From the IMG/VR virus record IMGVR_UViG_3300046000_006880: a stretch of 64,000 bases of DNA. The stretch is one strand, 5' to 3'. The notes under the pieces were generated by a model that saw nothing but the letters and a program-made list of their open reading frames with translations, was not told where the DNA came from and did no database searches. Made by a program: the position numbers and the translations under genes. This stretch comes from an uncultured virus (IMG/VR IMGVR_UViG_3300046000_006880). Lineage: Duplodnaviria; Heunggongvirae; Uroviricota; Caudoviricetes. Positions 1-64,000 of the stretch are shown here, one piece after another (position 1 is the stretch's first letter; each line of letters opens with the position of its first letter).

Positions 1-180
1 GCTGAGAAGGTCCTTAGAGAACACAAACCAAAGATCTGGCTATCTGGACACCCTGAGTTTATGTTACAGCAATGGGATGAATCTTTATATAATCTTAGAC
101 AGTGGATCAAGGGATTAGGATATACTGAAATAATTTTAGACTACCAGCATGAGGTGCATCTTTATTATGAATCATGCTAA
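1..180 (+). CDS. C-terminal fragment of a probable FkbM-family methyltransferase (runs off the window start)
   Basis: Frame 1 is open from base 1 (AEKVLREHKPKIWLSGHPEF...LGYTEIILDYQHEVHLYYESC) to TAA at 178-180. Resembles FkbM C-termini and precedes a methyltransferase/glycosyltransferase cluster. Not in the ORF track. Confidence 0.55.
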   Translation, partial: AEKVLREHKPKIWLSGHPEFMLQQWDESLYNLRQWIKGLGYTEIILDYQHEVHLYYESC

Positions 181-715
181 AACTTTTTGGGATAACGCTG
201 CTAAAGATCCAGATGTAAGGTATAAATATATTGCAGATGAGTGGGCAACTACTGAAACATTTTTGGATCTTATAAAAAATAATAATGACGAATGGGACAA
301 TGTTTTAGAAATTGGTTGCGGAATAGGCAGACTGCTAGTTCCTTTTGCAGATATGCACAAAGACTGTAACTTCTATGGGATAGACATATCTGATGAAATG
401 ATAAACCTTGCACCTAAAAGAGATAACATAAAGTATCAAGAACTTGCAGACAACCTTGACCTTGTATACTCAATGCTAGTGTTTCAGCATATTGAACATC
501 AAGAAAAAATTAATTATATAAAACTTGCTTATGAAAAATTAAAATTTGGTGGTAATTTATTCTTTCAGTTTGTTGTTGGCGAAGAGAATTCACCATACTC
601 CTATCAAACATCAAGGTTTGAAGTTGAAAGAATATTAAGTGATGCAGGATTTAAAAACTTAATATTTACAAATCATATGCATCCTGAATGGATGTTTGTT
701 AGGGCTACAAAATGA
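167..715 (+). CDS. Class I SAM-dependent methyltransferase
   Basis: Motif I VLEIGCGIGRL and motif II YGIDIS, plus DLVYSMLVFQH. Start moved to ATG 167, downstream of GAGGTG at 151-156. Confidence 0.9.
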   Translation: MNHAKTFWDNAAKDPDVRYKYIADEWATTETFLDLIKNNNDEWDNVLEIGCGIGRLLVPFADMHKDCNFYGIDISDEMINLAPKRDNIKYQELADNLDLVYSMLVFQHIEHQEKINYIKLAYEKLKFGGNLFFQFVVGEENSPYSYQTSRFEVERILSDAGFKNLIFTNHMHPEWMFVRATK

Positions 716-1560
716 CTAATGCATATATATATTCTATTGATCCACTTGATGCTGCAGATGGCAAGTGGGATTATGGACTACTTAAAGAAACATTTGAAAG
801 AAATAATGTTGATCAGGTAGTTGTAAAAGAAATACCAAAAGCAGATCGTGCGTTTGTTGTTATTCCTGGACATGGAAATGCTGGTAAAGAAAAAGAAATA
901 TCAAACCAATTAAAAAACCTAGATAGAGTTGTTTTGTTTATAACTGGTGATGAAAGCGCTCAATTTAATGTAGATAAAATTAGTCACTCTAATATTTCTA
1001 TTTGGGTTCAATATCCACATCAAAAACATGAACAATATAATAAATTTTTTATTGGTCCGCCTCAGCACTTAAAGTCTAACTTGCCTGATTATCCTGTTAA
1101 AGAATATGACATTTATTTTGGTGGACAAATAACCCATCAGCGTAGACAACAGTTAGCAGAGGTTATGCCAGACCTTCCCAATGCCCTCTATAAGCCTACA
1201 AAAGGCTTTGCACAGGGAGAACAGCCTAAAGAGTACTACCGCACCCTATCAAAGGCTAAAATCGCTCCTTGCCCTGCTGGGGCTATGGTTATAGATACCT
1301 TTAGGTTCTTTGAGGCAATTGAAATGCTTGCCCTACCTATTGGGGATCTTGTTGATTCAAATGGTAAAATGATTGATTATTTTAACTATGTCCATCCCGA
1401 AGAAATGCCAATAAGTAAAATTGATGACTGGACTAAACTAAAAATATTACTTCCTAAACTACTTAATGATTATCCAAACAATATGCACCAAGTCGTGTGT
1501 TGGTGGATCAAATACAAAAGAGATTTTTCTATTAAAATTATGAGGCATATTTATGAATAA
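712..1560 (+). CDS. Exostosin-like (GT47-type) glycosyltransferase
   Basis: C-terminal YDIYFGGQ..RR and YYRTLSKAKIAPCPAG...FRFFEAIEMLALPI match the exostosin/GT-B pattern. ATGA-coupled to the upstream gene. Confidence 0.7.
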   Translation: MTNAYIYSIDPLDAADGKWDYGLLKETFERNNVDQVVVKEIPKADRAFVVIPGHGNAGKEKEISNQLKNLDRVVLFITGDESAQFNVDKISHSNISIWVQYPHQKHEQYNKFFIGPPQHLKSNLPDYPVKEYDIYFGGQITHQRRQQLAEVMPDLPNALYKPTKGFAQGEQPKEYYRTLSKAKIAPCPAGAMVIDTFRFFEAIEMLALPIGDLVDSNGKMIDYFNYVHPEEMPISKIDDWTKLKILLPKLLNDYPNNMHQVVCWWIKYKRDFSIKIMRHIYE

Positions 1561-2284
1561 AAATGATATAACAATTGTGATACCTACATCGGTAATTCCA
1601 AGTCATCCAGACACCAGCGTGATAGGGGAAACAATTTCTACAGTAAGAACACATTTTCCCAACAATGAAATTATTTTACAGATAGATGGGTTACGTGAAG
1701 AGCGTTTATCTCGTAAAGCAGATTACGATGAATATAAAAATAGAGTTCTTTGGAAATGCATGCATGAATGGAAAAATGTTTTACCAATAATTTTTGATGA
1801 ACATTATCACCAAACCACAATGATGAAAAAAACAATTGATATTATTAACACTGCAGCAATGCTTTATGTTGAAGGAGATGCTCCCCTAACTACCGACTGT
1901 GAAATTGATTGGCAAAAATGTCTAGACATGCTTGAGTATAATAAGGCTAACACTATTCGTTTTCATTTTGAAGCATCTATTCCCCATGAGCATAATTATT
2001 TAATGTTTGGCCTTGAAGATGGCTTTATGAAAACTACACAGTGGAGTCAACGCCCTCATCTAAGTACCGTCAAATATTATCGTGAAGTTGTGCTTCCATT
2101 TTCTGAAGAAAAAACTTTTATTGAAGATAGGTTTCATGGTAAAGTTCAAGATGATAGTTGGGAAGACCATAAGCTTTGGATATACCATCCAGAAGGAAAT
2201 ATCAAGCGATCTTATCATTTAGATGGAAGGCAGGGAACACAAAAGTTTACAGTTGATGATGAAGCGTGGGGATATAAAGAATGA
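1553..2284 (+). CDS. GT-A fold (GT2-like) glycosyltransferase
   Basis: N-terminal ITIVIPTS...IILQIDG and an EGD acidic motif; sits within the glycosyltransferase operon. Confidence 0.7.
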   Translation: MNKNDITIVIPTSVIPSHPDTSVIGETISTVRTHFPNNEIILQIDGLREERLSRKADYDEYKNRVLWKCMHEWKNVLPIIFDEHYHQTTMMKKTIDIINTAAMLYVEGDAPLTTDCEIDWQKCLDMLEYNKANTIRFHFEASIPHEHNYLMFGLEDGFMKTTQWSQRPHLSTVKYYREVVLPFSEEKTFIEDRFHGKVQDDSWEDHKLWIYHPEGNIKRSYHLDGRQGTQKFTVDDEAWGYKE

Positions 2285-3327
2285 GATTAGGAATCATTGC
2301 AAGATCAGATAACACTGGTCTTGGCAATCAAACAAAAAATCTTGTAGATATGCTTGTCCCCAATAAAATACTTTTAATTGATTCAACCCCCTTCAATGAA
2401 AATAAACAGCACCCTGAATGGTATTCTGGATATAACTGCATAACAACAAAAAATGGTTTTGCAAGAAGAGAAGAGATAGTTCAGTTTCTTGATGGAATAG
2501 ATGTTGTATTAACTTGCGAATCTTTTTATAGCGAATTATTTTTAAGCCTTGCACAAAAAAGAAACATAAAAACTATTTTGCAATACAACTATGAGTTCTT
2601 AGACTTGGTTATAAATCCAGAGCAAAGAGTTCCAGATGTTTTAATCTCTCCAAGTGCATGGAAAATTGATCATGTCAAAGAGGTACTGGGAGATAGAACA
2701 CAAGTTATCCAGCTTCCACCACCTATTGACCCAATATTATTCTCAAGCCAAAGAGAAATTAATATGTCTAAAGATCACAAAAGAATCCTTCATATTGCTG
2801 GAAAGTTTGCTTCAAAAGATAGAAACGGTACAAGTACTGTAATTGACATGCTTCAGTATTCAAAAGAAGATTATGAATTGGTGATTAAGAGCCAAACCCC
2901 AATTGAAACAGAATGCCAAGATCCTAGACTAACTATTGATACATCTAGTCCTGATAACAGTGCAGACCTTTATAGTGGTTTTGATGCTATGGTTCTTCCA
3001 AGAAGATATGCTGGACTTTGTTTACCTATGAATGAGTCTCTTATGAGTGGATTGCCAGTGTTTATGACTGATATATCCCCGAATAATTCAGTTTTGCCTA
3101 GCGAATGGTTAGTTGAATCAGAAAAAATTGATAAACTTTTGACAAGAATGACTCTTGATGTTTATGGAGCTAATCCTAAACGACTTGCAAAAATGATTGA
3201 TAAGTATGTTAAATTAAAAAATAAAAAAGAGTCAAAGCAAAAAGCACTTGACATAGCATTAAACAGGTTTGACGTAAATAGACTTAGAGAGCAATACCTA
3301 AGTGTTATTAATAATGTAGTTAGATGA
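2281..3327 (+). CDS. GT4-family (GT-B) glycosyltransferase
   Basis: DNTGLG N-terminus; C-terminal DAMVLPRRYAGLCLPMNESLMSGLPVFMTD signature. Confidence 0.85.
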   Translation: MRLGIIARSDNTGLGNQTKNLVDMLVPNKILLIDSTPFNENKQHPEWYSGYNCITTKNGFARREEIVQFLDGIDVVLTCESFYSELFLSLAQKRNIKTILQYNYEFLDLVINPEQRVPDVLISPSAWKIDHVKEVLGDRTQVIQLPPPIDPILFSSQREINMSKDHKRILHIAGKFASKDRNGTSTVIDMLQYSKEDYELVIKSQTPIETECQDPRLTIDTSSPDNSADLYSGFDAMVLPRRYAGLCLPMNESLMSGLPVFMTDISPNNSVLPSEWLVESEKIDKLLTRMTLDVYGANPKRLAKMIDKYVKLKNKKESKQKALDIALNRFDVNRLREQYLSVINNVVR

Positions 3328-4005
3328 AAAATTTCTCTTTAGTTTTTCTAATCCAACAAAAGTTGCTTTGTCATCATACATAAACTGAATACTTGTTTTT
3401 AGCAGCTTTATTTTATAGTCTGTGTACTTTAAAATGTAGTGGGATAGCCACAAATCATCAATTATGTGATATTCTTTTGGACAATCAAAGAACTTATCGT
3501 CTAAAAATATCTTGGAAGAACAAATTAATCCACCAGTTCCAGCATAATTTCCTTCTTCTCCCTCAACAAGTCTTACCTTGTCCCAGTAATCCTCATCAAA
3601 CTTGTGGGCATAGAATGATTTAACATGCACTGGGCTATATTGATCATAGCAATCTTGAATAAAAGATTTTGGCAACATTTGATCGTCATCAAAAAATATT
3701 ATGCGCTCATATCCCTGTTCTGCTAATTCTTTTGCAAGATAAAACCTAGAAAACATTTTATATTCATTATAATAATTTTTTATATATGAGTTAAACCCAA
3801 GTTCTTGTCCGTATTTTGTAAAGTATCCGATTAGTTTGTTATCTTGATCATGAGAATTGTTTGATATGTAAAAATCAAAATCTTTATTTGTCTGTTCTTT
3901 TAACCTATTAAGTATTTTAGGCATGTTAGTTAATCTAATGTAAGTACACATTATTACTGCAGTCTTAGACTTTGGTTTGACTTCTTGGCTATATATGTAT
4001 GTCAT
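3298..4005 (-). CDS. GT2-family glycosyltransferase
   Basis: TAVIMCTYIR start, IIFFDDD (DxD) motif, DDLWLS motif. Converges on the GT4 gene with a 30 bp overlap. Confidence 0.8.
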   Translation of the reverse strand: MTYIYSQEVKPKSKTAVIMCTYIRLTNMPKILNRLKEQTNKDFDFYISNNSHDQDNKLIGYFTKYGQELGFNSYIKNYYNEYKMFSRFYLAKELAEQGYERIIFFDDDQMLPKSFIQDCYDQYSPVHVKSFYAHKFDEDYWDKVRLVEGEEGNYAGTGGLICSSKIFLDDKFFDCPKEYHIIDDLWLSHYILKYTDYKIKLLKTSIQFMYDDKATFVGLEKLKRNFSSNYIINNT

Positions 4006-4011
4006 AATTTC

Positions 4012-4053
4012 AAAGAAAGAGAGGGATAGGACATGAAGACATATCCCCCTCTA
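4012..4053 (-). terminator. Probable intrinsic terminator after the holin-like gene
   Basis: Minus strand AGAGGGGGATA...TATCCCTCTCT stem followed by TTCTTT. Confidence 0.5.
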
Positions 4054-4058
4054 AAGAA

Positions 4059-4340
4059 TTACTTCTTCTTTGTTGCAGCCTTCTTAGCAGGAGCCTTCTT
4101 AGCAGGTCTCTTTACTACCTTAGCAGCTCTTAGAGCCTTGTCTACAGCCTTTGCGTCTGGTAGACGACCAAATGCTGCGTCATTTGGATTAACCGCTCTT
4201 AGGATAACTGGTACCAATGCACCAAGCAATGAGTATGCTAGTGTCTGTGGATCTGTTACTCCAGAAGCATACATTGCTGTCGCTGCTCCAAGAACTGATC
4301 TTCCGTATGAGGCAAGTGCCTTCTTAATTTGTTCGTTCAT
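4059..4340 (-). CDS. Probable holin with basic Lys/Ala-rich tail
   Basis: Two hydrophobic segments (SYGRSVLGAATAMYA; YSLLGALVPVILRAVNP), NPND.AFG motif, C-terminal PAKKAPAKKAATKKK; AGGAGG SD. Confidence 0.55.
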   Translation of the reverse strand: MNEQIKKALASYGRSVLGAATAMYASGVTDPQTLAYSLLGALVPVILRAVNPNDAAFGRLPDAKAVDKALRAAKVVKRPAKKAPAKKAATKKK

Positions 4341-4350
4341 ATATTTCCTC

Positions 4351-4509
4351 CTAGGATATAATTCGTGTTAGTATTGTGAAGCCAATCCATAAACCAATAA
4401 TTCCTGCGACTCCCGCAAAAACTGGTGGTGCTGGCACTGGCAATTTGAATGCAGCAAACACAACTCCGCATCCAAAACCTGTTAGTGTTGATAAAAATAT
4501 GTCTTTCAT
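4351..4509 (-). CDS. XapX/DUF1427-like small membrane protein (52 aa, absent from the ORF track)
   Basis: Hand translation gives MKDIFLSTLTGFGCGVVFAAFKLPVPAPPVFAGVAGIIGLWIGFTILTRIIS. LPVPAPP..AG..GI.G is the XapX signature. Confidence 0.8.
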   Translation of the reverse strand: MKDIFLSTLTGFGCGVVFAAFKLPVPAPPVFAGVAGIIGLWIGFTILTRIIS

Positions 4510-4925
4510 TTAGATTCCTCTTCTATTGGCAAAAGTGCTTTAAGCTTTTCATACTCTTCTGATATTTTTTTCATTGAATAGTAGTTAGGTGCTAATGCCA
4601 TTGTGTCAGAATAATCTCTAAAGTAGTTAATTTCTGGAGCAGTCTCATCAATAAAATGTTTTAGTCCAGCTTGAACTTCTTCAATATACTCATACGCCCA
4701 ATCTCTAGAATCAGAAATAAACTTAATAAAGTTTTCTTTATGAACGCTTTCATCTAAATTAATTTTTGAGTTCTCCAACTCATCAATTGTTTTACTAAGA
4801 ACAGCTAGATCAAGGAATAGTCCTTGATATTGATTCCTAATCTTTGTAAATCTATAAAATAAAGTTAGATAAGCAACACTTAATGAGAATAAGCAACCTA
4901 AAATTACTATCATTGAAATACTCAT
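4506..4925 (-). CDS. Hypothetical protein, N-terminal membrane anchor plus coiled coil
   Basis: Hydrophobic first 25 aa; translationally coupled to neighbours. Confidence 0.7.
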   Translation of the reverse strand: MSISMIVILGCLFSLSVAYLTLFYRFTKIRNQYQGLFLDLAVLSKTIDELENSKINLDESVHKENFIKFISDSRDWAYEYIEEVQAGLKHFIDETAPEINYFRDYSDTMALAPNYYSMKKISEEYEKLKALLPIEEESK

Positions 4926-5155
4926 TTGCTGATTGCCTCTCTTGTTACCAAAACAATTGCACCATTTTGCTCAAGTGCGTCTTTTACTCTTGTAACATAT
5001 TGAACTGCTTCTATTTTTTCATCATGCATCATATATATAAAATCTTCTTCATTAAGCCTTATTGTTAAAAAACTTTCATTATCAATAACATTAATCACAA
5101 AATCTTTTGGGGGAGTAATGGAATGAAAAGCTTTTCTCATTGCATCGGTATACAT
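4922..5155 (-). CDS. Hypothetical protein
   Basis: Coupled ORF with a GGAG SD. Confidence 0.7.
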   Translation of the reverse strand: MYTDAMRKAFHSITPPKDFVINVIDNESFLTIRLNEEDFIYMMHDEKIEAVQYVTRVKDALEQNGAIVLVTREAISK

Positions 5156-5454
5156 TAAATCTCTCCATTGCTTGTATAATTAAATAGATCTTCTAGTGAA
5201 GAAAACCCAACGTCTTCATTAATATCAAGAGACTTTAATAGAATGATCCAGGTTTCTTCTATATACTTTTTAGCAATCTCGGTTGGAGTCACCAACTCCG
5301 AGTCAACTAAAAATGCAAGAGGAAGACCTAAGTCATTGTAGGATATAAAGTCTTCAAACTGTTTTTCTTCTTTATGATTTATCCATAACTCAGCAAGAAT
5401 TGAGCAGTAATCATCAAAAGATGTTAGTTCATTTCCGTCGTCAGAGATTGCCAC
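5155..5454 (-). CDS. Hypothetical acidic protein
   Basis: Fills the operon gap; YNDLGLPLA motif; GTG start uncertain. Confidence 0.65.
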   Translation of the reverse strand: MAISDDGNELTSFDDYCSILAELWINHKEEKQFEDFISYNDLGLPLAFLVDSELVTPTEIAKKYIEETWIILLKSLDINEDVGFSSLEDLFNYTSNGEI

Positions 5455-5711
5455 ACATCACCCCACTGTTCTTTAGTCTTGTGCTTATTAAATTCTCGTG
5501 AAACTTCTCCACTCTCTAAGTATACACCACCCCATACGCCCCATTCTTTTCCAGAAACACCATTAGCAAAGCATGTTTTTGCAACTGGACATGAAGCACA
5601 AAAATTATCTATATTAGACCTTAATGCAATATCATCTTCATATTTTTCAAAATAAAGATTTGTTTCTAAGCCAAGGCATTTAGCTTGATCTTTCCATAAA
5701 TGTTGTTTCAA
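5424..5711 (-). CDS. whiB: WhiB-family Fe-S transcription regulator
   Basis: W..QAKC...C..CPV...C (four Cys) and the WGVWGG turn; TTG start after AAGGAG. Confidence 0.92.
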   Translation of the reverse strand: MKQHLWKDQAKCLGLETNLYFEKYEDDIALRSNIDNFCASCPVAKTCFANGVSGKEWGVWGGVYLESGEVSREFNKHKTKEQWGDVWQSLTTEMN

Positions 5712-5714
5712 GGA

Positions 5715-5924
5715 TTACTCCTTGTACTTGTTTGGAATATCCCAGCCGTTGCGATCAACCACATAAATTTTGTGAATAAACCATTCACCATTAATTCTAA
5801 TTCCCTGTGGAGATGTGCGACCAATCTCTGATTTCTTTAGGTCAATCACATTCCAACCATCCCAGCGAAGATTACGGTTTTTCTTTACGATTGACTCCAT
5901 TGTTTCTAGTTTGTTTATAATCAT
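5715..5924 (-). CDS. Hypothetical protein
   Basis: ORF with SD (AAAGG); LRWDGW motif. Confidence 0.7.
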   Translation of the reverse strand: MIINKLETMESIVKKNRNLRWDGWNVIDLKKSEIGRTSPQGIRINGEWFIHKIYVVDRNGWDIPNKYKE

Positions 5925-5934
5925 TTTTTATCCT

Positions 5935-6285
5935 TTAGTATCTGTAAATTCCGACTTCAATATTTTTGAGTTCGGCTGCTGCAACTAATTTTGAAACTGA
6001 CTCTTTTGGCTTGCTTAGGAAAGCAAAATAGTTTAGATGTTCTATGTTCTCTTCAATATATGATGCTGGAACCTTAAAGAATTTAATCTTTTTACCCCTA
6101 GCCTTCATTCCTCTTTCAGAAAGATTACAAAATTCAGAAACCATTGAGTTAATTTTAGCTGGACCAGCAGAATAAATTAAAAGCTCTTTGTCTTTTTCCT
6201 GCATTGCAGACATTGCTACACCCATTGCACGAAGAAAAACCTGATAATCATCAAAGGTTTTAGTTCCTTGGACCGCTACTATCAT
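5935..6285 (-). CDS. Hypothetical protein, possibly SLOG/YspA-like Rossmannoid fold
   Basis: MIVAVQGTKTFDDY start resembles the GSR.F.DY opening of YspA/DUF2493 SLOG proteins. Confidence 0.5.
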   Translation of the reverse strand: MIVAVQGTKTFDDYQVFLRAMGVAMSAMQEKDKELLIYSAGPAKINSMVSEFCNLSERGMKARGKKIKFFKVPASYIEENIEHLNYFAFLSKPKESVSKLVAAAELKNIEVGIYRY

Positions 6286-6673
6286 CACTACTTCCATTCT
6301 TTAGGTTATCCAGTATGAATAACATCTTATCAATATCTTTTTTTGACATACTTGTTGTATCAACTGGCTGCGTAGTATCTGTATCTATACTATTACCAAC
6401 AGCCTCTGCACAATAAAATATATTATTGTTGACCCAATAAGCCTTGTCCTCTATAAAAATAATCTTAACTGTGTTTTCCTCAATATGCTTTGACATTTGA
6501 GATTCACGTCTTGGTTTTTCATATAGATCTTTAGGAAGAAAGTCTTTAATCATTAAATGTATTGAACTTTGACTATATGCAATACCTGAAAAAGATTTAA
6601 ACTTTCTCCCTTTATAAAGTATATAGGAAGTCAATAACAATGTCAACCCCACTCCAATGACATATTTAATCAT
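6260..6673 (-). CDS. Hypothetical membrane-anchored protein
   Basis: N-terminal hydrophobic helix followed by KGRK. Confidence 0.7.
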   Translation of the reverse strand: MIKYVIGVGLTLLLTSYILYKGRKFKSFSGIAYSQSSIHLMIKDFLPKDLYEKPRRESQMSKHIEENTVKIIFIEDKAYWVNNNIFYCAEAVGNSIDTDTTQPVDTTSMSKKDIDKMLFILDNLKNGSSDDSSGPRN

Positions 6674-6681
6674 TTTATTAT

Positions 6682-7374
6682 TTACTTATAAAAAGGACTT
6701 AAATCAAGAACAGATCCACCCCAGATTGTCTCATGAGACTTTCCTATTGAATTATCATAAGCATCTGTAGTTGGAACATATTCAACGGTCATCTCTGGCT
6801 CAACTGGAAGTGGATCAATTGCAATAAAAAGACTCATTGTGCATGCTGAGTATGTTCTTGTTGCTTCCCATAGTCCATCTTCATCTTGCTCAAATAATTG
6901 AATCAATACCGCAGGATTTTCTGGTGTTGCTTCAAGTGTATATTCTCCACCAGGTATTCCAAGCATTCCTTCACGCATAACATGAACTACTTGACCAATA
7001 TGAAATTCTTCGTCTCCGCCATGGGCGGTCATAGCAAAGTCACCTTCTTTTAAATTCGGCATTGCTTTTAGAATTGGCATTGTATTTTCAGAAATTTCTC
7101 CAATTATTTCTTTAACCACTGAAGACAATTCTTTAATTTGATCTGCTGCTGTAACTGCCATTCCCCCTGTGTTAATACCAGAGTGGGAGTCTCCAATACC
7201 GCTTCTGCGTCTTCCATACCGAATAGCGTTATTCTTTCCTGCCTCTACAACATTGGCATATAAAGCTCTTACTTGCTCTGTTGCCTTACTTTTTGTAGGG
7301 TGTGTACCCACAGTTTTACCCTTGTCATCTACAACGGCATACTCTGAACCTGATCTTTGAATACGATATGGCAT
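6682..7374 (-). CDS. Hypothetical protein, possibly head-associated, with an SH3/Tudor-like (DUF2945-like) domain
   Basis: Own promoter and AGGAG SD. Domain LKEGDF...GQV...EATPENPAVLI. C-terminus resembles the scaffold C-terminus. Confidence 0.55.
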   Translation of the reverse strand: MPYRIQRSGSEYAVVDDKGKTVGTHPTKSKATEQVRALYANVVEAGKNNAIRYGRRRSGIGDSHSGINTGGMAVTAADQIKELSSVVKEIIGEISENTMPILKAMPNLKEGDFAMTAHGGDEEFHIGQVVHVMREGMLGIPGGEYTLEATPENPAVLIQLFEQDEDGLWEATRTYSACTMSLFIAIDPLPVEPEMTVEYVPTTDAYDNSIGKSHETIWGGSVLDLSPFYK

Positions 7375-7410
7375 AGTTTTCTCCTAAGTCTATACTATGA
7401 TTATAGCAGA

Positions 7411-7737
7411 TTACTTAAGAATAAGTCTCTTAATTTCAATTAATGCTATTTGCTCTTCCCTTGAAATTTCTTCAATTTTAACGTCACTAAAAGCTTTATC
7501 TGTAAGGCTTACTTTAGGATCCTCTGACAAAAAATCTATATCTAAGAAGCCTTTTTCCCAAAGAGTCATAATGTCACGATTTACCTCATTAAGGTGCTCT
7601 TTGTATAGTTCTGGCATTATTTCTTTAATAGATTCATTAAATGAGTATAATGATTGACCAGTTACACTATCAATACCAACAACCTTCAAAGCTCCAGTAA
7701 GTATTAGGATCTCAATAGTTTCATCAATCGGATCCAC
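7411..7737 (-). CDS. Hypothetical protein
   Basis: Likely GTG start at 7737 after GAGGAG. The longer track ORF overlaps thioredoxin. Confidence 0.65.
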   Translation of the reverse strand: MDPIDETIEILILTGALKVVGIDSVTGQSLYSFNESIKEIMPELYKEHLNEVNRDIMTLWEKGFLDIDFLSEDPKVSLTDKAFSDVKIEEISREEQIALIEIKRLILK

Positions 7738-7981
7738 TAATGAACTCCTCAAGTTCGTCTTTTGTTTTTGCACCATTGATACGTCTGATTTCTTTTCCGT
7801 CTTCCATGAGTATAAATGTTGGAACCGCTTTAATCTCAAACTTACGACATAAATCACCGTTATCATCAGCATCAATATATTGAAACTTGATAATTCCATC
7901 TCTATCTAACTCCTCTGCAATTGGACGAACACGCTTACAAGGGTTGCACCACTCTGCTGTAAAGTATAGTATGTGCTTCAT
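7724..7981 (-). CDS. Thioredoxin
   Basis: FTAEWCNPCK active site and VPTFI cis-Pro motif. Confidence 0.93.
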   Translation of the reverse strand: MKHILYFTAEWCNPCKRVRPIAEELDRDGIIKFQYIDADDNGDLCRKFEIKAVPTFILMEDGKEIRRINGAKTKDELEEFISGSD

Positions 7982-8388
7982 TACTTGCCAGACTTTGTTC
8001 TAGCCTTTTTAAGTGCCTCAAAATCTTTTACCTTGGTGTCACCCATATATCCCCAAGCATATCCATCATTAATCATCTTATCATTGATTGATTCGGTATC
8101 ATTATTTATATATAGCCATCCAAGAATACGACCATACTTCTCAGATGAATCCATCTTCTCAGTTTTAATTACTACAGACTTAGCATCTTTTAGTTGCTTC
8201 TTAAGATACTCTTTTGACTCAAGCCCTAAAGCCTTTTCAGCAAGATCTTTTGTACGAGACTCGGGGGTATCAATACCAGCCAATCTTACACGGGACTGAA
8301 ACAAAATATCAAAACCTAAATCAATAAGAACATCAATGGTATCTCCATCTACTACGTTCTCTACTTTTCTTACATAGTATTCATACAT
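7981..8388 (-). CDS. Thermonuclease (SNase-like) family nuclease
   Basis: VVDGDTID, RVRLAGIDTPE and KYGRILG motifs. Start taken as MYEYY. Confidence 0.9.
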   Translation of the reverse strand: MYEYYVRKVENVVDGDTIDVLIDLGFDILFQSRVRLAGIDTPESRTKDLAEKALGLESKEYLKKQLKDAKSVVIKTEKMDSSEKYGRILGWLYINNDTESINDKMINDGYAWGYMGDTKVKDFEALKKARTKSGK

Positions 8389-8389
8389 T

Positions 8390-8620
8390 TTATACCGCCA
8401 ATTTTTCTCTCTCATCAATTATAGTTATAGCAAAAGACATCATTTTCTTGTATCCTTCAGTATTGTCCATAATCTTGTTGTAATGATGACCACAAAAACT
8501 TAAATCTCCAGAAATACCAGTTACCCTTATCAATGCTTCTGCTGCACATGAGTCACAACGATCAGTTGCTTTAAGTATCCACTCTTTTTGTTCTGCATCT
8601 TCTTTAATCATTGTGTTCAT
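8390..8620 (-). CDS. Small Zn-binding hypothetical protein
   Basis: DRCDSC and FCGHH motifs. Confidence 0.7.
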   Translation of the reverse strand: MNTMIKEDAEQKEWILKATDRCDSCAAEALIRVTGISGDLSFCGHHYNKIMDNTEGYKKMMSFAITIIDEREKLAV

Positions 8621-8626
8621 ATTGTA

Positions 8627-8815
8627 CTACCGCTTTCTGTTGTCAGTTGAATAAAATCCAGGACCGTTTAGAACTACTCCAAAATTAGAATATACACGAA
8701 CCAGCGGTAGAGTGCAAGTTTCACACTCATACCCTGGATCGTTTTCTGTAATAGAACGAACCTTGATTACAGTTTCTTTGCAAGATCCTGTGCACTCGTA
8801 TTCGTATGCTGGCAT
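8627..8815 (-). CDS. FmdB-family zinc-ribbon protein
   Basis: MPAYEYEC..C, C..C and GPGFYSTD signature. Confidence 0.85.
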   Translation of the reverse strand: MPAYEYECTGSCKETVIKVRSITENDPGYECETCTLPLVRVYSNFGVVLNGPGFYSTDNRKR

Positions 8816-9603
8816 TACTTAGCCTTTAATGCCTTAAAAGTAATGGCATCTACAATACCATCAGCCTTAAGCTTGTTTGCTGATTGAAATGCTTTGACAG
8901 CTTTTTCTGTTCCTGGACCAAAATCTCCATCAGACTTAAGCCCAAGAAACTTTTGAACTTTCTTAACTGACTCACCCTTTGACCCATTCTTAAGTGGCTT
9001 AAATGCTGCTGCTTTCTTTGCAGCTGGCTTAGCAGCAGGCTTTGCAGGTTCTGAAACAGCACTACCCTTTGACAATAGTGGAGCATTTTCTTCTCCTACG
9101 TAAACTGGACGACCCCAACCAACAACTGCGTTAAGAATACCCTTCTTATTCTTTACATAAGCACGAGTTTTTTCTACACACATTCCGCCATTGCGCTGGT
9201 CTCCCTTTGCAGTTCCAGATGTGTTTCCTTCAATAACCTGAATTGTTCCGTCACCATTGTTCTTAATGCAAAGACCAACATGTGAAATACGATTTACACC
9301 ATCATCTGGGAAATCAAAATAAATCCAGTCTCCTGGAGTTGGATCATCATTACGAGCATCTGCCCAACGATTATTCTTCTTAAACCAATCTGCTGCTGCA
9401 ACTGTTGAAGCAGACTTTGGATACTTCTTTGGATCTAGTCCTGATGTGAATGCAGACCAAGATACAAATGATTGGCACCATGGCTGGAAGTTTGCACCAG
9501 TCCACTTACCATACTTTGTTTCATTATCTTTTGGACCTTCAATAGTTCCAACTTCTTTCTTTGCAACCTCAATGATTGCTTCTAGCGAGCCTTTAACAGC
9601 CAT
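8815..9603 (-). CDS. Endolysin: CHAP amidase/peptidase plus peptidoglycan-binding domain
   Basis: PWCQSFVSW (catalytic Cys), SHVG (His), IEGNT; C-terminal LKNGSKGESVKKVQ..DGDFGPGTEKAVKAFQ PG_binding_1 pattern. Confidence 0.92.
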   Translation of the reverse strand: MAVKGSLEAIIEVAKKEVGTIEGPKDNETKYGKWTGANFQPWCQSFVSWSAFTSGLDPKKYPKSASTVAAADWFKKNNRWADARNDDPTPGDWIYFDFPDDGVNRISHVGLCIKNNGDGTIQVIEGNTSGTAKGDQRNGGMCVEKTRAYVKNKKGILNAVVGWGRPVYVGEENAPLLSKGSAVSEPAKPAAKPAAKKAAAFKPLKNGSKGESVKKVQKFLGLKSDGDFGPGTEKAVKAFQSANKLKADGIVDAITFKALKAK

Positions 9604-9639
9604 ATATAACCTCCTAAAGTTAGTATTTCAATTATAGCA

Positions 9640-9915
9640 TCAAGCAGTCTTTGCTGTCAATCTGTTATAAGTTCTTATCCTATGACAGTTTGCACATACT
9701 ACTTCACATTTTAATATTTCTTTTTTTATTGCTGCCCAGGAAAATCCATCGTGGATCATTCTGGAAATATTATATTTTTTATCTCTTAGGTGATCAAAAT
9801 CTAAAACTATGTGATTGGATTCTCCGCAGTCAGAACACCCGCTAGCCTCTTTAATTTCTTTAAGACGCCTTTTGAATTGCTGTTTGTTATAAACTGCCAA
9901 TTCTTTTTCTGACAT
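9640..9915 (-). CDS. HNH-like endonuclease
   Basis: CSDCG, LDFDH and CEVVCANCHRIRT motifs. Start taken as MSEKEL. Confidence 0.8.
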   Translation of the reverse strand: MSEKELAVYNKQQFKRRLKEIKEASGCSDCGESNHIVLDFDHLRDKKYNISRMIHDGFSWAAIKKEILKCEVVCANCHRIRTYNRLTAKTA

Positions 9916-9942
9916 GGTTTTATAATTATACACCTAAATGTA

Positions 9943-10028
9943 AAGCCCCACACAGGTATTCCAGGCACAATAGCCACGGTCAAACAAATGGGTAACTAAG
10001 CCATCTCTAAGGTCCTGTGTGGGGACTT
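9943..10028 (-). ncRNA. Candidate structured small RNA of unknown family
   Basis: Perfect 11 bp terminal stem (CCCCACACAGG 9946-9956 / CCTGTGTGGGG 10014-10024) enclosing two short internal hairpins. TACAAT -10 box at 10034-10039 on the minus strand. Confidence 0.5.
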
Positions 10029-10039
10029 CTTATATTGTA

Positions 10040-10456
10040 CTACTTGATTTTAATTGTTTTTGGCTTCTTTTCTTCAGGAACAATACGGTCAACATTAATG
10101 TTTAACATACCATCCTTTAGTTCTGCACCAGTTACTTCCATGTACTCGCCAAGGGCAAATGATCGTATAAATTTACGACCAGCAATACCCTTGTGAACTA
10201 CTTCAGCATCTTCTACCTCGGTAATTTCACCCTTAATAATCAAGGTTCCATTGTCTACTGACACATCAATGTCATCTTTTGTAAATCCTGCAATTGCAAG
10301 AGACAGCCTATATGTATCTTCATCTAGTTTGATAAGATCATATGGAGGATATGACTGTAGATTTGTTTTGTGTGCGGTACTTAAACGACCTAGCTCCCTA
10401 TTGAAGCCAATAAAAAAAGGATCATTGAAAAGATCCATTGCGAATTGATTTACCAT
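10040..10456 (-). CDS. hsp20: Small heat-shock protein Hsp20 (IbpA-like)
   Basis: YPPYDLIK, LAIAGF, HKGIAGRKFIRSF and AELKDGML..VPEEKKPKTIKI motifs. Confidence 0.95.
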   Translation of the reverse strand: MVNQFAMDLFNDPFFIGFNRELGRLSTAHKTNLQSYPPYDLIKLDEDTYRLSLAIAGFTKDDIDVSVDNGTLIIKGEITEVEDAEVVHKGIAGRKFIRSFALGEYMEVTGAELKDGMLNINVDRIVPEEKKPKTIKIK

Positions 10457-10457
10457 T

Positions 10458-10506
10458 TTATTCCCCTTTCAAGCGAATAAGTTAGTGTACCCCCGTAGGC
10501 AGTACA
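10458..10506 (-). promoter_or_regulatory. ROSE-like RNA thermometer in the hsp20 5' UTR
   Basis: UUAUUCGCUU-GAAA-GGGGAAUAA hairpin pairs the SD with UCGCU and a bulged G; an upstream hairpin is capped by C(UACG)G. Confidence 0.6.
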
Positions 10507-10526
10507 ATCCTATTATACCAAATATT

Positions 10527-10600
10527 TGGAGCGGATAGCGGGAATCAAACCCGCACATTAACCTTGGCAAGGTTACGCACTATCACTATGCAATATCCGC
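10527..10600 (-). tRNA. tRNA-Gly(GCC) with encoded CCA
   Basis: Cloverleaf: acceptor GCGGATA/TATCCGC, D stem GCAT/GTGC, anticodon arm TAACC-TTGCCAA-GGTTA, T arm GCGGG-TTTGATT-CCCGC, discriminator T, CCA. Confidence 0.92.
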
Positions 10601-10604
10601 ATTG

Positions 10605-10677
10605 CTGGCCCACCAGGTCTCGATCCTGGGACATTCGAATTAACAGTTCGACGCTCTACCAACTGAGCTATGGGCCA
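10605..10677 (-). tRNA. tRNA-Asn(GTT), CCA not encoded
   Basis: Acceptor TGGCCCA/TGGGCCA, D arm GCTC-AGTTGGTA-GAGC, anticodon arm TCGAA-CTGTTAA-TTCGA, T arm CCAGG-ATCGAGA-CCTGG, discriminator G. Confidence 0.9.
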
Positions 10678-10684
10678 TTAGATA

Positions 10685-10867
10685 TTAGTCTAAGACCTTA
10701 ACAACAACAAGACATGGGTCTCCACCTTGGTCCCACTCTTCCATCTCTTCTTCGCTCATGTAAGGATCGCCTTCATGAGTATTACAAAACGGTTCAGTTA
10801 CCCATCCCCGCTCAATTCCATTTTCTAGCCATATACGAAACTCTAAATGATTTTCTTCTGTGATCAT
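10685..10867 (-). CDS. Hypothetical protein
   Basis: FCNTHEGDP and GGDPC motifs; ATG lies 6 nt after TATACT, so probably leaderless. Confidence 0.7.
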   Translation of the reverse strand: MITEENHLEFRIWLENGIERGWVTEPFCNTHEGDPYMSEEEMEEWDQGGDPCLVVVKVLD

Positions 10868-10882
10868 ATTATAAGTATATCC

Positions 10883-11413
10883 CTAAACGCTTACTACGTC
10901 AACTGGACCCATGCATGATGGGTTAAATTTAATTGCTGAATTTACTGCTCCTACTGCACGTTTTCTTGCATCCTTAGTTTTTTCTGTGGCATTTAAATAA
11001 CCATATGCATATTCTGCACCAGAGCCCATAGCAAGATATGGAACTGTGTACTTAGATAAAGACATATCTGCAGAACTATGCTCATAGATTTCTCCACGTA
11101 CTGCAATGATCAAACCAAAGTCTGATTCTTTTCCTGTTTCAACCCACCAATCAGTATAAAACTGCTTAAGTTGTTTAATAAATTTGGTTTGCATAAACTT
11201 GTCTGTATCTTTAATATCAGGAACATAGGGATTAAAGTTATATCTCATGCGTTCTCCATCCATAGAGCCAGCATAACCAATCAAGTATGGTCCAAGCTTC
11301 CACACCTTTGGTGCTGTTAGTGCTAGAATAGTACCGTCGTCAGATGCACCACGGTCACCTGCCATATAGATCTTATTGTTTATTTCATCACGAACGACTG
11401 CAATACAAGTCAT
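10883..11413 (-). CDS. HslV/proteasome-beta-like Ntn protease
   Basis: Start MTCIAVV exposes Thr1. MAGD..., PKV, IGYAGS and AMGSGAEYAYG motifs; GGGAGG SD. Confidence 0.82.
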   Translation of the reverse strand: MTCIAVVRDEINNKIYMAGDRGASDDGTILALTAPKVWKLGPYLIGYAGSMDGERMRYNFNPYVPDIKDTDKFMQTKFIKQLKQFYTDWWVETGKESDFGLIIAVRGEIYEHSSADMSLSKYTVPYLAMGSGAEYAYGYLNATEKTKDARKRAVGAVNSAIKFNPSCMGPVDVVSV

Positions 11414-11443
11414 GCAGAAACCCCTCCCAAAGCGATACATTCA

Positions 11444-11473
11444 AGTATACCATTGCCTGGGAGGGGCTGTCAA
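11444..11473 (-). promoter_or_regulatory. Consensus sigma70-type promoter for the protease gene
   Basis: TTGACA (11473-11468), 18 nt spacer ending TGG, TATACT (11449-11444). Confidence 0.8.
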
Positions 11474-11493
11474 ATAAGGTCAAATATCTTTAA

Positions 11494-11793
11494 TTATGCT
11501 GTTTTTGATCTTGATCTGCGCTTTTCAACTACTTCATCTTGCACAGTTTTTGCATTTTTGTCTGTGGTAGAGAATGCTGCATTAATCTCATCTCTTGTGA
11601 GTCTGCCGTCATCCATAAATGCACGAGCCAACTTCTCAACAACTACTGCTACTGCACTAAGTCCAGCAACTGTCATAGCCTTTGCTACTGAGATACCTGC
11701 AATTGCTCCCGCACCGATTACTGCTAGTGCATTTGCTGCAAATACCGCAACAATACGCATAAGAATATTCCAAATGTTTGTGATACTGTTCAT
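11494..11793 (-). CDS. Small membrane protein (two TM helices; possible holin or accessory to the surface protein)
   Basis: Two Ala-rich hydrophobic helices, then DDGRLTRDEIN and a basic tail. Confidence 0.7.
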   Translation of the reverse strand: MNSITNIWNILMRIVAVFAANALAVIGAGAIAGISVAKAMTVAGLSAVAVVVEKLARAFMDDGRLTRDEINAAFSTTDKNAKTVQDEVVEKRRSRSKTA

Positions 11794-11795
11794 GT

Positions 11796-11975
11796 TTACT
11801 CCTCTTTATTTCTAATAGGACTAGTTATAATCCAAAGACCAAGGGTTGCCATAATTCCATAGCCAACAATAGTCTTTGCGCTACCGTCCAAAACAACCCA
11901 GGCAATAAACATTCCAAGAAGAGTCCATGCCTGATCTACTAGGTCTTTCATTATATTCTTTATTACTCTTACCAT
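11796..11975 (-). CDS. Small membrane protein (59 aa, absent from the ORF track)
   Basis: Hand translation gives MVRVIKNIMKDLVDQAWTLLGMFIAWVVLDGSAKTIVGYGIMATLGLWIITSPIRNKEE; GAGGAGG SD; overlaps the upstream stop. Confidence 0.75.
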   Translation of the reverse strand: MVRVIKNIMKDLVDQAWTLLGMFIAWVVLDGSAKTIVGYGIMATLGLWIITSPIRNKEE

Positions 11976-14041
11976 TTTCTTCCTCCTCTTGAACCTGGTA
12001 AATTGCTGCCTGAGCCTCCACCAGAACTTCCTCCACCACTAGAGCCTCCTGCTGCTCCTCCTGTTGCAACCGCTGCTGCGTTAATTGCTGCACCTGTTGC
12101 TACAACTGTTGCAACAACCATATCTGTTGCCTCTTCTCTTTCGCTTTCTGTCATGTCGGCACCAATACTTCCAATGGCTGCTAAGGCTGCCCCTGGATCA
12201 GTGAATACTGCTTCTATTAATGCTCCTGGATCTTGAACTAATTCTACGTTTGCTGCAACTTCTGCAGTAATAACAAGCACCTCACCAGACTCTGATGTTC
12301 TAACTTCAATTGGAGTATCTGGTGGCAAGTCTTTAAGTTCAACTCCAGAGGCTTGAATTTCTGCTACTGAAATTGATTCTCCTGGCTTAAGGTCTTCTAT
12401 TAATGTTGCTATCACAACATCTTTTTGCTCTTCAGTTAATTCTTTTCCAGACTCTACATCTTTCTTTATATCATCAATAATTTTTTCTTCTTCTGCAATA
12501 ACCGCTAACTCTTCTGCAATTTCCGCTTCTTCCTCTGCTATGGCTGCTTCCTTTTCTGCTATAGCATTTGCTATTTCTTGTTCCATAGCCTCTTGCTCAG
12601 CAGCAATTTTTTCTTCTTCTGCTTTGGCATTTGCCTCTTCTTGCGCTTCTGCTTCTTCTTGTGCAATACGGTCTGCTTCTGCTTGGGCTTCTGCTTCCAT
12701 TTGTGCTTGTGCCGCTTCAAGTTCTGCTGCTATACGATCAGCCTCTGCATTTGCATCTATCTCTGCCTGTATTCTTGCTGCCTCTTCTGCCATTGCTGCT
12801 TCTTCTTCTGCAATTTTGGCAGCAAGTTCTGCTGCAATTCTATTTGCTTCTGCATTGGCTGCAGCAATTTCTGCAAGCCTGTTTGCTTCTGCTTGTGCTT
12901 CTGCTGCTTGCTGTGCAATTAACGCTGCTGTTTCTGCTTGTATCCTTGCTGCTTCTGCTTGTTGTGCAGATAACTGGGCTGCTACCTGTGCAGCAATTTC
13001 TGCCTCAGTTGGTCCAGTAGGTACTACTGTAACTGGTCCTGTTGGAACCGCTGGTGTTGTTACAGTTGTTGTTTCGCTAGGTATTGTAACAGTTGCTGTT
13101 TCAGGTGTTGGTGTTGTTACGGTTGTTGTTTCAGAGGGGCTGGGAGTCGGAGTAGGGGAAGGCTCTGGAACAGGTGCTACATATGTAGAACCAGTAACAA
13201 CATTTGAATTTACAGAGTAAAGGGCAAATGTATCGTTATCTGATCTAATATGAAATGACCATACTGTTCCTGCTGGCATAAGACCATCTAGTAAAGAATG
13301 ATTGATTGTAATTGTTGTATTTAAAGAATTTGGTCCACCAACATTTCCAGTTGCAATTCCCCAGCCATTGCATCCAGAACAATTAAAACTAATTGCATAT
13401 CTTTCTGGTTGAGTGTTTCCAGTGTCTGGTGCTTCCCAACTTAAAACTGTTGATGTTTCTCCACTAATTATTGTTAAGTTTCTTGGAGGACCTATTGTTT
13501 TTATTACTGGGGCTGCCTGTGAAGTAAATGCTGATGCTGGAATAATATCCATAGATCCAGATTGATCCCAGTTTAAAAATACGTTTGCTCCCCCGCCATT
13601 TTCATAGTACATTAACTCTATGGTTTTTGGAACTCCAGCTGTAAAAGATATTGGATCAGTCGTAGTTCCTCCACCACCTTTATCAACCCAGTCATCTGCC
13701 ACTAATACTTCATCAATATATAACCTTGTACCATCGTCTGCTGTTGCTAAAAATGATATATTTTGAGTTGTATTACTAACAATAGACCCAGTAAATCGTA
13801 CGATAACATCCTCTGAAGGGCCACCTAAGACACTACCACCACCCCACTGGAAGTCAATGTTGGGTACATTTGTAGTTACTACTGGAGAGGCTCCCTGTGG
13901 TATATAAGGGGCACCATTCTGTCCCAGTACATCATAGACCTGAGCAGTCAAACCTTCTGCTGCGTGGGCCTTATCAATTATTAAAAGCAGGGGAAATAGA
14001 GCAAGGGATAAGACCAATGCTATTCTTAATAATATTTTAAT
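11969..14041 (-). CDS. Exported surface protein: signal peptide, PA14 domain, fibronectin type III domain, Pro/Thr linker, Ala/Glu coiled coil, C-terminal hydrophobic segment
   Basis: PA14 motifs IDFQWGGG, ATADDGTRLYID, YYENGGGA; FN3 GPPRNL..LSWEAP; AHA signal peptidase site. Start placed at ATT 14041 (see findings); first canonical start is TTG 14017. Confidence 0.85.
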   Translation of the reverse strand: MKILLRIALVLSLALFPLLLIIDKAHAAEGLTAQVYDVLGQNGAPYIPQGASPVVTTNVPNIDFQWGGGSVLGGPSEDVIVRFTGSIVSNTTQNISFLATADDGTRLYIDEVLVADDWVDKGGGGTTTDPISFTAGVPKTIELMYYENGGGANVFLNWDQSGSMDIIPASAFTSQAAPVIKTIGPPRNLTIISGETSTVLSWEAPDTGNTQPERYAISFNCSGCNGWGIATGNVGGPNSLNTTITINHSLLDGLMPAGTVWSFHIRSDNDTFALYSVNSNVVTGSTYVAPVPEPSPTPTPSPSETTTVTTPTPETATVTIPSETTTVTTPAVPTGPVTVVPTGPTEAEIAAQVAAQLSAQQAEAARIQAETAALIAQQAAEAQAEANRLAEIAAANAEANRIAAELAAKIAEEEAAMAEEAARIQAEIDANAEADRIAAELEAAQAQMEAEAQAEADRIAQEEAEAQEEANAKAEEEKIAAEQEAMEQEIANAIAEKEAAIAEEEAEIAEELAVIAEEEKIIDDIKKDVESGKELTEEQKDVVIATLIEDLKPGESISVAEIQASGVELKDLPPDTPIEVRTSESGEVLVITAEVAANVELVQDPGALIEAVFTDPGAALAAIGSIGADMTESEREEATDMVVATVVATGAAINAAAVATGGAAGGSSGGGSSGGGSGSNLPGSRGGRKW

Positions 14042-14106
14042 ATTTAACTCCTTGTAGTCGTAGTGGTGGTATGACTAACAAGACTATTATATCATTTTAT
14101 AGAAAC

Positions 14107-14138
14107 AAAAAAGGGGCTAGCACTTGGCTAACCCCCTA
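14107..14138 (-). terminator. Intrinsic terminator
   Basis: Minus strand GGGGTTAGC-CAAGT-GCTAGCCCC followed by TTTTTT. Confidence 0.8.
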
Positions 14139-14151
14139 ATTGTTGGATTAA

Positions 14152-15858
14152 TTAAGCACGAACCTTCTTTTGGATCTTTACGACCAAAGCGGTTAGTGAT
14201 GTAAGTTGCTTCTTTAGTGAAGCAATTAATGTTGCAACTTCAGTTGACAACTTAGCAACTGCATCAACTGCAGCCTGTGCAGAAACTGTTGCTGCATCTG
14301 CTGCTTTTGCTGCTGCATTTGCTGCATCTGTAGCAGCCTGTGCTGCTTTTGCTGCATCTTCAGAAGCCTTTGTAGCAGCTTTTGCTGCTTCATTAGAAAC
14401 CTTTGCTGATGCTGCGACAAGAACTTGTCCAGCAAGTGGAAGTGAAGTTCCACCTGTTGCTGAGATAGTTACAGTATTTTCTGACAAAGGCATAAATACC
14501 TTATAAGACTTTACTGTTTCTGTATCAGTTGTAATTGATGTTGCTGTAATAACATCGGATCCTGAACCAAATGCATATGTAGAAGTAATTCCACCTGTAG
14601 CAAATAGGTTAGCATGTGTCTTTCCAGATACTGGAAGACCTGATGCATCAAGAACTTGAACCTTAACGGTTGCTGCTTCTCCTGGCATATAAACTTCTTT
14701 GTCAAAAGACAACTTTACAGTTGCTGCTGTACCCTCTACACGAGTAGATACTGGGTTAGAAGAAATTGTGCCAGACTTAATTGTAACTGCAACTCCGCCA
14801 GCCTTAACGCCTGTAAGAGTGAACACTGCTTCACCATTGACAATAGTTGCTGCTGTACCTGTATCAGATACTACTGCAATATCGCTTGAGTACGCATTAA
14901 GTGTTCCTGCACCTACTGTTACGCCTGCTGCATCTTTTGCAACTGCCTTAACAGTTGTTACGTTTGCACCAACAGCAATAACAGACTTAATTGAAGTTGC
15001 TACGATTGAAGCAATGTCTCCATAGAATGTTACTTGCTCTGTTGCAATTACTGTGCCTGTAAGAGTTGTAAGAGTAATTGTTGATACTCCTGCTGTACCG
15101 TCAGCAAATACACCAATGTAATTGCCTGTAGGAATTACTAATGCACGACCAGTTGCTGACATTGTTGTAGCATTTGATCCGTACCCAATAAGTCCTGAAC
15201 CTGAAACAGTTGCAAGGATTGACTCTGTTGCTGATCCGCCTGCTGCATTTTTAGGTGTAACAACGATAACCGCTGCTGCATCTGTTGCTGTAGCCTTTGG
15301 AGCATAAACTGAAGCATCTGCTGTTGCAGTTGTAACTTCACCAGAATTTAAAAATGAAGTTGTAGTTGAAGCAGAAGGTGTTAGATCCGCTGCCTTAACT
15401 GTAACTGTCCATGCTACTGAAGGACCATTTGCTGGTGTTGTAGTAAGAATTCGTGCATCATATGTACCTGCAACTGAAGGTGCATTCAAAGTTACCAAGA
15501 ACTTTGCTGTTACATATGTAGGTGTATTAACTGTTGAGTTAATATCTGCTGAAACATTATTGCCTGCAATAACTACAGATGCAGTTGAAGTTTCAATTAG
15601 TGACATAGTTGCAGACTTTGCTGCACCTGTTGGTTGTGAAAACATAGCAGAGATAACTGTTGCAGTATCTGCTAATGTTTGAGAAATAAATGACAATGTG
15701 ACTACTGCAGTTGCAGACTCACCAGCGGTAACGGCATCAGTTGCCGCATCAATAGTTAGAGTTGGTGCATTTACAGCAGCACTTGTCGGAAGTGCCGATA
15801 GTACGCCAAAAGACATTGCTGCAGCTAGTCCTAGAGCGATTTTTTTAAATGAATTCAT
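14152..15858 (-). CDS. Secreted Ala/Thr-rich Ig-like (S-layer-like) surface protein
   Basis: Signal peptide MNSFKKIALGLAAAMSFGVLSALPTSA; beta-rich Ig-like repeats (KLSFDKEVYMPGE, VLDASGLPVSG); C-terminal coiled coil ending LVVKIQKKVRA. Confidence 0.7.
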   Translation of the reverse strand: MNSFKKIALGLAAAMSFGVLSALPTSAAVNAPTLTIDAATDAVTAGESATAVVTLSFISQTLADTATVISAMFSQPTGAAKSATMSLIETSTASVVIAGNNVSADINSTVNTPTYVTAKFLVTLNAPSVAGTYDARILTTTPANGPSVAWTVTVKAADLTPSASTTTSFLNSGEVTTATADASVYAPKATATDAAAVIVVTPKNAAGGSATESILATVSGSGLIGYGSNATTMSATGRALVIPTGNYIGVFADGTAGVSTITLTTLTGTVIATEQVTFYGDIASIVATSIKSVIAVGANVTTVKAVAKDAAGVTVGAGTLNAYSSDIAVVSDTGTAATIVNGEAVFTLTGVKAGGVAVTIKSGTISSNPVSTRVEGTAATVKLSFDKEVYMPGEAATVKVQVLDASGLPVSGKTHANLFATGGITSTYAFGSGSDVITATSITTDTETVKSYKVFMPLSENTVTISATGGTSLPLAGQVLVAASAKVSNEAAKAATKASEDAAKAAQAATDAANAAAKAADAATVSAQAAVDAVAKLSTEVATLIASLKKQLTSLTALVVKIQKKVRA

Positions 15859-15878
15859 CTTTCTCCTTGTTAGTATTT

Positions 15879-17666
15879 TTATAATAAATTGAAATTAACG
15901 AGATAATCCCGAACTTCTTCAGGAATTTCCCGATTATCCAATTCTACCATACGTTGTTCTTGTTCTGCAAGTCGTTGCGATGAACGTGACCAAGTATGAA
16001 TATCAATCTCTAGATTAGTGTTCTTAGGGGTGTGCGATAAAGCACCAAATACCGCACCTGTTACGGCATCCGATAAGTCTTTTGACTTTTTACGTGGGTG
16101 ATCTACCTTTTTATCATTAATAATCTTAAGCTCTGACATTTCATCAAGCAATAAAGGAATTCTTGGCATAGCAACACGCTCTTCATATATCATCATTGCA
16201 AGATCTTCATAATGTTTTTTACCAACAGACACAGTATCTGTTCTTATTCCTACTGCCTGAAGTTCTTGTTGAATATCAAATGACTGCCATCTATCAAACG
16301 TTACCATTCCAAGATTAAAACCTTGTCTGCGAAGGTTTTGAATCCACTGCTTAACCTCAGAAAGATTAACTGGTCCTTCTACTTTTGGCTCCCACCAAAC
16401 CACAGCATCAACAATAATAATTGGAGCAACCTGTTCATAATCTTTAACTACTTGCAAGTTTACCCACTTATCTACATGTGCAATTGCTACTGCACACTTG
16501 TCGTGTTTCTGTGCAAGGTCAGCGTGAACATAGTAAACTTTGTCTGGATCTGGCTTAAATGATTCATCAAACCTTTTATTATTATCAATTGGGTTTCTAA
16601 GAGTCATACACTTTTCAAGTTTATCTTTTTGTTTAAAGAATGCATCGGATGCAAATGTTGGTACACAAGCAAAGCGTTGCATGGCATCTCCCATGTCTGT
16701 AAAGAATGCTAACCTAAAGTCATCTATTTTACGAGTAGGGTTTACTACCCATGTAGGTCTTTTTAATGCAAATACTCCAGGGTATTTATAGGCAATGATT
16801 TGATCTTCATCCCAGGCAATATCTAAATAGTTACCCTCAAGGTCATCTGGGAAATCTGGATTCATAATAAATCTGTGTGTATATGTTATTGCTTCTTTTT
16901 CCATAATTGAATCTTCATATTTTTGTGATATAAAGTCCCCTGGAAAACGTGGGAATGATAGAAGTGCAACCTTACCAAGATCTGGAAAACGAGAGTCAAC
17001 AGATGCACGGAATGCTTTATAAATATTATCAGCAGTTTTTCCTTGATCATTGCCAGTTCCAACTTCTTGTGCAAACCCAGAAATTTCATCAAGTACTGCA
17101 AGTATAAGGTTTAACCCTTCATGTGATTCACGTTCTGAGTGACCAGAATAAACAGTTATTGCTTTATCAAACTCAATGCTTTCAGCTTTTGCATTATACT
17201 TTCCTGCAAACCATTCAGACTTCTCAATCTTGGTTTTAAAACCTTTAAAGAAAACGTTCTTAGCCTGTTGAGCATTAATGGCAACGTTAATAATGTCAAT
17301 AGCATCTCCTGCAGGCTTACCAAAATATCTAGCAGGATCCTTCAAGCATAATAGTTTATATACTATGTATGCACACGCTACAGTTGATGTAAAGTCTTTT
17401 CCAGATCCCTTGCCAAGTTGCAGAATTACTTCATTCTTTGTATATTTTTTATAGTAACGGTGGCCTTCTTCTGCACCCAAAAGATCAACAAGGTCTTCTT
17501 CTCTGTATATTTGGCTCATTGCTTCAACTATGTCGTATTGAACATCTGAAAGTGGTGGCTGATTTAAATATGCTTCACCCTCAACAAATGTTTTAGCATC
17601 TACTGGAAGTTCTTCAAAGTTATTATTTTTTAGTGCCTCAAAAAAATCATTGAACATTGTGGACAA
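15879..17666 (-). CDS. terL: Terminase large subunit
   Basis: Walker A LGKGSGKD, Walker B LAVLDE, RNase H-like nuclease with HADLA, FDRWQS and DH..KKSKDLSDA. Confidence 0.92.
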   Translation of the reverse strand: MSTMFNDFFEALKNNNFEELPVDAKTFVEGEAYLNQPPLSDVQYDIVEAMSQIYREEDLVDLLGAEEGHRYYKKYTKNEVILQLGKGSGKDFTSTVACAYIVYKLLCLKDPARYFGKPAGDAIDIINVAINAQQAKNVFFKGFKTKIEKSEWFAGKYNAKAESIEFDKAITVYSGHSERESHEGLNLILAVLDEISGFAQEVGTGNDQGKTADNIYKAFRASVDSRFPDLGKVALLSFPRFPGDFISQKYEDSIMEKEAITYTHRFIMNPDFPDDLEGNYLDIAWDEDQIIAYKYPGVFALKRPTWVVNPTRKIDDFRLAFFTDMGDAMQRFACVPTFASDAFFKQKDKLEKCMTLRNPIDNNKRFDESFKPDPDKVYYVHADLAQKHDKCAVAIAHVDKWVNLQVVKDYEQVAPIIIVDAVVWWEPKVEGPVNLSEVKQWIQNLRRQGFNLGMVTFDRWQSFDIQQELQAVGIRTDTVSVGKKHYEDLAMMIYEERVAMPRIPLLLDEMSELKIINDKKVDHPRKKSKDLSDAVTGAVFGALSHTPKNTNLEIDIHTWSRSSQRLAEQEQRMVELDNREIPEEVRDYLVNFNLL

Positions 17667-18183
17667 CGGTAATCACTTCCCCATCTTTTGCAACAGATGA
17701 AAGTCTGTACATAATTAGGTCTCTAATGTCTGGATGAGTGGAAGCAATATCTCTAAGAATACCAACTAAAACTTCTTGTCTTTTTTCAATCTCAACTATT
17801 TCTTCTGCAAGTTCTTTGTTTTCAAGAAGGCCTGCTTTTTGTAGCATATCAATTCTTGCTTTTTCAATATCAACAACTAGCTTAATTGCTTGTGTCTTTG
17901 CGCTAAGATTATTTACCATAGAGGCTTCATCAATAACTTCATAAGACTTTGTAATTAATTTACTATAGTGAGCATCCATTGCGGCAAGTGCTTCCTTAGC
18001 ACGAGCACGAATTGCATCATTAGCGGAAGCCATGACTTTCCACTCATTTATAAGTTCTACAACACGAACTCTAGGAATTGCTAATTCTTTAGAAATTCTA
18101 GTTGGGTCAGTTCCTTTAAGATACTCTGAGACAACAGTATTTACCTGATCAAGATGTTTTACTAAATCTTCTTCAGTTGACAT
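17647..18183 (-). CDS. HTH protein, probable terminase small subunit
   Basis: N-terminal HTH (PTRISKELAIPRVRVVELI), helical C-terminus, directly upstream of and overlapping terL. Confidence 0.6.
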   Translation of the reverse strand: MSTEEDLVKHLDQVNTVVSEYLKGTDPTRISKELAIPRVRVVELINEWKVMASANDAIRARAKEALAAMDAHYSKLITKSYEVIDEASMVNNLSAKTQAIKLVVDIEKARIDMLQKAGLLENKELAEEIVEIEKRQEVLVGILRDIASTHPDIRDLIMYRLSSVAKDGEVITVVHNVQ

Positions 18184-18424
18184 ATTTTCCCTCTAGCCTG
18201 TTAATTTCATCCTTGATATAAAATATTGCCTTTTCAAGATCTTGAATTGTTTTTGATTCATCTTTAAGACCTGCTCGCCAGAGATACTTAAAAGCATTAC
18301 CAATATTAAAATTGCGATGGCGAGTAATATCTATACATTCTACGCCTGAAGGATCTGTTGTGTAATGTTGTGGATGATTGACTTGATCAACTGTAATGTT
18401 TAAATTATTACTCAATTGGCTCAT
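18173..18424 (-). CDS. DUF3310-family protein
   Basis: DQVNHPQHY, ECID, FNIGNAFKYLWRAGLK and DLEKAIFY signature. Confidence 0.88.
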   Translation of the reverse strand: MSQLSNNLNITVDQVNHPQHYTTDPSGVECIDITRHRNFNIGNAFKYLWRAGLKDESKTIQDLEKAIFYIKDEINRLEGKYVN

Positions 18425-18536
18425 CCTCTTCTAAATCAAATGCCTCTGGCAAAACTTTAAATATTGTAAGAATATAAGTTATTCCTACTGCTCCAGCAAT
18501 ACCAAGACCAATAATGGTTTTTTGTAACTTGTTCAT
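18408..18536 (-). CDS. Small membrane peptide (42 aa, absent from the ORF track)
   Basis: Hand translation gives MNKLQKTIIGLGIAGAVGITYILTIFKVLPEAFDLEEDEPIE; ATGA-coupled. Confidence 0.65.
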   Translation of the reverse strand: MNKLQKTIIGLGIAGAVGITYILTIFKVLPEAFDLEEDEPIE

Positions 18537-18688
18537 CGTTTTGACTTCCTTAATCCAAACTTAGCAAGATAAACGTAGATAGTTTCTACGCTTGCTCCAC
18601 ACTCTTTGGCAATTTCTTCTGGGGTTTTTTTATCCATAAGATACCTCTTACGCATAAAAACCTCTGATGTATATAGTTTAGCAGCCAT
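18533..18688 (-). CDS. Small HTH DNA-binding protein
   Basis: KTPEEIAKECGASVETIYVYLAKFGLR HTH; start taken as MAAKLY. Confidence 0.75.
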   Translation of the reverse strand: MAAKLYTSEVFMRKRYLMDKKTPEEIAKECGASVETIYVYLAKFGLRKSKR

Positions 18689-18692
18689 ATTA

Positions 18693-19337
18693 TTATTTGT
18701 CAACTTCCGTATTAATAACATCATAGTTGTAGGCATTAGAGTCTTCAAGTATCCACTTATCGTAACTCTCAACATCCCATTTGTTTGTATTAATGAGTCT
18801 TTGTATTACTAGATCTTTCTTTGTTACAAATGATGGCTCCTTTAGCCTTACCCGATTATTTGGCTGTATTGCAAAATTTCCATCATCTCTTTGAATGACG
18901 TGACCACATTTATGCTGACCTGGATTTTCAGAATACCCATCATCTAAAATGTTTGTTTCTGGGTTGTGCCAATCAAGTGTAAATAGGTATGTTCCAGGTA
19001 CAGTTGTCTTAGATCTATCAAGATAGGACATTCTCATGTTACTCAAGTTTTCAAACTTTGTAACTGAAACATATGGACTAAAAGAATTCCAAAGAACAAG
19101 ATTATGAATTGGCTCTTCTGGTACTCCTGGCTTAGTGCAAAAAGCATTAATTGGCATTCTCCACCAGATACCACCGTCTTCCATTAAAAAATGAAATAAG
19201 GGACTTCTACTTTTAATACTTGATACACCAAATATAACGCATGGAAAATATTGATCATGGCTATCTTCTTGGTCTCTTAAAAAATTACCACGGACGTAAC
19301 ACTCTATCGGTGGTATGTTTGCATTTAACTCAGGCAT
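18693..19337 (-). CDS. Conserved phage hypothetical protein
   Basis: LNANIPPIEC, YLFTLDW, HKCGH and GNFAIQPNNR motifs; function unknown. Confidence 0.75.
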   Translation of the reverse strand: MPELNANIPPIECYVRGNFLRDQEDSHDQYFPCVIFGVSSIKSRSPLFHFLMEDGGIWWRMPINAFCTKPGVPEEPIHNLVLWNSFSPYVSVTKFENLSNMRMSYLDRSKTTVPGTYLFTLDWHNPETNILDDGYSENPGQHKCGHVIQRDDGNFAIQPNNRVRLKEPSFVTKKDLVIQRLINTNKWDVESYDKWILEDSNAYNYDVINTEVDK

Positions 19338-19933
19338 TATTTATCAACTCCTATTGCTTTGTCCCAGTTTTTAATAGCCCAATGACCAATACCGCAAGCA
19401 TCTGCAACATCATTGTCTGTAATTGTTCTATCATAAATAGTATTTATAAATTTAATTGTTCTTTGTTTTCGTAGTTCTCTTTCATGAGATTTATACCAAG
19501 AAACAGATTTGCCTGGATTTTGTGCACGGATCAAAAGCTGTTCTTCTTTAGAAATTTTTTTGTTTCCAATATAATTTTGCCATGTGATTGGGGACACCTT
19601 TCCAATAACTTTTGTTCCTGATTGACCTGCTGCTCCTAAAATTGCCCCTTGAACTAAAGCAAGATCTGCAGCAGTCTTAGGACTGTTCATAAAAACAGTA
19701 TGCTCAATTATAACTGCTTCAAATCCATTATAAAAGTCAAGAAATGCTTTTACTTTTTTACCAGCATCCATTACTTTTTCGTATGTGTTATTTCCCTCAA
19801 AGTTAATTTTTCCAATTGCTCCAAGATTATCTTTAGTGTATAAGGCAAATGCAAGGCTGTTTGTGCTTGCATCAATTGCACATATTGTGTCTGGTTGTAC
19901 TTGATACCCCCACTTATTCTTGCTCATAATCAA
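19337..19933 (-). CDS. RuvC-like Holliday junction resolvase
   Basis: CAIDAST (Asp), VIIEH (Glu), DNDVADACGIG (Asp pair) RNase H-fold pattern. Confidence 0.8.
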   Translation of the reverse strand: MIMSKNKWGYQVQPDTICAIDASTNSLAFALYTKDNLGAIGKINFEGNNTYEKVMDAGKKVKAFLDFYNGFEAVIIEHTVFMNSPKTAADLALVQGAILGAAGQSGTKVIGKVSPITWQNYIGNKKISKEEQLLIRAQNPGKSVSWYKSHERELRKQRTIKFINTIYDRTITDNDVADACGIGHWAIKNWDKAIGVDK

Positions 19934-20204
19934 AAAATCCTTTTATTTGTTTTAACATTTTATCAACTTCTTTTTTGCTTATATTACAATTAGAACAAAA
20001 TCCAGAGTCGTTATAGATTGAAAGATCAACACCACAACCGCCCAAACATTTTCTAATTCTTCCAATTCTTTTTTGTCTGCGAGTAATCTGATAGCGTTCT
20101 GCTATTTTTTCTTTTGTAGCGTCGTCTCTACAAGATTCACTACAGTAAATCTGATAAGAAACTTTTGGTGTGAAATATAAGTCACATCTGCTACAAAGTT
20201 TCAC
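19914..20204 (-). CDS. Zn-finger hypothetical protein
   Basis: CSRC, YCSESC, CLGGC and CSNC Cys pairs. Confidence 0.7.
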   Translation of the reverse strand: MKLCSRCDLYFTPKVSYQIYCSESCRDDATKEKIAERYQITRRQKRIGRIRKCLGGCGVDLSIYNDSGFCSNCNISKKEVDKMLKQIKGFFDYEQE

Positions 20205-21024
20205 TCAATTCCTCCAAAGAAGCTATCTTAATTATTCCATCGCCAGCTTCTGCACAAGCTGCTTTTACTGGACATGTCTTACAAATCTTAGAATTTCCAC
20301 GATAGTTTTTAGTAGGAAGTGTTTGATCTTCCCAAGCTTTACGAACTTCACGCATCCAATTAAATGCATAGTCAATCCATTGACGATAACCATCATTTAC
20401 TTCTACAGGAATAATCATTAAGTCATGGTTATTTTTGTTTTCATAAACAAGTGCGCCCTTTGATTTTCCAAGTATCTTCATATAAATAAGTAATTGAATA
20501 AGGTGTGCACCTTTTGGTTTATTTGTTTTCTTTCGGTATTCAAATGCTTCACTCATCATTGTCTTAATTTCACCAACAATTTCTTCGCCTTCCCAATTAA
20601 ACATTACGTCACCGTAACCAAAAATTGGTGGATCATTTGCAATAACCTTAAACTCTGTTGTTTTTTCACCTTTATCATTAATATATGGAACTGCAACTCC
20701 AGAGGACAACATTGCTCCTTGAATTCTTTCATGCCCCATAGTTCCAGCACTCATGTTAGCAACGCCATAGGCATCTGTATAGTCATCAAACACATTACCA
20801 TTAAATGCTAAGTACCAATAACGTGGACATTGCCCATGCTGGTATGCAATAGTAGATGGAGCAAATGTTTTCTTTGTTGTCATCTTTGGACCACGAGATA
20901 CCGTGTATCCAGATCTAATCTTTGTAATCATGTCTTCAGCATTAAAGATTATATTCTGCCTTGTGATGGCTTCTTTCTTATCTGCCTCTTTTAGCATAAC
21001 CTGCTTTAGTAAACTTTTTGTCAT
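20191..21024 (-). CDS. Cas4-like PD-(D/E)XK exonuclease with Fe-S cysteines
   Basis: CPRYWY, GTMGHE, GYGDV..EIKT, QLLIY and C-terminal CKTCPVKAAC. Confidence 0.85.
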   Translation of the reverse strand: MTKSLLKQVMLKEADKKEAITRQNIIFNAEDMITKIRSGYTVSRGPKMTTKKTFAPSTIAYQHGQCPRYWYLAFNGNVFDDYTDAYGVANMSAGTMGHERIQGAMLSSGVAVPYINDKGEKTTEFKVIANDPPIFGYGDVMFNWEGEEIVGEIKTMMSEAFEYRKKTNKPKGAHLIQLLIYMKILGKSKGALVYENKNNHDLMIIPVEVNDGYRQWIDYAFNWMREVRKAWEDQTLPTKNYRGNSKICKTCPVKAACAEAGDGIIKIASLEELSETL

Positions 21025-21057
21025 TTTTATTCCCTTTGTTTATATAAGTATAGCAGG

Positions 21058-21375
21058 TTAGCGCATTATATACTTGAGTGCTGACACCAAGCTATTAATA
21101 GATTCCGCTGCAGTATAGTAAATATTTTTCTTTGCTCTATCATTCTTATCAACATTTGCCATCCAAGTTGCTTTAAAAGCCATCTTTGCTGCAATTGCTT
21201 GTAACCTTACGATCTCAATACTTGCTACTTGCGTTGGAATATCTGGCTTAATAATTACCTTAGCAATAAATGTCAGAGCAGCAGTAAGCTCTTCATCTTG
21301 CATATAATCTGCAATTTCAGTCAAACCGTTTACCATCTCTAGTGTTGTTTTTGCTGGTTCAATTTGTTCAGCCAT
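21058..21375 (-). CDS. Hypothetical helical protein
   Basis: Coupled ORF in the recombination block. Confidence 0.7.
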   Translation of the reverse strand: MAEQIEPAKTTLEMVNGLTEIADYMQDEELTAALTFIAKVIIKPDIPTQVASIEIVRLQAIAAKMAFKATWMANVDKNDRAKKNIYYTAAESINSLVSALKYIMR

Positions 21376-21661
21376 TGTCTTGCCCTTCTGTTAGTTGTTC
21401 TAATAATTCTACTTCTATTACTGCTAAACGAACCTTTGAATCTGCTTCCCCAAGTACAATAAAGATTGCTGGATCATTATGATTTTTGATTGCATCCGTT
21501 ACTGCTTTTGCCCAGATATCTTTATTGATTGTTATACCCTTTGGATATTCCTTAAAGTCAACTGTAAAGTTTCTCCATGTAGCATCACCTTTATGTGTAC
21601 CACGTCCAGAATTCTTGTGCTGTTTGGCACCAATTCTTTTTGACTCACTTCTTTCGCTCAT
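21368..21661 (-). CDS. Small PD-(D/E)XK nuclease, Holliday junction resolvase-like
   Basis: NSGRG..KGDA..VDFKE pattern. Confidence 0.65.
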   Translation of the reverse strand: MSERSESKRIGAKQHKNSGRGTHKGDATWRNFTVDFKEYPKGITINKDIWAKAVTDAIKNHNDPAIFIVLGEADSKVRLAVIEVELLEQLTEGQDNG

Positions 21662-21824
21662 AGTCCTTCTTTGTCATAATTAATGGAACTTTTGAAATAT
21701 GTTTTTTACTGCACATCCAAGTTAGTTCTGCTGTTTGAATCCACAAACGCAAAGACTTTACGTCTTCTTTACATATTTGGCAATTAAAATCACCATTAAA
21801 TATTTTAAATCTTTCTTCAGGCAT
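21645..21824 (-). CDS. Small Zn-ribbon protein (59 aa, absent from the ORF track)
   Basis: Hand translation gives MPEERFKIFNGDFNCQICKEDVKSLRLWIQTAELTWMCSKKHISKVPLIMTKKDYERKK; fills the gap after recA. Confidence 0.7.
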   Translation of the reverse strand: MPEERFKIFNGDFNCQICKEDVKSLRLWIQTAELTWMCSKKHISKVPLIMTKKDYERKK

Positions 21825-22830
21825 TCATTAGCTTATTTCTAAGAGATTCCTGAAGATCAAGATCTTCTTTTACACGGTTGATAAAACCTTCACGACCTTG
21901 TACCTTTGTTCCATCTTCAAGTTTATACCATGCTCCTGTGCGCTCTACAAGTCCCGCAAGTTCTGCGGTATCAACAAGATCTCCAATGCCATCAATACCA
22001 ACATTATCACCACGAAAATAAAAGTCATACTCTCCAGACTGAAATCCAGGAGATGTCTTAGAGAATTGTAATTCCCATTTAATTTTGCGACCAATTTTTT
22101 CTTCAATAAGTTTATCTCCTACTTGAATCTTGCCCTTAATAGCTTGATTATCTGATTCAGAGGAAAATAACTTAATAACAACTGAGGAATAAAACTTAGT
22201 AGCCTGACCGCCAGAAGGCTGCTGACTAGTATACATAGCACTAATATTATTACGAGACTGGCTAATAAGCACAAGCATAGTAGGCTTAACTTTATTATTA
22301 GCATAGTTAAGCATTTTCCATGCATTGCTAAAGTCTCTAGATTCCGCTCCAATTTGTTTTGTATTTTCAAGTTGCTTAAGTTCATCTGTATCCTTTTCAA
22401 AATATATGGCAGGAAGCAAAGATGTAATACTATCTATAACAATAATATCAACTCCTGCATTCATTAGATTTGTTCCTACATCTACCATTTCATTAATTGT
22501 TCTTGCTTGTGAGTAGATTAATTTTGTTGAGTCTACCCCAAGTTTATCAGCCCATGCTGAATCGTATGACATTTCTGCATCAATCCATGCACAAACCTTT
22601 CCTTCTGCTTGCGCTAGAGCAATCATCTGAAGGCACATAGAGGACTTTGCAGAAGACTTTGAGCCCCAAACCAGTACTTGTCTACCATAAGGAAGACCGC
22701 CCTTTAGAGCACGGTTTAAACCAAAACTAGGGGTTGCTGCATATTCAACTTTTTGACCAGTAGCGTCTCCTAAACGCTTGCGAATGCGTGGATCTAATTG
22801 TGCTAATACTTCTTCCATTGTTACTGACAT
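21817..22830 (-). CDS. recA: RecA/UvsX-like recombinase
   Basis: GGLPYGR, Walker A variant GSKSSAKS, WIDAE, IIVIDSI, SGGQATKFYSS and GAWY motifs. Confidence 0.93.
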   Translation of the reverse strand: MSVTMEEVLAQLDPRIRKRLGDATGQKVEYAATPSFGLNRALKGGLPYGRQVLVWGSKSSAKSSMCLQMIALAQAEGKVCAWIDAEMSYDSAWADKLGVDSTKLIYSQARTINEMVDVGTNLMNAGVDIIVIDSITSLLPAIYFEKDTDELKQLENTKQIGAESRDFSNAWKMLNYANNKVKPTMLVLISQSRNNISAMYTSQQPSGGQATKFYSSVVIKLFSSESDNQAIKGKIQVGDKLIEEKIGRKIKWELQFSKTSPGFQSGEYDFYFRGDNVGIDGIGDLVDTAELAGLVERTGAWYKLEDGTKVQGREGFINRVKEDLDLQESLRNKLMNA

Positions 22831-23159
22831 TAAAATCGTACCCCGTGTTTTTCTGGTCTAGTTTTATTGAAGTCTACTTTTTCTCTCAATGCTTGATCAA
22901 GTGATAATCTAGTATACCCTGCTTCTACTGCTCCTGCATATAGATCTAGAGTACGTATAATAATATCTGCAAACTCTTTTGTTATTTCTTCTTCACCTTT
23001 ATCTTTTCTAATTGCCTCCATAACTTCTGTTACTTCAGAAACAATCATCATGCATTGCTTAGCAATAAAAATATCATCAACTTCTTCAGGCCAAAAACCT
23101 TTTTCAACTGCAACCTCATGCAAATTAATTGCTAGATTATCAAATAAATTATCATACAT
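22830..23159 (-). CDS. MazG-like nucleotide pyrophosphohydrolase
   Basis: SEVTEVMEAIRK...KEFADIIIR EXXE/EXXD pattern. Confidence 0.82.
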   Translation of the reverse strand: MYDNLFDNLAINLHEVAVEKGFWPEEVDDIFIAKQCMMIVSEVTEVMEAIRKDKGEEEITKEFADIIIRTLDLYAGAVEAGYTRLSLDQALREKVDFNKTRPEKHGVRF

Positions 23160-26100
23160 TTACTACATCCTCCAATATAACGGTTCCATCTTTAGTCTTA
23201 CCCAAAGAAACTTTATATACATTTCCTTCTTCAATAGTCATATATGCTTTAGAAAATACTGTTGGAAATACAAGAATTGAATGAAGTTCTCTTGCTGCAT
23301 CTGCTACAACAAGATTAGCCATTTTTTTACCAGCCTTGGTCATTCTTGGTTTGAATGAAACTACAAATTGTTCTTCACCTTTATACGGTAATTGTTTATA
23401 ATTTAAAAACTTTACTAATGCATCTTTTGATTCTTTAATGCTATCAGCTGGTATAGCATTTACAATTCTGTTATCACTGACAAGAATTAAATATGTTCTA
23501 CCAGTTTCAATTAATGTATTTTCATCATCAAAAATTCCTACACTTCCAGTTTTATCAAGAAACTCAACTCTTGACCAACCCTTACCACGTTTAATTGATT
23601 TGATCATACCAAGCATAACAAAAGATCCAGTCTCTTCATATTCTTCTGCTTCCTGAATATAAGCATAGTAATGTTGAGGCACCGTCATATTAAACTCAGG
23701 TAGGTTTAAGTATTCGTATAAATTTTCTTTGATTTCTTGATCATTGCGTTCACTGTCAGCAAACGTTGCTGCACCAATTACTCTTAGTGCTTGTAATGCA
23801 CGAGAGTTTACTCCGTTACCTTTTGTGAATGTAAACTCTTCAAGTTCTTTGTATGAACTAAATGGTCGTGCTGCAATATATCTTTCTGCAATTTTATCAG
23901 AAATAAACTTGATAGAACTGAGTCCAAACCTAATGCCTTTACCTTCAATCTTAAAATCCATATCCGAATCGTTAATGTGAGGTAGCTTAACACTAATGCC
24001 CATTCTTTTTGCTTCAATAAGATATTCAGTTCTTGCATCTTTATCCTTTTCATTCTTTAATAGTGAATACATAAACTCAAGTGGATAATGATATTTTAGC
24101 CAAGCTGTCCAGTATGACAGTGTTGAGTATGCTACTGCGTGTGACTTATTAAATGAATACCCTGCGTGGGCCTCAAAGTCATGCCATAAATCTAGTGCTT
24201 GATTTGGAGAAATGTATTGCGAAGCACCTTTAACAAACTGGTCTTTAAAAACATCAAATTCTTTAGCATCTTTTTTCTTACCAATAATCTTTCTAACTTT
24301 GTCTGCTTCAGACATTGACATACCACCAAGTTGTACACATGCTTGCATAACTTGTTCCTGATAAAGAATACATCCATATGTTTCTTCTGTAAATGACTTT
24401 AAGATCTGATGCTTATAGTCTGGGTTTTGACGACCATGCTTGATAGCAATATAATCTTTGCCAATAGTATTCATAGCACCTGGGCGAACCAAAGCGTTTG
24501 ATGCAGATAATTCTTCAAGATTCTTTACACGCATTTTAACTAAAAGGTTTGTGTATGGTGCTGCTTCACACTGAAACACACCTTTTGTATATCCATCAGA
24601 AAGCATAGTATATACATTAGCATCTTCCATATCAATCTTTAATGGATCAATTTTTGTTCCTTCACGCTCTTTAATAATATCAATACAATCTTTGAGTACC
24701 GTTAAAGTTTTAAGACCTAAAGCGTCAATCTTAATTAGGCCAATGTTTTCAGCCTCTCCCATATCTACAGCAACAACAGGAATGCGGTCATCGCTGCCAG
24801 CAACAGAACGTGTTTCCATTGGGGCATACCTAAATATAGGGTCCTTACTAGTAACAACACCTGCAGCGTGAATACCAGTGCCCTTAATTCTTCCACGTAA
24901 TTGTTCACCATACACCTCTACTTCTGGATATTTATCTCTAAACCATTGTGCACTTTTTGACATGCAGTATTCATCCCAAGTATCAATTTGCTTATTTACT
25001 TTATTTGCATCAGCGAGTGGGATATTTAAAACACGAGAAACATCTTTAACAATATTTTTATCTTTAAACTGCATGAATGTAGCAATAGATGCAACATGTC
25101 GGTATTGACGAACAAGATAATCTTTTACTTCATCACGGCGATTATCCTGAATATCTGAATCAATATCTGGAAAGTCATTACGGTCAGGGTTAATGAAGCG
25201 GAAGAACAAAAGACCGTGCTTAATTGGATCAATGTCTGTAATACCTAAAGCATAACAAAGCAAAGATCCTGCTGCAGAACCACGACCTGGGCCAACCATA
25301 ATGCCTTCTTTTTTTGCCCAGTTAAGCATGTTACGGACAACTAGAAAGTAAGGACCAAAATTCTTTTCACCAATAATTTTTAATTCTTCATCAAGACGAT
25401 CAAGATATTCTTTATTATTTTCTAGACCACGTTGAGATAAACCTTCAATAGCAAAAGTTTTTAATTCCTGCATTGGTTTTTTATATTGAACTGGAAGTAA
25501 ATCAAGTCCCGACTTAATATCATATTCTTCAATTTTGTCTGCAATCTCTAAAGAACTTGTAAACATTTCTTCATCTGTATGACCTTGCTCTGCCATAGCA
25601 GATTTCATTTCTTCATAAGACAAAAGGTGAATGTCAAAAGTTCTAAATGACATTTTACGATCTTCGCCATATAAATAATCTAGACGCTCCATCATGTTGT
25701 TAATTTTCTTTGACTTGTCAAATGTTGATTCTTTTAATACTTTGCCATGCGTATTAAGCAGAAGCATCATTTCTTGAATTTCTTTTTGACTTGTATCTGC
25801 ATGGTGACAATCGGGGGTAACTACTACTTTTACATTAAATGCTTTGGCAAGTGCTACAAGTTCATCATTAATATTCTTTGGATTATGAGGCATCAATTCA
25901 ATATAAAAGTCATCTTTAAAACGATTCTTAAACCATTGAACCTTTTCTTTTGCAAATGCATACTCTTCATTCTCAATAGCTTTTGCAATAAGTCCACCCT
26001 GACATGCAGACAATACAATTAATCCATCTCCGTATTGATCTAATACTTCAAAATCAATTCTTGGTTTTCTATAAAAACCATCTGTCCATGCAATTTCATT

Positions 26101-26427
26101 TAGTTTATTAAGGTTTTCTAATCCTTGTTGATTCTTAGCAAGAAGGACTATATGGAAAAAATTAACATCAAGTGGACCTACCCTTTCGGACTTATCCCTT
26201 TTATCATGTCTATCTAATGCCAAATAGCCTTCTATGCCAAGAATTGGCTTGATGCCCTTTGCTTTTGCAATTCGGTACAGTTCCCGATGCCCAGATAAGG
26301 TTCCGTGATCTGTGATAGCCAATGCTGGCATACCAAGTTCAACTGCTCGGTCAATATATTCTTCTGGAGTAGCAACACCATCCATTAAGGAATAGTGTGT
26401 ATGGACATGCAAGCCTACATAATTCAC
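23152..26427 (-). CDS. dnaE: DNA polymerase III alpha subunit (family C)
   Basis: PHP domain HVHTHYSLMDG/TDHG; GPGRGSAAGSL; PDIDSD; HAAG; KIDALGL; YSFNKSH; C-terminal OB fold. Confidence 0.97.
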   Translation of the reverse strand: MNYVGLHVHTHYSLMDGVATPEEYIDRAVELGMPALAITDHGTLSGHRELYRIAKAKGIKPILGIEGYLALDRHDKRDKSERVGPLDVNFFHIVLLAKNQQGLENLNKLNEIAWTDGFYRKPRIDFEVLDQYGDGLIVLSACQGGLIAKAIENEEYAFAKEKVQWFKNRFKDDFYIELMPHNPKNINDELVALAKAFNVKVVVTPDCHHADTSQKEIQEMMLLLNTHGKVLKESTFDKSKKINNMMERLDYLYGEDRKMSFRTFDIHLLSYEEMKSAMAEQGHTDEEMFTSSLEIADKIEEYDIKSGLDLLPVQYKKPMQELKTFAIEGLSQRGLENNKEYLDRLDEELKIIGEKNFGPYFLVVRNMLNWAKKEGIMVGPGRGSAAGSLLCYALGITDIDPIKHGLLFFRFINPDRNDFPDIDSDIQDNRRDEVKDYLVRQYRHVASIATFMQFKDKNIVKDVSRVLNIPLADANKVNKQIDTWDEYCMSKSAQWFRDKYPEVEVYGEQLRGRIKGTGIHAAGVVTSKDPIFRYAPMETRSVAGSDDRIPVVAVDMGEAENIGLIKIDALGLKTLTVLKDCIDIIKEREGTKIDPLKIDMEDANVYTMLSDGYTKGVFQCEAAPYTNLLVKMRVKNLEELSASNALVRPGAMNTIGKDYIAIKHGRQNPDYKHQILKSFTEETYGCILYQEQVMQACVQLGGMSMSEADKVRKIIGKKKDAKEFDVFKDQFVKGASQYISPNQALDLWHDFEAHAGYSFNKSHAVAYSTLSYWTAWLKYHYPLEFMYSLLKNEKDKDARTEYLIEAKRMGISVKLPHINDSDMDFKIEGKGIRFGLSSIKFISDKIAERYIAARPFSSYKELEEFTFTKGNGVNSRALQALRVIGAATFADSERNDQEIKENLYEYLNLPEFNMTVPQHYYAYIQEAEEYEETGSFVMLGMIKSIKRGKGWSRVEFLDKTGSVGIFDDENTLIETGRTYLILVSDNRIVNAIPADSIKESKDALVKFLNYKQLPYKGEEQFVVSFKPRMTKAGKKMANLVVADAARELHSILVFPTVFSKAYMTIEEGNVYKVSLGKTKDGTVILEDVVNV

Positions 26428-26435
26428 CTAGTGTA

Positions 26436-27089
26436 TTACCAGTCCATGTTTGTGGATGTAGTACCTGGTGTATCAAAGCCTAGATAAAAGGCTTCTTGTT
26501 CAGCATAAGGAATTTTGTTGAGTGCCTTTTCTAGTGGAAATGGCTCTGTTGCTGCCCAATCAAATGGTTCCTTATCTGGACCACCTGGAATAAGTGTGTA
26601 CGATGTTTCAGTTCCCTGACCATTGCGCTTTACTTTCCAAGTAAGATTTGAAATACTGCCTGTCTCCAGTGCGTATTCACGAATAGTGTTAAATGCAGAT
26701 TGCTTGCTAACACCCATTGACCAAATAGCCACATATGGTGCTTCAATACCGTCATCTACAAGTACGTTGCAATAAAAACGAAGACGTGCTCTCCAGCCTG
26801 CCTTCATGTCCTTGCGGTGCATCTCTTCTGCCCAGTCACGACCTTCTGTGTCCATTGTATCTACAGCCTTACGCTTATAGTCTTTTGGATTTGTGTGTTC
26901 TGAAACAACAAGTGCGAGACCACGAGCCTCATTGTAATTTGCTGAATCTTCATCAAGTTCTTCAATGAAGCGAATTTTTACTGCTTGTCCGTCAGCCAAC
27001 TTAAGCCAACGAACTTTTGTTCCTGTACCTTCATACTTGGGCTTGTCTACCAATGCGTTGATATTTTTTAGTCCCTTTACAATAGCCAT
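26436..27089 (-). CDS. Single-stranded DNA-binding protein (gp32-like)
   Basis: WLKLADGQAVKIRF, KRNGQGTETSY, acidic/aromatic tail; lies between primase and polymerase. Confidence 0.7.
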   Translation of the reverse strand: MAIVKGLKNINALVDKPKYEGTGTKVRWLKLADGQAVKIRFIEELDEDSANYNEARGLALVVSEHTNPKDYKRKAVDTMDTEGRDWAEEMHRKDMKAGWRARLRFYCNVLVDDGIEAPYVAIWSMGVSKQSAFNTIREYALETGSISNLTWKVKRNGQGTETSYTLIPGGPDKEPFDWAATEPFPLEKALNKIPYAEQEAFYLGFDTPGTTSTNMDW

Positions 27090-27120
27090 ATTATTTTTCT
27101 CCTATGTGTTTTGTTATGTT

Positions 27121-28047
27121 TTATTTTAGCATAGAGATGATTGAATTGTCAAACTGGAATTCCAATTTTTTAATTGCATCATCATCCATATCGCCGATAT
27201 CTTTATATTTTTTATCTAACTGTATTACTGTAACAAGGTGACCTAGTTTTTCAACTAGTTTATCTTTCATGATAGAGCCAGCCTCATCATTATCTGCAAC
27301 CAGTACAACATTATTGAAGTACTTTGCTAATAACTTAATCTGCGAAGCAGACACATTAGCACCCAGCGTTGCAACTGCTGGGAAACCTACTTGATCTAGT
27401 CTTATAGCATCAAATGATGATTCAACTACATAGACTGTTGTTGATGTTTTAACCTTGTGCAAGTTAAACAAAATTTTACTTTTTGGTAGTCCAGGAGTAT
27501 TTTTAAAATCTTTACCCTCAACTGTTCTAGCAACAAAACCAATACACATTCCATCAGGTGTTGCCATTGGAATAATTACTGAATCTTGCTTTTCAGAAAA
27601 TCCTAGATTAAATTTTACCACAGAATCTTTTGTAATGCTGCGACCTTCAAAATATCTCATTGCTCTTGGTGACTCAAGCGCTTGATTATTTAATCTTTTA
27701 ATTAATACTTCGTCATACTGAACAAAATCAGCGGGTGCGTATAAAGCTTTATCAATTATTGATGAAAGGTTTGACTCTTGTTCTTTGCTTTTAATATATC
27801 TTGCTGCTTCAAAGTATGTTCTGTTTGACATAAACATAATTAACTCTGTTAAATTCTTAGTCACTTGACAGCCAAAACAAAAAAACAAACCAGACTCTTT
27901 GGATACTTCTCCTGCAGGTGTTCTGTTGTTATTGTGATAAGGACAGAATATAATAAAGTCAGATCCAAACTCTGCTTCAATATCAATTCCTGCCCCGTTA
28001 AGAACACGGCGGATTTGATCCTCTGTGTATATATCGTTACTTGCCAT
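27121..28047 (-). CDS. DNA primase (Zn finger plus TOPRIM)
   Basis: CPYH...CFGC zinc finger; VVESSFDA and DNDEAG TOPRIM motifs. Start taken as MASND. Confidence 0.92.
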   Translation of the reverse strand: MASNDIYTEDQIRRVLNGAGIDIEAEFGSDFIIFCPYHNNNRTPAGEVSKESGLFFCFGCQVTKNLTELIMFMSNRTYFEAARYIKSKEQESNLSSIIDKALYAPADFVQYDEVLIKRLNNQALESPRAMRYFEGRSITKDSVVKFNLGFSEKQDSVIIPMATPDGMCIGFVARTVEGKDFKNTPGLPKSKILFNLHKVKTSTTVYVVESSFDAIRLDQVGFPAVATLGANVSASQIKLLAKYFNNVVLVADNDEAGSIMKDKLVEKLGHLVTVIQLDKKYKDIGDMDDDAIKKLEFQFDNSIISMLK

Positions 28048-29260
28048 CTTCAAAATCCTTATAACGATAATAACCTTTGTCAAAGTCACACTGAACCAGA
28101 AAGTCTCCCATAAAACCATTACGGTTCTTTCTGAAAGCACATTCAATAATGTCGCTATTAGTTGCACGACCCATTGCTAAAACCCAGTCAGCATCATATG
28201 CAATCTGCCTAGACCATGCAGTCTGTGCAAGTGTTGGAACTGTAGATAGATCTTTTACATCGTCTGGTGTAGCAGATGAAATAGCAATAATAGGTACTTC
28301 TTCACCAATAGCCATTAGTTTAAGTTCTCGTGAAAGGTTTTTCATCTTTACCGTTTCATTATCAGCTTTTTGATTTGGATTCATTAGCTGGAGATAATCT
28401 ACTACAACAAAATCAGGCTTGTATTGATCTAGTTTTCCACGAATAATAGATGGTGTTACTTCACCACCTGAGTCATTTGAGATAATATGAAATGGTGGAC
28501 GACCTTCAATTTTATCTGCATGCCATTTTTTCATCATATCAAGTTCTACTTCACCGTTTGACAACTTGCGATGAGACCAAAGACCTTCACCCATAATTGT
28601 AAATGCACGATTACGTACTTCTGTTTCACTCATTTCAAGTGAGATTACAAGGGGTGTCTTACCCTGCTTCCAGGCCTGTACAGCAAAGTAGAGAGCCATC
28701 CAAGACTTTCCTATGCCTGGGTATGCTAAGAAGACTCCTAGTTGACCTGGCATAATTCCAGAAGGTAGATAATTATCAAACCCTGGCAAACCTGTTTTGA
28801 TTCCTCTATGACCTAGACGATGCTGCTCTTTAACTTGTTCAAAGTATGCAATTGCAGAATCAATATCTGTTGCATCAATATCTCTAATTGCTGCTGTATT
28901 CTTTTTTAACTGTGATGTTTTTGTAATTAATTCTTCAAGGGCTTGGCCTCCTTGCCCATTTTGTACTTCTCCTGCTGCAGATCGTAAAATATCTTTAAGG
29001 CTATCATTTAAATATTCTGATTGTAATTCTTCAAGGTGATGCTTTGTTGCACCTATACCCTGGACTGGTTGAAAGTCTCTAAACTTTTCAACTACCAAAG
29101 ATGTTGGTGGAACAGTGCCATTATTTTCTGCATACAATCTAATAAAATTCCACACGTCATTATGTGTGCGAAGCAATGTTTCTACATTTGCCTGTAGCAA
29201 AACGTGAAGTTGTTTATCTGCTAGGACTGCGGAGATTACTTTTGCTTCTGTATTATTCAC
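28037..29260 (-). CDS. dnaB: DnaB-like replicative helicase
   Basis: AYPGIGKS Walker A, SLEMS, VVVDYLQLM, IAYDAD and KNRNG motifs. Confidence 0.93.
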   Translation of the reverse strand: MNNTEAKVISAVLADKQLHVLLQANVETLLRTHNDVWNFIRLYAENNGTVPPTSLVVEKFRDFQPVQGIGATKHHLEELQSEYLNDSLKDILRSAAGEVQNGQGGQALEELITKTSQLKKNTAAIRDIDATDIDSAIAYFEQVKEQHRLGHRGIKTGLPGFDNYLPSGIMPGQLGVFLAYPGIGKSWMALYFAVQAWKQGKTPLVISLEMSETEVRNRAFTIMGEGLWSHRKLSNGEVELDMMKKWHADKIEGRPPFHIISNDSGGEVTPSIIRGKLDQYKPDFVVVDYLQLMNPNQKADNETVKMKNLSRELKLMAIGEEVPIIAISSATPDDVKDLSTVPTLAQTAWSRQIAYDADWVLAMGRATNSDIIECAFRKNRNGFMGDFLVQCDFDKGYYRYKDFEDGK

Positions 29261-29561
29261 TCAGCCACTCCTTTGCTTTTTTTCTTAGTTCTGCTCTTTG
29301 TTTAATATCTTGTTGTACTTCTAGTTTACCATTAAGAATTTTTTCTGCATTATATGCAAAGTAATTCCATGTAGGATCTTGTGCAATCTTAAAGTAATAC
29401 TCTAATAAATCATAGCATTCAGAGATACCATAGGATTCAATGAGACCATCTGCTGCCCACTGTTCAACATTTAAATTAATATTAGACTTACGCTCATACC
29501 TTTGGGTATAAAATTTGTTATAGCGACTGAGCAAAGCCATTCTGTCTTTGCGTTCAGCCAT
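29253..29561 (-). CDS. Hypothetical protein (possible helicase loader)
   Basis: Coupled directly upstream of the helicase; function inferred from position only. Confidence 0.65.
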   Translation of the reverse strand: MAERKDRMALLSRYNKFYTQRYERKSNINLNVEQWAADGLIESYGISECYDLLEYYFKIAQDPTWNYFAYNAEKILNGKLEVQQDIKQRAELRKKAKEWLSE

Positions 29562-29782
29562 TATCCTTCAGATGCCTCTTCTTGTGCTTCCTTAATCTTT
29601 TCTGTAAGCTTGTCTTCAACAAACTTATAAACACGATCAAAAGCCTGCTCTGTGGTTTCACCATCACGCTTATTGTCAATAACGCCAAGATCAAGTCTTA
29701 GTGATTGAAAATTTCCTAGATTAAGTGTATATCCTAATGTTACGTTTACTTTAGTTGAATCATTTTCCATTGTCCCACCCAT
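29561..29782 (-). CDS. Hypothetical protein
   Basis: LGYTLNLGNFQSLRLD motif; start may be ATG 29770. Confidence 0.7.
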   Translation of the reverse strand: MGGTMENDSTKVNVTLGYTLNLGNFQSLRLDLGVIDNKRDGETTEQAFDRVYKFVEDKLTEKIKEAQEEASEG

Positions 29783-29820
29783 TTTCTTTGTTTTAATAAT
29801 TGTAGCACATAACCAAACCT

Positions 29821-30363
29821 TTAGATACTTTCACTCCATGTAGGAATAAATCTACCGTCTTCTGTCTTTGTATATGTAAGTATACCGTCTCCCATGCGCC
29901 GTGTCAATTCTTGTGTTGTTGGAGTCATGTTATTAGTTATTAATTTATCTTTTCTTGGTTGCCCAATATGAATACTTGCTAGTATTGCACGTATCTCTCT
30001 TACTTGTGATTCAGAATAGTATGCTCTGACTTGCCATCCTGTTTCCCCTCCAAATTTTGATCCTGTTGGTTTTGGTATAGTTCCTGCTTTTATTAGCCTT
30101 GGCATATATTTACGATGCCTATTGACAAGTATTGCTGTTTCTGCTATGGTATATGCTCGTTCTCTGTTCCGCCTGAAATCTGTACGTAGACAAGTTTCAA
30201 GTCTATCTTTTGTAATGTTATAAAAAGAAACCATTCCAGTAGATCTTGAGCTATGGTGAATTCTAACTAAATCATTATTTAAAAACCAAACTTTTTGATT
30301 TCCTTTTATTACAGATTCGTTATTGTATTCATCGCTCTGTATTTTTCGTTTAGCAGTAGCCAT
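29821..30363 (-). CDS. MerR-like HTH DNA-binding protein
   Basis: AYTIAETAILVNR...LIKAGTIPKP...RAYYSESQV winged-HTH pattern. Confidence 0.65.
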   Translation of the reverse strand: MATAKRKIQSDEYNNESVIKGNQKVWFLNNDLVRIHHSSRSTGMVSFYNITKDRLETCLRTDFRRNRERAYTIAETAILVNRHRKYMPRLIKAGTIPKPTGSKFGGETGWQVRAYYSESQVREIRAILASIHIGQPRKDKLITNNMTPTTQELTRRMGDGILTYTKTEDGRFIPTWSESI

Positions 30364-30500
30364 CTGCCCTCCCGACTATCTTGCGGTGGATGATAAAATT
30401 TTCTTTCTCCACATCGGATACAATAAGTTTCAAGATGCATCTGAGAAGTATATTGTCTATCAAGAAACACTCTGCCTTTGCATTTATTACAGCTTATCAA
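30309..30500 (-). CDS. Small Zn-ribbon protein
   Basis: CNKCKG and YCIRCG. Confidence 0.65.
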   Translation of the reverse strand: MISCNKCKGRVFLDRQYTSQMHLETYCIRCGERKFYHPPQDSREGRWLLLNEKYRAMNTITNL

Positions 30501-30693
30501 TTTTTTTATTTTCTAAAATAATTTTTTCTTTTAAGTCATCCGAGTATTCTTTTATTGTTTTTTCTTTTAATTTATTATCGTCTAGCATTTGAGTTATTTC
30601 TGCACGAAGAATTGCAATTTGTGTTTCATAATTTGATACTAACTCACCTATACGTTGCTGTAAGGCGGTAATAATTAATTCGGCTTTTTCCAT
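30487..30693 (-). CDS. Coiled-coil hypothetical protein
   Basis: Heptad pattern; SD AGGA. Confidence 0.7.
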   Translation of the reverse strand: MEKAELIITALQQRIGELVSNYETQIAILRAEITQMLDDNKLKEKTIKEYSDDLKEKIILENKKIDKL

Positions 30694-30701
30694 TTAATTT
30701 C

Positions 30702-30914
30702 CTATGCTTGTAGTGTAGCTAATTCAGATAATAGTGCTTCTTTTTTGGAAGTCTCATTATCAATCTGTTGATTTAAATTGTCTACGTTAGCCTGATTAAT
30801 AGTCTCAACAGCTTGTTCTGCTATTAGACTAACATAAAGGTTATAGATATTTGATACAACAGATTTAATATGCTGTGTTACTATATTTGATTTTTCTTCA
30901 TTAGTTAGTTCCAT
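30702..30914 (-). CDS. Hypothetical protein
   Basis: ORF in operon context. Confidence 0.65.
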   Translation of the reverse strand: MELTNEEKSNIVTQHIKSVVSNIYNLYVSLIAEQAVETINQANVDNLNQQIDNETSKKEALLSELATLQA

Positions 30915-30926
30915 TTTATTTCCATT

Positions 30927-31199
30927 CTATATAAAGTCAGGGACATCTTGTACTGCGCCCCATTTTCCTAGTGGGCATTCAGCATGTGGAAGTTTTGCCT
31001 TTTGAGCCATAAAGCATCCACATTTTTTGCATTGTCCAGTAGACTTAAGAAATGACGGACATTTTTTGCATAGACTATATCTATCATTAAATGTTTCTTT
31101 ATCTACGTTTTCAATTTTTGGATTTAATAGGTCCCACGGCCTTGCTGCATCCCCTGCGCTTTTTTCTTTCCAAAGTTGCCAAGCAGATTTTTCTGTCAT
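30927..31199 (-). CDS. Cys-rich hypothetical protein
   Basis: CKKCP, CKKCGC and ECPLGKW motifs. Confidence 0.75.
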   Translation of the reverse strand: MTEKSAWQLWKEKSAGDAARPWDLLNPKIENVDKETFNDRYSLCKKCPSFLKSTGQCKKCGCFMAQKAKLPHAECPLGKWGAVQDVPDFI

Positions 31200-31417
31200 T
31201 ATAAGACCTCTGGTTCTGTAAATATTCCAGTTTCGGAATCATATTTAGCACCTGTAGCAACTGATAATGGATCATCAATAAATCTTTGTGAAACATCTAT
31301 AACAATTGGATTACTAGTAAAAATAGCAGCTAGTCTTTCATCTGTATGCAAAACATCTGTAACTTCGCCATCTAAAATAAATGCTAACTTTATAGGTGTT
31401 TTATCTTGTTCTGTCAT
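31199..31417 (-). CDS. Hypothetical protein (tail-fibre-associated)
   Basis: AAAGGAG SD, own promoter, follows the fibre gene. Confidence 0.7.
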   Translation of the reverse strand: MTEQDKTPIKLAFILDGEVTDVLHTDERLAAIFTSNPIVIDVSQRFIDDPLSVATGAKYDSETGIFTEPEVL

Positions 31418-31478
31418 TATTTTCTCCTTTCGCTTATCTTTTAATTATATCACAAACAACAAACACTTGACAACTAAA

Positions 31479-34049
31479 TTAATTAATTTGAAAATCATCA
31501 AATTGAGTTCCGCCACTGCCTGTTCCTGGCGGTGTTTTTATTATTCCAAAAGCGCTCTGGCCTACAAGCGAAGATTTTGTTGGGTTTGATGCGGTATAAG
31601 ATTTTGTAGTTATTGTTGAACTTCTTGCCGTATTAGAATATAATGTTGTAGATATATTATTACCTGAAGTGGATACAGAAATTCCACCAATTGTTGATGG
31701 AGATTCTTCATTTGAAAAAATATTTTCTGTATTAACTGTAGAAACACTAGAACCATCCGCTTTTAATGTATCAAGTCTTGTATTATAAACAGTTACACTA
31801 GATGAGCTATTTGAACAATTTGTTGGTAGCGATCCTCCATATTGTGTATTTGGTCCAACAGTACATCCATAAACTGAAGCATCATATTCTGTTGTAGAAG
31901 CAGAACTGTCATAGACTGTTGTATTTACGTATGCATCATATACAATAGTTGAACCTGGATAATCGTATACGGTTGTATTTGTAGAAACAGAACTGTCATA
32001 AACGGTTGTATTTACGTATGCATCATATATAATAGTTGAACTTGTAGAGTCGTATATAGTTGTATTTACAGTTGCATCATATACAAGAAATCCATTTACG
32101 AATCTTGTTTTGCAGTTATTTCCAGCACTTCCTAGACCGTTATTTGGGCAACTACTTGAAGTTCTTGTTTTGCAATTGCTTCCAGCACTTCCCGATCCAT
32201 TGTCTGGGCAGGAGCTTGTAGTTCTTGATTTACAGTTACTAAATAAGTTTCCTGATCCATTATTTGGGCAAGTACTTGAGGTTCTTGACTTACAGTTGCT
32301 TCCAGCACTTCCCGATCCATTGTCTGGGCAAGAAGTAGAACTCACAGTTCTTGACTTACAGTTGCTTCCAGCACTTCCCGATCCATTGTCTGGGCAAGTA
32401 CCTACAGTTCTTTGTTTACAATAGCTCAATAAATTTCCTGAGCTATTGTCTGGGCAAGTACTTACAGTTCTTGTTTTGCAATTGCTTCCAGCACTTCCAG
32501 AGCTGTTATCTGGGCAACTGGTAACAATTCTTGTTTTACAGTTAGTTCCTAAGCTTCCTGTATTGTTATCTGGGCAAGTAGGAATAGTTGCAGTTGTATA
32601 ATATACATATTTAGTTACAGCAGATGAAGTTTTATTAACTCTTGAAGCCCACCAAGACCCAGCATCTGTTGACCAAAATGTTAGTCCAAGGCCTTCCGAG
32701 CCAGAAGGAAAACTAGCAGAAACAACTGCATCGGTAGTTCCATCTAAAATAACTGATTGTTGCGGATATGTAGTTGGAGTTGATCCCGAAACAGTACTTG
32801 TAATAGATGCTACAGAACCGTTAACGCTCCAAAGAGAACCGTTAGAGCTAAGGCTATATATATAGGAATTTGGACTCATAGCAGAATTAATAATTGGAGT
32901 CATTGTACCTAATCCCCCAGATACCGTTCTTGTATAATTATCTATTACTTGACCAATTTTTGCATCAATTGATGAACTGTAGTAGTAGTAAAATGTTGTT
33001 CCATCAAGTGCAAGAACTTCGTCAATATAGTAAAAATAATATTTTGGGGCAGTAGCATCATTTTGATTTACATTATATGGAGAAGAACCTGCATTAGATA
33101 TAGATGAACTGGTTAATCCACTTGTTAGTGGGGTAGAAAAAATTGTTCTTCCAATGTATGAAGTTTTAGATTGAAATGTTCCAGATTGATAAGTACCAGA
33201 TGTTCCAGTTATTGCTGCAAATGCGTACCCAGTTCCACTAATAGATGGGGAAGTTAATTGAGTTGGAACAGGTGAGGCATTTGTAGTAATTGTTAAAGTA
33301 TTTGAATCATTACCTTGATAGCCTCTATATGTAGCATTTATACCAGTAATTGGAATTACTTTAAAATCATAAGATGTGCTGGATAAAAGACTAGATATTG
33401 TTGCTGTAGTTCCAGATTCTACTGAAGAAAATGAAAAAGTGGCATCTGAAGATAATTTGTAATAAACTAAATAATTAGCAGCATTTGCCGCGGCGGTAGA
33501 AGTCCAATTAATACTAACTGAGTTATATGTGTGGCTTGTTTCTACAATTGTTATATTTTCTGGCCCATATATAGTTGTATTGCCAGAAGTTGATGATGCG
33601 GAGGTGGAATAAGTTGAATTAGTAGCAGTTACAACATACCTATATATATTAGTAGCATTTGGAGATACGTCAGTTAAATTATTTTGTAATAAATATGTAT
33701 TTGTATTACTTGATCCAGAAGATGGATTAGTTGCGGATCCAGATGCTATTTGTGTCCAATTTGTTCCGCTATCTGTACTTTTATCAAATCTATATGTCAT
33801 TCCAGTTGAATTAATCCAATAATAGTTTGTTCCAGTTAATGTTTTAGCATATGTTATTCCATCAGTAGATTGTGATATTGTTACCGTATTTTGAATTGAT
33901 GGGGTTAAAGAAGAAGAAAATATTAATTTCCAAGATCCCGAAACTTTTAAATATGCAGAAGAAAGATTTTTCCAGACATCAGAATTTTTTAAATATACAG
34001 ATGCTACATTTCTCCAGTCCCCATCACTCCCCTTTAGTTTTATTGTCAT
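31479..34049 (-). CDS. Tail fibre / receptor-binding protein with FN3 domains and a Cys-repeat insertion
   Basis: N-terminal W-repeat anchor (WRNV..VYLK..WKNL..AYLKVSGSWK), FN3 motif LLSSTSYDFKVIP, Ser/Thr-rich, downstream of tail-tip genes. Confidence 0.75.
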   Translation of the reverse strand: MTIKLKGSDGDWRNVASVYLKNSDVWKNLSSAYLKVSGSWKLIFSSSLTPSIQNTVTISQSTDGITYAKTLTGTNYYWINSTGMTYRFDKSTDSGTNWTQIASGSATNPSSGSSNTNTYLLQNNLTDVSPNATNIYRYVVTATNSTYSTSASSTSGNTTIYGPENITIVETSHTYNSVSINWTSTAAANAANYLVYYKLSSDATFSFSSVESGTTATISSLLSSTSYDFKVIPITGINATYRGYQGNDSNTLTITTNASPVPTQLTSPSISGTGYAFAAITGTSGTYQSGTFQSKTSYIGRTIFSTPLTSGLTSSSISNAGSSPYNVNQNDATAPKYYFYYIDEVLALDGTTFYYYYSSSIDAKIGQVIDNYTRTVSGGLGTMTPIINSAMSPNSYIYSLSSNGSLWSVNGSVASITSTVSGSTPTTYPQQSVILDGTTDAVVSASFPSGSEGLGLTFWSTDAGSWWASRVNKTSSAVTKYVYYTTATIPTCPDNNTGSLGTNCKTRIVTSCPDNSSGSAGSNCKTRTVSTCPDNSSGNLLSYCKQRTVGTCPDNGSGSAGSNCKSRTVSSTSCPDNGSGSAGSNCKSRTSSTCPNNGSGNLFSNCKSRTTSSCPDNGSGSAGSNCKTRTSSSCPNNGLGSAGNNCKTRFVNGFLVYDATVNTTIYDSTSSTIIYDAYVNTTVYDSSVSTNTTVYDYPGSTIVYDAYVNTTVYDSSASTTEYDASVYGCTVGPNTQYGGSLPTNCSNSSSSVTVYNTRLDTLKADGSSVSTVNTENIFSNEESPSTIGGISVSTSGNNISTTLYSNTARSSTITTKSYTASNPTKSSLVGQSAFGIIKTPPGTGSGGTQFDDFQIN
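31870..32085 (-). repeat. Eight 27 bp (9 aa) xxYDxxxxT repeats
   Basis: VYDATVNT, IYDSTSST, IYDAYVNT, VYDSSVSTNT, VYDYPGST, VYDAYVNT, VYDSSAST, EYDASVYG. Confidence 0.9.
32104..32580 (-). repeat. Eight 60 bp (20 aa) CPxNxxGxxxxxCKxR repeats
   Basis: Near-identical DNA units such as gcttccagcacttcccgatccattgtctgggca recur on the plus strand. Confidence 0.95.
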
Positions 34050-34058
34050 ATTATTACC

Positions 34059-36455
34059 TTAAGGGGTATACACCAATAAGACTGAGCCATTGCCTGCATC
34101 TGGAAAAGCCGTAGGATTGCTTCCAAATGCAGATGTTGTAATAGTGTACATATTTCTTAATCCACCTGATCTATAGTCTTCAGCACTACCACTATATGAT
34201 CCAGATATTTGTGCATTTTTTGCAATTTCAACTTGGCGACCTTCTTGCCCTAAAGAAAGTCTATAGATAAACGTTGATCCAGTTGCTGACTCATCACCTG
34301 CAATATCATATCTTTTAAAATCTGTATACATTAGGTATTGCGAAAGGTTATCATCATAGATTAAAAAGTCAGATCCTGTGTTACTTTGAATTGAATAGTT
34401 TCCTACTTTTATTCTTCCAGTGCCAGTTGAAATAATTCCTGCTTCATCAATAGTCCAACCATTTGTAAGGGTTCCTAGATAACCACCTCCTGCTTTTATA
34501 TCTCCAGTAATCTCTGCATCTGTTGCAAATACTTTACCTGCTACTGTTACTCTAAACTTGTTTGCTGTATCATTTGGGCCTGTTCCGTTACCCGCCCAAA
34601 ATACAGAATGAGTTACATCATTTCCTGGGCTATTAATGCCAGCCTTGTATGTGCTAATAGATGAATTTGAAACTGCAATGTATCCATTAGTTGAGTCTAT
34701 TTCTATATTACCTTTTCCAGATATTGACGTTTTAAAAATACTACTTGATGATACGTCCCAGCCTCCGATATTTGCAGAGGCGGTAGTTAGTTTTCCATTG
34801 CTTGCATCAATTGTTGTAATACCTGATACAGAAGATGAGTTAAATGTTAAACCTGAAGAGTTTAATATGTACCCAGCACCTGAAAGGCTGCCCGAAACTA
34901 TAGTTCCTGAATATAAAGATCCTCCAGAAATTATTCCAACATTGCCAGCAAAGTATCCACTTCTTGCAGTTATGTCTCCATCAATTGTAAATGTAGATCC
35001 ATCCCAAGAAATATAGTTTGTCGTGCTTCCGCCTACTTTTAATGATGCTGATTGTGCTGAGTCTATATACCAATAGTTATGTGTATTAAATACTAAACCT
35101 CTTTTACCAGTATCTACTCCATATCCAAATTTAAATGTTCCAGTATCGGTTCCACTTACTCCTGCTTGAAAATATCCTGTAGTTGATACATTTGTTCCTA
35201 TAAACGGTGTTCCGCTAATTGCAACATTTGAGCCAGCAATGTAAGAAGTAGAATCGTTATTGTATTCATCGTATGTAGCAACTGCAAATTCATATGTTAG
35301 TCCTACTCCTAAACCAGATAACCTGTATGCCGTTCCAGTACCTGGTGAGTCGGCATATGAGTAGGATGATACAGGACTTGTTACTGGTCTATATCTTATT
35401 CTGTATCCACGAATACCGCCAGTTGTGACGGCAGCCCAAGAAATATCTGCATAACCATTAAACCCAATTGTTCCAGTAGTATCTAATCCGCCTGTTGTTG
35501 TAACTGTTGCTACATCTGCTGGTCCTGTTGTATCTGCTACAACTGGGTTTGTTGGAGTAATTTTGTATGCAGTTGAAAATGGTGTTGCAAGTCCCGCATC
35601 TGAATAAAACCTTGCCTTAACCCAACGTGCATTAAAGTTTGAAGTAATAATATTTGCGGGATTAACTGTTCCAAAATATGATCTAAGATAAGTAACTCCT
35701 GTTGGAGCAGTAGAACTTGTTGACTCATATTCTACAATTTCAATTGAGTTATATCGTGCTTCAGTTGGTGTGGTATAGGCAACGCTATAACCAGCATTGA
35801 TTGCTGTTACAGTAATTGTTGGGGTTGGTAGGTCTAAGGTATAGGTAGGAATAGATGCAACACACGCTGTGCTACTTTTATTATAAAATGGATCTATTGA
35901 TAAAACGCAGATGGCTGTAAATACTGTTCTTTGGATTCCAAACATTGATTCGTTTAGTGCTTTTGTTACTGTAAGGGTTTGTGCGGTTTGAGTTCTATTT
36001 ACTAAAAATGATTGAAGGGGTGTTTGCTTTGTTACTCCATCTGCGGTTAGTTCAACTATAAATTCAGATACCGTTGAATTTAATGAGTCCAAATAATCCC
36101 AGTTAAAACCAATTACTAGATCATCTCCAGACCAAGATGCAGTAACACTTGATACTGCAGTTGGCGTAACTGCTCCATAACCAGTTTTATAACCTGGATT
36201 TCCATTAGATGGTGGAACATACTGTTTTTCTTTTGTTCCCGAAGGGTTTGCAGATCCTTTTACTCCTGTAGGATTAGAAGTGTTGGTTCCCCCAGAAGCT
36301 ATCAGCTTTCCGTCAAAACCAACAATATCAATTTCTGCACCTTGACGTGATTTTGTTTGTGAAACTTTATTCCAAGCAACTCTAGGGTCATCAGCACTTA
36401 TTGGTACCGTGGGATTTTTTGCAACGCTTTTGCCACTTTTATATTTTGAGTTCAT
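34059..36455 (-). CDS. Minor tail protein with FN3 domain and beta-repeat C-terminus
   Basis: GYRIRYRP...LSGLGVGLTYEFAVATYD FN3; IGGW repeats typical of tail spikes/fibres. Confidence 0.75.
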   Translation of the reverse strand: MNSKYKSGKSVAKNPTVPISADDPRVAWNKVSQTKSRQGAEIDIVGFDGKLIASGGTNTSNPTGVKGSANPSGTKEKQYVPPSNGNPGYKTGYGAVTPTAVSSVTASWSGDDLVIGFNWDYLDSLNSTVSEFIVELTADGVTKQTPLQSFLVNRTQTAQTLTVTKALNESMFGIQRTVFTAICVLSIDPFYNKSSTACVASIPTYTLDLPTPTITVTAINAGYSVAYTTPTEARYNSIEIVEYESTSSTAPTGVTYLRSYFGTVNPANIITSNFNARWVKARFYSDAGLATPFSTAYKITPTNPVVADTTGPADVATVTTTGGLDTTGTIGFNGYADISWAAVTTGGIRGYRIRYRPVTSPVSSYSYADSPGTGTAYRLSGLGVGLTYEFAVATYDEYNNDSTSYIAGSNVAISGTPFIGTNVSTTGYFQAGVSGTDTGTFKFGYGVDTGKRGLVFNTHNYWYIDSAQSASLKVGGSTTNYISWDGSTFTIDGDITARSGYFAGNVGIISGGSLYSGTIVSGSLSGAGYILNSSGLTFNSSSVSGITTIDASNGKLTTASANIGGWDVSSSSIFKTSISGKGNIEIDSTNGYIAVSNSSISTYKAGINSPGNDVTHSVFWAGNGTGPNDTANKFRVTVAGKVFATDAEITGDIKAGGGYLGTLTNGWTIDEAGIISTGTGRIKVGNYSIQSNTGSDFLIYDDNLSQYLMYTDFKRYDIAGDESATGSTFIYRLSLGQEGRQVEIAKNAQISGSYSGSAEDYRSGGLRNMYTITTSAFGSNPTAFPDAGNGSVLLVYTP

Positions 36456-36467
36456 GGCTGTTCCTAA

Positions 36468-36986
36468 TTATTTTGGACCTGTTGCTTGCCAATTTAAATA
36501 AAAATATCCAGTCAAAGGATCAGGATCTTCGCTTGTGCTAGTTGCCCTTGTTACTCTAAAACTAAACTGTGAATCAGTTACGTGAAAAATATTAAAAATA
36601 ATATTATGATTTGTATCGTCAAGTGCTCCAAATGATGAATGTCCAAATCGCATTGTTCCAGTTACAATAGGTTTGGCACTAAAGGCTGTTGTTCCAGATA
36701 CTGCGTCTATAAAAGATATGTCTCCATAAAATATTTGATCTCCTGTGTTGCTAGATGCAGTTGTGGTATCAATTTTAGTTGTGCCATAAAGCATTTTTTG
36801 TGGTCCTGGATTATATTCATGAACTACATCATTATCGCCATTCCAGTCTACGGTACCCGAACCCTGCACACCAAAATTATTTGTAATAGAGCTAATACTA
36901 TCGCTATGCTGATTAACAACATTAATGACTTGCTGCCATGCACCAAGGTCTATAATATTTGGATCTGATATTTTTACATAAGGCAT
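36468..36986 (-). CDS. Minor tail protein (C-terminal H-type-lectin-like beta sandwich)
   Basis: FSAKPIVT...LNWQATG C-terminal pattern; tail module position. Confidence 0.55.
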   Translation of the reverse strand: MPYVKISDPNIIDLGAWQQVINVVNQHSDSISSITNNFGVQGSGTVDWNGDNDVVHEYNPGPQKMLYGTTKIDTTTASSNTGDQIFYGDISFIDAVSGTTAFSAKPIVTGTMRFGHSSFGALDDTNHNIIFNIFHVTDSQFSFRVTRATSTSEDPDPLTGYFYLNWQATGPK

Positions 36987-37033
36987 TCTTGTTCTCCTAT
37001 TTTATCAATTATACCATAGCAGAATGTTGTCAT

Positions 37034-40000
37034 TTATTGTATCCTTTTAAGTCCCAGCCTTGTTTCAAGGCCTTGATTAAATGAGTGAGATACAGAATGA
37101 ACAAAATATTTTTGCTGGCTTATACCATTTAGAGAATAAGTAAGAGTAATTATGTCTCCAACTTGGATTAAAGGATTACCAAATATACTAAGGTTGGCAT
37201 CTTTTGAAAAACCTTCAATTCCCATTTGTACCAGCTTAAGCATTCTTTGTGCTGCTTGCTTTGACTGTATCCATTCTGAGTCTAGTTGTGCTACTTCTGA
37301 GCTATTAGATTGATCAATCAATACCTCCAAAATTTCAGGGTCAGAAGGAGCAACAATTTCATGTGTCCAGAGATTTAAGTTAATTGTAAATTGATCAAGG
37401 TCATCTGCCTCTTTATGTAAAAATACCATGTTTGATGAATTATTAGCAATTACCATCTTTGCTCTAAATCCTGTGTTAATTGGGGTTGAGTAAGAAAGTG
37501 AATATTCATCAATTAACTTTTTTTGATAATTAGTCTGATCTTCTTTTTCATTTCCTGGAAAATAATACCACATATATTCAACTGGTAACACATCTACTGA
37601 AACTGCTGCAGGAGTTGTATATTGAACATCGTAATAGTTAATTCCAGCTACTTCAGGGCTTGTCTGCATTAAATAAGTAATTGAATTTGAGTATAGTGGT
37701 TGACCTTGGACTAAACCATTTAAAAATTCTCTATCTTGGTAAAAATAACTAACGCTTCTTTCTGTTAATGCTTTTTCTGTTGCATGAATTTCTCTAAGGG
37801 CGGCAGGAGAAACTCTTGTTCCCTGATCAAAATATTCAGGTTCTGGGTGTAGATCTGGAACCATTGTAGGATACATTGATGCATGAAAGCCAAACTTAGT
37901 TCCTGTTTGAATGTCATCATCAAAGTATGGTTTTTGTCTCATACCAGTTAAACCATTTACTTCAGTTGATTTCCAGCCAGAACCTCCAGGATTTGTTGTT
38001 ACATCATAATCATCTGTTTTAGATTCTTGCCATCCAACTATTTCTACGTTGTTTAAAAATATTGATAAAATTATTTTGTTGTTTCCTACGGTACCGCTTT
38101 CTCCATCTGAACCATCTGAAGAAGTTATTGCAACTTTTAAATTAAATGGGTTATCTGTTACATAAGAGTATTCATATTCTTTACCAACCAAAGTTTTTTT
38201 AATTATCTTTGAAAAATTATTTACGATACTGTTACACTCTCCAGTAACCTCTGACCAAAACATTACACCAGTTGTTACATTTTTTGCTAATAATACATAC
38301 TTGTATTTTGGTGGATCGTAAAGATCTCCTGGTGATTTTGGATTTTCTTGGTTATACCTTACAAGCTCAATAAAATAAGCTTCTGCAGAAGATGTTGTAC
38401 TTGCCATGTTAAAGAATAGACCAGCAGAAGCCACAGACTGATCTGGCATATCAAACTTTACAGAATAGGTGTGATAACCTATATCTGTTTCAGTTGTTGG
38501 ATATATGAGAAGTTTATTATTTATACCAATATCATATATGGTTTCACTAACGTTTATTTTTGAAATGCTTGGCAAAGTACTTTCATTATCATTGTCATCT
38601 ATTATTGATGTATATCCTGAAGATGTTGCTAATGCAAGGGTTGAATCATTAAATCGTTTTTCAGAAAGACTCTTGCTGGCTAAAGTAGTAATTCTTGTAT
38701 GTGCTGCTGGCACTGTTCCATATAGTCCACGCTGAACATTTGTAATATTTCCAGTAGGAGTTACTATAACTTCATAGTCAAACGGAACTGTTGCCTCTCC
38801 GCCAGAGACATAAGTGCCTGCTGCTGGATCAATAATTGAAAAAGAAGTATTTGTTCTGCTAGAAATAATTCCATTTATGTTATATGTTTTAGGATTAACT
38901 GCAGTGACAATCACTTTTTGTCCTACCTTAAAAGTATTTGCTGCCGTATAAACTACTGCGCTTCCGCTTCTAGCAACATTTGTAACAGTTGCATAAGAAG
39001 TTTTTAGCCCAACATTATTTTGTTTAATAAAATTGTTTATTTCCGATTGAAGTTCCGTATCATTTTTTATTGAAACTGTAATTGGACTTTCTCCAAACTT
39101 TCCAATCTCATATTCTTTATAAAGAAATGAAACAATTTCATTTTCAATAAAAGCATAACCACTTGCATCACGATTAAAAGTATGAAAAATGTCTTGAAGA
39201 TCATTAACATTTATGTTAAACATATTTGAATTTTTTTCCATGTTGCTATTTATATAGTTAAACCCAACAGAGTCTATGCTTTGTTGCTGCCATACAACAT
39301 CATTAGATGTTGCATAAACAAAAGATGGAGAATTTTTAACCATTGGGTTTGTAACATTTTGTAAAGAAGGAGATTGTTTAACTTTAGGAATTTGATATCT
39401 TAAAGAAATTTTTCCTGGCTTTGCTTTATTAGAGATAGAAAATCCACCTTGTTTAATGTTAAAGTCTGAGACTGTTAGATTAGATGTGCTTGAAGATAAA
39501 ATATTATGCAAACTTAAAAATTTCATAATTCCATATTCATCAATATATGCTCCAATTTGATAAGCAACAAATATCTTATTAAGTGTGTCTACAATAGTTG
39601 AGTCTTTTGAGTTGCAGTAAAAGTATGCTAGATCCATTGGATTAGCTTTATTGTTACAAACGTTGTAAAGAGAGTCATAGTCGTAATCTGTAAAACCAGC
39701 CAAATCAAGAATATTAGTGATTACATCAAATACGTTTTTTAAGTTAACTACATAATCAGGAACTGGGGTTGATTGGAGATATCTTGAGATATCAAAAGAC
39801 TGAATAGAAACTGTATCTATATCTGATTCATCCCAAGAGTCTGAATAAAATACCCCTGCTGGAACATAGGCTGTTGTAGATGTTACGGTATTTGTAGATA
39901 AATCAGAGTACTCAAAAAGATTAAAATTAACATAAAACTTAATATTTTTTCTAAGAATACTTGAAAGCAATGTAGAGGCACTATCGCTTTGACTAGAAAA

Positions 40001-41389
40001 AACATTAACTATTTCATTATTATATAAAAGTGGTATTGCTGAAAGTGTTATGTTACAACTGTTTGTGTTCATTGAGGAAATAGGCAATAGATTATTTTGT
40101 CCGTCTAAGGATTTATCTATTGATATATTTTCAACAAAACTTGATAAATCTACTTCAAGTCTTGGAGAAACCTCAACAAGTTGCATCTTGACTAAATCAC
40201 TAGTTAAATTAGCATTGTCATAAGAAGAAAATTCGGATCTGGTTGTTTTTGATATTTGTGATACAGATAATGATGTTAATGACATTGTTTGGCTTATAGA
40301 CCCAGAACTTGTAAAACTAGGCATAGAAGACCACTTTGTTTTTGTCCATTCCGAGCCTGTGTAGTATAGAGTCAATAGACCTGTGGTAAAACTATCTGCG
40401 TTAGCTGGCATAGATATGGTTTCACTGCCGTCAACACTAATAAAAGAATTATTTACTTTTATTTTTATTGAAGGTATTGTTACTAGTGTATTAAACTTAA
40501 CAATAATTTTGTTAGTAAGAATACCCTTTTCATATTTTGCCGTTATCATATTACTTGTACCATCTGAAACAAAATATTTATAAGCAGAAATGTCTGTTGG
40601 TAAAGCACTCTTTAGTGCTGGTACTGGGGAAGATGCTAGAAAAAATGACGGCATTTGCGTTATAGAACTTATTGGAGAATATACAGCAGATGTATAACCA
40701 GTTATTGTAGGTGAGGTAATTTTTCTATAATTAGAAGGAAATAAACAATTTATATTTCCAGATGGTACGTATGACTCACCTGGTCTAAAGTATGAGAAAA
40801 CGCTATCGGTTGGCCAAAAAGATCCATACTTATAGTCCTCATAAGAGGTTTTGTATACTTCTGGTACCGTAAAATATACTATTGGATTATCAGTTATACC
40901 ACTTAAAACATTAAAATTAACTCTATAAGTAAATGAAGATATAGTATCTCCTGATGCTTGCGATGTTCCAATGTATGTGGTAATTTTAGTCCACCCAAGA
41001 GAACTAACTTCTTCTTGGGTTGATCCGTATTGACTACTTGTTCCTTCGGCAAAAGCAGTAGCCATAATTGGCATAGAGTTATTTGTTTTTACATAGGTAA
41101 TTATTTTATATGCTTTACCGCCATTAGCAGTAACAGAATATTGTAAAAAACCTTGTCCACTTGACATTGTAAATTTTTTAGTTGTAAAGTTAGGTTTTGA
41201 TTCACCTGTGGTTGCAGAAGCTAGGGTACCCGTAGAAGAAGGCGATGTTAAGCTCATTGCTGTAATATCACCTGCAATAGTTACATAAGGTGGATTAAAT
41301 AAGTTATGATTCCACTCAGCAGAAACTACGGGGACTAAACCAATTGAATCAGAATCATTAAAGATTGCAGAGTTAATGTTATCTAACAC
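37034..41389 (-). CDS. Large tail tip / baseplate hub protein
   Basis: 1451 aa, two genes after the tape measure; YIDEYGIMKF and GNPLIQVGDIITL motifs typical of Tal/hub proteins. Confidence 0.75.
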   Translation of the reverse strand: MLDNINSAIFNDSDSIGLVPVVSAEWNHNLFNPPYVTIAGDITAMSLTSPSSTGTLASATTGESKPNFTTKKFTMSSGQGFLQYSVTANGGKAYKIITYVKTNNSMPIMATAFAEGTSSQYGSTQEEVSSLGWTKITTYIGTSQASGDTISSFTYRVNFNVLSGITDNPIVYFTVPEVYKTSYEDYKYGSFWPTDSVFSYFRPGESYVPSGNINCLFPSNYRKITSPTITGYTSAVYSPISSITQMPSFFLASSPVPALKSALPTDISAYKYFVSDGTSNMITAKYEKGILTNKIIVKFNTLVTIPSIKIKVNNSFISVDGSETISMPANADSFTTGLLTLYYTGSEWTKTKWSSMPSFTSSGSISQTMSLTSLSVSQISKTTRSEFSSYDNANLTSDLVKMQLVEVSPRLEVDLSSFVENISIDKSLDGQNNLLPISSMNTNSCNITLSAIPLLYNNEIVNVFSSQSDSASTLLSSILRKNIKFYVNFNLFEYSDLSTNTVTSTTAYVPAGVFYSDSWDESDIDTVSIQSFDISRYLQSTPVPDYVVNLKNVFDVITNILDLAGFTDYDYDSLYNVCNNKANPMDLAYFYCNSKDSTIVDTLNKIFVAYQIGAYIDEYGIMKFLSLHNILSSSTSNLTVSDFNIKQGGFSISNKAKPGKISLRYQIPKVKQSPSLQNVTNPMVKNSPSFVYATSNDVVWQQQSIDSVGFNYINSNMEKNSNMFNINVNDLQDIFHTFNRDASGYAFIENEIVSFLYKEYEIGKFGESPITVSIKNDTELQSEINNFIKQNNVGLKTSYATVTNVARSGSAVVYTAANTFKVGQKVIVTAVNPKTYNINGIISSRTNTSFSIIDPAAGTYVSGGEATVPFDYEVIVTPTGNITNVQRGLYGTVPAAHTRITTLASKSLSEKRFNDSTLALATSSGYTSIIDDNDNESTLPSISKINVSETIYDIGINNKLLIYPTTETDIGYHTYSVKFDMPDQSVASAGLFFNMASTTSSAEAYFIELVRYNQENPKSPGDLYDPPKYKYVLLAKNVTTGVMFWSEVTGECNSIVNNFSKIIKKTLVGKEYEYSYVTDNPFNLKVAITSSDGSDGESGTVGNNKIILSIFLNNVEIVGWQESKTDDYDVTTNPGGSGWKSTEVNGLTGMRQKPYFDDDIQTGTKFGFHASMYPTMVPDLHPEPEYFDQGTRVSPAALREIHATEKALTERSVSYFYQDREFLNGLVQGQPLYSNSITYLMQTSPEVAGINYYDVQYTTPAAVSVDVLPVEYMWYYFPGNEKEDQTNYQKKLIDEYSLSYSTPINTGFRAKMVIANNSSNMVFLHKEADDLDQFTINLNLWTHEIVAPSDPEILEVLIDQSNSSEVAQLDSEWIQSKQAAQRMLKLVQMGIEGFSKDANLSIFGNPLIQVGDIITLTYSLNGISQQKYFVHSVSHSFNQGLETRLGLKRIQ

Positions 41390-41895
41390 TAGATCTCCGT
41401 AAATTCAATACTTATATCTACATAGTCTGCTACTGAGGTTCTTTTTGAAAGAGTCTTTGAAAATGAGGTTATAAAAACACTATATGTTCTAGATCCCGTT
41501 GCATTTGTCGTAGATGTTTCTGTGTACGCCGTTTTAAAATTAGTGCCAGATTCGTCTGGAATTGCACCTAGAGCAGGGTCTGCATTAAGTTTAGATTCAA
41601 TAACCTTAACATATATTGGGATCCCAGCGTTAGCATTATAAAATGATTCCATCCAAGCAGCGCCTTTATTGCCGTCTGCTGTCTCTGCTGTCTTTGTAGG
41701 CAAAAATGTCCAAGAAGTTGAAATGTTATGTTTTTTAGCAACTACATATTTTCTCATAGCACCATTGGCCATACGAGATGATGACTCAATTAGATCCACG
41801 TCTATCTGGATAGGTTCTCTATTATGGTCTGTTAGTTTGTACCAAGTTGATCCATTTAAGGATACCTGTATACCTGCTTGAATTTTATATACCAT
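41389..41895 (-). CDS. Distal tail-like minor tail protein
   Basis: Immediately after the tape measure; RMANGAMRKY and SWTFLP. Confidence 0.65.
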   Translation of the reverse strand: MVYKIQAGIQVSLNGSTWYKLTDHNREPIQIDVDLIESSSRMANGAMRKYVVAKKHNISTSWTFLPTKTAETADGNKGAAWMESFYNANAGIPIYVKVIESKLNADPALGAIPDESGTNFKTAYTETSTTNATGSRTYSVFITSFSKTLSKRTSVADYVDISIEFTEI

Positions 41896-44800
41896 TACAT
41901 CATCACCGCATTTGATTTATTATTTTTTGAGGTTTCAAGTTTAAGTTTTCTAATTACTTGGTTTGCTATTTCACTTGGATTTGAACTTCCACCATTTATA
42001 GTCATATCAATATTATACACTGCTCCACCCATTGAAGTGCTTGAATTTGATGTACCAACCTTTTGATTGTTAATTGCATCCATAAATCCAACACCATAGT
42101 TTTTAACTGAATCTGCTTTTACTATATATTCTCCATTAGATACACGAAGTTGTGGTAGTCCACCACTTGCAAATCTAGCAGCGATTGAGTCTGATGTTCC
42201 CGTGCCTGGACCTTTAATAAGACCACCCATGTAGTTGCCTTTTGCTTTTGCTTTATTTAATGCTGTTTCTGCATTAGTAACTCTTGCTCCAGCAGTTAAT
42301 TCTGAGATTCTATTTTCTAGATCTGTTATTTTTTTATCAAGTGCAATAGATGCTGTTTCTTTATTAAATTCTGCTCTTTGGAATGATTTTTGTTGATCAA
42401 TTATTGCAGCACCAATATAGTTACCTGAAATTTTTGCTTGAACTGCCTCTTGTTGCAATTGCATTAATTTTTGTTGATACTCATATTCACGTTTTACTTC
42501 GTCGGCAGATTCTTTAGATGCATCTCTAATTTTCTTTTTTTGCACAAGCTCTTGTTGAAGTCTAGCAATTGTAAGCTTTGCTTGTTTAGAAAGCACATCA
42601 GTATTTGTTCCACCAGCGCTGCCGCCGTCTTCAATACCGCCAAACATCTCTGCTAAAGTTTTTTGAGTTTGATCATACAATTCTTTAAAATCTTTTGATT
42701 TTGCGTATGCTTCAATTTGTTTAGCTAGGCTAGTTTTTCTCATTAAATTGTTTTTTTCAGCAAATGATCTAACTGCTGGAATACGAATATTGCCTTTTTC
42801 GTCACGCTCTATAGGTGTTGTTTGCATTACAGCATTTGCTAACATTATTTGTCCAGCACTTAATTTTGCCGCTAGTCCTGCAGATTTGTAGACTTCTTTA
42901 ATTTGATTAAGTCTATCAATAGCATCTTTATTTCCACTATTATTTATTGCAGTACTAAGTGCAATAACTCCAATTTTTGCATTAAGCGAAGAAGCATTTA
43001 CTCCGTCTATTCTTTGTTTCATTTGATCAAAAGTAAGTGATCCATTACTAGTAATACTAAATATATTTAACAATTGATCTGCAAATGCTTTTTGTACTGC
43101 AGTTAATTCTTTATATGATTTTGCAAATTCTCCTGCAACATTTACATTATATAAAAATGAATCACCATTTTTTTGAATTAAAGTATCAAGTTTGTTTAAA
43201 CTTTTAGTTGTAGCTGTTTGAGCATCAACAACATCTTTAGAAACAGACTGCCAAACCGCTCCAAAATCTTTTGTTCTGTTCGCAGCGGCAAGTAAAACTT
43301 GTACATATTGTTGTGCATTTTTTGGATCAAGTCCACCAGTTGCAATTGCTGAAGTAACTTGTGATCTAATTGAACCTGTAACACTTTGTAGATCAGACTT
43401 ATTAGATGATATATTTTTAATAAATTTTGATATTGGGTCATCTTCTGGAAGTGCTTTAATAGAAGCAACCATATTTTGAATTTCTGGAGAAAGAAAACCT
43501 AAAGAATCTTTAAGGGTTTTTGAAGAATCGGTAATACTAGTTATTTTTAAACTAGTGTCTAAAGCAGTATCGCCAAACATTTTAATAACTTCTGTACTTG
43601 CTGTAAAAGTTGCTTTTACTGTAGCATCATGTTCTTTTTCTTTTGATATAAGTGTAACTAGTGCAGAAGAAACTAATCCTATTGCAGCCCCTGCTGCAGT
43701 ACCCCAGGGACCAAAAAGCATACCCATATTAGCACCAGTCATGGTAGATTGAATAACTCCTTTACCAGCAAAGTCTGGCATGGATCCAAGTGCCATGTTT
43801 GCACCAAGGAGGCCAAGACCTCCACCAAGTCCTCCAACCCTACCCATTCCTCCACGCATTCTTCCTGCTACTGAAGTGTTTTGTGCTTGTGGTCTAGGGA
43901 TTACTGATAATTCTTGTGTTCCCGCAGGAATTATAGGACCAATTGGGGCAGGGCCTTGTCCTCTTGTTGCACGTCGTGCTCCAGTTCTGGTTCCATTTAC
44001 TGCTGTTGAACTTAATTGTTCTGCTTGTGTCTTAACATTCTTTTTACGCTTTTTCATTCCAACTTCAAGGCCACGAGCAATGTCTTCACCAATTGGAATT
44101 GTTTTTTTAGAAGGAGATGCAGTACCTGCTGCTTTAGCTGCAGATTTAATTGCGCCATTTGAAATTTCTGCTGCTTGCCCGTTCATAACTTGTGCAGCTT
44201 TTGATACAGATCCTGAAGCCATTGGATTAGCTTGCAAAGATGCAATGTCTGTCATCTGTGGTTTAAATACGTGACCCATCTGTAAATCTGCTGCAGAGTT
44301 TCCAGTCATTCTTTCATATAGAGTTTTAACTCCAGGTCTGATTGCTGTGTAAGACCTTGTTCCAAATAGTTTAGTTTGAAAAGCTCCTCTTCTTCCACGA
44401 GATGGGTTTGTTTCTCCAGGTTTTCTTGCCTCTGTAGGAATTGTTCCATATACATCTGGATCTAATCCAAAAGTTTTTCTTACAACTCCTCGTTCTGCCT
44501 CAGATGCTATCTGGTTAACTTCTTTTTCTACCGTTTGTCCTGCATTTGTCCAAGCGCTAGCAAATCTTTCATTACTATCTTTTATGTCTTTATATGTTGT
44601 ATCAAGATCTAAGTTTAATTTATCAACAAAAGACTTAGTAAGGTTTTCGTATTCTTTTGCAATAGGATCAAATTTTCCTACACGTATATTTGATTGTGTT
44701 GGAGCAATTCCTCTTGACTCACCAATTCTTGCTATTAGGTTTGATAAAACAGAAGGGACGTCTGTTGCTCCTGCTTTTTGTTTCATATTTTCTGTTTTGT

Positions 44801-46991
44801 TTTGTAGTCTCATTGCAAATTCTGGAAATATTGGAATTTTTCCATTTGCAAAACCTGGAATATTTCCAGCAACTAGTCCTGCAACCATTCCTGGATATTT
44901 TTTTACACTTGCTGCTGGTATTACTGCTTCACCATTTGAAACCATTGCTGGAATAGAATCTGAAGTACCATTTCCTGGACCAGTGATAATTCCACCATTT
45001 GCAAGTTTTCTTGGAATTCTCATCATTCCAGGATTGATCGCTGCAAACCTTGCTCCTGCTGCTGCTGCTGATTGATATGCAGCAATAAGTTTATTTAATT
45101 CTGCAGTCTCAACTGTAAATTGTTGTGTGAGTCTTGCATGTGACTGATTAAGTGAATGTGCTGCGGCAGCTGCTTCTAGTTGCTCGGTTGTCATGTACTG
45201 TGTTTGTTCACCAAGATTTTTTGATTGCCCTGTTAAATTTTGATAACCAGTACGAAGTGTTAAGAATAATTTCATTATATTTGCAACACCGTTTGCAAGT
45301 AAACCAAAAGTCATAAGTAGTATTGGTCCAAGACCACCAATAACAGTTACCATTACGGTAATTGCTTTTTTAGTTCCATCGGAAAGATCTGCAAATCTGC
45401 TTGCAATTTTTGAAACAAAGTCAAGAACAGGAGTTACTGCTTCTAGAAATGCTTGTCCTACTGGAATTATTGCAGCCTTAAGATCTTCAACAGATTTTTT
45501 AAATTTATTCATTGATGAATTGGCTGTAATGCCTAATTCTTTATTTGATAAAGATGCAAGTTCTTGTACCGATGATCCTGCTAAATCTAAAACTCTAGAA
45601 GCTTGTGTTCCATCTTTAGTTACGTTTTGAAATAATGTAGACAAACGAGCAAACTGAAATTTACCAAACATCTGTTCAATGGCTCTGGCCCTCTGTAAAG
45701 GTGCAAGAGTATCAAGTGCTTGAGCAAAACCAATTACAGTAGCTTTTAGATCGCCTTTGTTATTTTCTACAATACCATTAATATCAATGCCCAGTCCCTG
45801 AAACATTGCTCTTGCTTTTGTACTTGGATTAATTAATGATGCAAGGCCAGACTTAAGTGCGTTAGCTCCTTCTGATGCATTTACTCCGCCTTCTTTCATA
45901 GCAGTGAGGAAGAATGCTAAATCTTTTACATCTCCACCAAGTTGCTGAATAATTGGTGCAACTTTTGGAATTGCAATTGTTACGTCGTCAAGAGATAAAA
46001 CAGTCTGGTTTTCTACTGCGTTAAGAAAATCAATGCTATTGGCAAGATTGGCACTTGAAGTTCCAAATGCATTTTGTAAAGAAATTGTAGTTTGAAGAGC
46101 CTGTTGATTATCAATTTGTCCAAGGACCGATAGTCTTGTTGCTTCTGTTGTCTGGCGTTGTAGATCTAGCCCTTTAAAGCCTGCTGCAGCCGCATCAGCG
46201 GCCAAACCAACAGTATCTGCAACTGCTATACCATATTTAGTAAACTCGCTTGCAAGGGCCTGTACGTCTGCTAGAGCTTGTTGTGTTTCTTCTTGTGGAG
46301 TAAATAAATCTCCATATACCTTTTTAAATTTAAGTGCTTGTGCTTCCATCTTCATAAAGGCTTGGGATGCAGCAGAGCCAACAGCCATAAGTGGCAGGGT
46401 AAAACCAACCATTAACTGACGTCCAGCCCACTGTGTATTTTTACCAAAGTTTAATAGATTAGTTGAACCTTGCTTCATTAGCTGATTAAACAGTGCTTGT
46501 TTCTGTGCAGCAATTTGAGTCTGTGTTGCAAAGTTACCCATATCTAACTGATTAGGAATAATAGCAATAGCTTTCATTACTCCAGAAGCATCTCTGCCCA
46601 TCTTAATGTATTGGGTTTGAAGTTTCTTTACCCGATCTTCTGCTACCTTGCCAATTGTGTCATACTCTGATTTAAATAATCTACCAAATGTTTTTGTAGA
46701 TGCTCCAGCATAACGGAAATATTCTCGCATTGAGAACTTGTTCTTTTCAAGAGAGCTAGTAAAAGACTCTGATGTTGTTTTTACATTGCGGAGTTCTGCA
46801 GAAAAAGATCCAATAGCATTTACGCTACTAAGAAAATTTCTCTGCAGATCCCTTTGTGCAAGTGCTGCTGCTGAACTTGATTTAGCTATTGAAGAGTGAA
46901 ACTGAGATATCTGACGTTGTAGGTCCTTAAGTTGGCCCAATGCTTTGGACGTGTCAATATTTACGCCAATATTAGCATTTACATCAGCCAT
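41895..46991 (-). CDS. Tape measure protein
   Basis: 1698 aa, helical Ala-rich, TP901-type core (ASEGANALKSGL), hydrophobic Gly-rich segments, follows the tail chaperones. Confidence 0.95.
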   Translation of the reverse strand: MADVNANIGVNIDTSKALGQLKDLQRQISQFHSSIAKSSSAAALAQRDLQRNFLSSVNAIGSFSAELRNVKTTSESFTSSLEKNKFSMREYFRYAGASTKTFGRLFKSEYDTIGKVAEDRVKKLQTQYIKMGRDASGVMKAIAIIPNQLDMGNFATQTQIAAQKQALFNQLMKQGSTNLLNFGKNTQWAGRQLMVGFTLPLMAVGSAASQAFMKMEAQALKFKKVYGDLFTPQEETQQALADVQALASEFTKYGIAVADTVGLAADAAAAGFKGLDLQRQTTEATRLSVLGQIDNQQALQTTISLQNAFGTSSANLANSIDFLNAVENQTVLSLDDVTIAIPKVAPIIQQLGGDVKDLAFFLTAMKEGGVNASEGANALKSGLASLINPSTKARAMFQGLGIDINGIVENNKGDLKATVIGFAQALDTLAPLQRARAIEQMFGKFQFARLSTLFQNVTKDGTQASRVLDLAGSSVQELASLSNKELGITANSSMNKFKKSVEDLKAAIIPVGQAFLEAVTPVLDFVSKIASRFADLSDGTKKAITVMVTVIGGLGPILLMTFGLLANGVANIMKLFLTLRTGYQNLTGQSKNLGEQTQYMTTEQLEAAAAAHSLNQSHARLTQQFTVETAELNKLIAAYQSAAAAGARFAAINPGMMRIPRKLANGGIITGPGNGTSDSIPAMVSNGEAVIPAASVKKYPGMVAGLVAGNIPGFANGKIPIFPEFAMRLQNKTENMKQKAGATDVPSVLSNLIARIGESRGIAPTQSNIRVGKFDPIAKEYENLTKSFVDKLNLDLDTTYKDIKDSNERFASAWTNAGQTVEKEVNQIASEAERGVVRKTFGLDPDVYGTIPTEARKPGETNPSRGRRGAFQTKLFGTRSYTAIRPGVKTLYERMTGNSAADLQMGHVFKPQMTDIASLQANPMASGSVSKAAQVMNGQAAEISNGAIKSAAKAAGTASPSKKTIPIGEDIARGLEVGMKKRKKNVKTQAEQLSSTAVNGTRTGARRATRGQGPAPIGPIIPAGTQELSVIPRPQAQNTSVAGRMRGGMGRVGGLGGGLGLLGANMALGSMPDFAGKGVIQSTMTGANMGMLFGPWGTAAGAAIGLVSSALVTLISKEKEHDATVKATFTASTEVIKMFGDTALDTSLKITSITDSSKTLKDSLGFLSPEIQNMVASIKALPEDDPISKFIKNISSNKSDLQSVTGSIRSQVTSAIATGGLDPKNAQQYVQVLLAAANRTKDFGAVWQSVSKDVVDAQTATTKSLNKLDTLIQKNGDSFLYNVNVAGEFAKSYKELTAVQKAFADQLLNIFSITSNGSLTFDQMKQRIDGVNASSLNAKIGVIALSTAINNSGNKDAIDRLNQIKEVYKSAGLAAKLSAGQIMLANAVMQTTPIERDEKGNIRIPAVRSFAEKNNLMRKTSLAKQIEAYAKSKDFKELYDQTQKTLAEMFGGIEDGGSAGGTNTDVLSKQAKLTIARLQQELVQKKKIRDASKESADEVKREYEYQQKLMQLQQEAVQAKISGNYIGAAIIDQQKSFQRAEFNKETASIALDKKITDLENRISELTAGARVTNAETALNKAKAKGNYMGGLIKGPGTGTSDSIAARFASGGLPQLRVSNGEYIVKADSVKNYGVGFMDAINNQKVGTSNSSTSMGGAVYNIDMTINGGSSNPSEIANQVIRKLKLETSKNNKSNAVMM

Positions 46992-47013
46992 GCATCACCT
47001 CTTTTAAGTTTTA

Positions 47014-47334
47014 TTATTCAAATGCAAGAGTGTTTGCTACAGATCCAAGTTCAATTCCTGATGCTGCTTCAACAATCTTATAGACCGTAGGAAGATCAAG
47101 AATTTCTTCAAGTGCTTCCAAGTCTTTTGCCAATTCTGGCTTGTACTGCTGCATAGCAATTTGAACACACTCAACAAGAAGAGTCATTGACTTTTCATTG
47201 TTATCCGCCACCGCTGCTACTCCTTCAAACTTCTTCATGAACGGGCGAAGCAAAGAAATTTTAAGAGGTCTAACCTCAATCTTTGTCCCATCAATGAGAG
47301 TAAGTTCGTTCCCCTCGTGTACTTTTGTTGCCAT
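47014..47334 (-). CDS. Tail assembly chaperone, short (G-like) form
   Basis: Between tail tube and tape measure; strong AGGAGG SD; homologous to the N-half of 47362-48066. Confidence 0.8.
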   Translation of the reverse strand: MATKVHEGNELTLIDGTKIEVRPLKISLLRPFMKKFEGVAAVADNNEKSMTLLVECVQIAMQQYKPELAKDLEALEEILDLPTVYKIVEAASGIELGSVANTLAFE

Positions 47335-47361
47335 TCGTTCCTCCTATGTAGGCTTAGTCAA

Positions 47362-48066
47362 TTATAGCATAACGGAGGGGTCTCTAGCGTCTTCATAATC
47401 AAGACCCATGTTAATTCCAAAACCTGCAGATGATGCTTTAGGTCCTTGAAAAGATAGAATATCATTTGAATCATTTGTTTGACCTTGGCTAAATACTCTA
47501 GCCTTCATGTCTTCCCATTGCTTTTGTCCTTTATCTTGTTCTCCTTCAAGGTCAACTCCTTGAATGGCTGCCAAGAATTTCTTTTCCTCATAATCTAATT
47601 CTCTTTTGCTTTCTATGGTTGCCAGTAGTTCGGGCATAGAAAGAGATATTTCTAGTTCACGATAGTCTTTCCATATGCCCAATAAAAAAACTTCGGACTC
47701 TAATTTAGCAAGATCAAATGTATCCCAAGTTACTCCATTTTCTACTGCTTGATCTTTTACTGCTTCTTCTGATTTATTGTTTATTTTTATACCGCCTGCA
47801 ATATCTAAAACCTCATATATGTTTGGAAGGTCAAGGTTGTCCTCAAGGTCTTCAGTACTTCTAGATATAGAAGGATAATATTGTTTCATGGCTATTCTTG
47901 CACATTCTGCTAATAAGCCAATTGCTTCATCATCATTTTTAGCAGTACGAACTAACTGAAAAGCATCCATAAACTCACGAAGGTATTTTATCTTTAAAGG
48001 CATTGCCTCAATTTCTCTACCATCAATGAGTTTAATTATTTTGTTATTATATATTTTTGTAGCCAT
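47362..48066 (-). CDS. Tail assembly chaperone, long (GT-like) form
   Basis: N-half aligns with the short chaperone; C-half (FDLAKLESEVFLLGIWKDYRELE..MPEL) is T-like. Start taken as MATKIY. Confidence 0.75.
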   Translation of the reverse strand: MATKIYNNKIIKLIDGREIEAMPLKIKYLREFMDAFQLVRTAKNDDEAIGLLAECARIAMKQYYPSISRSTEDLEDNLDLPNIYEVLDIAGGIKINNKSEEAVKDQAVENGVTWDTFDLAKLESEVFLLGIWKDYRELEISLSMPELLATIESKRELDYEEKKFLAAIQGVDLEGEQDKGQKQWEDMKARVFSQGQTNDSNDILSFQGPKASSAGFGINMGLDYEDARDPSVML

Positions 48067-48092
48067 AGAATTCAATTTTATCATATAGAAAC

Positions 48093-48120
48093 AACAAAAC
48101 CCACTATTTTCATAGTGGGC
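48093..48120 (-). terminator. Intrinsic terminator after the major tail gene
   Basis: Minus strand CCCACTAT-GAAA-ATAGTGGG followed by TTTTGTTG. Confidence 0.8.
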
Positions 48121-48143
48121 TAAGTCGTATAATTTATGTTAAA

Positions 48144-48785
48144 TTATGATGCTGGTGTCCAGGTACGATCTACGATCTTACCATATGAACCAGAAACATC
48201 TTCTGGAAGTAGACGGAATGAAACTTCAAACATTGAAGCCTCATCACGCTTTGCAGATACTGTAACATTTTCAATTGAAAGTGCACGGTATGCAACATAG
48301 ACTCGCTCTACATAAGCAGAGTTATCGCAATCGCCTGTGCCAGGACCAACAGCAACAATTCCACGCTCTACTGGACATTCGCCAATAGTGCCTGCAGAAA
48401 GGTTGAGAGTACGGCCAGCTGATTGTGACTTTGTGCCTGAAAGATTTGAGTCTGAGTATGCCAAAGACAATAGAAGATTTTCTAGTGTAGCTTCAGCAAA
48501 AGCAGTAGCTAGATTAACTTGCATTCCCTGCTTGTAAAGTTTTGCAACGTCAAGAACCTGATCTACTGCAACCTCACCAAAATCTGGTTGGAATTGTAGC
48601 TCAAGACCATTCATTGTGTATCCGACATTTGTGTAATCTGCATCATCTGAGAGGGTAGTCTTATATGATTCTGATCCTACAAGTGGGGTATCTGTAAATA
48701 CGTCTGCGTCAAGTGTTGTATCTGCTATAAAAAGAGCAGCTGCACCAACGATAATGTTGGTAGATGTACCACGACTATATGCCAT
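48144..48785 (-). CDS. Major tail (tube) protein
   Basis: NIIVGAA, VGYTMNGLEL..QPD, EATLENL and FEVSFRLLP; strong SD, own promoter and terminator. Confidence 0.88.
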   Translation of the reverse strand: MAYSRGTSTNIIVGAAALFIADTTLDADVFTDTPLVGSESYKTTLSDDADYTNVGYTMNGLELQFQPDFGEVAVDQVLDVAKLYKQGMQVNLATAFAEATLENLLLSLAYSDSNLSGTKSQSAGRTLNLSAGTIGECPVERGIVAVGPGTGDCDNSAYVERVYVAYRALSIENVTVSAKRDEASMFEVSFRLLPEDVSGSYGKIVDRTWTPAS

Positions 48786-48863
48786 ATTTTCACCTCTTTT
48801 TTCTAAATAGGTTTATTAAGTTGTTTGGCGCTTGTTTCCTCAAAATTAATTATAACAGCATTT

Positions 48864-49397
48864 TTAAGTATATAGGGAATCTTTTGTATGATAATCATAC
48901 TCAATAATTAGTTTACCCCGCCAGTTAAACTTGACAGATCCTAGCTCAACTAGGTCCCTAGTCTCATCTACTTGGAAAACCTTAAAACGATGAAAAAATA
49001 CATTTATAGGAGGTATTTTATCGGGATTTTGAATAAGCCATAGATTAACATCTTCTGCGGCTGCATCTTCTCTATCTAGGGCTTCTGCAATTATTCTTGC
49101 TATATTGAATCCCTGAGCATCATCCGAAGAGTGAATGGTATAAACCAATTGCTCTCTTTTATGTCTATACATTGTGTCTTGTCTATATCTAGCTAATCTA
49201 TCATATGCTATTAAAAATGCATCTCCAGTTACAGTGATTTCTCCAAATAGGTCATCTAGGTTGGTGGACTGTACTGGAACTATTGGATCTATTCCCTCAA
49301 TACCCGTAACTATTCCAAAATCTTTTAACTGAGCAATAATATATTTATTGATAAAAAGAGGTGGAAACCCTGTTTCAGTGGCTGCGTTAAAAGTCAT
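48864..49397 (-). CDS. Tail terminator/completion-like protein
   Basis: Position immediately upstream of the tail tube gene and typical size. Confidence 0.55.
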   Translation of the reverse strand: MTFNAATETGFPPLFINKYIIAQLKDFGIVTGIEGIDPIVPVQSTNLDDLFGEITVTGDAFLIAYDRLARYRQDTMYRHKREQLVYTIHSSDDAQGFNIARIIAEALDREDAAAEDVNLWLIQNPDKIPPINVFFHRFKVFQVDETRDLVELGSVKFNWRGKLIIEYDYHTKDSLYT

Positions 49398-49401
49398 GGT
49401 T

Positions 49402-50079
49402 CTATTCTACTCCCATATGTGCATTTGCTATCCATTTAAATCCAGTGTTAACTCCAACAGCCTTACCAGACTTTGATCCTTTTTTAATGTTTTGTTTATA
49501 AAGAATTGGATTATTTATGTAAGACTTTAATCCCGATGATGCTAAAAATGATTGTCTAAAATAAACGTTAAAAAATTCATCAACGGCACGTTCAAAGGAT
49601 CCTGAAACGTAGTCTCCTCCAGGATTGTCAATAGTAATATCATTGCTTGTAAAAACGGTTTCTCCGTTAGATTCAAATACTAAAACTTTTGATTTCTTGG
49701 GAGATATTTTTACTGGTATACCATCTTCCATTATTTTTGCTTTATTATAAAAAGGTGTTGATGATCCCTGAGACAAGGAACTTGACTGTTTAAATGTTGA
49801 CATAAAGGATAATCCTAAATTGCTTACAGTATAATCAAAGTCAAAAAGTCTAGCATTAGGACTTCCAGTTTTATACCATTCATAAATATGATGAAGTGCT
49901 TTTGGGTTTGATCTTGCTTCAGCATCAACGTATTGTTTTAATACTAAAATTGTGCTTTTACCAAGATTTTTTAAAAAAACACTTTTGCCCTTTTGAGCAC
50001 CATCTAAAAACCCAATAGAATAATTTGCTATATTTAAAATAGATTTTTCAAATTCTTTAGCATTAAGAGAAACTCTCAT
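49402..50079 (-). CDS. Neck / tail completion protein
   Basis: Position in the head-tail joining module; LHHIYEW motif. Confidence 0.55.
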   Translation of the reverse strand: MRVSLNAKEFEKSILNIANYSIGFLDGAQKGKSVFLKNLGKSTILVLKQYVDAEARSNPKALHHIYEWYKTGSPNARLFDFDYTVSNLGLSFMSTFKQSSSLSQGSSTPFYNKAKIMEDGIPVKISPKKSKVLVFESNGETVFTSNDITIDNPGGDYVSGSFERAVDEFFNVYFRQSFLASSGLKSYINNPILYKQNIKKGSKSGKAVGVNTGFKWIANAHMGVE

Positions 50080-50528
50080 TAGTCACCAACTGTCTGATTT
50101 TCTGATCTACGCCACATCATGTAATAGTATTCAATGCTTTGTAAGCCACCAATAAAAGGTTCTATTGTGGCGAGTTCATAGATTGTTCCTCTGCCATTTC
50201 TTGGTCCCGCAGTTTCTCTATATACAAGGTTATCTTGTGGAAGCCTTATATTTGTTATTAATACGTTTGTTATAGCATTATTATCATTTTTAGAAGAAGT
50301 TCTAATATCAGTTTTAGATCTTGCTACTAATTTTCCATCCGTCTGAAGAAATATTGCAGGACTCATTTCTTCCTGAGTTCTTTTTGTAATTGGCTGGGCA
50401 TTGCATGTAATTGTTTTATCAAATACCCAATCTTTTATTGCCTTGCCATATTCATTTTGTTTAATTATTGCATAATAAACATCAGCAAGCATTGGGTACA
50501 TAAAGTCTGGTTTATCACAATTCATCAC
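50079..50528 (-). CDS. Head closure (stopper)-like protein
   Basis: Position after the adaptor; QNEYG..IKDW pattern. Confidence 0.55.
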   Translation of the reverse strand: MMNCDKPDFMYPMLADVYYAIIKQNEYGKAIKDWVFDKTITCNAQPITKRTQEEMSPAIFLQTDGKLVARSKTDIRTSSKNDNNAITNVLITNIRLPQDNLVYRETAGPRNGRGTIYELATIEPFIGGLQSIEYYYMMWRRSENQTVGD

Positions 50529-51502
50529 AGCATCCCAGGTGTACGCAAATTTGTAATGTATTTATCAAGAATAATATCAACTAGAATGTTTCCAGTTCCA
50601 AAGAACTTAGATGAGTCATATTTTAGTTTAAATTGATCTGTTTCATATTCACTAACATAAGATTTGTAGTGATCCATTCTTCCGCACTTAAGGTCATCAA
50701 TCATCATTCCTACTGCATCACGTACATCATTTGGAATAACTTTATACCCTGAATCATAATCAATTATATAATCAAAACCTTCTGGAAATGAAACTGCTGT
50801 ATTTTTTGTGTTTGTCCACATGTTGTCATAATTTTCATATGGTGCATATGTATAAAATGAGTCTGACCCTGCATCTCTATACTTAAGTGGTTTTCTTTCT
50901 GCACGATCTTTTGATTCATAGTAAGATGAGTCTGTAGGAATTTTAACAATTGCAGTTCTATCTTTTGTAACTGCATAATCAAATCCATTTAGAGCTGGTC
51001 CATCTACTGTATCTGTAATGTCATACACAAGTTGCCCATTTTCATAAACTTGATTAATCTTATAAATTGTTCCCCAAACAGGGATATAATCAGTTCCTTG
51101 ACCAACAACCTCAAGAATTTTCTTTTCAAATGTAAAGCCTCGGTTAATTAATGAATCAACAATTGCTCTAGCAATACGTTCATTATATGTTGCTTCTGCA
51201 ATTTCTGTTGCAGTTGTGCCTAGTGTATTTGGATCAACATATGGTCTAATAATACTAAGAATGTCTTGAACAAGAATATCTTCTTCGGAATCTTCAAATA
51301 TTTGTACCGAGTAATCGTGATCATAAGTAATAAAATCACCCGTCAAAGTAAAAGTAATCTGAGAGTTTGCATCAGATGTGATTGTTTCAGATACCTCAAT
51401 TGTTTTAGGGGCATTTTCAATAGTAAACAGGTAGTCTGTATCTGGTAAAGGAACGTCATACTTAATCTCAATAGGGTATGGTGGGAGTCTTAGAATTATC
51501 AT
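50525..51502 (-). CDS. Head-tail adaptor protein
   Basis: ARAIVDS, GYKVIPNDVRDA and TGNILVDIILDKY adaptor-like motifs, with an extra N-terminal domain. Confidence 0.7.
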   Translation of the reverse strand: MIILRLPPYPIEIKYDVPLPDTDYLFTIENAPKTIEVSETITSDANSQITFTLTGDFITYDHDYSVQIFEDSEEDILVQDILSIIRPYVDPNTLGTTATEIAEATYNERIARAIVDSLINRGFTFEKKILEVVGQGTDYIPVWGTIYKINQVYENGQLVYDITDTVDGPALNGFDYAVTKDRTAIVKIPTDSSYYESKDRAERKPLKYRDAGSDSFYTYAPYENYDNMWTNTKNTAVSFPEGFDYIIDYDSGYKVIPNDVRDAVGMMIDDLKCGRMDHYKSYVSEYETDQFKLKYDSSKFFGTGNILVDIILDKYITNLRTPGML

Positions 51503-51504
51503 AA

Positions 51505-51846
51505 TTATTTACCGTAGTACTTTGCCACTTCTTGAGGTGTCGCTGTGCGAACCTTGTTGTGGGTAAGCCACTTTTCGGAAACCTCCTTGGTTACAATGTT
51601 ATAGCCTTTTATGATTTCTCCAACACCATTCCAGAAAATATTACGTTCTGAAAAGAGTGCTACTTTTTCATTAATTAGCTTTTCTGCTTTTGGGTTTACT
51701 GTTGACTCTTGTTTTGGAGTCCAACTAGAAATTACTTCAAGCATGTGAACTTTTGTTGTTACCCCAAACAAATCAATGTTATTTTTCTTTGCATAAGACT
51801 TTATTTCCATAACAGTCTTTTTAGATAAATCTTCAATAATAGACAT
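51505..51846 (-). CDS. Hypothetical protein with N-terminal Rho-N/HeH-like helical motif
   Basis: LSKKTVMEIKSYAKKNNIDL..TKVHMLEVI; own promoter and AGGAGG SD. Confidence 0.65.
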   Translation of the reverse strand: MSIIEDLSKKTVMEIKSYAKKNNIDLFGVTTKVHMLEVISSWTPKQESTVNPKAEKLINEKVALFSERNIFWNGVGEIIKGYNIVTKEVSEKWLTHNKVRTATPQEVAKYYGK

Positions 51847-51874
51847 TAATTCCTCCTATGTTATTATACCAGAA

Positions 51875-52111
51875 TTAGCGTCGTCTTCCTCTACCAAAAT
51901 TATTTTGCATTGGTAAACGAATTCCATTTGGTGTTCCCGATGGATTTACAGCATTAGGTCCCGATGTTTCTCCAAGAGTTGCTCCTGAAGCTCCAAGTGT
52001 ATTAACTTGTAGACCACTAGATCCCATAATAATAACACCTGGATTTCCTAATGTAACAATTGCTCCTTCGCCATTGTGACTATGATCAATTGGTTCACCT
52101 GGATAAGACAT
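51875..52111 (-). CDS. Small protein homologous to the N-arm of the major capsid protein
   Basis: Shares YPG....H.H.G.GA and TSG.NAVNP.GTP.GI.LP.Q with the capsid N-terminus; GGGAG SD. Confidence 0.75.
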   Translation of the reverse strand: MSYPGEPIDHSHNGEGAIVTLGNPGVIIMGSSGLQVNTLGASGATLGETSGPNAVNPSGTPNGIRLPMQNNFGRGRRR

Positions 52112-52128
52112 TTTATTCTCCCTATAAA

Positions 52129-52167
52129 TGACTGAAGGGAACGGCTTTTACACCGTTCCCCAAGTCA
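52129..52167 (-). terminator. Stem-loop after the capsid gene (weak terminator or mRNA stabiliser)
   Basis: Minus strand GACTTGGGGAACGG-TGTAAAAG-CCGTTCCCTTCAGTC with only a short T run. Confidence 0.55.
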
Positions 52168-52180
52168 ATCGTTTTAGCGA

Positions 52181-53293
52181 TTATGAGTTATTTGCTGCTG
52201 TTGCGTATGCAACTGCGTCAAGTTCTTCCCATTGTAGACCAAAGCGGACGAATACTGTGTATTCAATTGTGTCCTTCTTTGGTTGGTAGAAACGGTTTAC
52301 AGTGATATCACGTTGGAATCCCCATACACGGTTCTGTGGGAATGTAAGATCTACATATCCTGCAGGGTAGTAAGGAACTTCTTGGACTTCAACACCGAGA
52401 ACACGAGTTGTACGTGCTCCACCAAATGTCTGAGCATTGCCATCAAGGTATGCTTGACGGTTTGCAGGTGTACCTGCTGGCTTACCAGCAAATGCTTCTG
52501 CGATTGCATCAGCCAATGTACCATTATTTTTAATGATACCCTGGAATGCGTCTGTACCAGCATAGAACTTAAGATTGTTCTTGATTGCACGATACTTACG
52601 TGGCATTGCGAGGATAATGTTTTGCATAACCTCTGTTGTCCATGCGTTGTCAGCAACAGTTACCATTGACTCGTGTGAGTCTCCGCCCTGTACTTTTTCA
52701 ACAAAGCCTTCCATGATTGAAAGGAATGATCCTGTTGCACCGTCACCGTTGATCGCAAGATCTTCAATGTCGTTTGCAAAAGCATTTGTCATCAAACGTA
52801 CGAGATGGTCTTCAAGAGCGCCGCCTTCTACGTTATCTTCTAGTGCTTCTGTTGATACTTCCCAGTCAAGACGAATCTTCTTTGTAGTCAATTCAACCTT
52901 TGAGAAAGTTGCGCCTGCATTTGTAAATGTAGGGTCTGCTTGTGCTGCTGCACGAATTACACGCTCACCAACGTTAACTTTTTCAAGTTCCATTGTATTT
53001 GCTCGCATTGTAACTCTACGTCCATCTTTAGCGAGAACTGTAGCATCCCACACATAATCAATGAAGCGACGTGCTTGTTCAGGCAATAGGATTCCACCTG
53101 GTGTGCCGACAGGGTTAACTGCGTTTGCACCTGATGTTCCGTAATTTGCTCCAGCAATATTTCCTAGAATGCCTTCACGACCACTTACGATGGTTGCGGG
53201 AGCACCGTCTGAACCTGATGCTACTGCACCTGATCCATCATGACCATGACTAGTTGTAGTTCCTGGATAGTTTTTTACGATATCTTCTGACAT
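52181..53293 (-). CDS. Major capsid protein (HK97 fold)
   Basis: GGILLPEQARRFID, STEALEDN, AFANDIEDLAINGD and IEYTVFVRFG; AGGAGGTG SD before ATG 53293. Confidence 0.93.
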   Translation of the reverse strand: MSEDIVKNYPGTTTSHGHDGSGAVASGSDGAPATIVSGREGILGNIAGANYGTSGANAVNPVGTPGGILLPEQARRFIDYVWDATVLAKDGRRVTMRANTMELEKVNVGERVIRAAAQADPTFTNAGATFSKVELTTKKIRLDWEVSTEALEDNVEGGALEDHLVRLMTNAFANDIEDLAINGDGATGSFLSIMEGFVEKVQGGDSHESMVTVADNAWTTEVMQNIILAMPRKYRAIKNNLKFYAGTDAFQGIIKNNGTLADAIAEAFAGKPAGTPANRQAYLDGNAQTFGGARTTRVLGVEVQEVPYYPAGYVDLTFPQNRVWGFQRDITVNRFYQPKKDTIEYTVFVRFGLQWEELDAVAYATAANNS

Positions 53294-53321
53294 ATTGTTC
53301 ACCTCCTAGTGATTTTTTATG

Positions 53322-54632
53322 TTAGTTATATAGGTCGGAGAATTTGAGGAAACGTCCGCCCCATAGGGATTTTTGAATTGGACTTTCATCCATTTCCTGC
53401 ACGATCTCGCCAAGATCGCCAGACTTGCGGAAAGCGGTGTCCTTTTCTACGGAATCAACTCTCTTTCCAATTTCGTTAAAAGTACCCTTGATCTGATTTA
53501 CATCAGTTGTTGTGGCATCAAGAGACTTCTTTATATTAGCAACTTCATCACTAAGTGACTTAAGTGTTGCTGTTAGATCGCCAAAGGCATTAGTAACAGA
53601 TTCCTTGATGTCTGTAATTGCATCAGCAATTACTTGATCAGCCTTTGCAGCATCTTCTGCTGCTGGTGCTTCTGGATTCTGAATTGCATCTTCTACTGAA
53701 GATGTAGCACTATCATCAGCAATTGAGTCAGACTTTTCTGCTTCAGCAACTGGTGCTTCTGCTTCTGTGACTGCTTCTACTGCTTCTATTGGTTGTGCCT
53801 CTGGAGTGACCTCTACTGATACTGCTTCTGCTTCTGCAACTGGTGCATCCACTGTTAGTGTATCTTCTGACATAGGGTTTACCTCCTTTGTAATCTTAGA
53901 TGTATTAATGCCTTTAGCACTATCAACTAAGAACTTTATCATGTTTGCTTTATCTGAGTCATTTTTTTCTACAAAACCAATGTTTTTCATTTCGTTACCG
54001 TTTACTGGGCTAACGTATGTCTCTTCATCAGAAGTTAGAACAATGCCTGTTTCTTCATCATAAAAAACATTTTCTACAACTACATCGGCAAACTCACCTT
54101 TAATAACATCTACACCGTCAACTTTTTCAACTGACATAATACTTGCAAATTGATTTGCTGGTGAATCTACTAAAGATAGTTCTACTAGATCATAGTCTTT
54201 AATAATTCTAATTGCTTTATCAAGTTCTTCATTATATGCATCATCCCACTTATTCATTCGTCCCCCGATTGAAAAACCAGTGTATGTTCCATCAAGAACT
54301 TTTTCCCATGCGTCCTGTGCACCTTTGGAAATGTATGTAGAAACATAAACTCCCTTATAAAATTTCTTTGTTTCTGGATCAAAATATTTTTCTTCTTTAA
54401 AGTTAAGCATTTTTCCAACTGCTGAGGGCTGATGCATTTCACGTATGTTTCCACGGAATTTTGCAAAAGCACTCATAGATGCTTCTGTTGTAACAATGTC
54501 ATATTGTTTATCAACATTGTCAAGAGATGCAAAACCAGAGACAATTCTTTTCTCAATGTCTACTTTTCCAAAGGGCATTGAAAGGCGAAGGCTGTCGCCG
54601 TCAGTGGTCCAAAAAGCTTTATTTATGTCCAT
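53322..54632 (-). CDS. Prohead protease fused to scaffolding domain
   Basis: VSGFAS, REMH, GFSIGG and ELSLVDSPANQ (HK97-type protease); acidic linker; C-terminal coiled coil. Confidence 0.9.
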   Translation of the reverse strand: MDINKAFWTTDGDSLRLSMPFGKVDIEKRIVSGFASLDNVDKQYDIVTTEASMSAFAKFRGNIREMHQPSAVGKMLNFKEEKYFDPETKKFYKGVYVSTYISKGAQDAWEKVLDGTYTGFSIGGRMNKWDDAYNEELDKAIRIIKDYDLVELSLVDSPANQFASIMSVEKVDGVDVIKGEFADVVVENVFYDEETGIVLTSDEETYVSPVNGNEMKNIGFVEKNDSDKANMIKFLVDSAKGINTSKITKEVNPMSEDTLTVDAPVAEAEAVSVEVTPEAQPIEAVEAVTEAEAPVAEAEKSDSIADDSATSSVEDAIQNPEAPAAEDAAKADQVIADAITDIKESVTNAFGDLTATLKSLSDEVANIKKSLDATTTDVNQIKGTFNEIGKRVDSVEKDTAFRKSGDLGEIVQEMDESPIQKSLWGGRFLKFSDLYN

Positions 54633-54673
54633 ATCGTATTCCATTATACCAAATATTTATAGAGTTTTCTCAA

Positions 54674-56308
54674 TTATTGAGATGCTCTACCTTCACCCTT
54701 CGGATTGCGTCCAGATACAGTTGCAGAGCTATCAGATTGGTTATTTGTTCGTTCAGAATCTCTAGAACGATTCCCATTTGCTCTTGAATCTGCAGCCTGT
54801 CTTGGACTAAGTTCAAGTGGAGTATCACCGTGATCTGCTTGAGGAAGGTCTAAGATTTCACGTGCTTCATTAGGAAGCATAATTTGATTCTTTACATAAC
54901 GCTCAAGAATTTGTGACTGTGCAATCTCATCTGTAAGTGTAAGTTCATTAAACTTAAACTGAAGAATGTCTGTTTTTTCTTTAATAATTTTGCTAATTAC
55001 TTTTTCAAGATGCTGTTGTTCTGGACGAGAAACCTGCTCTTTAAATGTACGATCTTGAGCAAGAGCTGCAGCAATAGCACCTGAGTCTGAACCACCAAGT
55101 TTAGAAATTGGAACTTGATGAGCAATTAAAATATCGTCACGATTTTGCTTTCGGTACTCTTTAAATGAACCATCCTGAATACCATTTTCAATTGGCTTCA
55201 TTTCAAACTCAACTTTAGAATGATCAGTATCTCCAGGAAGAGGAATGTAAAGTGTTCTATGTGATTGTGACTTCATTCCTGTTTGCAAGAATCTAAACAT
55301 TTTATCTTCAGCGTCTGCAGATAACTTTGCACCCTTAAGAGTTATAACATATCTTGGTACCGCTTTATTTTCAAAATAATCAATATTATATTGTGATGCA
55401 AGCTGATCACCAATTAATGATGGAAGGGCTGCAATAATATCAGGTACACCGTAATAAGTATTTAAAGGTGAATAATCTTTAAAGTGAATAATTTCATTTG
55501 GACGATTATCTTCTGTTAGTGGGTTTTGATTATTTGCAGCAAAGTTACGGAAGTAAACAACTTTTGGTCCAATGATTTGAACAAAACCATCACGAAGGCG
55601 ACGGACACGAACTGTTGTTGAAGGAATATGTCCAACATATCCAATCTCTCCAGTTATGGTTCTTCCAATTTCCATGTAACCATTTCCAGTTGCTTGAAGA
55701 TCTGTATAAATTTTTTCCATTGTTCGTGTAAAACTATCATCATCGTTTAATGATTCAAGCCAATCACGTATTTCTAATTTAGCTCTTTCAATACGATTAC
55801 GAGCACGAAGAGTTGCACCTGTATCTGAATTGTTTTCAAGACTCATCATTGTTCTATCTGTGACATCAAAACGATATCCAAGACCAACAACATTTTCTAC
55901 CTTTGCGTCAATTGCGGCATGATTAGCAAAAGATGTATCATAAAAATTAGCAAGTTCATACATATTATAAGGCGGAGTAATTACATCAAATAAGCCATAG
56001 CCATTGCGGTAAACCAAACCAGGATTAATTGCTTTAGATCCAGAATCTTTGATGCCTTTTGGATCAGCATTTGCTGAACTCAAATATGAATCACTAAGCA
56101 AATTAATATTTGCATTTGTAGCAAGATAACCTTCTTGGGTTACTGCTTTATTTACTTGTCTTGTAACACGGCGTTTAAAGTTTTCTTCAATTCCCGTCAA
56201 AGATTTTAATTCGTCCCAAGATTTATTAAATGGATCACTATTTTTAAACTGACTTTCTGGTTTATCTGTTGTTCCAAGTCTTGCTTCTAGGTAATCACTG
56301 TTACTCAT
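54674..56308 (-). CDS. Portal protein
   Basis: TGNGYMEI, EIIHFKDYSP..YYGVP, YFENKAVP and PNEAREIL; upstream of the protease. Start taken as MSNSDY. Confidence 0.92.
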   Translation of the reverse strand: MSNSDYLEARLGTTDKPESQFKNSDPFNKSWDELKSLTGIEENFKRRVTRQVNKAVTQEGYLATNANINLLSDSYLSSANADPKGIKDSGSKAINPGLVYRNGYGLFDVITPPYNMYELANFYDTSFANHAAIDAKVENVVGLGYRFDVTDRTMMSLENNSDTGATLRARNRIERAKLEIRDWLESLNDDDSFTRTMEKIYTDLQATGNGYMEIGRTITGEIGYVGHIPSTTVRVRRLRDGFVQIIGPKVVYFRNFAANNQNPLTEDNRPNEIIHFKDYSPLNTYYGVPDIIAALPSLIGDQLASQYNIDYFENKAVPRYVITLKGAKLSADAEDKMFRFLQTGMKSQSHRTLYIPLPGDTDHSKVEFEMKPIENGIQDGSFKEYRKQNRDDILIAHQVPISKLGGSDSGAIAAALAQDRTFKEQVSRPEQQHLEKVISKIIKEKTDILQFKFNELTLTDEIAQSQILERYVKNQIMLPNEAREILDLPQADHGDTPLELSPRQAADSRANGNRSRDSERTNNQSDSSATVSGRNPKGEGRASQ

Positions 56309-56696
56309 CAAATGCACCCTTTCCTGCTTTATTAAGAGTTTGCTGGGCTGCATGCCACGCACCTAAATCGTTCATTGAAGGGATTAGTCCAGACTTCATA
56401 CGATCTATTTGTTCAGAGTGTTCCTCTTCTGAAATACGAGTAAGGCCTGGAACAAATACTGCTTCTCCATCGCCTTCATCTCCATAGTGCTTTGCTGCTG
56501 CTTTAAGTTCTGCAATTTTTGCTATATCATTACGCATTGACTCAATGTTGAGTACGTTGCCTTCTCCGTCAGTAAACCATTTTCCAGTTGACTTTTTATA
56601 CACATATAGACCCCAGTTATATTTTTTTTCTATAACCTGTCTGCGTACATTTTTGACAATTGGTTGGCCAGTTTCGGGGTTGATTAAAGAATCCAT
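56301..56696 (-). CDS. Hypothetical protein upstream of portal
   Basis: Coupled to portal; ATG lies 7 nt after TGGTATACT. Confidence 0.75.
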   Translation of the reverse strand: MDSLINPETGQPIVKNVRRQVIEKKYNWGLYVYKKSTGKWFTDGEGNVLNIESMRNDIAKIAELKAAAKHYGDEGDGEAVFVPGLTRISEEEHSEQIDRMKSGLIPSMNDLGAWHAAQQTLNKAGKGAFDE

Positions 56697-56748
56697 AACC
56701 ATCAGTATACCATATTCCTAAGAGATAAGTACTTAAATAACCAGTATT

Positions 56749-58782
56749 TTAGTACAACTTGATTTCACAAGCATCTGTAGAACAATATTTCTCAGACTCA
56801 GCATCAAGGTTATCTTTACCATCATAAATAGCAGACCAGTCAATTTTGCCAATTGTTCCTACATATGCATTATATTGTTCTCTTGTAATCTCCGTATATG
56901 GTTGCTGTGGATAGGTTTTATTCCCCATTGGAAGGAATGAAACAGCCTTTAGCTGGCCCTCATACATATTAAGGGCTGGAGCAATAAATTTTGTTTCTTC
57001 TTCTTTGTCAAATGAAAGTGTCACAGAGACACCATTATCTGACCAGTACTTCTGAGCAGTTGCTGCCAAACCAATTTTCTCAAACAAACTAACCTGCTTT
57101 TCTGCACGTTTGTGTCCAGATGCAACTGGGAAATATACTACCTGTGTATTTGCTGATACAAGGTCTGGTTCAACTTTATACCCCGCTGCTTTGAATAGGT
57201 GAAGCATTGGATCTTGGTCTCCAAAGCGAATAGCTCTAAGATAGAACTCTCCACCAGGACCCCAGTGAACTCCAGGGGTAGCACCAGAGAGAAGTGAAAC
57301 AGATCCTGATGGCTTAACTGTAGTTACACGAACTGACTCACGAACACACAACCATTCTGAATATGAATGATCATATTTACGGATTGTATTATATCCTTCA
57401 TCCATCCATTCACGAATAACAGGAAGACCATATTCATCAGCAAAAGAAGCAATGCCTGTAAGAGATGTGCCAATACGACGATTGCGTTGCATAATACCAT
57501 TTGTCTGTTGCCAATGTGTAGGCATTAAAGTTACAGTTTTTCCATAAAGATAAGCAAACTTTAATGTCTTTAAAAAGTCTTCTTTAGATTCATGGCGATT
57601 AAGATGAACTTCAACCAATGTACATAGTTCATAACTTTCTAGTGGCTGTTCAGCACAAGGATTAAAACCCATGATTCTAGAATCTTTATAGTCTGGTGCA
57701 TCTGCAAGACGACCATAACTACGTGCAACATCTAACCAAATAAAACCTGGTTCTCCATTATCTGCAATTAAATCTACATAGTCTTCATACTTTGTTCCAA
57801 CTTCAGCAGCAATAGAGTTATTACTCATCCATGCCCACCCTGGTTTCTTTGGATCATATGAATTTCTTTCTGCAAATACCTCGGGATTTTTAAGATTAAT
57901 AAAATCTTGATCTTCTGGTGTACCAAGTGCAAGGGTAGCAGAACGACGAACATTTCCAGAAACAACACATGTACCAATAAGATTTACAATATCTACAATA
58001 GCACGGCTATCAAAGGCATCCCCTGCTCTAGAACCGATTACATTACGAATACGTGTATGGAGATCAATAAGTGGTGCTGGACCGCTTGCTACCCCGCCAA
58101 AGCCCTTAATAGGGGCACCTAGAGGACGAATGAGGTCATAGGTAAACTCTTGAATAGACTGGTTTGCACGAAGGAATGAATTAATAAGTAATCTAACAGA
58201 CTCAACCCATCCTTCACGAGTATCTGGGATTTCATAAATAGATGCTGGCTCTGTTGGAGCATAGATAGACATTTGCTTGTCTTGACCAAGGGTATCAAAC
58301 CCTACACCAATACCTAACATTAATGCATCCATTACCCAAGCAAAAAGAGCACCTGGATCATTACGATCAATGTCACGAGTAGAGACCATTGCACAATTTT
58401 GAAGGGATGCTGAGTTACGCTTCTCCATAGTCATAGGAGTTCCAAATGCCCAGAGACCACGGCCTGGAGGAGTCCACTTTAATTCAAACATTCTTTGAAA
58501 GGCTTCTTGGGCAGACTTCTGTGCCTTGTTATCATTCCAAGGTAGGCGATTATCTTTAGCATGGTTTTTTTGAACTGAATACATACCCTCAATTACACGA
58601 CGACATACTTCATGCCAGCGTTCTTTTGTCCCGTCTTCTTTAACACGAGAATATGTACGAATAAATGTTACCTCTCCCAGAGAGTTAGATCCTGCATCTG
58701 AGAATCCAAATGGCGCTGGGATGGTTTGATATTTATTTACAAATTCTTCTGATAGACGAAAAGAGAATACGCTTTCTGACAT
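56749..58782 (-). CDS. nrdJ: Class II (B12-dependent) ribonucleotide reductase, monomeric RTPR type
   Basis: RTYSR, PPGRGLW, LQNC, GNVRRSA, NPCAEQ, TVKPSGSVS and C-terminal CSTDAC redox pair. Confidence 0.95.
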   Translation of the reverse strand: MSESVFSFRLSEEFVNKYQTIPAPFGFSDAGSNSLGEVTFIRTYSRVKEDGTKERWHEVCRRVIEGMYSVQKNHAKDNRLPWNDNKAQKSAQEAFQRMFELKWTPPGRGLWAFGTPMTMEKRNSASLQNCAMVSTRDIDRNDPGALFAWVMDALMLGIGVGFDTLGQDKQMSIYAPTEPASIYEIPDTREGWVESVRLLINSFLRANQSIQEFTYDLIRPLGAPIKGFGGVASGPAPLIDLHTRIRNVIGSRAGDAFDSRAIVDIVNLIGTCVVSGNVRRSATLALGTPEDQDFINLKNPEVFAERNSYDPKKPGWAWMSNNSIAAEVGTKYEDYVDLIADNGEPGFIWLDVARSYGRLADAPDYKDSRIMGFNPCAEQPLESYELCTLVEVHLNRHESKEDFLKTLKFAYLYGKTVTLMPTHWQQTNGIMQRNRRIGTSLTGIASFADEYGLPVIREWMDEGYNTIRKYDHSYSEWLCVRESVRVTTVKPSGSVSLLSGATPGVHWGPGGEFYLRAIRFGDQDPMLHLFKAAGYKVEPDLVSANTQVVYFPVASGHKRAEKQVSLFEKIGLAATAQKYWSDNGVSVTLSFDKEEETKFIAPALNMYEGQLKAVSFLPMGNKTYPQQPYTEITREQYNAYVGTIGKIDWSAIYDGKDNLDAESEKYCSTDACEIKLY

Positions 58783-58856
58783 TTATATACCTTTCAAAGT
58801 AAAATTAGACGAGTACTTCATGTTTTCTGAAGTAGTACCTAAGTATAACACAGTTT

Positions 58857-58887
58857 AAAAAGAAAAACACGCTCACTAAGAGCGTGT
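58857..58887 (-). terminator. Intrinsic terminator ending the fibre gene operon
   Basis: Minus strand ACACGCTC-TTAGT-GAGCGTGT followed by TTTTCTTTT. Confidence 0.8.
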
Positions 58888-58940
58888 AAATCTTTACTTT
58901 AGAGTTAGTACTTTTTGTAAATTAAAGTGCTACTAACTAT

Positions 58941-59507
58941 TTATACATAACGAATTGCGCGAACTGGGAAAGCACCAGTTCCTTTATCAGAGTAGTCCTG
59001 AGTGCCATCTACCATACTTTGTATATGAGCATCTGACGTAAATTGCTCACTAGATGCCCAATAATAGGTTTGAGCAGCGGTTCCGCTTGTTGGAAAACCA
59101 CCGACAACTGTTTTTTGTAAGTAAAGTTGAGCAAGTTCTAATCTTGAAGGTAAGAACCAATCCGTTTTACCGCCACCAGTATAGGAGCGGCATCTAGTTG
59201 CGGCTTTATTGGCGGTACTGTTCTGCGCCACTATCGCAATTGAGTTGGTCAATCCTGCACCGATAGCGGTGGAAGTGCCTACAAGAGTATTTCCATTTCC
59301 AGACCAATTGAGTTGTTGTGTAAGATTAAATGCTGGGGAAGTAGAAGAATTTGCTGCTTCCATATATCTTCCCCAGGATAAAGTGCTTCCAGCATCATAG
59401 AATATTTTACCTCCGCCAGGACCAGTATCGCCTATAGAATAAACAATAGGGGCAGATAAAGATCCTGCACCTGAAAAAGATCCGACTCCGCTGAACGTAT
59501 TTGGCAT
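58941..59507 (-). CDS. DUF1566/Lcl-like (C-type-lectin fold) protein, paralogue B
   Basis: IGDTGPGGGKIFY, DWFLPSRLEL, YYWASSE and VRAIR. Confidence 0.75.
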   Translation of the reverse strand: MPNTFSGVGSFSGAGSLSAPIVYSIGDTGPGGGKIFYDAGSTLSWGRYMEAANSSTSPAFNLTQQLNWSGNGNTLVGTSTAIGAGLTNSIAIVAQNSTANKAATRCRSYTGGGKTDWFLPSRLELAQLYLQKTVVGGFPTSGTAAQTYYWASSEQFTSDAHIQSMVDGTQDYSDKGTGAFPVRAIRYV

Positions 59508-59508
59508 A

Positions 59509-59814
59509 TTATTCTACTAGTTCTTGCCAATTAAGATCTTCTTCTACCCACATATACATTTTACCATCTGTTGGATATGAAGTAGGTGGTTCATATGATG
59601 CAGTTTCTAAATTTAATGTCCAAGATGGGAATTGCTGAACTCCATAGCACTCTAAGGTTTGTCTTGCAATTAATTCTGATTCCGCCCAAATCCATCCTTC
59701 AACGGGATAAGAGTAGGTATCCTTTTGATCTATCCATAATTCAAAGTTATCATTGATAACTCTATCGGCTGACCAAATTAGAAAGCCGTTGTCATTTTTA
59801 TAAAATCCTTGCAT
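59509..59814 (-). CDS. Hypothetical protein (fibre assembly-like)
   Basis: YSYPVEGW and FPSWTL...YPTDGKMY.W.E motifs common in tail-associated small proteins. Confidence 0.65.
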   Translation of the reverse strand: MQGFYKNDNGFLIWSADRVINDNFELWIDQKDTYSYPVEGWIWAESELIARQTLECYGVQQFPSWTLNLETASYEPPTSYPTDGKMYMWVEEDLNWQELVE

Positions 59815-59826
59815 TATATTTCTCCC

Positions 59827-60372
59827 TTATTCTACGTAACGAATTGGTCTAATATACCAGGTTCCACTTTTTGCAGTAGAAGCTTCGCCGCTGCTATAGC
59901 GACCATAAGCATTTGTTGCACTGCTCTCAGTTGAGGACCAATAGTATGCATTACCAGCCACTGGTGAATACGAAGCCCTATTAGCAATAAATGGAGTTAA
60001 TTCATCTCTTGATGGTAAGAACCAATCAGTAAATCCATTAACCTCATATGCGTCACAATATGTTCCTGCTTTACTTGCTGTATTGTTTTGTGCAACTATG
60101 GCTAAAGTATTTGTATATCCTGTGCCAATTGCTGAAGATGTTCCAACTAAAGTATTAGTGTTACCTGACCATGTTCCTGTTGTATCACTAAAATTTGAAG
60201 CACCAGCAGGAGCTGGAGCACATTCTAAATACTGACCCCAAGATAGTGTGCTTCCAGCGTCATAAAAAATCTTTCCTCCTGCAGGACCAGTTTGACCAAT
60301 AGTATAAACTGCTTTATTTTTTAAACTACCGACACCTGAGAAAGATCCTTGACCACTATAAGTACTTGGCAT
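59827..60372 (-). CDS. DUF1566/Lcl-like (C-type-lectin fold) protein, paralogue A
   Basis: IGQTGPAGGKIFY, DWFLPSRDEL, YYWSSTE and IRPIR. Confidence 0.75.
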   Translation of the reverse strand: MPSTYSGQGSFSGVGSLKNKAVYTIGQTGPAGGKIFYDAGSTLSWGQYLECAPAPAGASNFSDTTGTWSGNTNTLVGTSSAIGTGYTNTLAIVAQNNTASKAGTYCDAYEVNGFTDWFLPSRDELTPFIANRASYSPVAGNAYYWSSTESSATNAYGRYSSGEASTAKSGTWYIRPIRYVE

Positions 60373-60378
60373 GTTGCA

Positions 60379-62127
60379 TTACCAGGCACTCATTATATTC
60401 ATAAGAGAAATATCTTGTTCATATCCACTTGCATCAAGTGATGCATGTATTGGTGATGTAATTTTTGTTGCAGATGCTACTCCAAGTGTAGGAGCAGTCA
60501 TTGTTGGGCTAGTTAAAGTTTTATTTGTAAGAGTCTGTGTATTTCCAGCAGTTGTAATTATATTATCTGCAGACAAAGTTCCAACATATGCGTTACTGCC
60601 TCCAGCTGGAACAATTCTAACGTTTGTGTCTCCACTTACTAAGAAATCACCAGTTCCGCTAATTGTGGATGTTCCTGAAAGTGTTGCACCTGATAATGTT
60701 AGTCCCGCAATTGTTGTGACGGTAGCTCCTGAAGCAATTGATGTTGATCCAAGTGTTGGTGCTGAATATCCTGATACTGTACCCCAAGAAGTTGAAGTTC
60801 CATCTGTAGTAAGGTACTTACCTGAGTTGCTAGTTTGTGAAGCAACTAAATCAGTTCCGTTATATTTTAATGTCTTACCTGAAGCAAGATTAATATGCTC
60901 TGATGAAGTCCAAGCATCTGTAGCGTCTACCCAGTTAAAAGTTTTATCAGTTGCCCCCTTGAGTGTGAGGCCACCACCGTCGGCAGTTGTATCAGTTGGG
61001 GTATCAACATCACCAAGGATAATATTCTTATCATCCACTGCAAGAGTAGTAGAGTTAATTGTTGTGGTTGTGCCATTAATTGTTAGGTCCCCTGAAAGTG
61101 TAAGGGATGTACCAGTTGCAGCACCAATGTTTGGTGTTACAAGTGTTGGGGTATCAGCAAAAACAAGTGTTCCACTACCATTGTGATCAGAGATTACTGA
61201 TTGAAGTTCTGATGAAGAAGTTGCTGCAAAAGCATCCAACTTATTGTTTGTAAGAGCAACAGTACCTGTAGCATCTGGGAAAGTTACTGTACGGTCACCA
61301 GTTGGATCTGCAACTGTAAGTGTTGTCTCAAATTCATTTGCTGTTGTACCTTCAAGAACGATTGAACCATCTGAAAGCGTAAGTCCTGAAACTACTGGAC
61401 TTGTCAAAGTTTTGTTTGTTAAAGTTTCTGTTTTGCTTTCAGTTGATTTGGCATCTAATTGAGTTTGTATTGCTGAAGTAACACCATTAAGGTATCCGAT
61501 TTCTGTATCTGTAACATCTGTAACACGAGCCTGAATTGTTGTAGTATCTACATCAAATTTACTTGTTCCAGCATTCCAGCTAATTCCATTACCTGCAAGT
61601 GTAGACTGATCTACTTCTGCTCCACCAATTTCTGAATCTACATATTCTTGTGTTGCTACTGTTCCTGTTTCATCAGGAAATGTTATAGTACGATCTGCTG
61701 TGGGTTCTCCTGCTGAAAGGGTAAGTTCGTGAGCATCTGCTGTTGAACCTTCCATTACGATTGTTGAAGTAAATATACCAATGTCTGTAATGTCTGAAAG
61801 GTTTCCTGTTGTAATAACAGTTCCTGTAACATTTGGAATAGTAATTGTACGATCTGCTGTAGGATCTGTTATTTGAAGTGTTGTTTCAAATCCATCTGCC
61901 GTTGCACCCTCAAATGTAATACTTGAGCCAAAGGCAGGGTTTACTGTTGAATTAGCATCAATAAAGTAATCAAGGGTTAGCCAGTGATTTGTGCCATCAC
62001 CAATTTTAAACTTGTTTGTATCGGTCTCATATCCAATTTCGCCAGGTTCAAGAATGGGGCCATTTCCTGAATTTGTTGAAATCCATTGAGCCGCAGTACC
62101 TCTGCGCTGTTGCATTCTTGTTGCCAT
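60379..62127 (-). CDS. Virion fibre protein with Mtd-N/hyaluronidase-like N-terminal domain
   Basis: RMQQRRGTAAQW...PILEPGEIGYETDTNKFKIGDG; three EG.TA...E.TL....PT.DRT.T.P repeats; LTNKTLTSP motifs. Confidence 0.75.
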   Translation of the reverse strand: MATRMQQRRGTAAQWISTNSGNGPILEPGEIGYETDTNKFKIGDGTNHWLTLDYFIDANSTVNPAFGSSITFEGATADGFETTLQITDPTADRTITIPNVTGTVITTGNLSDITDIGIFTSTIVMEGSTADAHELTLSAGEPTADRTITFPDETGTVATQEYVDSEIGGAEVDQSTLAGNGISWNAGTSKFDVDTTTIQARVTDVTDTEIGYLNGVTSAIQTQLDAKSTESKTETLTNKTLTSPVVSGLTLSDGSIVLEGTTANEFETTLTVADPTGDRTVTFPDATGTVALTNNKLDAFAATSSSELQSVISDHNGSGTLVFADTPTLVTPNIGAATGTSLTLSGDLTINGTTTTINSTTLAVDDKNIILGDVDTPTDTTADGGGLTLKGATDKTFNWVDATDAWTSSEHINLASGKTLKYNGTDLVASQTSNSGKYLTTDGTSTSWGTVSGYSAPTLGSTSIASGATVTTIAGLTLSGATLSGTSTISGTGDFLVSGDTNVRIVPAGGSNAYVGTLSADNIITTAGNTQTLTNKTLTSPTMTAPTLGVASATKITSPIHASLDASGYEQDISLMNIMSAW

Positions 62128-62168
62128 TTATAGCCTCCTGTGGTGTATGTTAATATTATATCAGATAA

Positions 62169-62630
62169 TTAGTTGAAATTATCTAATGGACTTCCGCCAT
62201 CATAGCTGTTTGTCCAGTACTCTGAATCATAGAATCCTGCAATTTCAGCTGATGTAAAAATTGAATCATAGAAGCCTGCATCTTGGAATACTGAAACAAT
62301 AAGTCCAGTTCCGTCAATTGCAGTATCGTGAATGTGTTGTCTAAGATCGGCGGTATCGGAGAAAGTAGCAATCATAATCCATTCAGCAGCATCTGTTGAA
62401 TAAATAGATAAATGTTGTGTTACAGTGTCAAACCATAATTGACCATCTACTGGACTTACTGGCTCTGTTGACTCTGTTGGTACGATTGGAGCTTTAGTGT
62501 CTACATATAGCTTTGTAGCGGCATGTGTATTTTCAGTAGGTGTATCTACTGTTACAGTACCGCCAAAAGATCCACCAAGGGCAACGATTAACCCATTTTT
62601 TACTTTAAAATCTTTATCAGTCGTTGCCAC
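62169..62630 (-). CDS. Virion structural protein (fibre module)
   Basis: DKDFKVKNGL, HAATKLYVD and P..GQLWFDT fibre motifs; GTG start after AAAGGAG. Confidence 0.65.
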   Translation of the reverse strand: MATTDKDFKVKNGLIVALGGSFGGTVTVDTPTENTHAATKLYVDTKAPIVPTESTEPVSPVDGQLWFDTVTQHLSIYSTDAAEWIMIATFSDTADLRQHIHDTAIDGTGLIVSVFQDAGFYDSIFTSAEIAGFYDSEYWTNSYDGGSPLDNFN

Positions 62631-62645
62631 TTGGTTTCTCCTTTA

Positions 62646-64000
62646 TTAGTAGTTTGAACTATTAAGTAGTGTTGCTACTGTAACAACTTCACATGCTACT
62701 GCTGCTGTTGCAATTAGTTGATAAGTATTATCAACATAGTCTGCAGAGAATGAAGCAAGATTGTTTGCATGTGTGCAAATTGTTCCATATTCAGTAATTG
62801 CAATATTATTGTTTCCATCTGTTGTAAGAAGAATTTCTGTAATTTGTGAATGTTTAGTTCCAGAAACAGGTCCAGCTACAGTAACAATATATTTTGCTGA
62901 ATCATAGTTACTAAAGGAATGAACATTTGCAGTTGAAGCAGTTCCAAATACTGTAAAGTTTGCTTCTTCTTGACGGACACCATTAAGTAAAATAGAGACT
63001 GTTGTAACACTTGCTGGGTAAATAACTTCATCTTGAATTGCACTAGTTGCACGAACATTTGAGAAGTAAAGATTTGTGCTTCCTTCTGTTAAGTCATCTG
63101 TGTCAAGACCTGCTACAACCGCATCGGTTGCACGAGCATTTGAGAAGTAAAGGTTAGTGCTTCCTTCAGATAGATCATCTGTATCAAGACCTGCTACAAC
63201 TGCGTCAGTTGCACGAACATTTGAGAAGTAAAGATTTGTACCTTCGGCAATATCATCTGTATCAAGACCTGCAAGTGCTGTTGCAATTGAGTTTGCTGCC
63301 TCATAGTTATTAGCAAGTCCATCTGCATAATTTTGTGCATTTGTTTGTGCAGTTGCAGCAGAACCATTAGCATCATACCAACCGTCTACTGTAGTGCGAT
63401 CAACAGAAATATCATCAGAGCCATCAAATGCAAGACCTGAACCAAGTGTTGCTGCAATGGTGTCTGCAGTAATATCAATACCTTGACCTACAGTTAATGT
63501 ATTTTGCTTCTGTGAAAGGCTATTTGCCATATCAGTTGCATAGTTTGGATTTTCTGCAATTGCATTAGCTAATTCAGCAAGAGTATTAAGAAGTTCAGGT
63601 GCTGAATCAACAAGTGCTGCCACAGAGTTATCTGTGTATTCACTAGCATATGCTTGAGTTGCAAGTATATCTGATCCCCAGAAAATGTATTCACCTGCAC
63701 CTGGTGTAATAACAACGTTACCATCACCATTAATTTCAAAGTCGCCTGCACCAGTGAAGGTAATTGCATCGCTAAATGATTTGTTTGAAAGTGTTTGTGT
63801 ATCTGATGTTCCAACTACGTTACCAGTTACTCCGTGAATATTTGAAGTAAGGCCTTCGTGTGTTGAAAGGTCTGCTGCTACATCTCCTGCTGCACCAAGT
63901 ACATCATATGATCCTGCGGTTGCATCCTGTGCACGAACATTTGAGAAGTAAAGATTTGTGCTTCCTTCAGTCAAATCATCTGTATCAAGACCTGCTACAA
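62646..64000 (-). CDS. Repeat-containing virion fibre protein (N-terminus beyond the window)
   Basis: Frame open to the window edge (VAGLDTDDLTEGSTNLYF...); LVDSAPELLNTLAELANAI motif; C-terminal SAKYIV...ITEYG domain. Confidence 0.75.
   Translation of the reverse strand, partial: VAGLDTDDLTEGSTNLYFSNVRAQDATAGSYDVLGAAGDVAADLSTHEGLTSNIHGVTGNVVGTSDTQTLSNKSFSDAITFTGAGDFEINGDGNVVITPGAGEYIFWGSDILATQAYASEYTDNSVAALVDSAPELLNTLAELANAIAENPNYATDMANSLSQKQNTLTVGQGIDITADTIAATLGSGLAFDGSDDISVDRTTVDGWYDANGSAATAQTNAQNYADGLANNYEAANSIATALAGLDTDDIAEGTNLYFSNVRATDAVVAGLDTDDLSEGSTNLYFSNARATDAVVAGLDTDDLTEGSTNLYFSNVRATSAIQDEVIYPASVTTVSILLNGVRQEEANFTVFGTASTANVHSFSNYDSAKYIVTVAGPVSGTKHSQITEILLTTDGNNNIAITEYGTICTHANNLASFSADYVDNTYQLIATAAVACEVVTVATLLNSSNY
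63046..63273 (-). repeat. Three tandem ~81 bp LDTDDxxEGxTNLYFSNxRA repeats, with a further copy at about 63930-64000
   Basis: catttgagaagtaaag and tcatctgt(a/g)tcaagacctgc recur on the plus strand. Confidence 0.9.

Follow-up and report, generated by a model that had tools for sequence, protein, structure and literature searches.

A probable two-gene tail assembly chaperone locus without a G/T frameshift in a clade of uncultured siphoviruses

Two neighbouring genes of an uncultured virus (IMG/VR record IMGVR_UViG_3300046000_006880, of which a stretch of 64,000 nucleotides was analysed, hereafter the window) probably encode the tail assembly chaperones GT (the long gene) and G (the short gene) of a lake siphovirus of actinobacteria, with a ratio that would be set by transcription and initiation and not by recoding. 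We consider the clade to which this phage belongs a clean and independent case of a two-gene solution; the principle itself has already been reported for T4-like phages.

Few recoding events in tailed phages are as widely conserved as the G/T frameshift. Tail formation requires both G and GT, and a study by Xu from 2013 is said to have found that lambda needs the G:GT ratio and not the shift itself. The locus described here stands between tube and tape measure genes like that of lambda gpG/gpGT, also encodes a short and a long form that share their N-terminal domain, and has relatives that use the shift sites C CCA AAY and G GGA AAH. In contrast to lambda, the window phage does without the frameshift: there are two genes with the long one first, their shared domain is 43% identical, and each has its own putative promoter. 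As described in PMC5009743, lambda makes G and GT at 30:1, G binding the tape measure protein and T the tube protein, and the -1 frameshift is conserved in long-tailed phages. A clade without the frameshift beside sisters that have it displays the individual steps (fusion, duplication, rewiring of the start signals and asymmetric divergence), and the cultured Streptomyces relatives allow a direct swap test.

The organization of the locus is given in Table 1. The pair is flanked by the major tail and tape measure genes, as is usual for G/GT chaperones, and the coordinates confirm the order that had been proposed from the sequence (long gene, then short gene). The two -10 boxes named in that original prediction are both present where it had placed them; the same is true for the lack of a Shine-Dalgarno (SD) sequence before the long gene, the distance of 8 nt from its -10 box and the AGGAGG before the short gene. 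An in-frame ATG six codons upstream of the MATK start of the long gene overlaps the -10 box, and homologues do not start there. Not mentioned earlier is the terminator-like hairpin 5' of the long gene; upstream of this gene a GC stem half and a U tract are present across the loci L001-L080.

Table 1. Features of the chaperone locus and host marker gene, in window positions.
Feature	Position	Strand	Evidence
whiB gene	5424-5711	-	PF02467, 7e-11
Tape measure protein gene, 1698 aa	41895..46991	-	phrog_10030 5.4e-104; PF10145
SD-like GAGGTG of tape measure gene	46996..47001	-	sequence
Short gene, G-like chaperone, 106 aa	47014..47334	-	phrog_10504 3.4e-19
SD AGGAGG of short gene, 5 nt 5' of ATG	47340..47345	-	sequence
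Extended -10 box of short gene, TGCTATAAT, overlapping the last codons and stop of the long gene	47361..47369	-	pattern and conservation
Long gene, in-frame G-T fusion (GT-like), 234 aa from MATK	47362..48066	-	phrog_10504 on residues 1-109, phrog_10474 on 131-191
T domain of long gene, residues 113-234	47365..47730	-	aligns with -1 frame ORF of frameshifting relatives, ~40-63% identity
G domain of long gene, residues 1-100	47767..48066	-	43% identical to short protein
Extended -10 box of long gene, TGATAAAAT, 8 nt 5' of ATG, leaderless-type start	48075..48083	-	pattern and conservation
Intrinsic-terminator-like hairpin and U tract between major tail gene and long gene	48088..48121 (hairpin 48121-48098)	-	10-pair stem; fold -21.2 kcal/mol
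Major tail (tube) protein gene, 213 aa	48144..48785	-	phrog_2175 2.9e-32; phrog_885 major tail protein 0.0039; same place annotated major tail protein in Streptomyces phages

The window comes from the genome of a long-tailed phage, with genes for the portal, prohead protease, capsid and head-tail proteins, the major tail protein, the chaperone pair, the tape measure protein and the tail tip; no sheath gene was seen in it. The presence of whiB, described as a marker of an actinobacterial host (PMC6802176), points to such a host. The locus is covered by contigs from lake RNA libraries at ~96% identity (883 nt with 30 differences and 916 nt with 34, no gaps), which places close relatives of the phage in lake water and is not evidence of transcription. 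Read depth in the RNA runs (much higher for the major tail gene, low for both chaperone genes) was rejected as a measure of level, since the four runs used, of five found, consist of contigs, whose depth cannot rank genes. Several other regions of the window drew our attention. A B12-dependent (class II type) ribonucleotide reductase is encoded just upstream of the portal region (56749-58782, minus strand), preceded by two Lcl C-terminal-like proteins and a protein with an Mtd N-terminal domain (58941-62127, minus strand). An endolysin with CHAP and peptidoglycan-binding domains, Hsp20, tRNA-Gly and tRNA-Asn are found at 8815-10677 (minus strand), and a block with a methyltransferase gene and glycosyltransferase-like genes at 149-3327 lies on the plus strand, the rest of the window being on the other strand.

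The long (234 aa) and short (106 aa) genes are paralogues, as had been suggested: the short protein aligns to the N-terminal half of the long one with 42 of 98 residues identical (43%, E 2e-28 in BLASTP). In PHROGs, phrog_10504 is matched by the short protein and by the N-terminal part of the long protein, phrog_10474 only by the C-terminal part of the latter. A role as chaperones is suggested by position and homology, with weak support from the predicted fold. The short protein was modelled twice with AlphaFold (pLDDT 59.5 and 69.9), and YqbN (3KLU) was the best match of both models (Z 6.0, rmsd 3.9 and Z 5.1, rmsd 4.5, each over 85 aligned residues), while 3FGX (Z 4.6) and HK97 2OB9 (Z 4.3) were matched by the first, poorer model only. 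What is shared with these solved structures (YqbN 3KLU, Rbstp2171 3FGX and HK97 gp13 2OB9) is a beta hairpin plus helices over 82-87 residues; at Z 4.3-6.0, rmsd 3.9-4.5 and 12% identity the likeness is too low to be decisive alone, the Z scores being near those of unrelated helical proteins (within 1 Z for the second model). The three proteins are described as tail chaperones in PMC9603447, which reports Z 4.4-4.5 for another member. The top match in BFVD (34% identity, E 5.6e-7) carries the name tail assembly chaperone. Foldseek against the PDB returned no match at E 0.001 or better, no solved structure matched in a sequence profile search below E 0.2, and Pfam gave no chaperone family for either window protein; among 100 family members the Pfam chaperone models were touched by 4 (E ~1e-3) and the PHROG chaperone families by a few. 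Overall, the modelled fold is weakly consistent with the solved chaperones.

For the T domain together with the major tail protein we obtained a predicted binding score of 0.48 (best control 0.00); in calibration, 116 of 157 solved pairs and 2 of 215 mismatched pairs attained the mark, and scores of at most 0.60 were seen in 18 of the 157 and in both of these mismatches. Contacts agreed between runs for at least 73%, with a partner pLDDT of at least 47. This prediction lends weak support to binding of the major tail protein by the T domain, in line with the lambda model.

Cultured relatives show the other organization. With tblastn 132 phage records were found (127 Streptomyces, 5 Rhodococcus), all below 60% identity; in a sample of 40 rows from top to bottom of the ranking, the match falls into two pieces in 39 and is confined to T in one, and none of the cultured phages among the listed matches carries the G-T fusion. 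The closest cultured homologues of both domains, with the same gene order, are Stanwilliamsviridae (Streptomyces phages such as TunaTartare, Emma1919, Coruscant and Circinus) and the Rhodococcus phages Francesca and Trina. Unlike the window phage, all eight cultured records that were opened have a single G ORF and then, immediately 5' of the tape measure gene, a -1 frame T ORF, with no second G. Their G is preceded by a -10 box and an SD sequence, as is the short gene of the window. The C-terminal half of the long protein, for which a comparison with the T region of relatives had been proposed, indeed aligns with this -1 ORF, and three of the eight GenBank records (TunaTartare, Emma1919 and Francesca) annotate a joined G-T chaperone there; the other five list separate G and T genes. 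For annotation, phrog_10504 can be read as G and phrog_10474 as T, and many records with separate entries for the two genes probably shift at C CCA AAY.

Of the 94 frameshift-type loci, 92 carry an in-frame X XXY YYZ heptamer in the G/T overlap (C CCA AAC in 56 loci, C CCA AAT in 26, G GGA AAC in 8 and G GGA AAA in 2); among control windows of equal size elsewhere in G, 19 of 488 contain one. The two loci without a canonical heptamer, Coruscant and Genie2, both have C CCG GAA at that place. By these sequence criteria the frameshift in the relatives is real. In both exceptions (L081 2790-2845 and L082 2800-2863) the -1 T frame opens at this non-canonical site, where relatives have C CCA AAT.

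To compare the two organizations we used 191 loci: 8 cultured records and 183 uncultured loci from four scans (80 nearest to the long protein, 11 nearest to a Streptomyces G, 80 of the 559 nearest to a Streptomyces-type T, and 12 from genome assemblies). These were chosen by similarity, are related and include near-copies, so that the counts are not independent events and give no frequency of either type. G followed by a -1 T is seen in 94 loci, with a second G in none of them (90 have at least 450 nt of downstream sequence and 84 at least 1000 nt). Another 96 are fused as a single ORF, with a G further downstream in 92; one locus gave no match. The four fused loci lacking it are cut off by contig ends, three of them 0-122 nt past the gene and one inside an inserted gene. 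The fused frame and the second copy of G go together, and the two layouts are mutually exclusive. The proposal that this phage had hard-wired GT as a fusion and duplicated G is supported as to the fusion and the duplication, but these are not traits of this phage in particular: the two-gene layout belongs to the whole clade.

For the phylogenetic analyses, 123 of 131 distinct rows with the major tail gene were kept, and 90% dereplication reduced these to 86 (31 fused, 55 frameshift-type). The tree of major tail plus T (86 rows, rooted on two Rhodococcus phages) has one state change (SH-aLRT 92), and the fused group is nested inside uncultured frameshifters. The tree of the major tail gene only (72 rows) has two state changes, on weakly supported branches, and in the T-only tree (26 rows) the frameshifter L128 joins the fused L139 at 96/89. 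A single clean origin of the fused layout is not supported by the tree of every gene. The T of L128 (at 1501-1866) groups with that of L139 and its G with that of the frameshifter L124, for which recombination, long-branch error or reversal could account.

In the G tree, built on 98 rows after removal of 16 of the frameshift type (14 near-copies and the two Rhodococcus rows), all long-G domains fall in one clade (100/99) and all short-G in another (100/95), a pattern that speaks for a single event of duplication or capture. Short-G adjoins the G of the sister frameshifters (57% identity, stem 0.14), whereas long-G is farther from it (41% identity, stem 0.53). The two G copies of the original prediction are thus present; however, judged by sequence and start signals, the conservative heir of the ancestral G is the short gene and not the long form.

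It might be argued that the G domain of the long gene is a xenologue, recombined in from another phage lineage, with functions as in the explanation that we prefer. The free trees indeed put long-G outside a group of short-G and eight sister frameshifters (89/87; 93/90). Nonetheless we regard such a capture as unlikely, given that the sisterhood of long-G and short-G is not rejected (AU test, p 0.213, 35 rows), that the long stem of long-G can draw the branch outward, and that in their T domains the fused genes cluster with these same sister frameshifters (97/95). According to the history that we favour, G would have been duplicated once and T fixed in frame on one of the copies.

The start signals of the two genes differ consistently. 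Among 31 dereplicated fused loci, every long gene has a -10 box, at a distance to the ATG of 6 (10 loci), 7 (1), 8 (5) or 9 nt (15); the box is a perfect TATAAT in 4 of 31 and a strong SD is found in none. The short genes have a perfect TATAAT in 29 of 29 (24-38 nt 5' of the ATG) and strong anti-SD pairing in 27 of 29. For G of the frameshifters, a -10 box at 22-43 nt and a strong SD are each seen in 45 of 53. Since the latter resembles the short gene in having box and SD, the short gene keeps the ancestral architecture, and the leaderless start would be the new feature. TGnTAnnnT boxes precede many genes in the window, so it is not the box alone that is special but the conserved contrast between the two genes. 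The promoters were called from the extended -10 pattern together with conservation; a sigma-70 scan requiring a -35 box missed both of them (17 sites, against 23.2 in shuffled sequences). Other genes of the head module also have candidate starts of the leaderless type, with extended -10 boxes 7 and 10 nt before the ATG and no SD at 56712-56704 (the gene before portal) and 54651-54643 (prohead protease), both on the minus strand.

No TGnTAnnnT box was found within 80 nt of the tape measure start in any of the 28 fused loci in which this start was located, which suggests a common transcript for G and the tape measure protein. Such a box is seen before the tape measure gene in 4 of 53 frameshift-type loci (L121, L128, L163 and L187, among the nearest sisters), where the starts were located only roughly. 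In the mechanism that we propose, the hairpin would mostly stop transcription coming from the major tail gene, and a near-leaderless mRNA, driven by a -10 box that is usually imperfect, would yield little GT. G would be produced in large amounts from a consensus promoter and a strong SD, on one transcript with the tape measure protein that it coats, while the T domain of GT would recruit the tail tube protein as in lambda. Transcription and initiation would together set the G:GT ratio, replacing recoding.

More tentatively, and with a chance that we put somewhat below even, one siphovirus clade may have lost the G/T frameshift once and restored the dosage through transcription signals: GT would have become a weak, leaderless, terminator-insulated unit, and the new copy of G would have taken over the promoter that the nearest frameshifting sisters have in front of the tape measure gene, so that one mRNA yields G shortly before its client. 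If true, this would be a natural experiment on whether the frameshift preserves only the ratio, and not a shared sequence or coupling; the fast divergence of long-G, once its sequence was no longer shared with G, would then reveal the constraint imposed by the frameshift.

With the major tail gene as reference, codon adaptation reaches 0.60 in short G, 0.49 in long-G and 0.50 in T, with short G above long-G in 29 of 29 loci. Across 43 uncultured frameshifters the values are 0.59 for G against 0.48 for T (G higher in 41 of 43). These figures suggest that both derived genes fall into the level classes of the ancestral parts whose place they took, and the proxies (promoter, SD and codon bias) favour a higher output of the short gene. 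Leaderless mRNAs form an ordinary class of transcripts in actinobacteria (PMC6614810; in S. clavuligerus they account for 433 of the 1869 primary starts, and 92.8% of them have a 0-nt leader), so the lack of an SD is by itself no proof of low output. In 20 of the 31 long genes 8-9 nt separate the -10 box from the ATG, so that the start site is putative.

The paralogues could also divide the work differently, the long protein being a specialised initiator with its own timing or with a level near that of G, and the high lambda-like G:GT ratio being lost. Separate promoters permit separate timing, leaderless starts can be efficient and are common in actinobacteria, and the divergence of long-G (in stem length as well as in identity to the G of the sisters) would fit a specialised role. 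We nevertheless think this quite improbable: the weaker -10 box (perfect in 4 of 31 versus 29 of 29), the missing SD and the lower codon adaptation all point to low output of the long gene, and long-G is still under purifying selection. The latter holds for both genes, with dN/dS values of 0.10 for long-G, 0.08 for T and 0.19 for short G (0.19 for the major tail gene; pooled over 8 pairs).

The window locus is not frameshifted in the manner of lambda: T is in frame, and in the linker of the fused genes (codon 91 to the start of T) a heptamer of any kind is present in 2 of 31, none of them conserved. For a G-only product made from the long gene by a shift into a stop (dnaX-like), with the short gene as an accessory copy, one could point to the in-frame A/T-rich heptamers scattered in long genes; however, with canonical sites scored, this linker count and the presence of the short gene in 92 of 96 fused against 0 of 94 frameshift-type loci make it very improbable. 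That an assembly or sequencing artefact put T in frame, as might be suspected from the uncultured source of the window and the lack of cultured counterparts among the listed matches, is already refuted by the same frame in 96 loci (identity down to ~65% and below), by its presence in 80 of the 80 closest IMG/VR loci (so that it is not an assembly slip), by the best 120 of 6189 protein-database matches (128-410 aa), which cover 97-100% of the long protein, and by the lake contigs that cross the locus without gaps.

Some T4-like phages are described in PMC10274946 as having one short and one fused long chaperone gene and no frameshift, which is credited there to Vladimirov et al. 2022. Vladimirov, Gautam and Davidson (Virology 2022) are cited in PMC12846349 for slippery sites in T4-like TAC-N genes, and Vladimirov et al. 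2022 also in PMC12859696 and PMC11526630. Going by the definition in PMC10274946, the window phage resembles these phages in its separate short gene, its fused long gene and the lack of a frameshift. It differs in being of a siphovirus lineage related to Stanwilliamsviridae with extant frameshifting sisters, and is set apart from the T4-like case, as the citing papers describe it, by the adjacency of the genes, the long-then-short order and the conserved contrast between leaderless and SD-led starts. None of the tblastn matches (127 Streptomyces, 5 Rhodococcus) is a T4-like record; together with the nesting of the clade among frameshifters, this points to an independent origin, and on these sequence comparisons the two-gene layout of the window clade most likely arose separately from the T4-like one. 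A literature search, with subscription journals mostly outside its reach, found no paper on the chaperone locus of this clade.

Some minor variants of the locus were observed. Four database proteins have odd forms (P0183, P0125, P0126 and P0167), namely a G-T fusion of 164 aa that is shortened internally and long forms whose C-terminal ends are unrelated or cut, possibly due to misassembly. The short gene of L025 (3753-4063) appears to be broken by a frame change near codon 24, which could be a sequence error. Long and short genes need not adjoin, as inserted genes lie between them in five loci: a SAM methyltransferase according to Pfam in L018 (3697-4472) and a gene similar to it by eye in L060 (3697-4477), an endonuclease VII-type nuclease in L066 (3718-4343) and L189 (1255-1881), and in L075 (3746-4223) a gene with its own -10 box and SD.

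Follow-up and report, generated by a model that had tools for sequence, protein, structure and literature searches.

Heads built from HK97-fold proteins depend for their assembly on contacts that the N-terminus of the capsid protein makes with scaffold, protease, portal and neighbouring capsomers. In HK97 gp5 and T5 pb8, the sequence N-terminal to the N-arm is a delta domain, a helical stretch of about 100–160 amino acids (aa) that lies within the capsid polypeptide. In T4, a short N-terminal peptide suffices to direct internal proteins to the interior of the prohead, and the prohead protease then trims them; several cargo proteins have this targeting peptide of about 10 aa in common, and it does not copy the capsid leader. 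In P2, the capsid protein gpN bears a short helical leader before its ordered N-arm, and a protease fused to a C-terminal scaffold is encoded beside the capsid gene. In P2/P4 procapsids the first 14 residues of the capsid protein are reported to form triplets at trimer interfaces within the shell, and gpO, a fusion of protease and scaffold, later cuts off 31 capsid residues. The leader is not encoded a second time as a gene of its own in P2. Capsid genes have also given rise to accessories of head assembly: T4 gp24 and SaPIbov5 Ccm, the latter reported to be homologous to the capsid protein of its helper (PMC8569155), are both full-length HK97-fold paralogues.

Here we describe a locus in which the leader of the capsid protein also exists as a gene of its own. 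The window (the whole 64-kb stretch of DNA analysed, from an uncultured member of the Caudoviricetes) contains a short ORF directly after the major capsid gene (Table 1), and that this ORF is a free-standing copy of the capsid leader is confirmed as an observation. BLASTP aligns the small protein with the capsid protein at 32 identities in 69 positions (46%), with 6 gap positions and an E value of 2e-13, pairing residues 3–69 with capsid residues 9–73 if the capsid protein is counted from its ATG (12–76 in the 373-aa form that begins at a GTG). The ATG is the likely start because the GTG, at 53302, falls within the GGAGGTG Shine-Dalgarno sequence. The motifs that a first-pass annotation had quoted as common to the two proteins are present in this alignment, and the C-terminal end and the Shine-Dalgarno sequence that it attributed to the small ORF are both found as it described them. 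The small ORF is a separate gene that begins with an ATG of its own, and the 69 nt between it and the capsid gene upstream hold stops, a hairpin and a dedicated ribosome-binding site; an (A)GGAG-type site stands at the same place in all listed carriers. Unlike Ccm and gp24, the small protein lacks the HK97 fold altogether.

Table 1. Features of the capsid region, with positions in the window
Feature	Position	Strand	Remarks
Prohead protease with acidic/coiled C-terminal scaffold-like half, 440 aa	53322-54644	minus	Pfam, PHROG
Major capsid protein, 370 aa from ATG, HK97 fold	52181-53293	minus	phrog_1623, AF2, Foldseek
Capsid residues 9-73, segment paralogous to the small ORF	53075-53269	minus	Gly-rich N-terminal extension and start of N-arm
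GC-rich hairpin after the capsid gene	52136-52161	minus	10-bp core stem, 6-nt loop; extended fold 52119-52180
Ribosome-binding site of the small ORF, GGGAG	52118-52122	minus	6 bases upstream of ATG
Small ORF, 78 aa (stop included)	51875-52111	minus	Paralogue of capsid N-terminal extension, with basic tail GRGRRR
TGGTATAAT, extended -10-like box	51863-51871	minus	Directly after the small-ORF stop, ahead of the next gene
113-aa gene downstream	51505-51846	minus	Kept in all relatives; no Pfam match, weak PHROG matches only

The module is confined to these two proteins. No third copy was found in the window, where the next-best tblastn match (E 0.012) is a Gly-rich tape-measure stretch, and the nearest genome record (98 kb, 92% complete) gives exactly two matches. 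When 1.84 billion representatives were searched with a profile, 19 matches came back; these were small ORFs, N-terminal fragments of capsid proteins and a few Gly-repeat proteins, and no other type of protein that bears the module was among them. In contrast to the T4 targeting peptide, the module has only two carriers in the genome, and the ‘cargo’ of the small ORF amounts to 9–15 basic residues that follow the homologous part, with no cargo domain. Searches for relatives of the small protein gave no family match in Pfam or PHROGs, decoration families included, no usable match in the ESM Atlas and no homologue in GenBank phages (tblastn, E up to 1e-3), among which no close relative of this phage was found either. 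A free-standing copy of a capsid leader was likewise not found described in open-access papers and preprints. The family is common in an abundant group of lake actinophages: the protein collection has 96 or more clusters homologous to the small protein and over 3,600 capsid-protein clusters. A host call from MAGs was rejected, as seven close relatives stand under seven unrelated genus labels, which is binning noise.

To place the copied segment within the capsid protein, we turn to the fold of the latter. Among PHROGs the capsid protein matches phrog_1623 at 4.2e-72 and phrog_10 at 1.1e-6; the protein of the window has no Pfam match even at E up to 10, and PF05065 is precomputed on many homologues of 81–94% identity. 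A capsid profile found nothing significant among the sequences of solved structures (best E 0.23). The AF2 model, made from an alignment of close sequences and 30 distant homologues, has a pLDDT of 67.5 and a pTM of 0.62 (31 close sequences alone gave a pLDDT of 31.3). With this model and an E cutoff of 0.001, Foldseek found 399 matches in the PDB, the best being 8ho3_M (E 1.6e-14) and the second 7jw1_B, the gpN of a P4 procapsid (E 7.8e-14). The capsids of DT57C/T5, P2/P4 (gpN) and HK97 are matched at E values of 1e-14 to 1e-11, those of T5/DT57C and HK97 being among the best fold matches for the capsid body, and the top ranks listed consist of phage capsids and related HK97-fold shells (GTA, cf-PICI, encapsulin).

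In the same model, capsid residues 1–67 have a pLDDT below 50 (35–45) and no secondary structure, so that the prediction of no helix in this region is one of low confidence; the first helix spans residues 71–84. The copied segment ends where the ordered capsid body starts, in agreement with the earlier remark that the small ORF stops where the HK97 body begins. It had also been called a copy of the N-arm. That description holds for one end, which includes the start of the N-arm, but not for most of the segment: the paralogous part of the capsid protein lies N-terminal to the ordered N-arm, and about 50 of the roughly 66 residues common to both proteins belong to a lineage-specific, Gly-rich insertion or extension that precedes the N-arm and is predicted to be unstructured. 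This extension is not in Streptomyces-phage capsid proteins of about 43% identity. Judged from the alignments and the model, then, what was copied is mostly something other than the N-arm. Across relatives the capsid leader is variable, with indels, and the capsid body is nearly invariant.

The gene directly upstream of the capsid gene extends the likeness to P2. Residues 27–174 of its 440-aa product match PF14550 at 1.8e-6 and PF04586 at 1.4e-5, the protein matches phrog_9427 at 2.8e-111, and its linker is very acidic. By analogy with P2 gpO, we infer that its C-terminal half is a scaffold; this protein is a candidate partner of the capsid leader. The locus thus resembles P2 in its HK97-fold capsid protein, in a protease fused to a scaffold-like half and encoded beside the capsid gene, and in a short leader before the ordered N-arm. 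It differs in that the P2 leader is helical, 31 aa long and cleaved, whereas the leader here is rich in glycine, measures about 65 aa, is predicted to be unstructured and also exists as a separate gene. The leader also occupies the position of the delta domains, N-terminal to the N-arm in an HK97-fold capsid protein; unlike them it is short and predicted, at low confidence, to be non-helical, the scaffold is seemingly fused to the protease, and a second copy is free-standing.

To assess whether the small ORF is a gene in its own right, we consider its occurrence and its pattern of change among relatives. Of 80 related viral contigs, 35 have it in intact form, and these carriers span a deep divergence (dS about 1), keep the start MSYPG and encode proteins of 70–85 aa. 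The NG86 dN/dS comes to 0.17 for 98 close-clade pairs and to 0.41 when 526 pairs are taken, compared with 0.23 for the capsid leader and 0.12–0.14 for the capsid body, and in a 99%-identical RNA-library contig all five differences in the small ORF are synonymous and at third positions. In trees (branch support given as SH-aLRT only), small ORFs and capsid leaders separate on one branch, with a support of 99 and congruent subtrees. On these comparisons the small ORF is a real gene under purifying selection, and all of its copies trace back to a single old event that duplicated only the 5′ end of the capsid gene, with which it has been co-inherited since. The first-pass annotation had seen here a diverged and selected paralogue rather than a recent broken duplicate, and this view is borne out. 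It had also listed what would speak against it: a dN/dS near 1, from which the values above are well removed, and absence or decay of the ORF in close relatives. Absence is common, affecting 41 of 76 informative loci, some of them with near-identical capsid genes; decay left no trace in any of the 35 carriers. The absences reflect dispensability and exchange of modules, not decay. The small ORF lies at a mosaic boundary, and its presence is patchy on the capsid tree, so it is optional; given the relatives that lack it beside a near-identical capsid gene, any role it plays must be a dispensable one.

These data bear most directly on the idea that the small ORF is a remnant without function, left behind when part of the capsid gene was duplicated and retained only through linkage or because a DNA or RNA signal overlaps it. 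Such a remnant could well be lost from about half of the relatives and have no known domain, as is the case here. However, it would not be expected to keep its frame in 35 of 35 carriers at a dS of about 1, with differences that are synonymous and a charge pattern and start that are conserved, and the opposite strand holds no long ORF. The leftover idea is already disfavoured by these sequence comparisons, and we regard it as highly improbable. In one relative, L008, an apparent capsid tandem proved to be out of frame behind 14 codons of small-ORF start, and we set it aside as a rearrangement or mis-assembly.

A natural, selected gene for the N-terminal piece alone is a ready-made probe of the contacts on which head assembly depends. 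The small ORF shows that a capsid leader can work as a separate module, and it is relevant to a long-standing question, the relation between free scaffolding proteins and scaffold or leader domains that are fused.

The amounts in which the small protein is made are important for any proposed role. The stem-loop reported between the capsid gene and the small ORF is real: it folds at -28.6 kcal/mol (z -5.05 vs 200 shuffles) and is kept in 25 loci, with compensatory changes on both sides in 8 of 10 pairs. Its T tail is weak in this window, and for that reason a consensus scan for terminators passed over it. On the far side of the small ORF, the motif TCTG(G/A)TATAAT is kept in all loci, and where the small ORF is missing it comes directly after the hairpin. 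The TGGTATAAT box has no -35 and was therefore missed by a scan for sigma-70 promoters; we infer that it acts as a promoter. The order of hairpin, ribosome-binding site, small ORF and extended -10 box is conserved. In four lake RNA libraries from one study, contigs with the small ORF have depths of 26, 26 and 16 and strain-specific capsid contigs depths of about 1100, 970 and 445, a drop of about 40-fold, although contig depths of this kind can neither rank genes nor prove transcription. In run X1 the small ORF and the next gene have depths of 26.2 and 26.3; this equality would also fit a flat DNA background, as RNA libraries may contain DNA. The suggestion that the small protein has a ‘lower copy number’ is therefore best taken in parts: the position behind a conserved hairpin makes expression below that of the capsid gene plausible, and the depths hint at it weakly.

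The first-pass annotation put forward four candidate roles: a filler at the portal vertex, a cement with a DNA-binding tail, a modulator of capsid size and a decoy for a capsid-sensing host defence. A cement or decoy in stoichiometric amounts fits poorly with the position of the gene behind the hairpin. An external decoration or cement would be a peptide bound to the outer capsid surface near the N-terminal extensions that stabilises the shell. The gene adjoins the capsid gene, as many decoration genes do, it is dispensable, which is frequent among decoration proteins, and its Gly-rich segments are interleaved with short hydrophobic runs that could add strands. However, decoration proteins are made in near-capsid amounts, against which the place of the gene and the drop in depth argue, no decoration family is matched in Pfam or PHROGs, and a basic tail is left unexplained on the exterior of a shell; we consider this role improbable. 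We see just as small a chance that the small protein is a decoy, a free copy that soaks up or misleads a host defence sensing the capsid leader. An accessory, patchy gene at a mosaic boundary that evolves faster than the capsid body would suit a decoy, which would also be required to track its own phage's capsid leader, as the small ORF does (see below). But a product of the late head operon from behind a hairpin, apparently expressed at a low level, would come late and be scarce, the conserved basic tail and the invariant MSYPG start would go unexplained, and no neighbouring gene is related to defence. To our knowledge, no sensor of capsid leaders has been described for this host group.

A scarce protein is what would be expected at a special site of the shell. 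We give a slim chance to the possibility that about five copies fill the leader and N-arm contacts left open by the missing penton at the portal, an arm of the capsid protein turned into a gene that would patch the only vertex without icosahedral symmetry, and the same slim chance to the additional possibility that their arginine tails touch or clamp the portal or the first DNA; other special sites could be served instead. The small protein is indeed a leader and N-arm without a body, its apparent expression is low like that of the head-completion genes that follow (a weak point), and the N-terminal scaffold domain of the HK97 capsid protein is reported to meet the portal (PMC10275583). Against this, relatives with near-identical capsid genes manage without the small ORF. 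We also know of no other phage that requires a filler at its portal vertex.

The explanation that we tentatively prefer is that the small protein is a low-copy accessory of head assembly, a capsid leader acting in trans through the leader's own contacts, much as copies of capsid genes serve as assembly accessories in SaPIbov5 and T4. Small amounts would be produced by read-through of the hairpin 3′ of the capsid gene. The protein would then enter the assembling prohead through the contacts that capsid leaders use, as suggested by its carrying the leader's motifs. These contacts could be between leaders, for which the P2/P4 leader offers a precedent by analogy, or between the leader and the protease-scaffold protein encoded just upstream. 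Once inside, the small protein would be a minor component of head assembly or of the head interior, and it may be trimmed or expelled along with the capsid leaders at maturation. Its charge is distributed in a consistent manner: the last 12 residues have a net charge of at least +3 in 112 of 122 distinct members and are free of acidic residues in 121, and outside this tail the net charge is negative, again in 121 members. Such a basic tail would bind something acidic, be it DNA or the linker of the scaffold protein.

The two copies of the leader have changed in parallel. Cognate pairs of small ORF and capsid leader are more alike than non-cognate pairs (0.446 vs 0.415), a likeness reached by none of 10,000 permutations. 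In L023 and L080 the motif HxH has become x(L/I)N in the small ORF and the capsid leader alike, and within the same clades both copies match in having PTV or PTE and HTH or HQH. Recent gene conversion was rejected as the cause on codon usage: residues identical between the two are encoded by the same codon in 11 of 28 cases in the window and in 19 of 31 in L017, and the mostly different codons at identical residues argue against it. Partial conversion long ago, with its synonymous traces since erased, could have produced the same pattern. In one clade the N-arm-like TSGPNAVNP, invariant in capsid proteins, has been deleted from the small ORF, and exact mimicry of the N-arm is thus not required.

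Parallel change would also be expected of a competitor. It is unlikely, in our estimation, that the small protein regulates assembly by replacing capsid leaders on the protease-scaffold protein or in the protease active site, and equally so that it tunes the timing of scaffold release or proteolysis by such competition, in the cytoplasm or the prohead, without a structural role. The motifs it has in common with the capsid leader, the protease-scaffold fusion encoded directly upstream, the dispensability of the gene and a basic tail that could contact the highly acidic linker in the 440-aa protein would all be accommodated. However, a competitor needs amounts like those of its target, and this gene lies behind the post-capsid hairpin with a depth about 40-fold down. 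Moreover, when columns of the protease-scaffold protein that track the leader HxH were sought (40 sequences with the motif, 23 without), the best fell within its variable linker, where the signal resembles phylogeny, and no ligand-like partner came to light.

Judged from sequence, the 78-aa small ORF downstream of the capsid gene appears to encode an optional, selected protein, a copy of the capsid leader with a basic tail, that co-varies with the leader itself. BLASTP aligns its residues 3-69 with residues 9-73 (ATG numbering) of the window's own major capsid protein (32/69 identities, E 2e-13). The 64-kb window holds no third copy of the leader segment, and the nearest record to the window phage, of 98 kb, has exactly two matches to it. 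Neither Pfam nor PHROG has a family that the small ORF matches, and the ESM Atlas gave no match either. When a profile was run against 1.84 billion representatives, only 19 matches came back, made up of small ORFs, N-terminal pieces of capsid proteins and a few proteins with Gly repeats; the module is therefore no general targeting tag.

Over the capsid body (residues 69-363), identity to the capsid proteins of Streptomyces BE-type phages is 43-44%. Those phage proteins, like another 30 non-redundant relatives found on viral contigs, begin MSxELLEKVIRTTEVGSGGGGLLNAEQ..RFIDYMWD; the window protein begins MSEDIVKN and re-aligns with these relatives from GGILLPEQARRFIDYVWD. Some 50 residues (YPG...GTP) thus form an extension specific to this lineage, and the small ORF comprises M-S, this extension, about eight further residues and the basic tail. 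Members of the clade differ in the extension, which also has indels, and the protein is almost invariant from NAVNPxGTPGGILxPEQARRF onward. With 61 sequences as input, AF2 gave a model (body mean pLDDT 67.5, pTM 0.62) in which residues 1-67 lack structure (pLDDT <50) and the first helix spans 71-84; Foldseek confirmed the HK97 fold, with DT57C/T5, P2/P4 gpN, phiRSA1 and HK97 as best matches (E 1.6e-14 to ~1e-11). The model thus bears out the first-pass annotation that the copy ends where the HK97 body starts. The description of the copy as an N-arm holds for its last third, but the remainder is the extension that BE-type relatives lack, and the copy is better called a 'leader' or 'N-terminal extension'.

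In 80 related IMG/VR loci (capsid identity 75-100%), the small ORF is intact wherever present (35 loci; 70-85 aa, starting MSY(P/S/T)(G/D)) and absent from 41 despite at least 500 nt after the capsid gene, with four loci too short to judge. In the protein collection, small-ORF proteins make up 96 clusters, all unnamed and without Pfam domains. Pairwise Nei-Gojobori dN/dS, in which pairs are not independent, was 0.17 in the window's close clade (98 pairs) and 0.41 over all 526 pairs, where dS is near saturation; the capsid leader gave 0.23 and the capsid body 0.12-0.14. All five differences between the window's small ORF and a 402-nt lake RNA-library contig are synonymous third positions. Intactness in every carrier and these ratios bear out the earlier claim of selection rather than a recent broken duplicate; the small ORF is a gene under selection, and that it is junk is very improbable.

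When 32 small ORFs and 30 capsid leaders are placed in one tree, the ORFs part from the leaders on a single branch (SH-aLRT 99) and the two subtrees show the same clades, albeit from few columns and by a quick method. This indicates one old duplication, followed by co-inheritance with the capsid gene. Presence is patchy on a quick capsid tree (78 rows), where nine changes are needed, at least six of them forced by well-supported branches. Among loci with nearly identical capsid genes, L038 and L040 carry the small ORF and L039 and L041 do not; the near-identity of L038 and L039 stops at the capsid stop codon. This is a mosaic boundary; the gene is therefore gained and lost by module exchange, and is dispensable. 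Small duplicated genes of the head module have a hot spot in the gap after the capsid gene. Three non-carriers (L056, L057, L065) have there a different 106-aa ORF, which is paralogous to the C-terminal half of the 110-aa gene downstream. In another locus (L008, 3497-6010), the capsid gene is followed by the first 14 codons of the small ORF, which run out of frame into capsid codons 51-373, and a normal small ORF comes last; this reflects either unequal recombination between paralogous segments or metagenome mis-assembly.

Small ORFs resemble their own capsid leader more than other leaders (mean likeness 0.446 vs 0.415 in the joint alignment; 0.446 reached by 0 of 10,000 permutations). In L023 and L080 both copies have x(L/I)N in place of the HxH motif, and PTV vs PTE, as well as HTH, HQH or HAH/HTH, co-occur by clade in the two peptides. 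Shared descent after a single old duplication would not by itself be expected to leave such likeness between cognate pairs. Recent gene conversion is an unlikely source because codons mostly differ at identical residues (identical at 11/28 positions in the window, 9/27 in L002 and 19/31 in L017); old partial conversion is a possible one. The simplest reading is a shared constraint, in which both peptides would fit the same partner, or each other. Among 122 distinct full-length small-ORF proteins, the last 12 residues are net +3 or more in 112 and free of acidic residues in 121, and the rest of the protein has a net negative charge in 121. The tail sequence drifts (GRGRRR, GRSKRR, LRASRR, PQSLYK); its conserved property is charge, not sequence, which suggests an acidic partner, for which DNA and the protease-scaffold protein's acidic linker are candidates.

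These features can be set beside known systems. In P2/P4, according to PMC7552001, capsid N-terminal residues form triplets at trimer interfaces inside the procapsid, and 31 residues are then cut off by gpO, a protease fused to a scaffold. The P2 gpN leader with gpO, the HK97 and T5 delta domains, T4 capsid-targeting peptides and SaPIbov5 Ccm, a full-length capsid paralogue, are among the nearest concepts; titles and abstracts of open-access papers and preprints yielded no report of a free-standing capsid-leader copy. By analogy, we tentatively propose, as the likeliest reading though one somewhat short of probable, that the free leader would enter the prohead via the leader's own contacts and serve as a minor assembly or internal head component, its tail binding an acidic partner. 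A competitive regulator of the protease or scaffold is an unlikely candidate. A defence decoy and an outer decoration are each more doubtful, and a portal-vertex filler slightly more so again.

A GC-rich hairpin follows the capsid stop in every locus. The stem-loop reported earlier between the two genes is well backed, folding in the window at -28.6 kcal/mol (z -5.05), with both-side compensatory changes in 8/10 pairs (25 loci). Non-carriers have the hairpin, at once TCTG(G/A)TATAAT, and then the next gene; carriers have a ribosome-binding site and the small ORF exactly between hairpin and box. So placed, the small ORF lacks a promoter-like box of its own, and its expression should need read-through. 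In consensus scans the hairpin, whose T tail is weak in the window, was not called as a terminator, and the box, which has no -35, was not called as a promoter. The depth break among strain-matched contigs from four lake metatranscriptome libraries of one study (table; X1-X3 are runs) is a weak hint of strong attenuation at the hairpin, as contig depth cannot rank genes and DNA may be present. A flat DNA background in the RNA libraries would also fit, the small ORF and downstream gene being at equal depth. The small-ORF protein is probably low-expressed.

Features of the window, with head genes in order of transcription, and contig depths
Feature	Position	Strand	Evidence
Portal	54674-56362	-	PF04860, 5.7e-31; first transcribed
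Prohead protease, 440 aa, long acidic or coiled C-terminal half	53322-54644	-	PF14550 + PF04586 on residues 27-174; phrog_9427, 2.8e-111
Major capsid protein, 370 aa from ATG	52181-53293	-	phrog_1623, 4.2e-72
Spacer, 69 nt	between capsid gene and small ORF	-	
Small ORF, 78 aa	51875-52111	-	
Conserved 113-aa gene	51505-51846	-	
Adaptor-like gene, 325 aa	after 113-aa gene	-	Pfam/PHROG searches
WhiB-type transcription factor	5427-5711	-	PF02467, 7.1e-11
DNA polymerase III alpha	23155-26427		
RecA	21820-22830		
Class II ribonucleotide reductase	56752-58782		
MTD-type protein (582 aa) region	58944-62127	-	PF18454, 1.9e-13
Methyltransferase block	149-3324	+	PF13489 and others
Capsid 5' part	52967-53372 (X3: 53063-53291)		depth X1 1100, X2 969, X3 445
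Capsid 3' end	52160-52267		depth X1 314, X2 303, X3 136
Hairpin, whole small ORF, start of next gene	51788-52189		depth X1 26, X2 26, X3 16

The phage belongs with the whiB-carrying freshwater actinophages and is a large siphophage of lytic type, with all head genes on the minus strand, a GC content of ~36%, and genes for DnaB, primase and a 1698-aa tape measure. The WhiB gene and the Streptomyces/Rhodococcus-phage-like capsid gene together point to a probable actinobacterial host. The MAGs that contain the close relatives L082-L088 are labelled as seven different genera, among them Flavobacterium, Polynucleobacter and Bifidobacterium, evidently through contamination in binning; those bins are therefore unfit for host assignment. 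The 113-aa gene has an N-terminal motif, KKTVxELKxYAKKNNI, and a conserved C-terminal half; it could be placed in no family, and its PHROG matches are weak (E ~1e-3) and involve that motif as it occurs in other phage proteins. Two Lcl_C-domain proteins adjoin the 582-aa protein, which carries a Major-tropism-determinant N-terminal domain, and the block is possibly a receptor-binding or diversity-generating-type target module. Two ORFs in the opposite-strand methyltransferase block weakly resemble glycosyltransferases (RXYLT1_C and Glyco_trans_1_4, each under the cut-off); this block and the Ser/Thr/Gly-rich capsid extension together raise the possibility of virion glycosylation.
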